The notes under the pieces were generated by a model. That model made no database searches. It had not been told where the DNA came from and saw only the letters and a list, made by a program, of their open reading frames with translations. From an uncultured virus (IMG/VR IMGVR_UViG_3300037961_002446) (taxonomy: Duplodnaviria; Heunggongvirae; Uroviricota; Caudoviricetes), in the IMG/VR virus record IMGVR_UViG_3300037961_002446, positions 62,001 through 94,178 of that record: a stretch of DNA of 32,178 nucleotides; one strand, written 5' to 3'. The position numbers were made by a program, and so were the translations under genes. This document shows, one piece after another, positions 1 through 32,178 of the stretch (its first letter is position 1; each line of letters starts with the position of its first letter).

Positions 1-1
1 G

Positions 2-808
2 TGTTAATGTTATCATATCCGCTAATGTGTTTAGATGAGGAGAAACAGGAGGATTAAATTTTTCAGCATTTGTTCTGTGGAAAAGTGGGCCTGTTTCACT
101 AACTCCTGCAATATCAACTGTTGCAGGTAGTCCTGAAACTCCTGTTCCTTCAATAAAGATTTTATTGTTATCTGCACTACCACCTACTGCATAGATACTA
201 GGAGTTCCACCACCAACTGCCGAAGCAGTAGCGTTTACATTTGTGCATTTTCCTAAGAAGTAATATAGCCATGCTCCATGATTAGCAACGATTCCTATAC
301 TACCTCCTGAAAAACTAGTAATTCCCTTATATTGGTAGGTCATGTTTCTTGTTCCGCCCAATGAAAGATTAACAGGCTTATTTTCTATTTCTGTTGTTGG
401 GAAACTAACTGTTTCAGTAATTCCTAGCCATTCATCAGCAAGTAGTCTTTTTACAGTTGTATCTGCTAAAGGAGCAGGAACAGGTGCGCCATATGATTTA
501 ATGACGAAGTAATCCCCTGAAATAGGGGCTACGGAAGGAGTAAAAGTAATGGCATTAGAAGTATTGCTTTGTATTCTATGGGTGCTTTGTTTTGCATTAT
601 TACCATTATATCTTTCAATTAAACAACCTGTGTATAGGTTATTTACTAAAAGAAAATTAGTAGTAAAGGCGGAATCTACATCAATAGAACTCAAACTAGT
701 TCCATCAAATGCTCCTCCTCCTGTTTGTGTTCCACCAACATAAATATCATTTTCTGGTATAAATGTTATACTTGTTCCGCTTCCTAAAAATATATCTGTA
801 TTTGCCAT
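2..808 (-). CDS. Putative major tail (tube) protein, runs off the window edge
   Basis: Not in the ORF track. Read manually from ATG at 808 (GGGGAG RBS upstream): MANTDIFLGSGTSITFIPEND...LLADEWLGITETVSFPTTEIENKPVNLSLGGTRNMTYQYKG...WLYYFLG. G/T/S-rich beta-type sequence located right after a tail-completion-like gene. Confidence 0.6.
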   Translation of the reverse strand, partial: MANTDIFLGSGTSITFIPENDIYVGGTQTGGGAFDGTSLSSIDVDSAFTTNFLLVNNLYTGCLIERYNGNNAKQSTHRIQSNTSNAITFTPSVAPISGDYFVIKSYGAPVPAPLADTTVKRLLADEWLGITETVSFPTTEIENKPVNLSLGGTRNMTYQYKGITSFSGGSIGIVANHGAWLYYFLGKCTNVNATASAVGGGTPSIYAVGGSADNNKIFIEGTGVSGLPATVDIAGVSETGPLFHRTNAEKFNPPVSPHLNTLADMITLT

Positions 809-836
809 ATTAATCTCCCCCTTCCTAACTTACTTA

Positions 837-1370
837 CTAGGGAATACTTACTGCGTGTCTTTTTGCTTCTAAATTTATTTTATATCCAAAGAGTCTTTTT
901 GCTCGGTCATTACTTTCATTTCTAGAACCTAAGAAGAATTGTGTAAATCTTGTTCCATCTGATGCAGTATAACCTCGCCTATTACTCTCAACCACTCTAG
1001 TTAGTATCAAGTATATAGCCCTTAGCCTGTCTTTGCCGTATGAAGCATCTAATCCTGAACGCTCATCATGAAGCACTCTAATATGAATAGTAAATGAATA
1101 AACCTCATTTTTAATATCGTAATGAATAGTCGGATAAGTTATATTCTGTGAATCCTCAAATATAACTATTGTAGCAGGTGAACGGCTTAAATCAACTCTA
1201 ACACCTTTATTAGCAGTAGTAGTTCTAATATCAATAATATCAGGAGTAATAGCGTGTGTAGCGTTTATCTTTCCTTCATTAACTAATTCTTGAGTCGCTT
1301 GACTCCAAGTTTTACCTAGAGAAGAATCCGTATTGGTCAGCATATCTATTACTAGGCTAACTTCGTCCAT
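837..1370 (-). CDS. Putative tail completion/terminator protein
   Basis: 177 aa. Alternating beta pattern (YSFTIHIRV, YKINLEA) and position between the head-tail adaptor and tail tube. Confidence 0.45.
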   Translation of the reverse strand: MDEVSLVIDMLTNTDSSLGKTWSQATQELVNEGKINATHAITPDIIDIRTTTANKGVRVDLSRSPATIVIFEDSQNITYPTIHYDIKNEVYSFTIHIRVLHDERSGLDASYGKDRLRAIYLILTRVVESNRRGYTASDGTRFTQFFLGSRNESNDRAKRLFGYKINLEAKRHAVSIP

Positions 1371-1546
1371 TTTACAATGCCCTCCAATACCTTATCTTCA
1401 ATATATTTCTCTACTGCTTCTTGTATAAATTTAGCCTGTTCTTCTTCGCTAAACGAAATATCTATTCCTAGATTTTCAGATAATTGTTTCATAGCCAAGT
1501 TTCTTTCTTCTTGGATTCTGATTATTTCTTCAATCGCTTCAATCAT
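1352..1546 (-). CDS. Hypothetical small acidic helical protein
   Basis: 64 aa ORF, co-oriented and tightly packed with its neighbours. Confidence 0.55.
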   Translation of the reverse strand: MIEAIEEIIRIQEERNLAMKQLSENLGIDISFSEEEQAKFIQEAVEKYIEDKVLEGIVKWTKLA

Positions 1547-1555
1547 GACAATGCC

Positions 1556-2869
1556 TCAGATAAGATAAACAATATCGCTCTTTCCTTTTAGAATATCCAT
1601 TCCCTCTTTACGAAGAATATCATATTTTTCTTTGGTAGATATATTTCCGCCTGTTTCTGTAATGAGAACGCTTTGGTCGTCATGTCTTAGAATTTCAGCA
1701 CACACTAACTTAGTTGTGGCCTCATGTATAGCAGAAGGAACTCTTGAAGAACCTGCTAAGAAAGAAACGATAACCGAGTTATTGGTATGATATGGGTATT
1801 CTTGAAGGAAAAAGATTCTACCTTCTTCTCCAAGTAGCCAATAATCATTAAGCCTTCCATGTGTTTCTTTGTCAGTAAATGGAGTGACTTGACACGCACC
1901 ATTAATTCCTGATGAAGAAGTAAATGTTAGAGTATTAGTTCCTGCTGATGCAGTTGCGCTTAACTCAATAGTAGTGGAGTTGGTTATAGAAGAAATAGTT
2001 GTTCCTGCTGATATACCTGTTCCTGAAACTTCCATACCAACAGATAATTTAGAAGAATCTACTACAGTTAATGTGGTAGTATCGTTTGCGGTGCAAGACT
2101 GTTTAGTAGATACTTTGATAACACAATCAGTTCCATCATCTCCTGATAGTAGAGAAGAAATGAATATTGTAGTTCCATCTTGTGTATCTTTTTGAGCAAA
2201 AAAGAAATCCGAAACAGATAATGTGGTTGCTTGGCCATTAGAATCTACTCCAAGTAGGGCTTTTGCGTCAGTAGCGTTAGTAAATTGTGAGGTTTTTGGG
2301 TATTCTTCATTCACTAATGCAGTAATTTCATCGTTGGTAGTCTTAATGCCAAAGGTATTACAAAACTCATCGTTGCCGATATTGGAAATATCATTTTCAC
2401 TATTCATGGTAAAAGAAATTGAACTATTCGGCAACTCCAAAGTAATAGAATGTAAGTCCCTATAATTATCTAGAAGTTTTATTTTTGCTTGAGCCGAAGC
2501 AATCTCAATATAATTACTCCCATTCCAAACTTGTAGAGAAACAACTTTTCTAACTTTCATCTTAGTTAATTGAACAAATCCTACATATCCCCCATAAAGA
2601 ACAAAGCCCGGTGCATTTCTGTATTCAAAACTATGAATCTCTTGTTTTGTTAGAATAGGCCTGTAGGAACGCTTTGCTTTATCGTCTACAATTCCCTCTA
2701 CTCTCTTGATAATATTACCCACTTGAGCAAGAGTAGGATATGTAGAAACAGAAAACTGTGGAATCTGTAGCATATTAGCGACTTCTGTAGCATTAGTGTA
2801 AAATCCTCTACCTTCTGAGTAGTTAGGATTTATTTCTGTATAGTCGCTTGGTGATGCAGTAATTCCCAA
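1556..2869 (-). CDS. Putative head-tail adaptor/neck protein with inserted beta-rich domain
   Basis: N-terminal YTNATEVANML and C-terminal VPSAIHEATTKLV resemble gp6/gp15-like adaptor ends. Central T/S/G-rich segment LSVGMEVSGTGISAGTTISSIT. AGTGA RBS. Confidence 0.5.
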   Translation of the reverse strand: MGITASPSDYTEINPNYSEGRGFYTNATEVANMLQIPQFSVSTYPTLAQVGNIIKRVEGIVDDKAKRSYRPILTKQEIHSFEYRNAPGFVLYGGYVGFVQLTKMKVRKVVSLQVWNGSNYIEIASAQAKIKLLDNYRDLHSITLELPNSSISFTMNSENDISNIGNDEFCNTFGIKTTNDEITALVNEEYPKTSQFTNATDAKALLGVDSNGQATTLSVSDFFFAQKDTQDGTTIFISSLLSGDDGTDCVIKVSTKQSCTANDTTTLTVVDSSKLSVGMEVSGTGISAGTTISSITNSTTIELSATASAGTNTLTFTSSSGINGACQVTPFTDKETHGRLNDYWLLGEEGRIFFLQEYPYHTNNSVIVSFLAGSSRVPSAIHEATTKLVCAEILRHDDQSVLITETGGNISTKEKYDILRKEGMDILKGKSDIVYLI

Positions 2870-2873
2870 TTAA

Positions 2874-4535
2874 TCACTCTCCTACAGAAACTCCTTGTCT
2901 AGTTAGTTTTCTTACTCTAACCTTGAATCTATCAATGTGGGTCTTGATAGGATTATTCATTCCTGTAGAGCCACCGCCTCTATTATATGGGCTGAAATCA
3001 AAATAACCATGCCCTGTGACAAAGTATTCACATTGTAATTTAGCCTGTCCTAGACTGTCGTTCATGAAAGCCAAAGGTAATGCTTCTGCTACATCTACAA
3101 AGTCTTCAAAGTCTTCGGGCTTTCGTATAGATACAAGGTCTAAACCTGAATCTGTTTCTCTAACTTCTTTGACTTTGTATTCTTTATTCTTATCAAGTTC
3201 TTCTGCTTCGGCTCTTGTTAGAGGCCTATATTCGCCCTTTTCTTTATCAAATACTTCAAAGAATAAATCAGGTCTATCTACTGCTTCACGCATAGGAATC
3301 TTCTCACCGTCTATTTCTGTAAACTGTGGATTACCTTCATCGTCTGTGATAATCTTTCCTTCTTTCTTAGAATCTCTTAGTGCTTTATCGGCCTTTTTCC
3401 AATAGTTGAAGAATTTGCCCTTAGAACGAGTTGTTGTTTTTACATTACATTCCACTACTACTGTCTTTACAGTTTCTAAGTCATTCATTATTTCTTCAAC
3501 AGGCTTAAACAACTTGTCTTTATTTGACTCAACCCACTTTTCTAGTAGTTGTTCAAACTGAGCAGTAGCGTTAAATGTTCCCAAATTAGACTTACCTTCT
3601 CCGTAAATACCGAAGGAAACTATGTCATATTCTTTACCGTCATAAGAAAACTTCTTGTTAGTTTTTCTTTTATCAGCCTTTACTCCTGCTATCATGGCTG
3701 CTACTGCTGCTAATTCTTCTCCTTCAAACAAATTAGTAATGCTTGTAGGATTATCTCCCTCTCTAACCATTATACTATCAAAGGCTTTCTTTTGATATTC
3801 TTCTAATCCCTTTATCTGTATAGGGAAATCAAAGAGTTTTCTCATGACTTTTGCTTTAGAATGTCCTTTAGTAATATATCTAGCAGACCTAACTCCTTTC
3901 TCTTTAATGTATTTTGATTTTTCATCGGCTATTTTTTCAGCAGATTCAGGAGGGATTTCAATAACGGCATTATGTTCTACATCTTTATTATTGCTTGAAC
4001 TGTAAGAATAGTTCCCGCTAGGCATTTGGTCTTTTTCAGACCAAGATTCTCTAAATACAAATTCTCCCTCAAGACCAATATCTTTGAATTTCTTTAAGAA
4101 AGGAAATGGAGGAATCTTATCTAAATCTCTACCAAATCTCATAAAAGAAAAACCAACAATATCATTGGTAATTTGACTGTCTTTGGCTAATTGTGCTAGA
4201 GTAATTTTCATTAATTCCTCTTTGCTCTTTTGTTTTGCTTTACCGCTAGGGTCTTTTTCTAGAAGCCTATTGAATCCTTCTCCTTCTTGTAGAAAATTAT
4301 ACGCATTACCTGACATTACTTCATCAAACATAGCATCTATATGTTGCATAAGCAAATCTTCTTGGTCTTTTCTTCTAGCAGACCTTTTTGCTATTCTTAG
4401 ATTTGTTAGGAATCTTTCGTTTGATTTTGTTCCTTGAGCAGGAATTAGATATTGTTCTAATTGTTGCTTAAGTTCTTCTTTATCCGCAGGTAAAGATTTA
4501 GGGATTGTTCCCCATTCAAACGATATGTCCTCCAA
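2874..4535 (-). CDS. Hypothetical K/E-rich protein
   Basis: 553 aa, TTG start with GGTGAG RBS at 4541-4546. N-terminus FEWGTIPKS is a weak match to the WxxIxK motif. Confidence 0.75.
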   Translation of the reverse strand: MEDISFEWGTIPKSLPADKEELKQQLEQYLIPAQGTKSNERFLTNLRIAKRSARRKDQEDLLMQHIDAMFDEVMSGNAYNFLQEGEGFNRLLEKDPSGKAKQKSKEELMKITLAQLAKDSQITNDIVGFSFMRFGRDLDKIPPFPFLKKFKDIGLEGEFVFRESWSEKDQMPSGNYSYSSSNNKDVEHNAVIEIPPESAEKIADEKSKYIKEKGVRSARYITKGHSKAKVMRKLFDFPIQIKGLEEYQKKAFDSIMVREGDNPTSITNLFEGEELAAVAAMIAGVKADKRKTNKKFSYDGKEYDIVSFGIYGEGKSNLGTFNATAQFEQLLEKWVESNKDKLFKPVEEIMNDLETVKTVVVECNVKTTTRSKGKFFNYWKKADKALRDSKKEGKIITDDEGNPQFTEIDGEKIPMREAVDRPDLFFEVFDKEKGEYRPLTRAEAEELDKNKEYKVKEVRETDSGLDLVSIRKPEDFEDFVDVAEALPLAFMNDSLGQAKLQCEYFVTGHGYFDFSPYNRGGGSTGMNNPIKTHIDRFKVRVRKLTRQGVSVGE

Positions 4536-4547
4536 AACTACTCACCT

Positions 4548-5195
4548 TCACATTAGCCATTTAGCCCAAGCCGCACCTTTCTGTATGGCACTACCTAAAC
4601 CTAATCCGCTTTGTGGAGGTTCGTAAGACATTTGGCCTTGAGCATCTATCCAATATGGACGACCATAACCATCTGTTCCACTAGGAGGAATAGGATAACC
4701 ACTACCATTATTCATAGCACCCTGCATTTGATTGTATTGTTGCATATTACCTGTTAGTCCTGCAATTGCCGCACCTGCGGTTGGTTGAGCCATTCCGCCA
4801 CTAAATCCTTGAGATTCTAGATATTGTTGTTTAGCCATCTTTCTTTGCATTACTACTTCTGTATTGATAGCCGCACCTAGAATCTTTTGAATATCTAAAT
4901 CAATATTTTCTTGAGTAATTCTCTCAAATTCTCTCATAGCATCAGCATTAATTGAGATAGTATTTCCTGATTGAGTAAATTGTAGTTTACCTAGCATCTG
5001 TGAAACTACTCTTTCAATAACATCTTCCATGAGTTTTTCTAGAGCATTAAGGAACATTTCACCATGATATTGGAAGAATTCTTCTACATGGTTTTCCTGT
5101 AAAGACAATAGATTATTCATTGATTTGAATTGTTGGTCGCCTTGTGCTTGAACTGCGCCCAAAACTGTTCCATTACTTGTTCCTAATAGTCCCAT
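4548..5195 (-). CDS. Hypothetical protein: helical core, Q/G/P/Y-rich tail and C-terminal amphipathic helix
   Basis: 215 aa, GGAGGAG RBS, ends LGSAIQKGAAWAKWLM. Confidence 0.75.
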   Translation of the reverse strand: MGLLGTSNGTVLGAVQAQGDQQFKSMNNLLSLQENHVEEFFQYHGEMFLNALEKLMEDVIERVVSQMLGKLQFTQSGNTISINADAMREFERITQENIDLDIQKILGAAINTEVVMQRKMAKQQYLESQGFSGGMAQPTAGAAIAGLTGNMQQYNQMQGAMNNGSGYPIPPSGTDGYGRPYWIDAQGQMSYEPPQSGLGLGSAIQKGAAWAKWLM

Positions 5196-5197
5196 AT

Positions 5198-5887
5198 TTA
5201 CTCCTCCACTTCTTCTTCTTTAGTTTCTTTTACCTTTTTGTTATCGGTATTTTGAGGTTTTACGCCTTGATTAATCATAAGAAAATTTAGTCTATCTGTT
5301 AATATATTAATCTCCCCAACAATTTCTATTGCTTCGTTAGTGGCTGACCTATTATCTCCTAATGTGGGTGGCTTAATAAAATAACCTGCCGCAGTTAGAG
5401 ATATAATATCTTCTTTGCTTAAATTCTTAATTGGGCCACTTTTCAATATCTTAGGTGTTTTAGGAATAAATCGCTTAAACTCTAATCCATGTTTATCTGC
5501 TAGTATCTGTTGTTGTAGCATTTCTAGTTGCATAAAATGAGCAGCGTGTTTAGGGCAGTATGTTCCCATTAAAGGTCTACCTTTTACTACTCCATCTAAA
5601 GGAATAGGTGGCCTCATGTAATCTCCTTGTTCCCATACATGATGCATTCCGCAAACTACGCATCTATCTTTTAGATTGAATTTCTTTCCATACTTAATGA
5701 AAAGCAACTTCTTAGGTTCTGCTTTCAAAACTCTAATCAATTCTTTCTGTTGCTTCTTAGGCTTGATAGCCATAAACTTGTATTCCTGAACTATACCACT
5801 TGCTCTAGCCATTTGTAATGGTGTCATTCCATAAGCAAGAGCAGGGTTAGGTGTGCTTTGTCCTATAATATTCGGTTGCTGATACAT
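5198..5887 (-). CDS. Hypothetical Zn-finger protein
   Basis: 229 aa with CVVC...CPKH putative zinc ligands, Q/P-rich N-terminus and helical C-terminus. Confidence 0.7.
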   Translation of the reverse strand: MYQQPNIIGQSTPNPALAYGMTPLQMARASGIVQEYKFMAIKPKKQQKELIRVLKAEPKKLLFIKYGKKFNLKDRCVVCGMHHVWEQGDYMRPPIPLDGVVKGRPLMGTYCPKHAAHFMQLEMLQQQILADKHGLEFKRFIPKTPKILKSGPIKNLSKEDIISLTAAGYFIKPPTLGDNRSATNEAIEIVGEINILTDRLNFLMINQGVKPQNTDNKKVKETKEEEVEE

Positions 5888-5897
5888 CTTTCATTCC

Positions 5898-6566
5898 TCA
5901 ATAATCTTTTATCATCGTCATTACGCCTCTATATACCATTTCGGGGTCTGATTTCGCTGATACTATATACTTGAAACATGGTATTCCTTTGTCGTTTAAT
6001 TGTCGCATTCCGTATGTAAAAGGTGCAAAAATCTTATGCTTCTCTATTGATTCTCCTTCTTCTAATGGATATTTTTCTCCCCATATGTCAAATTTGTTAG
6101 CCCATATTCCTACTGCCATTGGATAATCCGCTTCTTTTTTTCTTCTACCTGTTGGCCAATTATTTGCACATATTGTATCTACTAAAAATTTCCACGCTAC
6201 TTGATGGTCTAGATTTGCTTCATTATCTAAATGTCTATGGTCTATCATAAAAATAACATATTTGACTTTACGCCCTTGCATATCTTTTACCCATTCTTTC
6301 CAATAAACTGCTTCTCCTCCAATATCAGCACTCTTAATCGTATGGGAGTCGCCATCTATTTTAACATTTTTTCTTGAAGCCCTGTGTAATCCTACCGTTC
6401 TTTCTTGAATAGTAGGAACTTCTCCTCTTGTTCTTAATTGATGACTTAATGTTGTTTTACCAACCATTGTTGCACCATAGACTCCAAAATTAATAGCATG
6501 AACTTTCTTCCAAAAACCAATTATTGCTTCACCGACTAATATAGCAAAGCCTGTCATTAAGGACAA
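5898..6566 (-). CDS. Small Ras-superfamily GTPase, Arf/Sar-like
   Basis: All G motifs present: G1 GATMVGKTT, G2 RTVG, G3 DIGGE, G4 NKFD, G5 SAK, plus Arf-like VIFMID. Hydrophobic/amphipathic N-terminal helix. TTG start at 6566 or ATG at 6557. Confidence 0.88.
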   Translation of the reverse strand: MSLMTGFAILVGEAIIGFWKKVHAINFGVYGATMVGKTTLSHQLRTRGEVPTIQERTVGLHRASRKNVKIDGDSHTIKSADIGGEAVYWKEWVKDMQGRKVKYVIFMIDHRHLDNEANLDHQVAWKFLVDTICANNWPTGRRKKEADYPMAVGIWANKFDIWGEKYPLEEGESIEKHKIFAPFTYGMRQLNDKGIPCFKYIVSAKSDPEMVYRGVMTMIKDY

Positions 6567-6567
6567 T

Positions 6568-6786
6568 TCAATGCCCCCATAACCCCTTTACTGCGTCAAT
6601 AATCCAACCCATTATGTTAATGTCAAAGACTCCCATAATGTTTCCAATTAGAAACATAGCAAGTGTAGAGAATCCTCCCCAAAACCACGCTCTCATTTTC
6701 AAAAAGAAAATATCAGCAGAATGCGCTCTAGATTGATTATATGCATAATCAGAATCAGAAAACCCTAGTAGGTCGCTAACCACCAC
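6568..6786 (-). CDS. Small membrane protein
   Basis: 72 aa. Hydrophobic stretch AWFWGGFSTLAMFLIGNIMGVF followed by amphipathic IMGWIIDAVKGLW. Confidence 0.7.
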   Translation of the reverse strand: MVVSDLLGFSDSDYAYNQSRAHSADIFFLKMRAWFWGGFSTLAMFLIGNIMGVFDINIMGWIIDAVKGLWGH

Positions 6787-6798
6787 TTAACCAACCCC

Positions 6799-7182
6799 TT
6801 ACTGTAGGGCGGCTAAAAACTCATTACCAACGGTATTTTCATCTTCTTGCGTTGGTGGTGCGTAAAAACTAGTATTGTATTGTCTAGCACTTTCACGCAT
6901 CTTTTGGCGTTGTTGTTCATCTCTAGCCTTTCTTTCCCAAAATGCCGCTATCTTTCTATCAAGTAGCCACATTTCTATCTTATCGTTGAGTGCTAAATCA
7001 AACAATGCCTTCATAACCATAATTGCACCAATCGTTCCTAAACCAAATAGGAATGAATGCGCCATTGGGCCATAAGGGAATCCTGTTCCGAATTGAGCAT
7101 AAGCAAATACATTTGCTCCGCTTAATGCTCCTACGAACAATATAGTCATAACTAGTCTAGTATCTTGGCTTAAGACGGCCAT
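6799..7182 (-). CDS. Membrane protein with two TM helices and a cytoplasmic coiled coil
   Basis: Likely start MAVLSQD at 7182 (GAGGT RBS; ORF track starts at 7206). TMs LVMTILFVGALSGANVFAYA and FLFGLGTIGAIMVMKALF, then a charged helix. Confidence 0.75.
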   Translation of the reverse strand: MAVLSQDTRLVMTILFVGALSGANVFAYAQFGTGFPYGPMAHSFLFGLGTIGAIMVMKALFDLALNDKIEMWLLDRKIAAFWERKARDEQQRQKMRESARQYNTSFYAPPTQEDENTVGNEFLAALQ

Positions 7183-7192
7183 ATTAAAAACC

Positions 7193-7474
7193 TCAAATAT
7201 ATTCAACGGTAATGTCTAGGTCAGCAGGAACAACTGCTGTAAGTCCTAATTTACATAGGACTCCATGCATATCAAATTCCATACTACTATTAGCGGGAAC
7301 TGTTAGTCTAGCAACTATTTTTCCTGATGCCGAAGTATTATCATAAATAGAAGCCGTTATTGCCGCATTGGTATCATTTGCCCCGTGAACAGAAATTAGT
7401 TTTATCTGTCCTGAAACAACTACCTCAGTTGCGCCTGTTATTAGACCACTACTTCTACAACCAACCATAGACAT
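7193..7474 (-). CDS. Small beta-rich virion protein (possible capsid decoration)
   Basis: 93 aa, rich in small and beta-branched residues, two genes downstream of the MCP, GGAGG RBS. Confidence 0.45.
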   Translation of the reverse strand: MSMVGCRSSGLITGATEVVVSGQIKLISVHGANDTNAAITASIYDNTSASGKIVARLTVPANSSMEFDMHGVLCKLGLTAVVPADLDITVEYI

Positions 7475-7514
7475 TCCTCCGTCAAACCTTCAAACCTGCA
7501 ACTACTTCTTAACC

Positions 7515-7862
7515 TTATTCCTCTTTTTGAGGGGTTTTAGGTTCAGACTTAGTTGTTTTTGGTTTTGCGGCCTTTGGTTTTGGCTTTGCCTTTTTCTTAG
7601 CAGGAAGCAACAATGCCTCTAATTCAGCGTGTGTGGAAATATCCTTACCCGTTGTTTTAGTGGCTAACTGTAGTTGATTAGGTGTTAATGCGTTTAATGC
7701 TTCTCTATCTGATTCCTCAAATGTAAACATTACATCAACACTATTCAATCTAGGTAAAGCCCATTGAACAGAAACCCTTTGGGAACGATTTTTTGTAATC
7801 CTTCCCGCAGGAGTTTCCGTATATTCAATGGTTGCGCTTTCTGCTACAATCACAGAAACCAT
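7515..7862 (-). CDS. Hypothetical protein with K/P/A-rich basic tail
   Basis: 115 aa directly after the MCP, ends PAKKKAKPKPKAAKPKTTK... Confidence 0.7.
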   Translation of the reverse strand: MVSVIVAESATIEYTETPAGRITKNRSQRVSVQWALPRLNSVDVMFTFEESDREALNALTPNQLQLATKTTGKDISTHAELEALLLPAKKKAKPKPKAAKPKTTKSEPKTPQKEE

Positions 7863-7871
7863 TTGAAAGCC

Positions 7872-9293
7872 TCACTTTAGGTTAGTAATCTTACCTTGAC
7901 CCTTGAAGTAAGAACAACCAACTTCCGCAATTGTTCTGTAAAGAGCCTTGTTTCCTAGAGTGCCGACACCGAATGGGTTTCCGTTGCTAATACCATCTTC
8001 AAAGTATTGAGTTGGTTTCATAACAGATAGCCACAAATGGTCTGTATCAAGGAATAGCATATCACTTAGTTTAGTGGCAGTTCCTTGTCCTGTTTGGCTC
8101 ATAGCCGATACAGGAATCAAAGGAATGTCGTAGTAAGTTGAAACTCTAAATCCGACTTCTTGACCTTTTGTTCCTCTAACACCATTAACGGTAGGGACAA
8201 TTTCCTTTCTATCCATGAATCTCTCTTGAGCCTGTAGTAGGTCAGCGAGTGCTTGAATAGTATCATATCCTGTTAGAATAACCTTTGGTGAACCACCAGA
8301 TTCACGGAGTAGTCTTAGCATTTTGTTAATCTTTGCTAGAGTTAAATCCGCTTGGCTTCCGGCAGTATAATCTGCTCCAAAGTCTACTTGAGAATCTAGA
8401 TAACCTGTGGTTGCTCCTCTTTCCTTACCGTAAAGAGTTTTCATAGTATCTCCTACTGCGTCATCAACTGTTTGACCCGCAGTTCCACCTGTATACAGTT
8501 CATCAGTAGCCATAGCAGTTATTTCAGCATTTGAAGAAACAACCTTCAATAGAGAAGTATATCCTCTATCTAGATTTGCTAGAGATGTGCTTCCACCATC
8601 AACACCAATATAAAATTCTAAAGGCATAACTAGCATCTTGTTCTGAACTTCTGCATGGTGCTTACCCATATCTTCACGCATTTGCGCTCTAATATCGCCA
8701 ATTCCATCATCAATTGCCGCCATTTCCATAGCCAATTCGCTGAAATCAAATTGATGTGCAATAATTTTTGGGCTTGTAAATAGTGTGTCATATTCAGGTG
8801 CAAGAGAAACTAGACCATCAGCAACAGTATCAAGTTTAGCGTTTTCAGGAACACCACCAATACCATCTGCTCTAGGAGTTGTTCCTCCAATTTGACCTGC
8901 TCCTGTTCCTGCCGCTAAAGCAACACCATCACCGTCTGTATTGTCAGCATTTCCTGAAACTGCTAGGAAATTACCGCTTCCACCTGTAGGGCGAGAAGTC
9001 ATAATTCTCCAACCGCTAGAAGTATATGGCCTCTTTGAAATAATTGAAAGAGCATTACACTCTCTATTTAGCATAGACCAAACTTTTTGGCCGTAAATCT
9101 TGTTGTAAAGAGCATTTACATTTGCGGCAGTAGTGCCTGTTCCCAAATCTGCTCCTGCTGATTGACCTGCATGACCCGCATGAAGTCCTGCAATTGCGCC
9201 ATTAGACTTCAACAATTGATTGTTAAAACCTGTTGCACCTGTCAATCCGTAAGTTCTTGCTTCTAAATCTGCTATTGTGTTTACATAACTCAT
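7872..9293 (-). CDS. Major capsid protein (HK97 fold, halovirus/magrovirus type)
   Basis: 473 aa directly downstream of the prohead protease. Motifs YGQKVWSMLN..NALSIISKRPY..SGWR, PKIIAHQFDFSE and terminal FKGQGKITNLK. GGTGA RBS. Confidence 0.88.
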   Translation of the reverse strand: MSYVNTIADLEARTYGLTGATGFNNQLLKSNGAIAGLHAGHAGQSAGADLGTGTTAANVNALYNKIYGQKVWSMLNRECNALSIISKRPYTSSGWRIMTSRPTGGSGNFLAVSGNADNTDGDGVALAAGTGAGQIGGTTPRADGIGGVPENAKLDTVADGLVSLAPEYDTLFTSPKIIAHQFDFSELAMEMAAIDDGIGDIRAQMREDMGKHHAEVQNKMLVMPLEFYIGVDGGSTSLANLDRGYTSLLKVVSSNAEITAMATDELYTGGTAGQTVDDAVGDTMKTLYGKERGATTGYLDSQVDFGADYTAGSQADLTLAKINKMLRLLRESGGSPKVILTGYDTIQALADLLQAQERFMDRKEIVPTVNGVRGTKGQEVGFRVSTYYDIPLIPVSAMSQTGQGTATKLSDMLFLDTDHLWLSVMKPTQYFEDGISNGNPFGVGTLGNKALYRTIAEVGCSYFKGQGKITNLK

Positions 9294-9303
9294 AATATCA
9301 CCT

Positions 9304-10494
9304 TCAATTAAATCCTCCGGCCATCTTATGAATATCTGACCAATCCATTTCGGCCAATTCGTCCATAGACGGTAGAGAAATTTGTGCGTCTTCTTGAGCC
9401 TTTAGGATTGTTTCCTTTTCAGCAGTCAAAGACTTGCGTAGTGCAGTAAATTCTTCCTTTAGAGAAGCAATTTCGCTTTGTGCATCATATTGAGCCTTTG
9501 CGAGAACATTCTCTTTATGAGAAACTTCTTGTGCAAATCGGGCTTCAAATTGCTTTTGTAGGTTGTCGTATGCCAACTTTTCTAGTTGTTCTTGGCGGAA
9601 AGCCTCGTAAGCCTTCTCAATGTTTCCAACGGACAAGTCAAGAGTTTCCAATTCGTTGTTGTCAAATGCTTTAACAACAGGCAAATCAGATGCCTTTGGG
9701 TTTCCATTTTCAATGATTACTCTATCAGCAGGTTCTCCAATTTCAACACCTGCTCCGTCTAGAGTAGAAACAACTGCTTTGTTTTCCTCATCGGAGTAGC
9801 CACCCTTTTCTTCTTCGTCTTCTTTTTCGTGCATATCGCCCATTTTTTCTTCATCGGGCATATCCATATATTCGCCTTTTTCTTCTTCTTCTTTGCGAAG
9901 AGTATTGACTTCCGCCATTAGCGCATCTAACTCTTCTAGTGCTTTCTCAATTTTACTCATATTGCTCACTTCTTTTTTGTCTTGCTTTAAAATGTCAAAC
10001 TTTGCTTCGGGATTGATTCCTTTTTCACAGATTGTAACCTCATGTAATTCTAGTTTGCTTATTTCATTGTATTGTCCTAGTTCAGGGTGGCTTTTCTTTA
10101 CTTTCTGTATTGCCTGTCCTCCAATGCTAAAACTCCTCAATGAACCTTTTCTTACGCCTCTTCCTATTTCTTTGGCTTTTTCTATATCATCTCTTAATTT
10201 AATTACTACAAAGAATCCCACATCATCTACTTCGGTTTTCCATATTTTTCCATTTTTATCTCTATATGATTCTACTACTTCCCCGACTTGAACATTTGAG
10301 TGGTTTGTCATTACATTTCTAAATTTAGGGTTCTCCATGTATTTTATTACTGCTTCTTGTAGTGCTTTAAGTGTGATTAAATCATTTTGCTTATCAACAA
10401 TCTCTATGCTTGCATATCCCCCAATCATCAGATTATCTTGGCTTTTCAGGATTCTGAAATCATTGGTTGTTGTTGCCATTACCGCAGAAACCAT
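9304..10494 (-). CDS. Prohead protease fused to an acidic coiled-coil scaffold
   Basis: HK97/XkdF-type protease motifs GYASIEIVDKQND, HSNVQVG, SFSIGG, LHEVTIC..GINP, followed by an E/K-rich helical C-terminal half. Probable start MVSAV at 10494 (ORF track: 10539). Confidence 0.88.
   Translation of the reverse strand: MVSAVMATTTNDFRILKSQDNLMIGGYASIEIVDKQNDLITLKALQEAVIKYMENPKFRNVMTNHSNVQVGEVVESYRDKNGKIWKTEVDDVGFFVVIKLRDDIEKAKEIGRGVRKGSLRSFSIGGQAIQKVKKSHPELGQYNEISKLELHEVTICEKGINPEAKFDILKQDKKEVSNMSKIEKALEELDALMAEVNTLRKEEEEKGEYMDMPDEEKMGDMHEKEDEEEKGGYSDEENKAVVSTLDGAGVEIGEPADRVIIENGNPKASDLPVVKAFDNNELETLDLSVGNIEKAYEAFRQEQLEKLAYDNLQKQFEARFAQEVSHKENVLAKAQYDAQSEIASLKEEFTALRKSLTAEKETILKAQEDAQISLPSMDELAEMDWSDIHKMAGGFN
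9321..9348. repeat. 28 nt repeat copy 1 (encodes MDWSDIHKM)
   Basis: 26/28 identical to 13606-13633. Confidence 0.8.
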
Positions 10495-10523
10495 TCTCCT
10501 CAACTCTCCCTTTACAATTCCAC

Positions 10524-10531
10524 TATATAAA
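10524..10531 (-). promoter_or_regulatory. Candidate archaeal TATA box for the protease/capsid transcript
   Basis: TTTATATA on the minus strand, about 30 nt upstream of the ATG at 10494, in one of the few intergenic gaps. Confidence 0.5.
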
Positions 10532-10538
10532 GAACACA

Positions 10539-13061
10539 CTAATTAGACGGTATTTCCTTATCCTTGAACCTATCTTCATATATGTTCCATACTCCTTTAT
10601 CTGATTCTTTATCAGCAGGTTCTTGCTTATATCCCGTCCAAGCCAACCACATCTTTTGGCCTTTAACAGGAACTACACGGATATGCAGTTTAGTTTCAAA
10701 CTTATTTCCTTTAAGGAAGTATTCATGATAGCCATGCCTTTGAACACCTAATTCAACTTCTCCGCTATCAATCACCTTTTCTCTTTCAAAGTTGTTTGCT
10801 ACTTGAGCAGGATATTTACCTGCTTTACCAAACAAATCAAACAACTCTTCATCACTTTCAATATCAACTAACCAATTAATAGTTTCATCACCTAACTTCA
10901 TGACTATGTTGATTAGGTCGTCTTTTCTAGCGTAAATCTTGAATTCGCCCTTTCTGTATTCATCAGGAGTTTTGTATTTTTTAATTTCATCTTCCTGATA
11001 TATCTTATCACTATCAGCGATTAACTTATTATCATCAAACGAAATACCTTCTCTATTTTCAGCCCACTCTTTTAGTTTAGAATATTCTGATTCCAATACA
11101 TCTTCATACAATGATGGTCTTTCTTTGACTAGTAGATTATGTAGGGCTTTTGGAGTTAAACCATTTTTATCTCTTAATAGATTAAAGATAGCAACAGTTA
11201 GTTCAGATTGTTTTGTCTTCATGATTTCTTCGGCCTTAGACTTCCACATATCTAAATCCTTGAGAGCATTCTTTGACATTAGGTTATCTTTCTCAAACCC
11301 ATAGATAGTGAACCCGTCCATGTCTGACTTTATGATAATATTAGTTTCCCCATGAATATAATCTGTGATAGATATTCCTTTTTCTAATGCTTTAACATCG
11401 TAGTTGAGTGATTTCTTTGTATCTTGTGAAAGCAACTCTAGTGTTATTTCTTTATCAGGCATATCAACTTCAGGAACTTCTATAACTTTTGCTGAATACA
11501 AAGTATATCTATCTCCTGTTCTTTTTACTTCATCAACCTTAACTCTAATAATATCGCCCACATCAACATTAATTTTAGTATTCAGTGCCTTACCCACTTC
11601 CATGAATTTTTTACCATCTACTTCTTTGATGTATTTTCCTTCTTTATCTGTTGCTCCAATATCAACACCGACAGTATAAGAAAATAAATTACTCTTGGTC
11701 TTTTTCTTATCTAAGACAACTACATCTAAATCTACAAACTTCTTCCACTTAACCCACTTTGGATTCTTTCTAGTTCCGACATAGTAAGTAGAAGTAATAT
11801 CTTTGATAACTACACCTTCAGAAGTAGGCATCTCCATTATCTTCTTAGAATATTCTTCAATGTCTTCTAGATTATCGGCTTCTCTTGTATCTTTCTTAGA
11901 GGGGAAATTGATAGCATCAGTAGAATGAGAAGAATAATTGTTAAAGAGAGTAGTGATTCTTTTTTCTAGTGGTTCATCTAATAAGTTTTCATCATTATGT
12001 CGCATAATATCAAACACATGACACCTTAGTTTAGCATCAGGATATTTTCCTTTAAACACATGAGCAATAGTATCTGCTCTATGTAATGGCTCATCACCAT
12101 CAAACAAAATCAATTCACCGTCAAGAATACAATCTCCATATTTCTTTTCTTTTAGTTCTTCAACTTGTTCTTTACATTTGTCTGTAATGTCTTTTTCATT
12201 ATAGGAAAACACTTTGATATTGTTGTCTATCTTATGTAGTTGAATTCTCATTCCATCGTATTTTTCTTGAACAATCCAAGTCCCACTAAATCCTTTCAAT
12301 TCTTTCATATCTTCTATGTCAAAGATACGATACATTGGTTTGTTAGGAATAATAAAATCAGATTCAGCCTTTTTCTTGTCGGTCTTTTGGAAGTCGGACT
12401 TCTGTTCAATGTCTTTCAAGTCCTCAACATATTCTTCACTATGCCTTGACAAAAGCAAGAGGTCAAGCATTTCCATAGCGGCCTTGACTTTCTTCTCAAC
12501 CTTCTTTGAGTCTTTTCCATCTCCATAATGCTCAATAATGTAGAGGGAAATATCGTCCGATTCTAGGTCAAGACCCTCAAGACCCTCCGTAATATCGTCT
12601 TTTTCTATGTCTTTGATTGCTAATAGTTCAGGAGAAAGTGCTTTATTATCGTTTCTTAAAGCATAATGCACGAATTTCATCATCGTTTCTGGATTAGACA
12701 TTAATTCCTCTAAGACACTCCCTTTAAATCTTTTAGCGAATGGGTCTTCAACTAAATCTGATTTATACCTTAGAGTTTTAATTCCCTCATATAATGACTT
12801 AGCCTGTGGGCTTTTAGGGTCTTTTGCTTCTTTAGAATCTACAAGGTCTTCGTCAATGAAATTTTTCATTTCTTTACCTGCGGCATCTAATTCACCATAA
12901 GATTCTCTAATCATTTCAACTGCATTTCTCCAACGACCCCCGTATTCTTCGGGGTCTGTTCTAGCAGAAAGATAGGCTACTCTTGTTTTTTCAAATAGCC
13001 TCAAAATTTCTTCTGAGGGCATTTTGTCTTTTTCAATATTAGCCAACTTCAACGATACCAC
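10539..13061 (-). CDS. lig: ATP-dependent DNA ligase with long N- and C-terminal extensions
   Basis: Motif I QEKYDGMR, III ILDGEL, IIIa FDIM, IV EGVVIK, V WVKWK, then an OB-fold-like region. 840 aa. Confidence 0.9.
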   Translation of the reverse strand: MVSLKLANIEKDKMPSEEILRLFEKTRVAYLSARTDPEEYGGRWRNAVEMIRESYGELDAAGKEMKNFIDEDLVDSKEAKDPKSPQAKSLYEGIKTLRYKSDLVEDPFAKRFKGSVLEELMSNPETMMKFVHYALRNDNKALSPELLAIKDIEKDDITEGLEGLDLESDDISLYIIEHYGDGKDSKKVEKKVKAAMEMLDLLLLSRHSEEYVEDLKDIEQKSDFQKTDKKKAESDFIIPNKPMYRIFDIEDMKELKGFSGTWIVQEKYDGMRIQLHKIDNNIKVFSYNEKDITDKCKEQVEELKEKKYGDCILDGELILFDGDEPLHRADTIAHVFKGKYPDAKLRCHVFDIMRHNDENLLDEPLEKRITTLFNNYSSHSTDAINFPSKKDTREADNLEDIEEYSKKIMEMPTSEGVVIKDITSTYYVGTRKNPKWVKWKKFVDLDVVVLDKKKTKSNLFSYTVGVDIGATDKEGKYIKEVDGKKFMEVGKALNTKINVDVGDIIRVKVDEVKRTGDRYTLYSAKVIEVPEVDMPDKEITLELLSQDTKKSLNYDVKALEKGISITDYIHGETNIIIKSDMDGFTIYGFEKDNLMSKNALKDLDMWKSKAEEIMKTKQSELTVAIFNLLRDKNGLTPKALHNLLVKERPSLYEDVLESEYSKLKEWAENREGISFDDNKLIADSDKIYQEDEIKKYKTPDEYRKGEFKIYARKDDLINIVMKLGDETINWLVDIESDEELFDLFGKAGKYPAQVANNFEREKVIDSGEVELGVQRHGYHEYFLKGNKFETKLHIRVVPVKGQKMWLAWTGYKQEPADKESDKGVWNIYEDRFKDKEIPSN

Positions 13062-13065
13062 CTAC

Positions 13066-13581
13066 TTAGCGGTATTGTTGAGTCTTTGGAAGAAGTGGAA
13101 CAGGTTTGTTTTTTGCATCTTCTGTGATTTGCATATTCTTTGTTGCTTCACGGAGTCTTTCTTGCGCTCCTTGAATAAACTTAACTTCATCTAATTTACC
13201 TTGTTCGTAGTCTTGTCGCATCATATCTAATTCTTTTAATGCAGACTCCATTTCTTTCTTTGCTTTATCAGCCCTTTCTCTATTCAATACAGGGTTATCA
13301 TCATAATCGGATTCTAGGATTTGTTTTAGAATAGCAACTGCTTTCTTAAATTCAGTTACTTCACCTGCTAGACCATAGCCTGAATGAGTGCCTTCATTGT
13401 TTTTGATTTTGATTTTATCGTTTTCAGCCTTTGGACGCTTTACCTTTACGGCTTCGCTTTCATCTTCCATAGGGAAAACATTACCATCATACATTGATTG
13501 GTATAGAATCTCTTTTGCCTCTCTTGCTTTTTCAATAACCATGCTAATGATTCTTTCTTCTTTCGTTACTCTTTCAGGCAT
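13066..13581 (-). CDS. Hypothetical charged helical protein (head module)
   Basis: 171 aa, GGAGG RBS. Confidence 0.7.
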   Translation of the reverse strand: MPERVTKEERIISMVIEKAREAKEILYQSMYDGNVFPMEDESEAVKVKRPKAENDKIKIKNNEGTHSGYGLAGEVTEFKKAVAILKQILESDYDDNPVLNRERADKAKKEMESALKELDMMRQDYEQGKLDEVKFIQGAQERLREATKNMQITEDAKNKPVPLLPKTQQYR

Positions 13582-13582
13582 A

Positions 13583-13822
13583 TTAGTTTCCTCCTGCTCT
13601 TTCTACCATCTTATGAATTTCAGACCAATCCATATTAGATACATCAGTAATTCCACCACTAGAATTATCCATTGATGGAGTTGGGCTTTCAGCCACTACC
13701 AAACCTGCTTTCATTAGTAGGCTATCTTTAGCATACATCATCTTCTCTAATGCTTCAACCTTATCGGACAAAGCCTTTACAATCTCAAGCATTTCTTCAT
13801 TAATCGTTTTTTCTTCTGTCAT
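13583..13822 (-). CDS. Mini scaffold-like protein (coiled coil plus MDWSEIHKM motif)
   Basis: Start MTEEK at 13822 (AGTGA RBS). C-terminus matches the C-terminus of the protease-scaffold. Confidence 0.6.
   Translation of the reverse strand: MTEEKTINEEMLEIVKALSDKVEALEKMMYAKDSLLMKAGLVVAESPTPSMDNSSGGITDVSNMDWSEIHKMVERAGGN
13606..13633. repeat. 28 nt repeat copy 2 (encodes MDWSEIHKM)
   Basis: 26/28 identical to 9321-9348. Confidence 0.8.
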
Positions 13823-13827
13823 AAATA

Positions 13828-14181
13828 TCACTTCTTTTTCTTTGGATATACTAAATCATATAATTGACGGTAAAGTAATTCATACTCCTTACGAAGTTTC
13901 GTAGCCGTAGCGACAATATCAATGTTGCGCTCGTCCATAGACTTCATCTTTTTGTTTAGTTTCTTATCTGATTTAGTCAAGTCTAAATCTTTCATCATAG
14001 AGATAAGTTCTCCTAGTTTAGTAAAGTCTTGACCAAAAAATTCTGTGGGTTCAGATGCTTGAAGTGTTTTCTTTAGCCGCTTTTTTTGCTTTGCATCTAA
14101 AGAATCTAGTATTTCTTTAGGGGCTTTGTCTTCTTTCTTGAAAGAAATTTCTCTTCCATCTTCATAAAAATCCCATGTCAT
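13828..14181 (-). CDS. Hypothetical K-rich helical protein
   Basis: 117 aa, ATGA overlap with the upstream gene. Confidence 0.7.
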   Translation of the reverse strand: MTWDFYEDGREISFKKEDKAPKEILDSLDAKQKKRLKKTLQASEPTEFFGQDFTKLGELISMMKDLDLTKSDKKLNKKMKSMDERNIDIVATATKLRKEYELLYRQLYDLVYPKKKK

Positions 14182-15920
14182 CTTCTTCCCTCCACTAGTC
14201 TATATTCGTCTGTTCTATCATCACGAATAATTTGTCTTCCCATTTCTCTTTCTAAAGAATTTGTAAATTGTTCAACATTTTCATAGGCAGTTTCTATTTC
14301 TGCTCCTAGCCTATCAAGAGTTCTAATATCACTATTATTGAAAGTATCTAGCCCTTCTATTAGTTCAATTCCTTCAATCGCTATTTGAGTTGTTCTAGCA
14401 GGTCTTTGTCCTGCTTCACCGCTAATCCAATCCATGAATTCTTCCGCTTCTCTTTCATCAAGAGTATCAATAATGCTTGACATTTTCTTTGTTTTAGTAT
14501 CAATGGTATTTAGATACCTAACTACTCTTTGAAAATATCTTTTGACTTGACTATCCCTTCTTTCTACTAATTCCTTAATTTGTCTTCTTTCAGCAAGAGT
14601 ATTTCCTTCGGGTCTTGTAGACCTTCTAGACATTCTATAAAATAATTCAGTAAGTCTTTGTAGTTCAGGCTGATATTGAACAACTCTATCAATTTCTCCA
14701 ATGACCTTTTCAAGTTTGACTCTTTCAATATCAATATCTTCCGCTAATTCTCTAGTGGCTTCTTCAATATATTTACTAGGATTATTTCTAATATCAATTA
14801 AATCTTGATTGATTGCTCTAAGTTTTTTACCTAGTTCGGAGTCTTCTTGTATATTAGAAACCTTAGTTTCGCTTAGTGTTTTAACAGCATCAACAAGTTT
14901 TTGCACCTTTCTAGCAATTATTTTTTCTTCCCCTTGTTCTTGTATGGATTCTAATTCAATAATAACTTCTCCAATGTATTCCAATTTAGGGACTAAACTA
15001 TCAGTATGCTTTCTTATTCTATTGAGAGTCTTAACTGCTTTTTCTTGGTCTTCATCAGGAATAGGCATATCTCTTACTCTAGCAATAGCCCTTTGAATAT
15101 CCTTTTTGTATCTTCCAATATTTTTGTATGCGGTAGGTTGCCTCTTCCATGTATTAGTATGTAAGCGAATAAAAGCCTGTTTGAGTGTCATATCTGAACC
15201 TGTCAAATTAGCATCATATGTATTTATCAACTCTTGAGTTAATTCAGAAATATTGATTTCTCTACCTGAGCCTTCTTTGTCAGAAGTAGCATTTATCATG
15301 AAATTACCTGCGGCATTGTAGTGCTTTCTATATTTATTAGATAGATAAGTAGGTTCTTTCTCAAGAAGTTTCATTAGATTAAGATAAGAATTGGATTCCG
15401 CCTGTGAGTTAAAAGTATTAGCGTATGCGTTTTGTCCTTCAAAGGAATATCCTGATGGTTCTTCATTATCCCTTCTTCCTTGAACATTCTCTACCATAGC
15501 CTTTGTAGCCTTTAGATACTTCTCAATCTTTTTTATTTCTCTATTGAATTTAGAATATTCTTTATCTTTAGAAGTTCTAGTTTTTGGTTTATCTTCTAAG
15601 TCAGCAGACAAATCTCCTGCTTGTTCAGCAGAAGTATCATCTCTTTCTCTTTCTTCTGGATTTTGTGCGGCTTGTTCCGCTTCTGACATTTGTTCTGCTC
15701 TTTCAGCATCAAGTTCTTCTTCTTCTCTAAATTCATCTTCTGCTTTAGCAATATATTTCCTGTAAGAAACAATATTTTCAGGGCTAATGTTTTCTATAAG
15801 AGAATCTTTTATTTCAGAAATAGATGCATCTGATTTAACTAATGCCATAGTATCATTATCTAAATCAGCCTTCAAAAGAATAGCCTTCAAGGATTTATTT
15901 TTAGATAATTCAAATAACAT
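14178..15920 (-). CDS. Large coiled-coil protein, possible internal head protein
   Basis: 580 aa, E/K/R-rich heptads, between portal and protease, GGTGA RBS. Confidence 0.7.
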   Translation of the reverse strand: MLFELSKNKSLKAILLKADLDNDTMALVKSDASISEIKDSLIENISPENIVSYRKYIAKAEDEFREEEELDAERAEQMSEAEQAAQNPEERERDDTSAEQAGDLSADLEDKPKTRTSKDKEYSKFNREIKKIEKYLKATKAMVENVQGRRDNEEPSGYSFEGQNAYANTFNSQAESNSYLNLMKLLEKEPTYLSNKYRKHYNAAGNFMINATSDKEGSGREINISELTQELINTYDANLTGSDMTLKQAFIRLHTNTWKRQPTAYKNIGRYKKDIQRAIARVRDMPIPDEDQEKAVKTLNRIRKHTDSLVPKLEYIGEVIIELESIQEQGEEKIIARKVQKLVDAVKTLSETKVSNIQEDSELGKKLRAINQDLIDIRNNPSKYIEEATRELAEDIDIERVKLEKVIGEIDRVVQYQPELQRLTELFYRMSRRSTRPEGNTLAERRQIKELVERRDSQVKRYFQRVVRYLNTIDTKTKKMSSIIDTLDEREAEEFMDWISGEAGQRPARTTQIAIEGIELIEGLDTFNNSDIRTLDRLGAEIETAYENVEQFTNSLEREMGRQIIRDDRTDEYRLVEGRR

Positions 15921-15929
15921 TTAATCACC

Positions 15930-16154
15930 TTAAAATGGAATGTTCTCTTTCTTCTTTCTTTTCATAGGAGGAAGTAAAACTACATCAGGACTAGCAGTTG
16001 ATGGAATTGCTTTATGAGAAGTATCAGGAGGTAATCCTCCCAATGACATATCCTTTGTTTTTCTTACTTTTGAATCTTTATTTGCGTTAAGTGCCTTGAC
16101 TTGCGCTAATTCTTTTCTTAGTCTAATTTCTTTTTGTCTACTGTCTTCTGTCAT
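15930..16154 (-). CDS. Hypothetical small basic protein
   Basis: Probable start MTEDSRQ at 16154, just after the portal stop (ORF track: 16187). Confidence 0.6.
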   Translation of the reverse strand: MTEDSRQKEIRLRKELAQVKALNANKDSKVRKTKDMSLGGLPPDTSHKAIPSTASPDVVLLPPMKRKKKENIPF

Positions 16155-16155
16155 A

Positions 16156-17793
16156 TTAACCGACTCTCCTTTCTGTTCTTTTGTCATTATTTTGATTTCC
16201 TGCTTCTAGTGGTAATCCTGTTAATCTTTTATCCGGCCCTTGATTCATAGATGGTTTATTTCTTGTTGTTGCTGGATTTGCTTGTGGTTTGCTCATCATT
16301 TGTTCTTGCATTTGACCCATTTGAGATGCGTCTATATTAGTTCCTGCGTATGGGTCTAATTCAACTTTTTCCCCTTCTTGAGAAGATTCGCCTTCTTTTG
16401 GTTCTTGTGGTTCAGGTTTCTTAAAAGTAAATTGGCCATCTTCGTCCATATCAACTTCAAATCCTAAATTTTTAGTAGAAGCCGCAATATTAACTTCAAT
16501 CTCTCTCTTTCTTAATACCGCTATTTCATCTTCTTCTTCGCTTGGTGGGAGTTTTAAGTTCCAATCAGTAATTCCAAATTGCTTAATTAGGAATGGGAAT
16601 ACATAATTATTGTAAACATTTTGTGCCATTTGAACGGCTCTATTGGTGACAAGAATTTGCATACCTTCATTGTTTAATCCACCGCTTGTAGTATTATCAG
16701 CCATGAAGACTTTACTTACACCATAAAACGCTGAAATCCTATCTCTTAAATCATCTTTAACAGAAACATAATCCATTTCTTTTAGACTATCCATGAACTT
16801 AATCCATTCAACTGCACCCTTACCGTTCTCGGCTTCAATACCCATAACAGGAATAAAGTGCGGGTCTTGTTCCATCTTTTCTTTAACTGCTCTCCAAAAA
16901 GATTTCATGGATTCCATGTTGCGAGTTTGAACAGCCAACAATCCCTTTGGCATACGACTCTTTGTGTATGAAGAATTGACATAATTCTCCATAGCAATTA
17001 GTGTCATTATGTTATTGTAAAGAGTAATAATTGGAGAAAGACCATACAATCTAGAAGGATTATATTTACTAAAATGTAAGACTTCTCCCTTGAGGAAGTA
17101 TTGGTCTTGGCCATTTACTCTATTTACATAATGAACAGGAAATAGATTTGCCCCGCATTCTTCGCAGTTATCATGAGGTTCTGTTGATAACATACCTCTA
17201 TGATTGACACAAGTAAATCCCTTTGTTCCTCTTTGTCCTAACTCATCGGTGTAAATAGCCATTGTCACGGGGTCGCCTCTATAGACTTCCTTGATTCTAT
17301 GCATTCTAATTTTACCATTACCATCAATAAAATATTCTTTGACTAGAACAATATAGGCATCGTCCATGATATTCAAATCATCTTCAAGTTCTCTAAGAAC
17401 ATCAATGAATAGTTGTTCAGCCTTATTGACATAACCCTCTATAAATTTTTCAGCATATTCTAGTTGCTTTACATCAGGAGTTCTTAAGTCAGTAGAACCA
17501 CATCTAGAACATTCCGAAACAGGCCTTTGGTGTTCCTTTCCACAATTATTACATCTTGCTTCGTATGCCTTTTCCCAAACATATCCTCTACGGAAAATTT
17601 CCTGTTTAAGTTGAGTAATACAAGTCCTAGCAATAACAGACTGATTAACTAAATGATAGATAATCGGAGCAGTCATTAGGTTTGCTTGTTGCCTTTCCTG
17701 AATGCCTATGTTGAAGATTTTTCTATCGGCAGGTTTGGGAGTAGAACGCCTAAACAGGTTTCTTACGCTAAATCGTCTTCTTTCCTCAACCAT
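16156..17793 (-). CDS. Portal protein with Zn-ribbon insertions
   Basis: Portal motifs EVLHF, YGLSPI, MPKGLL, DDLRDRISAFYGV. CNNC/CSRC and CVNH/CEEC pairs. Lies downstream of the terminase. Confidence 0.88.
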   Translation of the reverse strand: MVEERRRFSVRNLFRRSTPKPADRKIFNIGIQERQQANLMTAPIIYHLVNQSVIARTCITQLKQEIFRRGYVWEKAYEARCNNCGKEHQRPVSECSRCGSTDLRTPDVKQLEYAEKFIEGYVNKAEQLFIDVLRELEDDLNIMDDAYIVLVKEYFIDGNGKIRMHRIKEVYRGDPVTMAIYTDELGQRGTKGFTCVNHRGMLSTEPHDNCEECGANLFPVHYVNRVNGQDQYFLKGEVLHFSKYNPSRLYGLSPIITLYNNIMTLIAMENYVNSSYTKSRMPKGLLAVQTRNMESMKSFWRAVKEKMEQDPHFIPVMGIEAENGKGAVEWIKFMDSLKEMDYVSVKDDLRDRISAFYGVSKVFMADNTTSGGLNNEGMQILVTNRAVQMAQNVYNNYVFPFLIKQFGITDWNLKLPPSEEEDEIAVLRKREIEVNIAASTKNLGFEVDMDEDGQFTFKKPEPQEPKEGESSQEGEKVELDPYAGTNIDASQMGQMQEQMMSKPQANPATTRNKPSMNQGPDKRLTGLPLEAGNQNNDKRTERRVG

Positions 17794-17805
17794 AGACTAA
17801 CACCC

Positions 17806-18699
17806 CTATTCCGCAACAGGCTTGGCTTCTGTTATGAATGCTTCGGGAACGGCAACGCCACGCTCTAAGTTTCTAACTAACTGAGTAGCATAATCTAAAC
17901 TGCTTATATCCACATTAGTTTCATATCCATTATTATCCGCCCAATGAATTAATTGATTAGTAGAAAGATTACTGCCACTATTAGGTATGAAAGGACAACC
18001 CCCTAATCCATTAATGCTTGAATCAAATTTAGTGATTCCCCATTCAGCCGCCACTTTTACATTATCAAAAATATTTCTTCTTATCTTTGGATTCTCATGA
18101 AGATGTAAAGCAATATCAGCATTCAATCCTCTAGTTAATTCTAGAGTCTGAACCATTTGTGTAGGGTGTGCGACTCCTATTGTATCACATAATACAACTG
18201 TTTCAGCCAAGTAGTCTGCTTTTAACATAGCATCTTTGAGAGAATGTTCTTGTGGTTTGCCTTCAAAAGGACAACCGAAAGCACAGGAAATATATGCTCT
18301 TACATTTTTTCTATCTATGTCTATTAGCATTTCATCTAATTCTTCAAACTTATCTTGTAGGCTCATGTTAAGATTTCTTTTATTGAATTCCTTAGAAACA
18401 GAAAAAAATACATTCATCTTTTTTGCTCCTACTTCTGTTGCTCTATCAAATCCTTTCTTGTTAGGAATAAGAACTCCAAAGTCGCCTAAATCTTCTGTGG
18501 CTTCAAAGACTTTTTCTGCATCAGCCATATTAGGAACTCTCTTAGGGTGAACAAATGAAGCAATCTCCATATCTTCTAAACCTGCATAGTATAGTTCCTT
18601 AATCAAACTAATTTTATTATTTGTAGACATAGAGAATTTACTATTCTGTAGGCCATCTCTCGGCCCAACTTCATAAATTTCTATATCCATTATACTCAC
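17806..18699 (-). CDS. hmgL: Hydroxymethylglutaryl-CoA lyase (DRE-TIM metallolyase)
   Basis: IYEVGPRDGLQN, SFVHPKRVPNMADA, ISCAFGCPFEG, CDTIG, HLH metal site, catalytic GLGGCPF loop. Confidence 0.9.
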   Translation of the reverse strand: MSIMDIEIYEVGPRDGLQNSKFSMSTNNKISLIKELYYAGLEDMEIASFVHPKRVPNMADAEKVFEATEDLGDFGVLIPNKKGFDRATEVGAKKMNVFFSVSKEFNKRNLNMSLQDKFEELDEMLIDIDRKNVRAYISCAFGCPFEGKPQEHSLKDAMLKADYLAETVVLCDTIGVAHPTQMVQTLELTRGLNADIALHLHENPKIRRNIFDNVKVAAEWGITKFDSSINGLGGCPFIPNSGSNLSTNQLIHWADNNGYETNVDISSLDYATQLVRNLERGVAVPEAFITEAKPVAE

Positions 18700-20552
18700 A
18701 ACTTGCTCGCTAAGAACCTAACATGGTGGCTCATTTGATTATCGGGGTATGCTTTTAGTTCTTCAATGGTTATCCACTTGTAATCACTATGCTCAAAAGA
18801 TAATGTAGGATTCCATTCTTCTTCTACATCTACTCTAAAGCAGTGATATTTCTTTGGTGGAGTCATATTCTTATCAAAGTGAACGCCTACTTTAGAAGAG
18901 GGTTTCTTGAATAATCCTAGTTCTTCACCTGCTTCAATCATACAGACTTTTTCAGCATCAGGAGTTCCATCTTCATTAAACTCATCAAGTTCTTCTATTT
19001 TACCACCTGCAAATTCCCAAAGACCTATCATTGTATCTTCTTCAGGAGAACGCTCAACAATTAGAATCTTATCTCCTTTGTAAACTGCTACACCTGCGGC
19101 ATGGCGAACACCGTCTTTATCTAACAAGAATTTCTTGGGGTTATCTCCTTTAGCAAACCAAGAGAGTCCTTTTCTTTCCATTTCTTCTTCTGATTTAGCA
19201 ATAATCCCACCAATATTTTCTAGTTCGTCCATCACAGACATTTTACAGTTGTCTTTGTATTTTTGAATATCATCTAAATAAATTCCTTCTTTTAGCCAAT
19301 CAAAACCTACATGGTCTTTATGATTCTCCCACTTCATTAGTTTGAAAATTTCATCACAACGGCTCTTATACCAATCAGCCTTCTTGTAAGATTTTTTCAT
19401 TCGTATTAATTCCAATAGTAGTTCAGCATTACCTTTCTTTAGCCTAAAATGCGGCAAGCATTTTGTTAGCAATTTTGTCACATCGTCCTGTGAATAAAAA
19501 TTAAGCCTGTTAATTAGTCTAGTATCTTGTGGTGATTTTTGGTCTAAGTGCATACGACCAAAACCAATTGACTTATGCATTTCTTCCATGAATGCTCGGC
19601 CTCTAGTTCCTGTGGCAACTAACCCCACTCTAGGATTCATATTGCGGTCAAGTGTGATATAGCCATCTGAGTCAATAAAAGCAGCACAGTAGGCCCAAAT
19701 ATTCTTTTTCATCATAGATGGCATTTTGTAATATGCTCCATTAGATGAAACAATATCTAGTTTCTTTACCATCTTAGAAATCATATTAGGAGAAGATATT
19801 TTGAAAAGAGGAGTAGGCATTTTTTCATGGATTTCTCTTGCACCTATTCCTTGATTTTCACAAACTGCCTTTAGAATAAAATCCTCTTGTCTTTGTTTCT
19901 TAGTCTTAGTAATTGATTGGTCTGTAATTTTAGCGAGGGCATCTCTAAAAGATTTCTTGGCACTTCTCATTTCTTTATGGATTTGACTGTATTCTTGGGA
20001 GTAGGCCATTCCTTGTTGTTCCAAATCTAATTCCCAATACTTACACAAAGCATCTACTGTTTCTCTTCTTAGTTCAGCATCTTTCATTTTGTGTAGTTTA
20101 TGCAGGTCTTTTTCATTAAACCTCATCTGTAAAAGAGCAGGAGTGTATGGTGAAAGCCAAGAAATAGATTTGATACATTTCTGTAGATGGTCAGCATAAG
20201 CATTAATCATAGTGTCTATTGCCTTAGACATTTTTTCTCTTTGTTCTCCTTTGAGTTCTCTCCTAGCCTTTCTCATTTTCTTAACTAGGTCGGGAATAGT
20301 TTGGTCTTGAACCATGTATTCACTAGGAAAACTGTTGAGTTGTTTTCTTGCTTCTGTAGCATTGATGTTTCTTTCTATAGATAGTTTGGTGATTTCTTCA
20401 TGTTCAGACATGACATGAGTAAGCGTTCCTTTTAGTTCAGTATCTAGTTCTCTCTCTACAGACTCTTTGACTTCGGCTTCTTCTTCATCAAGTTCAGCAA
20501 GTCTTTGCATTTGTTGTGCCGCTTGCCTGTATTTGTCAGCCTGTTCTGTCAT
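18696..20552 (-). CDS. Multidomain protein: helical region, wHTH-like, LAGLIDADG and Nudix hydrolase
   Basis: YCAAFIDSDGYI LAGLIDADG helix near 19660-19692. C-terminal WEFAGGKIE...EAGEELGL Nudix box and LSFEHSDYKW. GGTGA RBS. Confidence 0.8.
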   Translation of the reverse strand: MTEQADKYRQAAQQMQRLAELDEEEAEVKESVERELDTELKGTLTHVMSEHEEITKLSIERNINATEARKQLNSFPSEYMVQDQTIPDLVKKMRKARRELKGEQREKMSKAIDTMINAYADHLQKCIKSISWLSPYTPALLQMRFNEKDLHKLHKMKDAELRRETVDALCKYWELDLEQQGMAYSQEYSQIHKEMRSAKKSFRDALAKITDQSITKTKKQRQEDFILKAVCENQGIGAREIHEKMPTPLFKISSPNMISKMVKKLDIVSSNGAYYKMPSMMKKNIWAYCAAFIDSDGYITLDRNMNPRVGLVATGTRGRAFMEEMHKSIGFGRMHLDQKSPQDTRLINRLNFYSQDDVTKLLTKCLPHFRLKKGNAELLLELIRMKKSYKKADWYKSRCDEIFKLMKWENHKDHVGFDWLKEGIYLDDIQKYKDNCKMSVMDELENIGGIIAKSEEEMERKGLSWFAKGDNPKKFLLDKDGVRHAAGVAVYKGDKILIVERSPEEDTMIGLWEFAGGKIEELDEFNEDGTPDAEKVCMIEAGEELGLFKKPSSKVGVHFDKNMTPPKKYHCFRVDVEEEWNPTLSFEHSDYKWITIEELKAYPDNQMSHHVRFLASKL

Positions 20553-20561
20553 TTTATCACC

Positions 20562-21983
20562 TTAGAAATTTAAACCGATAGCGTTTCTTGTTTGCGGTTT
20601 ATCATCACCAAACAACCCTAAATCATCTAGCAATATGAAATTGTCGTTGGATTGGTAAGTAGCCGCATTCGCCAAAGCCAAACTCATTACCATGTCATCG
20701 TGTGCGCCTACTCCTTCAAATTTACCCCGTTCAGTAATAGCAAACATAGACATTTCTTCTATTAAGGCAGAAGTCGTCCTTCTACTTTCCTCATTACCGT
20801 ATGGGAAATTCATCTTATTATTTTCTAGAGTCATCTGTAGATTCAAAATAATTTCTTGCTTTTTTCTTCTAGTGGTGTTGAAGTCATGAACATTCAAGTC
20901 AGCCACTTGTCTTAATTCTTGAGTAAATGATTTAGCGAAAGTATTTGTTTCAAACAAGATAACTTCAGGCCTAAACATTTGACCAATGAGTTTTACCTTC
21001 TGTATGTTTTCTCTAAACTCTACATTCTTTGCTCGGTCAATATAGACAATAGATTTGTTTTCATTCTCGTCCATCTCTAATACAGTAATTACATTGTAGT
21101 CGCCATCTGTAGATATAGCAGGGTCTACGCCTACAAAGTATTTGTAGCCTTCACGCTTCAACGGCTTCAAAACTAAATCTTTATTCTTAGCACCTTCTAA
21201 ATGCTCAGGGTTAAACAAAGAAGTTCCTGTAGAAATAGGCACACACATATATTCTCTAGTAAATTTAAGAGAACCTATTTCAGCCTTTCTCGCCATCAAT
21301 GAATCATAATCCCAACGACTTGGCCATAACGGTTCATTAAGAGCATTTAGGCAAGGATAGGTTCTAAGAGTATATGCTGCATTTTCAGACAACTGAGCAT
21401 AAATATCTGTATAACTAAATGGTGTCCCAATAACTCTTAGTGAAGCAGAATGATGTAGTGTAGGAATCATATCACCGTAAAACCAATCAGTGACTTTCTG
21501 AATTCCTGACATACTAAATTCTTTCAAAGGGTCGTCAATAATAATCTCTTGAGGGTGAAGTCCACGAATCTGTGAACCAACAGAACGCTCTAAGATTTGA
21601 TTGCCATTTGTTAGAGTAATGTTTCCAATAGCCCAACCTCTTGCAGGTTTGTATTTCTTTAGCATTGGGTGATTGAACATTTTGTCTATGTCCCTCATGT
21701 GAACCATAGTCTGTTTTTGGTTAGAAGAAATGTATAGCATTTGATATGGAGGAGGTTGAAAAATCAAATTCCAAACAACCCAACTATGCATGAATACAGA
21801 TTTACCATGACCTCTTGAACAAATAATTACACTTCTTTGTGTAGTGTTCATTAGTTCTAGCCATTCTTCTTGGTGTTTAGCAAACTCCCAACCTAGCACT
21901 TGCTGAAAAAAATACGGAAAGGAATTTTTGGATAATTCCATATCCATTTGATGTTCAAAATTAAGTTGCTCTAAATCAGACAT
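20562..21983 (-). CDS. terL: Terminase large subunit
   Basis: Walker A SRGHGKS, Walker B IIIDD, motif III IGTP, RNase H-like nuclease GVDPA and HDDMVMS. Confidence 0.93.
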   Translation of the reverse strand: MSDLEQLNFEHQMDMELSKNSFPYFFQQVLGWEFAKHQEEWLELMNTTQRSVIICSRGHGKSVFMHSWVVWNLIFQPPPYQMLYISSNQKQTMVHMRDIDKMFNHPMLKKYKPARGWAIGNITLTNGNQILERSVGSQIRGLHPQEIIIDDPLKEFSMSGIQKVTDWFYGDMIPTLHHSASLRVIGTPFSYTDIYAQLSENAAYTLRTYPCLNALNEPLWPSRWDYDSLMARKAEIGSLKFTREYMCVPISTGTSLFNPEHLEGAKNKDLVLKPLKREGYKYFVGVDPAISTDGDYNVITVLEMDENENKSIVYIDRAKNVEFRENIQKVKLIGQMFRPEVILFETNTFAKSFTQELRQVADLNVHDFNTTRRKKQEIILNLQMTLENNKMNFPYGNEESRRTTSALIEEMSMFAITERGKFEGVGAHDDMVMSLALANAATYQSNDNFILLDDLGLFGDDKPQTRNAIGLNF

Positions 21984-22531
21984 TACCTTCCACCCATATT
22001 AAACGGGTTAAACGGTTCATCTCTTCTCGGCCTAGCAGTAGGTCGTTGTTGTGAAGAATGATTAGGTTTAACCCCATTGAAATAAATATCTATCTTTTCG
22101 GCATTAGAAGGATAGTTTCTTCCACTAGATTTATCATCAGGACTAACATGAGTTAGTAGAATTACTTTGCTATATGGCTCATTTTGTTTTGTTCTCAATT
22201 CACTTACTTTAAGTTGCACTCTAGGTAGTTTTCCTTCTGTCATTACCTTTATCATTAGGAAACTTCTATCTCTAGTGCTTGAATTTAGATAACACCAATA
22301 GTCGCCAACTGAAAGTTGTTTTAACCTAGCCTCAATATCAGGACTGATAGTATTATGGCTAAGTTTTCCCTTGTATCTTTCATTCATGCTATACAGATAA
22401 TGAGGCATAAAAATAATCGCTACATCGTCATCTTCTTTTGTATTAGCGTAACCTTCGCCTCTTTTGTCTTTAGGTCTAGGGTCTTCGCCATAATCTTGAC
22501 TAGGCTTTAATTTAAGAATATCCCACCACAT
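21983..22531 (-). CDS. Hypothetical protein with MWWDILK leader
   Basis: 182 aa, abuts the terL start. Confidence 0.7.
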   Translation of the reverse strand: MWWDILKLKPSQDYGEDPRPKDKRGEGYANTKEDDDVAIIFMPHYLYSMNERYKGKLSHNTISPDIEARLKQLSVGDYWCYLNSSTRDRSFLMIKVMTEGKLPRVQLKVSELRTKQNEPYSKVILLTHVSPDDKSSGRNYPSNAEKIDIYFNGVKPNHSSQQRPTARPRRDEPFNPFNMGGR

Positions 22532-22532
22532 C

Positions 22533-23348
22533 TTAATTGCCGTCCTCTATGTCATATCTAGCATTACTGCTTCTAAGCATTTCTTCTAGAATACCTCTAT
22601 ATGCTTCCCCTCTTCTTCTTGGCCTAGAGAAACCTATCTTAAGATAATACAAAACCATTCTTTTGTTAATGTCTGCTAGATTAGTATATCTAACATATTT
22701 TTTTCTATCTACAGGAATCTCATCATCAAGGATTTTTTCTTTTAGCGTTAGCCATTGTTCATCTGTAATTTGCCTACCTTGATTTGGTTTTGCTTTCACT
22801 ACAGACCACCACTCAGGCATTACATCATCAGCATATACGCACTTAGCAAATTCATCTTTACCTCTAATACTGCGTATAGCCCAATTGCCGTTAGGGTATG
22901 CGCTATTCCATTCGCTTATAACTGATTCGGGGAGTAAAGAACTAAACTGCTCAAACCCTTCATCTTGAGAAAATTTCCAACCGTTTCTTCTAGCATTAGC
23001 AATCCATCTAGCATTATCTCCATCTCTATGACCAAAAGCAGCAACTAGTGGTTTTGATTGGTTTAGTTGTGGTTCTCTTGCATCTTGTAATGCTCTATTA
23101 TTTCCACCAATTTCTCTTCCTTCGGCAGTAGCATACATTCCACCTACAACGGTATGTGCAGGGTGTTCTTTCCAACCAACAGTTGAAATGGCTCTATCAT
23201 CATCATTGACTCTAATAATCCACTTATCTAATTCATAGATACCGGATTCTAAATCAGCCCTGCGAGTATATGGGTCTTCAGGATTATCCTCAGAAAACCT
23301 CTTTTTCATATCTTCATATGAAAATACCGCAGGGAGAACTTTTACCAT
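22533..23348 (-). CDS. Hypothetical protein, possible GNAT-like N-terminal domain
   Basis: 271 aa. VVGGMYATAEGREIG resembles GNAT motif A. Internal MPEWWSVVKA. Confidence 0.5.
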   Translation of the reverse strand: MVKVLPAVFSYEDMKKRFSEDNPEDPYTRRADLESGIYELDKWIIRVNDDDRAISTVGWKEHPAHTVVGGMYATAEGREIGGNNRALQDAREPQLNQSKPLVAAFGHRDGDNARWIANARRNGWKFSQDEGFEQFSSLLPESVISEWNSAYPNGNWAIRSIRGKDEFAKCVYADDVMPEWWSVVKAKPNQGRQITDEQWLTLKEKILDDEIPVDRKKYVRYTNLADINKRMVLYYLKIGFSRPRRRGEAYRGILEEMLRSSNARYDIEDGN

Positions 23349-23599
23349 TACTTTTCACCTAGAAAGTATTTTAAATTTCTATCATAGAAAGCATCAAACT
23401 CATCAGGAGTTTTAACAGAATCAAGTTGTTCAAGTTTAACTGTCGCTAAATCTTCTGACTTTCCTCTTTCAGTAGTCTTTGCTCTACCTACCATGCTCTC
23501 TAATTTACTTCTAATTTCGGGTATTTTTTGTTTCATTTCTGCTGGCCTACTAAAATCTAATAGACTAGTTTGTGCTTTTAGTATATCTTTCCAATTCAT
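23348..23599 (-). CDS. Hypothetical protein with MNWKDILK leader
   Basis: 83 aa, GGTGA RBS. Confidence 0.7.
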   Translation of the reverse strand: MNWKDILKAQTSLLDFSRPAEMKQKIPEIRSKLESMVGRAKTTERGKSEDLATVKLEQLDSVKTPDEFDAFYDRNLKYFLGEK

Positions 23600-23603
23600 T
23601 TTA

Positions 23604-23891
23604 TCACCATAGTTTCTTACACGCTAAACATTTTGGGGTTGTAATTCTACCTTTACATTGGTCGCAATTATGTCTTGATTTGAAGTTAGCCCTGCGCTTT
23701 TTGTTGGTATGAGTTCCACCGCCTCTATTCTTTCCCTTGCCTTTGTAATTACCATAGCCTTTAGCACCTGCATGAATCTTTTTCCCTTCATGAGTAAGCA
23801 TCATAATTTTCTTACCTGCTCTATCGGAAGGATATACACGACCTACTCGCATATCTTTCTTATCTTTCTTTAGCACTTCTTCCCAAGACAT
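23604..23891 (-). CDS. Basic Cys/His protein with MSWEEVLK leader
   Basis: Probable start at 23891 (GGAGGGG RBS; ORF track: 23936). GKKIHAGAKGY...RRANFKSRHNC...C..KLW resembles small basic viral DUF proteins. Confidence 0.7.
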   Translation of the reverse strand: MSWEEVLKKDKKDMRVGRVYPSDRAGKKIMMLTHEGKKIHAGAKGYGNYKGKGKNRGGGTHTNKKRRANFKSRHNCDQCKGRITTPKCLACKKLW

Positions 23892-23895
23892 AATA

Positions 23896-24465
23896 TCAGC
23901 CCCTCCATCTAGTTCCTGATGGTGTATGTGTTCCACCTGTGTTATAGGTTATATTAGAACTAGTCATTCTTGGTTTTGTTCTGAACTGCCTCATTTCTTG
24001 TTGTTGCTTATTGTATTCTTCTTTTGCTTTTTGTTGAGCGTATTTTATTCCTTGTTGTATAGTAACCCTACCGACAAAAACATCACCTTCATTCTTAAGA
24101 TATTCAGTTAGAAATCTACCTGCTGATTTTAGAGCCGATTTATTTTGATTGTAAGTATTCAAATCATTTTGGTCTGAAAATTTAATTCCATCAACAGTGA
24201 ACTGCGGTGGTTTGGGTTTATTGCTAAACAAGCCTCTTATCTTCAAAACCTCTTCCCATTTCTTAACAGGTTCATGAGTATAATAATCTCCATGCTTATG
24301 CTCAAACAGTTTACCATCTTCTTTCATATCAGAAATAGTTTCCTTGAGTTTCTTTTTATCAGCAATATCTTTTAGATTCTTCATACCCAATGCTCCGCCT
24401 TCGGCTTCAACCTCATCAAGTATTTCTTCTTCAACATCTTCTTTTAGAATGCTTTTCCAACTCAT
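23896..24465 (-). CDS. Hypothetical protein with MSWKSILK leader and internal KWEEVLK
   Basis: 189 aa, apparently two modules. Confidence 0.7.
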   Translation of the reverse strand: MSWKSILKEDVEEEILDEVEAEGGALGMKNLKDIADKKKLKETISDMKEDGKLFEHKHGDYYTHEPVKKWEEVLKIRGLFSNKPKPPQFTVDGIKFSDQNDLNTYNQNKSALKSAGRFLTEYLKNEGDVFVGRVTIQQGIKYAQQKAKEEYNKQQQEMRQFRTKPRMTSSNITYNTGGTHTPSGTRWRG

Positions 24466-24839
24466 GCTCCTTTCCTCCTTTTGTAAGTTTTACAGGCCGC
24501 ACAGGTTGGCCTACATCTTTGCTTAGTCCCTTTAGAAGCATCTTGTCTTCCACATGGTTTTGTTCCTTTTTTATCATCTTCACAAGATTGACAAGAAACC
24601 CAACCTTTCTGTCCTCCACCGCCTCTTCTTGAAAACCAACCGTGAAGACCCTCTTTCTTTTCTCTAGCAAAATTATCTCCACCCTTCTTTACAGAATTAC
24701 CCCAATTATCTGCACCAACTTTACGGCATCTAACTAAAGCACCACTAGCATAAGCGGAAGGCCACTTTTTGTAGCGGCTACGGACTTTGTGATAACAAGC
24801 GTCCTTTTTCTTCTTTAGTTCTTCAAACCACAAGTCCAT
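24462..24839 (-). CDS. Basic Cys-rich protein with MDLWFEELK leader
   Basis: KKDACYHKVRSRYKKWPSAYASGALVRCRK and GLHGWF...GWV...KPCGR...CRP modules, recalled from marine phage hypothetical proteins. GGTGA RBS. Confidence 0.7.
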   Translation of the reverse strand: MDLWFEELKKKKDACYHKVRSRYKKWPSAYASGALVRCRKVGADNWGNSVKKGGDNFAREKKEGLHGWFSRRGGGGQKGWVSCQSCEDDKKGTKPCGRQDASKGTKQRCRPTCAACKTYKRRKGA

Positions 24840-24843
24840 AGTA

Positions 24844-27321
24844 TCACCTAAAGTTAGCCTTAATCAAATAAACTTGCTCAGTATTAATCCCGTATTCCTT
24901 TGAAATGTTGTTATGTGAATCATCAGACTTGACGATATTTTCTATTTCTAGATGGCTCAAATCTATTCCTTCTTCTATGTGCATTTTAGTAATAACACTA
25001 TCAATAGAATCATATGTAAGATTCATGAAACCATATTCCACTTTCTTACCTAGTTGTTTTCTAATAGCATCGTGAGCCTTAAGCAACTTGTTTAGAACAA
25101 TCGGCAAATCATCTTCTACCTTAGTAAACAGTTTCTTCAATCTCTTATATTGTGCTTTCATAGCAGGTTCTTTGGTTAGTAGGCTTTGGTGTCTATCAAT
25201 GTAGTGTGGTAGTGCAAAGATAGGGAACGCTTCTCTATTACTGTATGACCGTTCAAAAGATTCTGCTCTTTCTTCAACAGACTTACCATTAATAGGCTCA
25301 TCAGCATAGGTATTATCTCCTATCTCTTCCATAAAGTGCATCAGCAAAGCACCCATATAGTCGCTATTTCTTTCTTCGGTATCTTCTCCAAAGATTTCAG
25401 TTAAAGCATCAGCCGCATTATCAGCCGCTTGGATTAATTCATCAGTAATTTCAAAGTTAGGCTTATCTAGGAATTCTAAGAAATCAGCAATTCTTCTAAT
25501 GTCTGAAACTTCAATAGCACTTGCACCAATTCCTGAAAGTAATTCGTATGCTCCTCCCATTACAGTTTCTAATCCTGTATCTCTTGCTAGAATTTCCAAA
25601 ACCTTTGCTCCTCTTCCTGAAATAAAACTTGGAGTTTCTATTGGTAGTCTACCTGCATACATTGGAGTAATGTAATAAGCAGTAGCGGATTCTAGAAATT
25701 TAGCAATTATTCCCTTAAACTCTTCAAGACTTTCATCAAGTTCTCCTCTAGTAAGTGGGTTAATTGGTCTTGACCTTGCTCCTCCGAGTCTTCCCATTCT
25801 TTCTCTATAAGAACCGCCACTTGTTCTAGGGGCTTCTCTAGACATTCCTGCATCAGCACCGAATACGCTTCCTAAAGTTCCTCCTCTACCTGTTGCTCTA
25901 ACTCCTGAAGCAAAACCAAATTTCTTGCTTGTTAATCCCGCATGAATTTCATCTAACATTTCAGACAACATAGATTCAATATCCATAGTAATCCCATCAC
26001 GCTCAACTGCTGATGGTAGTTTTTCAGGATATTTAGCGAAGGTTCTAAACTTGGTATCTTTCATTACTGTAATAGGCAAAAAGAATTCTCCTTTTTCACT
26101 AACAAAAGAATCTTCTATGTCATCTATCATTTGTTCAATATCTGTTTGGAAATCAATAGTGGTATCATCTTGTCCTAATACTTCTAGAAGTTCAGTAATT
26201 ATTCTATGTCCTTCGTCATTAAACGCCAAAAGTTTCTTTCCTCTCATTACCTCAAATGCTAGGAGAGGGTCAATAAAGAGAGTTTCTTCTTCAACGGTTT
26301 TGTCTGCATATACATCATCTATAGAATCATCAGCCAACTGTTCTTCCAAAAACCCATCATCTCTATGAGTAGTTTCCAAACCATTCCATTGACTCATGTA
26401 TTGTTCTTCCCAAGCATCTTGCCCCGAAGAATCTACATCGTCTTCGTCTTCCCCTTGAATTTCTATTTTCTTCTTAGATAGACCCTTCATGATTAGTAGG
26501 TTTTCTAGAATAGCCACCATTCTTTCAGCAGGTTTGATTTGATTTAGGCCAACTGTAGGAAATCTAGCAATATATTCTAGGTTCTCATCTCCATACTTTT
26601 CATTTAGTTTGTTAAAGTAATTCTTGAATTGTTCATTCTCGCTTTTGTTAGCGGCAACAAATAGAGCATCTAGGTCTTCTTTGAATTGAGTATATTTTTC
26701 AGAAATCTCTTCCCAATAGTCGTAAATGTCATCTCTTTGTCCTAGTTTAGAAAGAGGGGTTGCTCCCAAATATTTTCTGATATTGAACCTAACTGACTTC
26801 ATTTTAGCCTTAGATTCTCCTTGACTAATCTTTCTTTTGAGAACCTGTTGGATTCTTTCTATGTTGTGTTGTAGATTGTCAAGTTGTTGTTGAGTAAATT
26901 TCTCCTTGAATTCAGGCATCTGCAAAAAAGTATCAACTGTTTGTTGGAATGCAGGTTCAAGGATTTTAGTTTGGCTAATATCTCCAATAGTAAAATTTTC
27001 TAGTTTTTCTTCAAATAGAGTTTCTTTAGTTAGATTAACTCCTTCTTCATCTTTAATCTTAAGACGCATAATTGGGCCATAAGCAAATTCTCTAACATCT
27101 GTAGCGGCTAAACTTTTGATTTCTCTTCTTAGTTGAGTTCTAAATTTCTTAGCCTCTTTGTCTAGTTCTGACCCTTCTAGACCTTCTTGGGCTTTTTTGT
27201 TTCTAAAGTCCTCAACTAAATCTTTCATTCCTTGAATTCTCTCAGGGCTTCTATCTTCTGTATTCTGAACAAGGGCTTGTATTTCCCTCATCAAATCTTT
27301 ATTTTCTTGAATATCGGCCAT
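24844..27321 (-). CDS. Large acidic hypothetical protein with C-terminal HTH-like motif
   Basis: About 825 aa, start MADIQ at 27321 (AGTGA RBS). RG-rich loop in the middle. Ends SHNNISKEYGINTEQVYLIK. Confidence 0.75.
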   Translation of the reverse strand: MADIQENKDLMREIQALVQNTEDRSPERIQGMKDLVEDFRNKKAQEGLEGSELDKEAKKFRTQLRREIKSLAATDVREFAYGPIMRLKIKDEEGVNLTKETLFEEKLENFTIGDISQTKILEPAFQQTVDTFLQMPEFKEKFTQQQLDNLQHNIERIQQVLKRKISQGESKAKMKSVRFNIRKYLGATPLSKLGQRDDIYDYWEEISEKYTQFKEDLDALFVAANKSENEQFKNYFNKLNEKYGDENLEYIARFPTVGLNQIKPAERMVAILENLLIMKGLSKKKIEIQGEDEDDVDSSGQDAWEEQYMSQWNGLETTHRDDGFLEEQLADDSIDDVYADKTVEEETLFIDPLLAFEVMRGKKLLAFNDEGHRIITELLEVLGQDDTTIDFQTDIEQMIDDIEDSFVSEKGEFFLPITVMKDTKFRTFAKYPEKLPSAVERDGITMDIESMLSEMLDEIHAGLTSKKFGFASGVRATGRGGTLGSVFGADAGMSREAPRTSGGSYRERMGRLGGARSRPINPLTRGELDESLEEFKGIIAKFLESATAYYITPMYAGRLPIETPSFISGRGAKVLEILARDTGLETVMGGAYELLSGIGASAIEVSDIRRIADFLEFLDKPNFEITDELIQAADNAADALTEIFGEDTEERNSDYMGALLMHFMEEIGDNTYADEPINGKSVEERAESFERSYSNREAFPIFALPHYIDRHQSLLTKEPAMKAQYKRLKKLFTKVEDDLPIVLNKLLKAHDAIRKQLGKKVEYGFMNLTYDSIDSVITKMHIEEGIDLSHLEIENIVKSDDSHNNISKEYGINTEQVYLIKANFR

Positions 27322-27326
27322 AATTA

Positions 27327-29285
27327 TCACTCAATCAGTTGTTGTTTTTTGAATTCTTTAATTGCTAAAGGAACATTACTTTGTTTATACGGGAAAAAGT
27401 CTTGGTAGTCTTTTGTGAAGTCTTCTAGTCTTAGTTTAAATCCGCTAATTAGTTCTTCTTTTGCTTCTTTTAGGAATTGTGGCATTTTATCATTTAATTC
27501 ATTAGCGAGTTCCAACTGCTTACTAGTGTTATCCCTGTTCTTATCTATAGATATGAATGTATCGGCAATTAAACCGTCTTGTCCTTCGTCCATAATACCC
27601 TGTTCGCCTAGCCTAGATAATATAATCAAACTGTTCTTTGGTGATAATTTATCCATTACTGTTGCACTAGAAGCGTCTGATTCTGTAAGTTTAGTTAGGC
27701 CTCCTTCTTCATTATTGGAATAATCAACAATAAACTGAGCAAAATCGCTAGTATCTAACATGGTTTGTCTTAATTTACCCAAACCTATCTTAGTCCCTTT
27801 TTCTTTTTCCTTGTTTTCAATATCTTCCATTAATTCTTTAGGAGAAGTTTCATCATCATCTAAAAATATCTTAGCATAAGCAATATCTGTTCTTTCTCCT
27901 TGAGAAATAGGCTTGTCAAACTCATCGTAGTATTCTATTTCTAAATCACCAAAAATAAACTCGGCATCATCTGTATCGTCATAAATTTCTTGGAAAGCCT
28001 GTGCTTCTTTCACAGTAAATTTACCTTGATACTTGTCTTGGAATACATTTCTTTGATATGCAGAAGTTTGGCGATTAAATTCTTGTCTTAGAGTAGTATC
28101 TTTATCTAAAAAATTCTTAATTTTCTTTCTATCTTGTTTTTGATTATTTGTGAGTTTAATATCTCTAAAAGGAATAAGATTTGTTCCTAAACTGCTCTTG
28201 TCAGGATTATTTGGACTGCCTAGACCTTCAATAATAGAATCAATGAACATTCTTTCAGCAAGACTCTCGCTAACAAACGCATTCATTCTAACTGCGGAGA
28301 AGAAATCATTAAACCATGAATCTCCTGTAAAACTAGCAGTAATTAACAACTTACCATAGGGATTTAGTGCCAAAGAGTTCTTTCTACCCGATGCTCTTTC
28401 CAAAAATATAGCATCAGATGGGAACTCAAAGCCATTTTCCATAACTTTAGGCTCAAATTTAGAAATATCTCCACCAATGGCCTCAAGTGCTAGAATATAT
28501 CTCAACACATTGTTAGAAGTGAAGGGTTCTCTTACTGTAAAGGACACATTTGAGGCTAACATGGTGTCAGTTTCAGAAACAGAAGAGAGTGTTCGCTCTT
28601 GTCCCTCCAAATCGGGCTTGTATTGTCTAATTTTCTCAGAATAGAGAGATTTTGCCTCATCATTTTGCCTAATCGCATCTCTAACCGCCTTCGCACTATC
28701 CAAATTGGTCTGAATTGTGTCATTTTTGACTTCTCCTCCGATTGCATTCGCAAATTCCGAGATTGAAACCGTAAAATTTTCTTTTTCTTCGGCATTTGAC
28801 GGTATGGATTTAAACTCAATGACGAAACCATCAGCAAAAGAGTCAAAAACTCGCATTTTAGCCCTTAATTTTTTATTTCTTTGAAGACTTCTTTGTGATT
28901 TTCCTTTAGCGTCTTTGATTTTTTGAGAAAGTTCAGCAAATTTGGCTTCATTACCCTCATTTTTCGCTGAAATTGCTTCATCAAGTAGCGTTTCAAGTGC
29001 TTTTGTTTCGCTAACTTGTTCATCTTTTACTGAGTCAAGAACTTTTTTCAGATTTGCCTCTATTTTTTCCTTAGAAATATTAGGTAGAGGTAATTTTTTC
29101 ATCATAGATTCAACTGTTATGTTGTTTCCTTTTATGTTTCTAAGAAGACCTTTGAATCCTGCGCTCAATGTTTCTGAATTTTTGATTTCTTCTATCAATG
29201 AATCTGTTTTAGAATCATCAGCAAGGGCAATTAGCAAAGTAATATCTCTTTGCGGTTGCGCTTTTAGAAGAATTTGCCAACTCAT
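27327..29285 (-). CDS. Large hypothetical protein with MSWQILLK leader
   Basis: 652 aa, ATGA-coupled to the upstream gene. Confidence 0.75.
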   Translation of the reverse strand: MSWQILLKAQPQRDITLLIALADDSKTDSLIEEIKNSETLSAGFKGLLRNIKGNNITVESMMKKLPLPNISKEKIEANLKKVLDSVKDEQVSETKALETLLDEAISAKNEGNEAKFAELSQKIKDAKGKSQRSLQRNKKLRAKMRVFDSFADGFVIEFKSIPSNAEEKENFTVSISEFANAIGGEVKNDTIQTNLDSAKAVRDAIRQNDEAKSLYSEKIRQYKPDLEGQERTLSSVSETDTMLASNVSFTVREPFTSNNVLRYILALEAIGGDISKFEPKVMENGFEFPSDAIFLERASGRKNSLALNPYGKLLITASFTGDSWFNDFFSAVRMNAFVSESLAERMFIDSIIEGLGSPNNPDKSSLGTNLIPFRDIKLTNNQKQDRKKIKNFLDKDTTLRQEFNRQTSAYQRNVFQDKYQGKFTVKEAQAFQEIYDDTDDAEFIFGDLEIEYYDEFDKPISQGERTDIAYAKIFLDDDETSPKELMEDIENKEKEKGTKIGLGKLRQTMLDTSDFAQFIVDYSNNEEGGLTKLTESDASSATVMDKLSPKNSLIILSRLGEQGIMDEGQDGLIADTFISIDKNRDNTSKQLELANELNDKMPQFLKEAKEELISGFKLRLEDFTKDYQDFFPYKQSNVPLAIKEFKKQQLIE

Positions 29286-29944
29286 TGTAATTTCTCCTGC
29301 ATCTTCTGTTTAATATCTAACCAAATTTCAGGATTGTTCTGTGCTAAAACTTCCTGAACAATTTGCATCTGTGCAACAATAACAGTATCTTGTCGCTTGT
29401 GAACCAATTTACCCTTAAACTCCATGAGATATTTTAGGGACTCTCTAATTTCTCTAGCAAGTTTGGTTAGAGCGTCAATCATCTTAGGGTCTAAATCATT
29501 TCCTAAGTCATTGAATACTTGCTCCAATCTCAAATCTAACTTCTGAACATTGTTAGACAAAACATCTACTTCATTCAATTCTTTTGTGGCTATCATCATA
29601 GCCGCACTTTCTTGCACTATTGGAGTAAGATGGTTTTTTACATGGCGTTGAATTTGTGCCTTTGTTGTGTCTAAAGCGGAAGCCAAATCAGAACTTGTAA
29701 TTTCTCCATTCTGTAGTGCCAACTCGTAGTGCTTTCTCATTGGGTCTACACATAATTTACATTGGGGATTTGAATTTGATTTGTATTCTCCCATGTGGTT
29801 TCTTTGGTGTTGTGCCGCAGTTCCACTTCTCCAATTATATTCAGCGTCTAATTCATCACAGGTAATTTCACCTGCTTCCAACATTCTTTCAAGTTCTTCT
29901 CTATTTTCATGTTGGCAAAAACCACAACGCTTTCTAGTAACCAT
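29282..29944 (-). CDS. Tandem CxxC-HTH-HxxxH protein with coiled coil, possible terminase small subunit
   Basis: Two repeats, CGFC...HQRNH and CKLC...HVKNH, each enclosing an HTH-like helix pair, then an oligomerisation-type helix. Probable start MVTRK at 29944 (ORF track: 29974). Confidence 0.5.
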   Translation of the reverse strand: MVTRKRCGFCQHENREELERMLEAGEITCDELDAEYNWRSGTAAQHQRNHMGEYKSNSNPQCKLCVDPMRKHYELALQNGEITSSDLASALDTTKAQIQRHVKNHLTPIVQESAAMMIATKELNEVDVLSNNVQKLDLRLEQVFNDLGNDLDPKMIDALTKLAREIRESLKYLMEFKGKLVHKRQDTVIVAQMQIVQEVLAQNNPEIWLDIKQKMQEKLQ

Positions 29945-29946
29945 GA

Positions 29947-31083
29947 TTATCTTCTCCATAATCTTGCTTGCCACATTTTAGAAATTACTTTTTGGTCAGG
30001 TTTCATTCTGAATCCTTTTCCTTTTGGTTCATCATAGGTTTTAGGGAACGCTTCCTTTGCAGTTTTTCTATAATCAAAGCCACGCTTTCTAGCGTTTTGC
30101 CACGCTCTATATCCGTTTGGTGCTTTGTTAGTCCCTGCTCTCTTTAATGCTCTATCAACCAATTCAATAATTGGAGTTGCAGTAGAAGTCAATTTGAAAT
30201 CAATAATTTTACCCGCAGGAGTTTTCTTATCTCCTTCGGCATTAAATCTAGCAAGACTCGCTACAAGTTCTTGGTCTTTGTTTTTTAATTTGAAAGACCT
30301 TGCTTGTAAGTCTTGTCTTACTTTCTTTACTAAGAGTTTACCACCATTACTCCAAAAAGCAGGATTCTTGATAACACTATCAAAATAATCTCCAATAGCA
30401 CTAATCTCATCAAAATCTCTAGGTGGCGCACCGCCTCTTACTTCTTCTATTTCTAAATCACTAATCTCTAAATCATCTCTAACCATTTCTTTAGCCTCTT
30501 GCATAATAGCAAGTAGTCCTTTTGGTTTAGCCCATCTATTAGAAGATTCAGCGAATAGTGCTTCATGTGGTGGATTCTTTCCTGCAAACCATTCAGCAGG
30601 TGCGGCTTTCTTTCCTGTTTTCTTTTCATAAGCAGGACTTCTGTAGTGGCCTCTTAATTCCACCTTTCTTCTTTTCTTACCGCCTCTTGTTTCAACAAAT
30701 TCTGTAAATAGAATATCTTTAGGGTCTAAGGAAGTGTCTTTTAATTCAGCCAAAACTTCTGCCATAGCATTGATAATCATGGCTTCTCCTTGAGTAAATA
30801 CGCTACCGTCTACAATACCTTCAATGACTTGAAGTGCTTCTCTTGCACCTTGACCTTCTTTATCCGAATTAGCCGAACCGGGTCTAATGTTTCCAAATAC
30901 ATGAGTAAACAAAAAGTCATACAATGTAGGGACATTCTCTACATACAAATCATCACCGCTAATACTTTGGCAGTTTTCTTTCCAAGTTCGGAAGTCCTTT
31001 ACAAACTTGAAAGACTCAATGTTTTGATTGAAGGTATTGCCTCCCATCTTAACCTGTTTCTTTTTCTTAGTTTCCTTTACCAT
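29947..31083 (-). CDS. Hypothetical protein
   Basis: 378 aa, basic termini, GGAGG RBS. Confidence 0.75.
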   Translation of the reverse strand: MVKETKKKKQVKMGGNTFNQNIESFKFVKDFRTWKENCQSISGDDLYVENVPTLYDFLFTHVFGNIRPGSANSDKEGQGAREALQVIEGIVDGSVFTQGEAMIINAMAEVLAELKDTSLDPKDILFTEFVETRGGKKRRKVELRGHYRSPAYEKKTGKKAAPAEWFAGKNPPHEALFAESSNRWAKPKGLLAIMQEAKEMVRDDLEISDLEIEEVRGGAPPRDFDEISAIGDYFDSVIKNPAFWSNGGKLLVKKVRQDLQARSFKLKNKDQELVASLARFNAEGDKKTPAGKIIDFKLTSTATPIIELVDRALKRAGTNKAPNGYRAWQNARKRGFDYRKTAKEAFPKTYDEPKGKGFRMKPDQKVISKMWQARLWRR

Positions 31084-31204
31084 CTTCTTCTTCCTCCTTT
31101 TTCTTCTTTGAATATCTTATGTTGAATAAAGAAGGTGAAGATGTTGTGGTAACAGAACCCGCCATCTTTTCTTCTTCTTTACGGACAATATCTCGCCAAC
31201 TCAT
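31067..31204 (-). CDS. Unannotated 45 aa protein with MSWRDIVRK leader
   Basis: Manual translation MSWRDIVRKEEEKMAGSVTTTSSPSLFNIRYSKKKKEEEEDGKGN*. ATGA overlap with the upstream gene; fills the gap. Confidence 0.7.
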   Translation of the reverse strand: MSWRDIVRKEEEKMAGSVTTTSSPSLFNIRYSKKKKEEEEDGKGN

Positions 31205-31602
31205 TTTTGACCCCTCATTTGATTTTCTTTAGATGTTTTATCATCATCAATCGGGCCACCTTTAGCCCAAGTATAACAAGTTCTTGCTGAATGACATTTG
31301 AAATCGTGCATCCAACAATAACCTAAACGACCATCTTCATCGGTAGTTAATGGCATACAATCGTCCATTCTAGGTGAAATATCAAAAGCAATACAATTAC
31401 TACAGTTAGATTCTTTTGCTACATCAGCAGTAGTGTTCCATCTCTTAGCATACTTTTCCCAATATTCTTCATCTTCTAGATTAAGTGGCCCATATCTGAT
31501 ATTAGGGTTTTTAACTGCGGCATCTCTATTTTTAGTATTGAGCATCAAATCTTGTGTTGCTCTAGGACAAGTAAGTTCCTTAAGAATAATTTGCCAACTC
31601 AT
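31201..31602 (-). CDS. Cys-rich, HiPIP-like protein with MSWQIILK leader
   Basis: CSNCIAF...GYCWMHDFKCHSARTCYTW. Confidence 0.65.
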   Translation of the reverse strand: MSWQIILKELTCPRATQDLMLNTKNRDAAVKNPNIRYGPLNLEDEEYWEKYAKRWNTTADVAKESNCSNCIAFDISPRMDDCMPLTTDEDGRLGYCWMHDFKCHSARTCYTWAKGGPIDDDKTSKENQMRGQK

Positions 31603-31706
31603 TTCTTTTCACCCGTGACAAAACATTTCTTTGACTTTGCCTCGCTATCATCAACTTCTTTTGATTTTGCGTCAAACCAACTATCTAAGTAATTACACCT
31701 TGTCAT
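31599..31706 (-). CDS. Unannotated 35 aa protein
   Basis: MTRCNYLDSWFDAKSKEVDDSEAKSKKCFVTGEKK*. GGTGA RBS upstream; its stop overlaps the next ATG (ATGA). Confidence 0.6.
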   Translation of the reverse strand: MTRCNYLDSWFDAKSKEVDDSEAKSKKCFVTGEKK

Positions 31707-31707
31707 A

Positions 31708-32016
31708 TTATTCACCTAAGCCATGTTGGTCTACGGCTTGAAGTAACTCTAATATCTTAATATCCATTTTAGTTAATCCTGATTTGCCTCTTAGTTTATA
31801 CAATTCACCTTGTAAGTATTCGTGCATATCCGATGCGCTTACTCCTCCCAAACTGTTTCTAACTATGTTCTTTTTCATTCTCTTTTCATCATCAAATTGA
31901 GGAATAAGCGGTTGTTCTATAGAAGGTAGTCCTTGTTTTACTCTTTCTCTCGCTCTCTTAACATGGTCAGGAAGTTCCTCTTCCTCTTCATTCTTTAGAA
32001 TTTTTTCCCAAGACAT
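31708..32016 (-). CDS. Hypothetical protein with MSWEKILK leader
   Basis: 102 aa. Confidence 0.7.
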   Translation of the reverse strand: MSWEKILKNEEEEELPDHVKRARERVKQGLPSIEQPLIPQFDDEKRMKKNIVRNSLGGVSASDMHEYLQGELYKLRGKSGLTKMDIKILELLQAVDQHGLGE

Positions 32017-32018
32017 AA

Positions 32019-32177
32019 TTAATCCCTATCCGTAAAAGCACTTCTGTTTTTCTTTTTCTTGTCTTTAGCGGCCTGTTTCATGGATTCCTTTTTGTTTCCA
32101 TCACCGTCTAAATCTATGTAGTCGGGTTTAGCCCCTTCTGTTTTTTCAAATTGTTCTTTTTGACAAGAAGGACAATC
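32019..32177 (-). CDS. C-terminal end of a protein with a DxDxDG (EF-hand-like) motif, starts outside the window
   Basis: ...DCPSCQKEQFEKTEGAKPDYIDLDGDGNKKESMKQAAKDKKKK...D*. Confidence 0.65.
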   Translation of the reverse strand, partial: DCPSCQKEQFEKTEGAKPDYIDLDGDGNKKESMKQAAKDKKKKNRSAFTDRD

Positions 32178-32178
32178 G

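Follow-up and report, generated by a model that had tools for sequence, protein, structure and literature searches.

In Haloferax volcanii, the Arf-like GTPase ArvA drives vesicle formation together with two operon partners; ArvA has an N-terminal hydrophobic helix, and one of the partners is a Zn-ribbon protein (PMC10927574). Its supplementary file 11, a per-genome taxonomy table, holds 51 Thermoplasmatota rows, and the word Poseidoniales occurs in none of its rows. For the Arf family, an amphipathic N-terminal helix is named as the defining feature (10.1101/2024.02.28.582541), and a mobile-like region of the Asgard archaeon Atabeyarchaeia encodes two Arf-clade GTPases (PMC11529989). Judged by analogy, the ArvA/B/C operon would be the closest functional counterpart of the five-gene cassette described here, which is itself undescribed and is a candidate for how its viruses act on, or exit through, the host membrane.

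The window, that is, the whole stretch of 32,178 nucleotides that was analysed, is the final 32 kb of a complete 94-kb genome (G000) of a magrovirus, a tailed virus of Poseidoniales (Marine Group II, abundant archaea of the ocean). A haloarchaeal host such as Haloferax, implied by an earlier sequence-only reading, is rejected because the GC content of the window is 0.32-0.41 and the nearest named relative is Poseidoniales virus YSH_150918. The cassette occupies positions 4548-7206 on the minus strand and consists of five genes, c1-c5, with gaps of 12, 1, 10 and 2 nt. The five ORFs and the gaps of 1-12 nt were thus as the earlier reading had described them, while 7182, given there as the cassette end, is the first ATG of c1, whose ORF extends to a TTG at 7206. 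On one side lies the capsid gene (7872-9293; Pfam SU10_MCP, E 3.2e-07), with two small ORFs in between, and on the other side, after a gap of 12 nt behind c5, a block of genes encoding 553, 437, 64 and 177 aa, followed by the tail tube gene (Phage_tube_2, E 4.4e-12).

Among related loci of the window lineage (g1), the cassette was complete and colinear in 71 of 80, and the other nine end at the locus edge. The same five-gene architecture was found in three further lineages (g2, g3 and g4), the GTPases of the four lineages being 30-40% identical, so the synteny predicted by the sequence-only reading was borne out, and the cassette is confirmed as real, far beyond chance.

The third gene, c3 (5898..6566, minus strand), encodes a 222-aa protein with G1-G5 intact, which on its motifs and model is a real small GTPase of Arf/Sar/SRbeta-like kind with predicted nucleotide binding. 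Its N-terminal hydrophobic helix at residues 2-22, SLMTGFAILVGEAIIGFWKKV (6501-6563), is followed on the same strand by G1 GATMVGKT (6453-6476), the G2 Thr in QERTVG (6390-6407), G3 DIGG with a following Glu (6312-6326), Trp92 at D+11 (6291-6293), G4 NKFD (6087-6098) and G5 SAK (5952-5960), so that G1, G3, G4 and G5 are found in order. TVG, DIGG, VIFMID, NKFD and the hydrophobic N-terminus had been quoted before, and each is present, in addition to GATMVGKT and SAK. In an alignment of 12 diverse members, G31, G36, K37, T39, D81, G84, N157, K158 and D160 are invariant.

DxGG together with a Trp at D+11 is a signature of Arf and G-alpha proteins. In the GTPases of the four lineages, this Trp was present in 173/173 and DxGG in 169/173, with DxAG in the remaining four, and the alignment of c3 to G-alpha z shows the shared D+11 Trp. 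The catalytic Gln after DxGG was not found in g1, where the residue is Glu in 80/80 members; it is Gln in 54, Glu in 19, Asp in 6 and His in 1 of 80 members of g2, His in 4/4 of g3 and Gln in 9/9 of g4. Because Glu replaces the usual Gln in all g1 members, hydrolysis by the g1 GTPase may be unusual. The N-terminal helix, which the AF2 model also predicts at residues 2-22, is hydrophobic in c3 (KD 1.78), as had been claimed, and in all full-length family members (KD 1.0-2.3). With a muH in c3 of only 0.19, it does not resemble the classical amphipathic type.

Modelled with AF2 (pLDDT 89.7, pTM 0.85), c3 gave at least 500 PDB matches at E<=0.001 in Foldseek, with Rabs leading and Rab10 as the best (2.8e-10). 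In VIA-align, ranks 1-4 were taken by Arf6 (Z 18.2), Arf6 (18.2), SRbeta (17.8) and Sar1 (17.7), and a RagA-like protein (17.4) and Gs (16.7) followed within about 1 Z; identity to the solved structures is 13-20%. In Pfam, where the cut-offs are 22.3 bits for Arf (PF00025) and 25 bits for SRPRB (PF09439), the window c3 had no Arf match at E<=0.1 and stayed below the Arf, Ras and Roc cut-offs, whereas its distant relatives P0171 (57.2 bits) and P0166 (27.2 bits) exceed the Arf cut-off and P0121 (16.8 bits) does not. Weak SRPRB matches were obtained for 10/27 members, all below the cut-off (best 22.5 bits, E 8.1e-05), and the c3-family profile matches the Asgard ArfR structure 8OUN at E 2.3e-07. 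Of the earlier label "Arf/Sar-like GTPase", the small GTPase with Arf/Sar/SRbeta-like fold and motifs stands, and formal membership of Pfam Arf does not; c3 belongs to a deeply divergent, virus-specific clade.

The Pfam family matched by most members was MMR_HSR1 (22/27, best E 1.4e-04), and the Roc, Ras and EF-Tu models match the c3 family weakly. These matches, together with variable ORFs that may interrupt the cassette just before or after c3, would fit a cytosolic regulatory or ribosome-associated GTPase of the Era/EngA-like, MMR_HSR1 type whose neighbours are unrelated small genes. We consider this improbable. All such Pfam matches fall below or near the cut-offs and cover no more than the first, N-terminal half of the G domain, VIA-align places Arf6, SRbeta and Sar1 first by fold, the family keeps its hydrophobic N-terminal helix, and retention of the five-gene order in four lineages at such low GTPase identity is unexpected for unrelated neighbours.

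Compared with the Arf family, c3 has the small G domain, an N-terminal helix directly before strand 1, DxGG with Trp at D+11, and Arf6 and Sar1 among its best VIA-align matches. It differs in its Glu in place of the catalytic Gln, in a 20-40 residue insertion before G4, in belonging to a tailed virus whose host is an archaeon outside Asgard, and in a helix that is hydrophobic where that of Arf is described as amphipathic (10.1101/2024.02.28.582541). With SRbeta, c3 shares an Arf-like G domain behind an N-terminal hydrophobic membrane anchor (predicted for c3) and Z scores of 17.8, 16.2 and 15.2 for three SRbeta entries. DxPG and a His after DxGG are SRbeta features, and some c3-family members have DxPG and those of g3 have the His. 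Unlike SRbeta, however, the family remains below the SRPRB cut-off (22.5 vs 25 bits), the cassette has no SRalpha-like partner and the context is viral; to our knowledge, SRbeta is not known from archaea. The mimivirus Rab (PDB 5XC5), also a Ras-superfamily switch carried by a virus, is among the better fold matches of c3 (Foldseek TM 0.57/0.73, VIA Z 16.4), and the Atabeyarchaeia mobile-like region is likewise an element with its own Arf GTPases (PMC11529989). Those GTPases, however, are close copies of host-type Rab or Arf proteins, whereas c3 is deeply divergent and has fixed membrane-protein neighbours in a head-tailed virus of prokaryotes.

The origin of c3 was searched on a larger scale, and 399 homologues were collected. 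At E<=0.001, c3 matched 62 of 1.84 billion representative proteins, none resembling an ordinary cellular small GTPase, and among the full-length matches, at 27-41% identity, are the other viral lineages and two orphan sequences from contigs of 1.5 kb. In 185,579 species genomes there was a single match, a gene 89% identical to c3, whose 12.2-kb contig had been assigned to a Maricaulis MAG but is most likely a mis-binned viral one, and tblastn with c3 gave no match among 50,697 phage records. Recent capture of a small GTPase from the host or from bacteria, without a role dedicated to the virus, would explain the JGI automatic name of some homologues, "GTPase SAR1 family protein", and the finding that the nearest named non-viral ESM Atlas clusters consist of bacterial G-domain proteins, with Pfam Arf in 17-67% of them. 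Since no close cellular homologue was found among the 1.84 billion representatives, however, and since the divergence of c3 parallels that of the virus lineages, recent capture, which the earlier reading had named as an outcome that would refute it, is itself largely refuted and now highly improbable.

Upstream of the GTPase gene, c1 (6799..7206, minus strand) encodes a predicted membrane protein of 135 aa from the TTG, or of 127 aa should translation begin at the ATG at 7182. Two TM segments, at residues 18-35 (7102-7155; hydrophobicity KD19 1.98) and 52-69 (7000-7053; KD19 1.92), are followed by a Lys/Arg/Glu-rich helical tail at residues 75-115 (6862-6984; muH 0.47). The 72-aa product of c2 (6568..6786, minus strand) is a predicted single-pass membrane protein, with a TM segment by hydrophobicity at residues ~42-59 (6610-6663) and a C-terminal amphipathic stretch, DINIMGWIIDAVKGLWGH (6571-6624). 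In g2, g3 and g4, a c1 counterpart of the same build occurs in the same place, and the c2 counterparts are proteins of 70-100 aa with one TM segment, encoded immediately upstream of the GTPase gene. Neither c1 nor c2 matched a family in Pfam or PHROGs, holin families included; for c4 and c5, hydrophobicity gave no TM segment.

Class II holins are defined by two TM segments and a charged C-terminal tail. c1 is likewise small, with two TM segments, a short uncharged loop, a highly charged C-terminal tail and a place in a late operon, but the likeness is one of architecture alone, as no Pfam or PHROG holin family matches it. A further difference is that no endolysin is found among the genome ORFs scanned, which may not be surprising where the host has no wall polymer. 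We know of no holin that works with a GTPase.

Downstream, c4 (5198..5887, minus strand) encodes a 229-aa orphan with the Cys/His motifs CVVCG (5648-5662) and TYCPKH (5546-5563), and is the sole neighbour of the GTPase with statistically supported homology across lineages: hhalign of g1 against g2 gave a probability of 96% and E 2.6e-09, and an HMM from g1 matches 79 ORFs in g2 loci. C76, G80, V100, G103, T109, Y110, C111 and P112 are invariant in 43 sequences of g1-g3, and H114 is conserved in at least 90% of them. The Cys/His motifs behind the earlier term "Zn finger" are therefore present, but the set is lineage-limited: the second Cys, C79, is confined to g1, none lies nearby in locus L084, and SYSPD replaces TYCPxH in g4. 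None of the 448 members of the c4 family has a Pfam domain or an informative name, and neither fold nor sequence searches gave a PDB match, the AF2 model being poor (pLDDT 64.8).

The last gene, c5 (4548..5195, minus strand), encodes a 215-aa, Gln/Gly/Pro/Tyr-rich orphan with a central helical domain containing ITQENID (4899-4919) and a C-terminal Gly-rich tail, GLGLGSAIQKGAAWAKWLM (4551-4607); this central domain and tail are common to 20 aligned sequences of the four lineages. hhalign of c5 between g1 and g2 is weak (probability 25%), and its E of 7.6e-04, like those of c1 (0.017) and c2 (0.02), is to be read against off-diagonal controls of 0.0027-0.58, so that c1, c2 and c5 are tied across lineages mainly by position and build. 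For c1, c2, c4 and c5, no Pfam family was found even at E<=10, chance-level rows aside, and no PADLOC defence model family was matched by c1-c5 at E<=0.01.

Within g1, the median identity to the window protein is 82% for c1 (77 related loci), 75% for c2 (78 loci), 71% for c4 and 82% for c5, compared with 67% for the capsid protein of these loci. Because similarity of the GTPase was the criterion by which they had been selected, the GTPase value, and no other, is biased. Extra ORFs lie between c2 and c3 or between c3 and c4 in 22/71 g1 cassettes, and therefore tight translational coupling is not required.

The earlier placement of the cassette inside the morphogenesis region holds for g1, where it stands between capsid and neck/tail genes on the strand of the virion genes with junctions of 1-14 nt, but not for g2, where it lies 20-23 kb from the capsid gene in two genomes (G002 and G003), indicating an autonomous module that moves as a unit. 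The g1 arrangement would also suit virion-associated or assembly proteins, with c1-c5 being internal or ejected proteins that form a channel through the host membrane at entry, or a membrane-anchored head-assembly platform, and the GTPase acting as an assembly checkpoint or injected effector. TM segments are frequent in the ejection proteins and tape measures of tailed phages, and the membrane is where T4 proheads begin to form. The g3 cassette, which is preceded by a small beta-rich ORF and a chaperonin gene, and the match of the c5 central domain to phrog_14074 "virion structural protein" point the same way. However, that match is weak and restricted to g1 (3/20 members, best E 6.5e-04), and the distance in g2 argues against such a role. 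In addition, nine small hypothetical genes, none annotated as a GTPase, separate the capsid from the tail-chaperone genes in HCTV-1, a related virus of haloarchaea, the tblastn search of phage records was empty, and we know of no small GTPase that is a virion component of a tailed virus. A virion role for the cassette is thus considered unlikely.

The resemblance to ArvA/B/C lies in a small GTPase of Arf-like kind whose N-terminal helix is hydrophobic, in the GTPase gene being followed by two conserved partner genes in one operon, one of them Cys-rich (Zn-ribbon), and in weak MMR_HSR1 matches with Arf as the deeper match for both ArvA and the c3 relatives (PMC10927574). For ArvA, a role in membrane deformation has been shown. 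The cassette differs in that no relative of ArvB (DUF2073) or ArvC (OapC, PF09845) is found among c1-c5 or elsewhere in the genome, and in two extra, predicted integral membrane proteins upstream. OapC was found in none of the six frames of G000, in a search whose control was positive in 3/14 known genomes.

Alternatively, the module might remodel the host membrane for ends other than release, such as ArvA-like vesicles, a membrane-bound compartment for replication or assembly, the exclusion of superinfecting viruses or the masking of receptors. The membrane and GTPase features of the cassette apply here too, the module is autonomous in position in g2, and ArvA with its operon partners sets a precedent for vesicle formation in Euryarchaeota; moreover, because the cited taxonomy table has no Poseidoniales row, the host may lack an Arv-type system and the virus may bring its own (PMC10927574). 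Against it stand the missing ArvB and ArvC relatives, with PF09845 absent from the genome and Pfam silent on the four neighbours, and strong conservation and a late-operon place in an obligately lytic-looking virus, which fit release at least as well. Remodelling for such ends therefore appears a rather unlikely purpose.

As the best explanation, which we put forward tentatively, the cassette encodes a GTP switch module that is anchored in the membrane, acts late and most likely serves the release of virions. c1-c5 would form one conserved, late-transcribed module acting at the host cytoplasmic membrane, in which c3, anchored to the membrane through its hydrophobic N-terminal helix, would serve as a GTP switch of Arf/Sar/SRbeta type. 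c1, as a two-TM hairpin with a charged cytoplasmic coiled-coil tail of class II holin-like build, and c2, with a single TM segment and an amphipathic end, would be the integral membrane components, and c4 and c5 soluble, virus-specific partners with a regulatory, effector or scaffolding part. By loading or hydrolysing GTP, c3 would time or drive assembly of the membrane proteins, which would open, deform or pinch the membrane and let finished virions leave a host whose envelope is no more than a membrane and an S-layer. What we infer from these genes is attachment to the membrane, dependence on GTP, contacts among c1-c5 and the egress role.

The fuller version, GTP-timed egress in which the virus-specific switch recruits or releases holin-like membrane proteins and two orphan partners and thereby opens or pinches the host membrane, is possible but doubtful. 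If true, it would give the first example of GTPase-driven release by a prokaryotic virus, and a virus-borne, non-Asgard case of the "small GTPase plus membrane helix" principle by which eukaryotes recruit coats. The position of the cassette within the virion operon of g1 and the weak match of c5 to a virion protein family count against release, and a structural role fits them equally.

Holin and endolysin families were matched by none of the 35 window proteins (Pfam, and for 14 of them also PHROGs) and by none of 50 further genome ORFs (Pfam), which extends the earlier statement that the window holds no such genes to ORFs from the rest of the genome. On the late strand, no small membrane proteins besides c1 and c2 are encoded, the other TM-bearing ORF, of 598 aa, being probably the tape measure; this and the lack of other lysis genes speak for a release role. 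The early strand, however, carries two tiny TM ORFs (G000 15157-15443), which are alternative membrane actors.

The 94,178-bp record, of which the window covers bases 62001-94178, is rated 100% complete, and the minus strand is the strand of all real genes in the window. The genes on this strand encode a capsid protein (Pfam SU10_MCP, E 3.2e-07), a prohead protease (Pfam, E 2.2e-08), a portal (Pfam, E 2.1e-11), a large terminase (Pfam) and a 600-aa tail tube protein (Phage_tube_2, E 4.4e-12), the N-terminus of which is given by the gene starting at window base 808. Outside the window, the genome also encodes a clamp-loader-like ATPase, a group II chaperonin, a histone-fold protein and nucleases (Pfam). 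The capsid proteins of Haloarcula tailed viruses and of viruses assigned to methanogens share 23-30% identity with the one encoded here, the small GTPase c3 considered below is 75% identical to its homologue gp088, a hypothetical protein from Poseidoniales virus YSH_150918, and the GC content of the window was 0.32-0.41. Based on genome content, capsid relatives, gp088 and GC content, the virus belongs to the magroviruses, which are tailed and infect Marine Group II archaea, and not to the viruses of haloarchaea. According to PMC5434244, magroviruses rank among the most abundant surface-ocean viruses.

The five-gene membrane cassette described from the sequence is present as five minus-strand ORFs at window positions 4548-7206 (c1 to c5), separated by gaps of 12, 1, 10 and 2 nt. 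The 2-TM protein c1 (135 aa) has hydrophobic segments at residues 18-35 (KD 1.98) and 52-69 (KD 1.92) followed by a Lys/Arg/Glu-rich helix, and c2 (72 aa) has a single hydrophobic segment at residues 42-59 and an amphipathic C-terminus. The GTPase c3 (222 aa) carries the motifs G1 GATMVGKT, the Thr in ERTVG, G3 DIGG, G4 NKFD and G5 SAK, and its N-terminus, SLMTGFAILVGEAIIGFWKKV, continues straight into strand 1. A Cys/His-motif orphan (c4) and a Gln/Gly-rich orphan (c5), neither with a hydrophobic segment, make up the remainder.

As a single sequence, c3 matched Pfam Roc (E 0.0086, 16.8 bits against a cut-off of 27) and NCBIfam small_GTP (E 1.5e-04, 21.6 bits against a cut-off of 42.5) only weakly, and no PDB chain better than E 0.14. 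A profile of 27 family members matched 1043 PDB sequences at E<=1, the best being Rab33B and KRas at about 1e-08, with matches covering the N-terminal half only. The AF2 model is confident (pLDDT 89.7, pTM 0.85); its strands and helices follow one another as in a small GTPase, and a further helix occupies residues 2-22. Foldseek returned at least 500 PDB matches for this model, Rabs being on top (E about 3e-10, query TM 0.5-0.57). In VIA-align, which is independent of Foldseek and in which rows up to 1 Z apart are ties, the comparison with 48,161 representative chains was led by Arf6 (Z 18.2, twice), SRbeta, the beta subunit of the signal recognition particle receptor (17.8), and Sar1 (17.7), followed by a Lokiarchaeal RagA-like protein (17.4), Gs (16.7) and mimivirus Rab (16.4); by entry title, 8 of the top 12 were Arf, Sar, SRbeta, G-alpha or Arl proteins.

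The Pfam Arf cut-off was passed over nearly the whole model by two distant relatives that the exhaustive search described below had returned, P0171 (57.2 bits) and P0166 (27.2 bits), both singletons on 1.5-1.6-kb contigs with no relatives among the viral contigs; in the word-indexed search P0171 stood alone. The 27 members individually matched MMR_HSR1 (22), Roc (19), Ras (11), SRPRB (10), Arf (6) and G-alpha (6). Across the four divergent lineages that carry the cassette (g1, the window's own, to g4), switch II reads DxGG in 169 of 173 sequences and DxAG in 4, with Trp at D+11 in all 173, an arrangement also visible in the HMMER alignment of c3 to G-alpha z and which we take to be the Arf/G-alpha type of switch II. 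The residue after DxGG was Glu in g1 (80/80), Gln in g2 (54/80) and g4 (9/9), and His in g3 (4/4). In the ESM Atlas, the nearest named non-viral clusters were bacterial G-domain clusters, partly labelled Arf, and one Asgard Arf/Gtr1 cluster. In our reading, c3 is a genuine small GTPase of the Arf/Sar/SRbeta/G-alpha branch. The Arf-type assignment made earlier stands for the branch but not for formal Arf membership, which fails because the divergence is too great. Calling c3 a GTPase is not new, since the JGI pipeline labels some homologues 'GTPase SAR1 family protein'.

According to the Asgard ArfR preprint (10.1101/2024.02.28.582541), what defines an Arf protein is an amphipathic helix at the N-terminus that the interswitch toggle releases. 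Unlike that helix, the one in c3 is uniformly hydrophobic (best 18-residue KD 1.5-2.3 in g1 and 1.0-1.3 in the other lineages), the hydrophobic moment in the family is mostly 0.1-0.3, and two Lys follow the helix. In appearance it is at least as close to a permanent SRbeta-type anchor as to a switchable Arf helix. That c3 is a cytosolic regulator is considered very unlikely.

The word-indexed search gave 399 homologues of c3, and among the matches listed (120 of 399) identity was 70-89% and length 189-230 aa, many of their contigs measuring 60-98 kb. Exhaustive searching of 1.84 billion representatives gave only 62 matches at E<=0.001, none of which looked like an ordinary cellular small GTPase, and tblastn of c3 against 50,697 phage records gave no match. 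Scanning 185,579 species genomes revealed one copy, 89% identical, on a 12.2-kb contig (NZMJ01000024.1, locus L166) binned with an alphaproteobacterial Maricaulis sp. MAG, which is most likely a mis-binned magrovirus contig. On the results of these searches, recent capture from a host is excluded, such an origin being rated scarcely credible; a sporadic recent capture of an ordinary prokaryotic host GTPase had been named as one of the findings that would overturn the first interpretation. Relatives were found in at least 340 viral contigs in all (209 of g1, 127 of g2 and 4 of g3) and, for g4, in 11 metagenome loci. The relatives P0132 and P0142 were not found in viral contigs, P0132 being found afterwards in metagenome contigs.

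Synteny of all five genes, which the sequence-only reading proposed to examine, was found in every lineage. In the best 80 loci of the 209 g1 viral contigs, the cassette was complete, colinear and on one strand in 71, and in the remaining 9 the missing genes fall past the locus end. Median identity to the window was 82% for c1, 75% for c2, 85% for c3, 71% for c4 and 82% for c5, compared with 67% for the capsid protein and 65-69% for neck-region proteins of the same loci; since the loci were picked by GTPase similarity, bias is limited to the GTPase figure.

In g2 (P0136-like), the GTPase is 29-37% identical to c3. Because the GTPase was all that tblastn with the window's flanking proteins recovered from g2 loci, homology of the neighbours was sought by HMMs and hhalign. 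Despite the absent BLAST matches, the gene order in g2 is the same as in g1. It opens with two TM proteins, the first of 170-220 aa with a Gln-rich coiled coil and the second of 78-100 aa. The GTPase comes next, then in some loci an ORF of 54-75 aa, then a c4-like protein of 290-350 aa and a Gln-rich protein of 190-230 aa; a 2-TM protein of 77-94 aa usually closes the series. The HMM of g1 c4 matched 79 ORFs in g2 loci, and hhalign of g1 against g2 gave a probability of 96% (E 2.6e-09) for c4 and weak values for c5 (7.6e-04), c1 (0.017) and c2 (0.02), with off-diagonal controls at 0.0027-0.58. Across lineages, the c1 and c2 counterparts are candidate homologues. The same five genes occur in g3 (P0133-like, 4 contigs) behind a chaperonin gene, where c5 has the ITQENID motif in common with window c5, and in g4 (P0132-like), with an additional 248-260-aa acidic ORF before the GTPase and a 2-TM ORF after c5. 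PHROG scans of the neighbours in g2 and g3 gave nothing useful.

The placement of the cassette inside the morphogenesis region holds for the window's lineage but not for two g2 genomes, where it lies 20-23 kb upstream of the capsid gene. The head-neck position is therefore particular to the window's lineage, and the cassette is an autonomous module.

In 22 of the 71 complete cassettes, variable accessory ORFs of 96-211 aa occupy the junction c2|c3 or the junction c3|c4 (L054 5056-5691 and 5706-5999, L003 5445-5996, L068 5224-5514, L009 6666-7235, L032 5007-5465, L035 6666-6965). Many of them share the start peptide MW(F/K/W)(N/D/S)(I/V)LK, which begins 26 of 4366 plus-strand ORFs in loci L001-L160 and also a 182-aa minus-strand window ORF (21983-22531) just upstream of the terminase gene. 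They look like an undescribed moron-like gene family with a common leader.

The c4 family comprises 448 proteins, named only 'hypothetical protein' or by gene-call coordinates and having no Pfam domain. In 43 sequences of g1-g3, C76, G80, V100, G103 and T109-Y110-C111-P112 were invariant and H114 nearly so. The Zn finger assigned to c4 earlier is plausible in the window's lineage, but there is no family-wide need for a zinc site because the CxxC of window c4 occurs in g1 only and in g4 SYSPD replaces TYCPxH. The AF2 model of c4 is of low confidence (pLDDT 64.8) and had no Foldseek match at E<=0.001; the c4 profile had no PDB match at E<=1, and Atlas feature scores up to 0.78 were at noise level. 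Complex prediction of c3 and c4 with GTP and Mg (ipSAE 0.00, two runs without controls) neither supports nor opposes binding. In all four lineages, the centre of c5 is a helical domain, which lies between a variable arm rich in Gln, Gly and Pro and a Gly-rich tail, and in 3 of 20 members there is a weak match to a PHROG with the annotation virion structural protein. That c1-c5 are virion or entry proteins is judged unlikely, with these weak matches on one side and the movable position of the cassette on the other. No cassette protein matched the defence-system models.

In Haloferax volcanii, the Arf-like GTPase ArvA, which has a hydrophobic N-terminal helix, drives vesicle formation together with its operon partners ArvB and ArvC (Zn-ribbon), and knockout gives fewer vesicles and overexpression more, as described in PMC10927574. 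No relative of ArvB or ArvC was found in the viral cassette. Supplementary file 11 of that paper (per-genome taxonomy) has 51 Thermoplasmatota rows, and no row contains the word Poseidoniales. Membrane remodelling by the cassette for a purpose other than release is regarded as unlikely.

As the sequence-only reading had noted for the window, no holin, endolysin or other lysis family was recognised in its 35 proteins by Pfam, 14 of which were also compared with PHROGs, and elsewhere in the genome, where 80 ORFs have 70 aa or more, Pfam found none in the 50 that were scanned, the 30 left out being most of the shorter ones and some antisense to neighbours. Only four ORFs on the late strand bear TM segments, namely c1, c2, c3 and the gene of a probable tape measure of 598 aa, in which four hydrophobic segments were seen. 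The build of c1 resembles that of a class II holin, and no holin family matched c1. The best reading, a tentative one, is that the cassette would act as a late, membrane-anchored GTP switch module controlling or executing virion release. For the exit of tailed archaeal viruses from host cells that lack a wall polymer, this strongly conserved five-gene module offers a clear biochemical handle, the GTPase. The genome's only other small membrane-protein candidates were two overlapping 57-aa TM ORFs on the early (plus) strand (genome positions 15157-15330 and 15270-15443).

No description of the cassette or of a magrovirus GTPase was found in the Creative Commons PMC and bioRxiv literature, subscription journals and bioRxiv supplements being outside this search; the main text of the main magrovirus papers contains no word beginning 'GTP', and related open literature (on Asgard archaea, vesicles and egress) does not treat magrovirus genes by title or abstract. 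The nearest published cases are mimivirus Rab (PDB 5XC5) and, reported in PMC11529989, a mobile-like region in which an Asgard genome encodes two Arf-clade GTPases. The new elements are the four-lineage cassette anatomy with its counts and movable position, the alternation of Glu, Gln and His at the catalytic position, the absence of the c4 Cys/His motif from one lineage, the hydrophobic, SRbeta-like character of the c3 helix, and the ArvA/B/C comparison with its negative partner test. To the Arf-like switches known from eukaryotes, Asgard archaea and the ArvA family, the cassette adds a virus-specific clade.

Several other features of the genome were observed. Between the portal and terminase genes lie, on the minus strand, an HMGL-like (aldolase/lyase TIM barrel) gene (window 17806-18699) and a gene for a 618-aa protein with a C-terminal NUDIX domain (window 18696-20552), found by Pfam and probably auxiliary metabolic genes. 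There are two ATP-dependent ligase genes, one encoding an 840-aa protein with a ligase domain (window 10539-13061, minus strand) between the prohead protease and the portal block, and one, within the replication block, a canonical ligase of 511 aa that has N, M and C domains (genome 27869-29401; L180:8869-10401). The family B DNA polymerase is split (genome 36618-38267, 38271-38855 and 39396-40307; L180:17618-19267, L180:19271-19855 and L181:1396-2307) into an N-terminal part with the exonuclease domain and the start of the polymerase domain and a separate C-terminal part, and a MUG113/T5orf172-domain ORF, homing-endonuclease-like in appearance, lies between them. Giant orphan ORFs without Pfam or PHROG match were a 2223-aa ORF in the tail region (genome 49902-56570; L181:11902-18570, minus strand) and, immediately upstream of the g2 cassette, a second ORF of about 2026 aa (L084 3-6083). 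A 118-aa minus-strand protein (genome 4116-4469; L179:4116-4469) matches Pfam Kyano_Gp96 (E 2.3e-20), a family named after cyanophages, while the virus here is archaeal.

Follow-up and report, generated by a model that had tools for sequence, protein, structure and literature searches.

A short W-x-x-I-L-K tag on unrelated head-side proteins of a magrovirus, a probable counterpart of the T4 capsid-targeting sequence

Known head-loading signals and the present virus

In bacteriophage T4 the internal proteins IPI-III and Alt carry a capsid-targeting sequence (CTS), an N-terminal peptide of about 8-10 residues in which aromatic or hydrophobic targeting positions precede a protease site; gp21 removes it at (L/I)-x-E, Alt is cut at both ends, and the cargo is unrelated and non-conserved (PMC9026906, accessible text). 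A short N-terminal signal is also present in DarB of phage P1, where it suffices for capsid targeting, and in the giant phages phiKZ and SPN3US head ejection proteins are cut at short Glu motifs, a minimal protease motif being common to many of the head proteins, with processing at either terminus (accessible parts of PMC9024508, PMC5694885 and PMC10052503). Short signals for capsid targeting are thus far established for T4 and P1, and the literature searched yielded none for archaeal viruses. HK97-fold shells are also served by the cargo-loading peptides of encapsulins and by the C-terminal helices of scaffolds, short portable peptides that can stand at either cargo terminus and are not clipped.

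The locus described here resembles the T4 system in that a short peptide with aromatic and hydrophobic positions, followed by a predicted protease site, is shared by the termini of unrelated late proteins, and in that some cargo modules are common to virion proteins of T4-like cyanophages. It differs in that the W-x-x-I-L-K tag has no sequence relation to the T4 peptide (M-K-T-Y/F-x-E-F-I-x-E type), the cut is predicted to fall after Lys and to be made by an S78 protease-scaffold fusion, the virus is archaeal, 12-25 genes per genome are tagged against about four in T4, and the tag, known here from sequence alone, also occurs at C-termini and module joints. Unlike the Dar proteins of P1, for which the accessible text gives no consensus signal (PMC9024508), hundreds of proteins here carry one motif, whereas the head proteins of phiKZ and SPN3US have long propeptides, Glu specificity and no common short leader (PMC5694885 and PMC10052503, accessible parts). 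The short portable peptide at either end and the HK97-fold shell are shared with encapsulins and scaffold helices; the predicted clipping is not, and binding of the tag to the shell is a candidate step only. We consider it probable that the peptide is a small tag which targets proteins to the head and is then removed, and that it does in magroviruses what the CTS does in T4.

Magrovirales of the Aoguangviridae plan have genomes of 90-100 kb with two opposed gene clusters, a ligase and a LAGLIDADG-type nuclease inside the structural module, and an HMG-CoA-lyase-like gene (PMC10768690; PMC5434244, accessible part); none has been cultured (PMC10768690). The present virus has all of these features and was assigned to Magrovirales (Aoguangviridae-like): its genome of 94,178 bases shows a strand switch with opposed replication and morphogenesis clusters, the ligase lies within the structural module, and the HK97 capsid, protease, portal (16156..17793) and terminase large subunit (terL) are nearest to those of haloviruses. 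No reference magrovirus record was among the matches in the phage collection. A shared N-terminal motif is not mentioned in the genome-plan papers (PMC10768690; accessible part of PMC5434244), and the accessible text of PMC11706807, PMC5434244, PMC10160649 and PMC5332604 holds nothing relevant on a motif, an N-terminus or a leader. The W-tag was absent from the 11 head-region proteins examined of HVTV-1, the closest cultured relative. No RNA holder is listed for the tagged gene cluster.

The tag in the window and among magroviruses

The window is the whole 32,178-nucleotide stretch analysed (IMGVR_UViG_3300037961_002446:62001-94178), and all features located in it here lie on its minus strand. 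The nine M-x-W-x-x-I-L-K-like N-termini of the sequence-only reading were all recovered: MSWEKILK (31993..32016) on a 102-aa gene (31708-32016), MSWQIILK (31579..31602) on a 133-aa Cys-rich gene (31201-31602), the variant MSWRDIVRK (31178..31204) on a 45-aa gene (31067-31204), MSWQILLK (29262..29285) on a 652-aa gene (27327-29285), the variant MDLWFEELK (24813..24839) on a 125-aa gene (24462-24839), MSWKSILK (24442..24465) on a 189-aa two-module gene (23896-24465), MSWEEVLK (23868..23891) on a basic gene with weak DUF5754 and phrog_7595 matches (23604-23891), MNWKDILK (23576..23599) on an 83-aa gene (23348-23599), and MWWDILK (22511..22531) on a 182-aa gene (21983-22531) which adjoins terL (20562..21983) upstream. 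For the gene at 23891 the tagged start holds, and the length is corrected to 95 aa from the tagged Met in place of a 110-aa GTG ORF. The nine bodies show no BLAST similarity to each other at E<=0.01, and the motif is enriched: 9 of the 38 window genes fit the looser pattern, against a mean of 0.03 and a maximum of 2 in 20,000 shuffles. The strict form, M-x(0-2)-W-x-x-[IV]-L-K, fits six of the 38, and when the pattern was recast at the DNA level it matched 5 times where 0.07 were expected.

Two tags of the window are internal. WEEVLK (24241..24258) lies where one module of the 189-aa protein joins the other, and WWSVVK (22794..22811) lies in a 271-aa gene (22533-23348), where a GNAT-acetyltransferase-like domain, as yet a lead only, precedes it; shorter relatives of this protein stop at the tag. 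The 378-aa gene (29947-31083) ends in a degenerate C-terminal tag, KVISK then MWQARLWRR (29947..29991), and its relatives end in KVISK-SWQEVIRA or RIVLK-SWMDILRN. The cluster also contains a conserved untagged 828-aa protein (24844..27330) and an untagged HTH protein, a probable small terminase subunit judging from its position and the HTH (29282..29974). It runs on past the terminal overlap of the genome, where genes starting MWKDILK, MTWEKIVK and MTWKNIVRK (genome 983-1864) bring the total for this virus, with the nine in the window and these three across the circular junction, to 12 tagged genes. The long gene across the overlap, whose 3' end is at 32019..32177, has an internal NWKEVLK tag upstream.

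In five complete genomes, tags were observed on 92 of 269 genes in the head-side block (88 of 217 upstream of the capsid gene and 4 of 52 between the capsid and neck genes), on 0 of 65 tail genes and on 0 of 331 opposite-strand (replication) genes. These 92 genes fall into 63 families, and no such family spans the whole set of five genomes. Of the 242 untagged same-strand genes, by contrast, 140 belong to families common to all five. Among 1523 unique genes of the 80 loci listed there were 524 N-terminal matches (1.05 expected), 35 at C-termini (1.05 expected) and 82 inside fusions (27 expected). When DNA was scanned, 14 of the 80 listed loci had two or more matches; with a slightly different pattern, cellular genomes (best 80 of 119) gave scattered single matches and in no case two together. 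Two viral contigs with one match each (G013, G018) were set aside as chance, having neither a terL relative nor a tagged gene in the stretch examined. A distant virus, G017 (terL 37-39%), carries on nine genes a longer helix with the same LK end, F-D-x-A-W-x-L-L-K; these genes occupy the same genomic place and have modules in common with W-tagged proteins.

Modules shared with cyanophages

The 125-aa body contains two modules common to T4-like cyanophage polyproteins (phrog_727; S-SCSM1 gp29, S-SM2 gp109), and a module in the gene at 32019..32177 shares 59% identity with the first part of the S-SCSM1 virion protein gp92. S-SCSM1 was matched by 28 of 639 tagged proteins, in every case within gp29 or gp92, both annotated as virion proteins according to GenBank notes and the text of PMC9602691, which reports 45 proteins found by mass spectrometry. 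About 45 of the 282 S-SCSM1 proteins are virion proteins, so that two of two virion matches is modest support. A laxer profile search of this phage also gave weak matches (E 0.003-0.008) to terL and two hypothetical proteins.

Among the best 120 homologs of one window module, the W-tag precedes the module in 70 and a T4-type (I/L)xE site in 43 (chance rate of such a site, 3.5%); none has both, and 5-6 have neither. W-tags were found in 0 of 311 S-SCSM1 ORFs and T4-like CTS starts in 0 of 3225 magrovirus proteins. In HMO-2011 and S-EIV1 some of the basic modules are present without any tag. Since some of the same modules sit behind T4-style cutting sites in virion proteins of T4-like cyanophages, the tag is most likely a removable head-loading label.

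A signal-peptide or membrane role of the tag was ruled out, as it has no hydrophobic core and a membrane-like stretch was found in 1 of 639 tagged proteins against 75 of 1865 untagged ones. The proposal that the tagged proteins form a variable head-associated payload is favoured by sequence comparison, namely by the exclusively head-side location, the fast turnover, the solubility and the modules in S-SCSM1 virion proteins.

Predicted processing, docking and competing readings

The sequence-only reading had the leader clipped after its Lys, and sequence comparison fits this. Lys stands at +5 in 535 of 558 N-terminal tags and in only 8 of 25 C-terminal ones, of which 15 have [ILVFM]xK directly before the Trp (5.7% in the control); these are mostly from two families, which account for 29 of 33 C-terminal tags. 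Behind the Lys, the capsid site favours Ala, but in the tags this position is unconstrained (Lys 26%, Gly 11%, Ala 11%). In the propeptide of the major capsid protein (7872-9293) the predicted cut is at QLLK (Lys29; 9207..9218), its xLK being kept in 62 of 62 close homologs and Lys29 in 92 of 109 aligned rows of the deep alignment. The protease is a Peptidase_S78 domain fused to the scaffold (gene 9304-10494), and neither a gp21-type Glu-specific protease nor a T4 gp22 core was found. Conserved sites ending in Lys flank its domain: FRILK just before it (10444..10458; 48 of 49 homologs), a predicted self-cleavage site, and FDILK just after it (9985..9999; 49 of 49), where protease and scaffold are predicted to be separated. 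S78 proteases, as in HK97, are Lys-specific; a literature search for confirmation of Lys-specific cleavage found none. The capsid protein has a predicted HK97 fold in a model from the deeper alignment (pLDDT 80), a model from 32 close sequences being useless (pLDDT 39), and its profile matched no solved structure by sequence.

We propose that late head-side genes carry the tag as a short amphipathic helix (W, I and L at i, i+3 and i+4), which would draw the protein to the prohead during assembly, probably to the core inside it. The protease-scaffold, an 82-aa scaffold-like protein and the inner face of the capsid protein are candidate docking partners. The S78 prohead protease would then cut after the Lys of (I/L/V)-(L/I)-K and free the cargo, and the same enzyme probably cuts the capsid propeptide and either side of its own domain. 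The tag could also act at a C-terminus, with the cut before it, or between fused modules. Since 7-9 residues would suffice, any gene landing in the head-side block could be recruited, and the fast-changing payload would include small basic modules that T4-like cyanophages use behind their own Glu sites.

It had further been suggested that the leader copies the capsid-binding helix of the scaffold; in a narrow form of this idea the two would compete for one pocket of the major capsid protein, in an encapsulin-like loading. This may be one docking step within the targeting mechanism, and we regard it as possible but doubtful. The protease-scaffold does end in MDWSDIHK (9325..9348) and the 82-aa protein (13583-13831) in MDWSEIHK (13610..13633), i.e. 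both in D-W-x-[DE]-I-H-K, which has W-x-D-I in common with the W-K-D-I-L-K consensus of the tags, and both the HK97 fold and the use of either protein end would suit a docking helix. However, the scaffold tail fits W-x-D-I-x-K only, its His replacing a Leu that is His in just 1 of 637 N-terminal W....K peptides. On the tag profile the tails score 1.2 and -0.8 bits, a level reached at about 1 position in 700 of proteomes, against 9.7-23.8 for four window tags, and the WLDIKK tail of the terminase-small-subunit-like protein scores higher than they do (4.1). Tail and tag also vary independently: in G019, with 17 tags, the scaffold ends SWEELNDL and lacks the Lys, and in G017 it stays W-x-E-V-H though another helix, a longer one, serves as the tag. 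The affinity of the T4 CTS for core proteins and not the shell (PMC9026906, accessible text) points the same way, and the likeness is weaker than had been claimed. A complex prediction of the capsid protein (119-row alignment) with 60 tagged N-termini scored 0.00 and carries no weight either way.

That the tag instead acts outside the virion, as a signal for processing or turnover by which a viral or host protease activates or destroys late cytoplasmic proteins in the manner of a degron, or which sends them to a host structure, seems unlikely to us. Most cargo lacks a known family, some modules exist in other phages as separate genes with no tag, and the probable small terminase, a protein usually not found in virions, has a tail that weakly resembles the tag, all of which would fit; the absence of tags from replication-strand and tail genes, the location of shared modules in S-SCSM1 virion proteins, and the identity of the Lys motif with that conserved in the capsid protein and protease do not. 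More improbable still is a start-of-gene DNA or RNA sequence, serving translation coupling or as a cassette-swap recombination junction, with the peptide as by-product. Ser at position 2 is indeed encoded by AGT in 83% of cases against 24% in the background, which gives an ATGA overlap with the upstream stop (4 of 9 window genes by eye). As a sole cause this is largely refuted, since the Ile, Leu, Val and Lys codons of the tag vary like background, a start signal is useless at C-termini and inside fusions, and G017 retains an analogous helix with another sequence.

Returning to the head-targeting tag, we would give even odds to a broader reading, in which a two-way, Lys-cleaved tag, independent of T4, puts 12-25 fast-changing proteins into each virion, and a marine pool of head-cargo modules is exchanged by archaeal viruses and bacterial phages, re-tagged with the protease code of each virus (W-x-x-I-L-K here, F-D-x-A-W-x-L-L-K in the distant group, (I/L)-x-E in T4-like cyanophages). 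If so, the tag would mark early effectors ejected into the host by an abundant uncultured virus group. Should the head-targeting reading itself hold, the pattern would predict the specificity of the head protease. One line of pattern would label hundreds of anonymous proteins (243 families in the sample) as virion-delivered candidates for a role in taking over the host or countering its defences, in viruses whose hosts are abundant, uncultured archaea of the ocean, and HK97-fold shells could be loaded by means of a handle of 7-9 residues.

Among cargo representatives, 11 of 104 matched PHROGs, all of unknown function, and 4 of 79 passed the Pfam cut-off. The 652-aa protein is a large cargo that recurs, with the tag on 23 of 30 homologs, and no usable atlas match was obtained for it. 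The 133-aa Cys-rich body shares 40% identity with a protein of an actinophage that bears the annotation 'high potential iron-sulfur protein' and whose gene sits in the head module of that phage.

Selection of a terminal tag and its genome setting

A short peptide of the type M-x-W-x-x-I-L-K is a real and strongly selected feature of this virus. All nine N-termini of the window that the sequence-only reading had listed as tagged were present, and the nine proteins behind them were mutually unrelated, as it had held. Among the 38 window genes nine fit a loose form of the pattern and six a strict one (0.03 expected from shuffles), and three further tagged genes across the genome ends bring the number in this genome to twelve, plus three internal tags. 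Enrichment across related genomes, proposed as a check, was evident in 80 related terL loci (1523 unique genes), which gave 524 N-terminal matches against 1.05 expected, 35 C-terminal ones (1.05 expected) and 82 internal ones (27 expected). When 677 proteins were chosen solely for a Trp at residues 2-6, positions +3, +4 and +5 from this Trp held Ile in 63%, Leu in 64% and Lys in 83%. The tag codons for Ile, Leu, Val and Lys match background usage, which indicates that selection acts on the peptide; the sole biased tag codon, that of Ser2 (AGT 83% vs 24% background), agrees with ATGA start-stop overlaps.

The virus genome is a single contig of 94,178 bases with a terminal overlap, and the window is its last third. 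One window strand encodes terL, portal, an ATP-dependent ligase, an S78 prohead protease-scaffold fusion and a capsid protein whose predicted structure (pLDDT 80) resembles HK97-fold capsids. By protease and capsid, the haloviruses HVTV-1 and HCTV are the nearest cultured relatives. The available text of PMC5434244 and PMC10768690 characterises magroviruses of marine Poseidoniales by size, opposed gene clusters, a ligase situated among the structural genes and an HMG-CoA-lyase-like gene, and in all four respects the present genome, judged from its sequence, appears to fit that plan.

The ligase gene (10539-13061), whose place in the magrovirus head module is already recorded (PMC5434244, available text), has a long N-terminal extension and reaches 1813 aa in a related genome, G017. 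The HMG-CoA-lyase-like gene (17806-18699) is a head-module insertion of some relatives only and lies within the tagged cluster in G017. Between terL and portal, a conserved gene (18696-20552) encodes a nuclease-like domain annotated as LAGLIDADG/HNH, with a NUDIX domain, absent from most relatives, fused behind an 'IIAK' joint. The block after the capsid gene (4548-7206) encodes a small-GTPase-like protein (weak Roc match), two short membrane proteins and two Gln-rich proteins; in relatives, tagged genes are sometimes inserted beside the GTPase.

Proposed removal of the tag and likeness to the scaffold tail

It is most likely that the tag is a removable head-loading signal, for which we infer loading, cleavage and ejection. 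It would work like the capsid-targeting sequence (CTS) of phage T4 internal proteins, but since it differs from this in sequence and protease type it is not a member of that class. The literature searched, including term checks in the available text of magrovirus papers, yielded no description of a shared N-terminal tag.

S78 proteases such as that of HK97 cut after Lys; our literature search returned no report confirming this. In 62/62 close homologs of the capsid protein an xLK lies near residue 29; the Lys29 column of a deep alignment holds Lys in 92 of its 109 rows, followed mostly by Ala, and the stretch behind it is poorly ordered in the predicted structure. Protease homologs carry ILK directly ahead of the domain (48/49) and directly behind it (49/49). 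With +5 left free in the pattern, Lys occupied it in 535 of 558 N-terminal tags versus 8 of 25 C-terminal ones (Arg in nine), and in 15 of these 25 [ILVFM]-x-K stood immediately before the Trp (control 5.7%), C-terminal tags being drawn largely (29/33) from two families, those of the 378-aa (29947-31083) and 271-aa (22533-23348) window genes. Such asymmetry is expected of a removable tag, with the cut separating it from its cargo whether it sits at the N- or the C-terminus.

The tag had been proposed to mimic the capsid-binding helix of the scaffold; its likeness to the scaffold tail extends no further than W-x-D-I. The protease-scaffold (9304-10494) and an 82-aa protein (13583-13831) both end in D-W-x-(D/E)-I-H-K, yet among 637 N-terminal W....K peptides a single one has His at +4. 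Scored against a profile built from 243 tag families, the two tails reach 1.2 and -0.8 bits, compared with 9.7-23.8 for four window tags and 4.1 for WLDIKK of a probable small terminase. Scaffold tails also differ from the tag in two related genomes: G019 (terL 59%) has 17 tags, yet its scaffold ends SWEELNDL, and the scaffold of G017 (terL 37-39%) ends SWDEVHNL. The usual pattern is absent at gene starts of G017, where nine genes upstream of terS, with shared cargo modules, carry ten copies of a longer helix, F-D-x-A-W-x-(I/L/V)-L-K. The constant part across tag types is, at the level of sequence, the LK end, and tag and scaffold tail may possibly be of common origin.

The conserved 82-aa protein, with its coiled-coil start and scaffold-like tail, is a candidate second scaffold. 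The G017 stretch (L325:3600-11600, 41.6-49.6 kb) represents a distant magrovirus group with a similar cluster and a tag of the M-N-P-F-D-Q-A-W-x-L-L-K type. In HVTV-1 none of 11 head-region proteins has a W-tag; around gp113-116 (L182:5820-14608) a short module seen by eye, ..EAPEG..G.RGG..Y, is repeated behind Lys in several head-region proteins and is possibly a different tag of haloviruses.

Shared modules in other phages

A module of the 125-aa window protein (24462-24839) is present in 365 phage records, almost all cyanophages. Among the best 120 of its 3528 homologs, 70 have a W-tag at most 45 residues upstream, none has both W-tag and E site, and 43, of which the source genome is known for a minority only, have an adjoining (I/L/V/A/T)-x-E site (chance 3.5%). 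The cutting rule of the T4 prohead protease gp21 is (L/I)-x-E (PMC9026906, available text). The T4-like cyanophage S-SCSM1 has the module within gp29, an annotated virion protein near terL that is a string of modules with joints ending in Glu; the available text of PMC9602691 reports 45 proteins in CsCl-purified virions.

When 639 tag-stripped proteins were compared with the whole S-SCSM1 genome, 28 matched, solely in virion-labelled gp29 or gp92, and the gp92 module is also found in the window (32019-32177, 59% identity). Two virion-labelled targets out of two are evidence of modest weight, given a base rate near 16%; laxer profiles gave extra weak matches on gp89 (virion), terL and two hypothetical proteins. 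Among its 311 ORFs, S-SCSM1 has no W-tag and two CTS-like starts, and 3225 magrovirus proteins contain no CTS-like start. The 133-aa Cys-rich cargo (31201-31602) has a 40% identical homolog in actinophage DSL-LC01, encoded immediately ahead of protease and capsid and placed shortly behind a VTAA motif; this motif, picked by eye and weak, occurs 15 times in 2527 aa of DSL-LC01 head proteins vs once in 688. Counting against a swap of tags, other basic modules are stand-alone genes without a tag in HMO-2011 and S-EIV1.

The small virion-labelled gp93 of S-SCSM1 (L185:44626-44835) carries a T4-CTS-like TFKEFLE at its C-terminus, paralleling the C-terminal tags of magroviruses.

Distribution and cargo

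Five complete genomes were surveyed for genes of at least 45 aa with a simple ORF caller, which overlooked two tagged genes of the window's genome. Of the genes lying upstream of the capsid gene, 88 of 217 bore a tag, as did 4 of 52 in the stretch from capsid to neck genes; among 65 tail genes and 331 genes of the opposite strand there was none. The N-terminal tag is missing from terL, portal, ligase, protease and capsid, the core head proteins. The 92 tagged genes fall into 63 families, of which none is common to the five genomes and 51 are confined to one; 140 of 242 untagged same-strand genes belong to families common to all five.

The 2853 unique proteins of 180 loci include 639 with a tag, which form 243 families. 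Their median length is 116 aa, 54% are basic and 25% acidic, and one has a membrane-like stretch. PHROGs were matched by 11 of 104 tagged representatives, every one of unknown function, and the Pfam cut-off was passed by 4 of 79 (PAP2 twice, DUF6321 and pentapeptide repeats).

A PAP2-family phosphatase, above the Pfam cut-off, recurs as tagged cargo (L026:1580-2155, L328:2699-3742). The first 180 residues encoded by the 271-aa gene gave no Pfam match and are GNAT acetyltransferase-like (atlas score 0.96, 10/10 best matches in the GNAT clan); as the tag sits internally or at the C-terminus in this family, the protein is a possible packaged enzyme.
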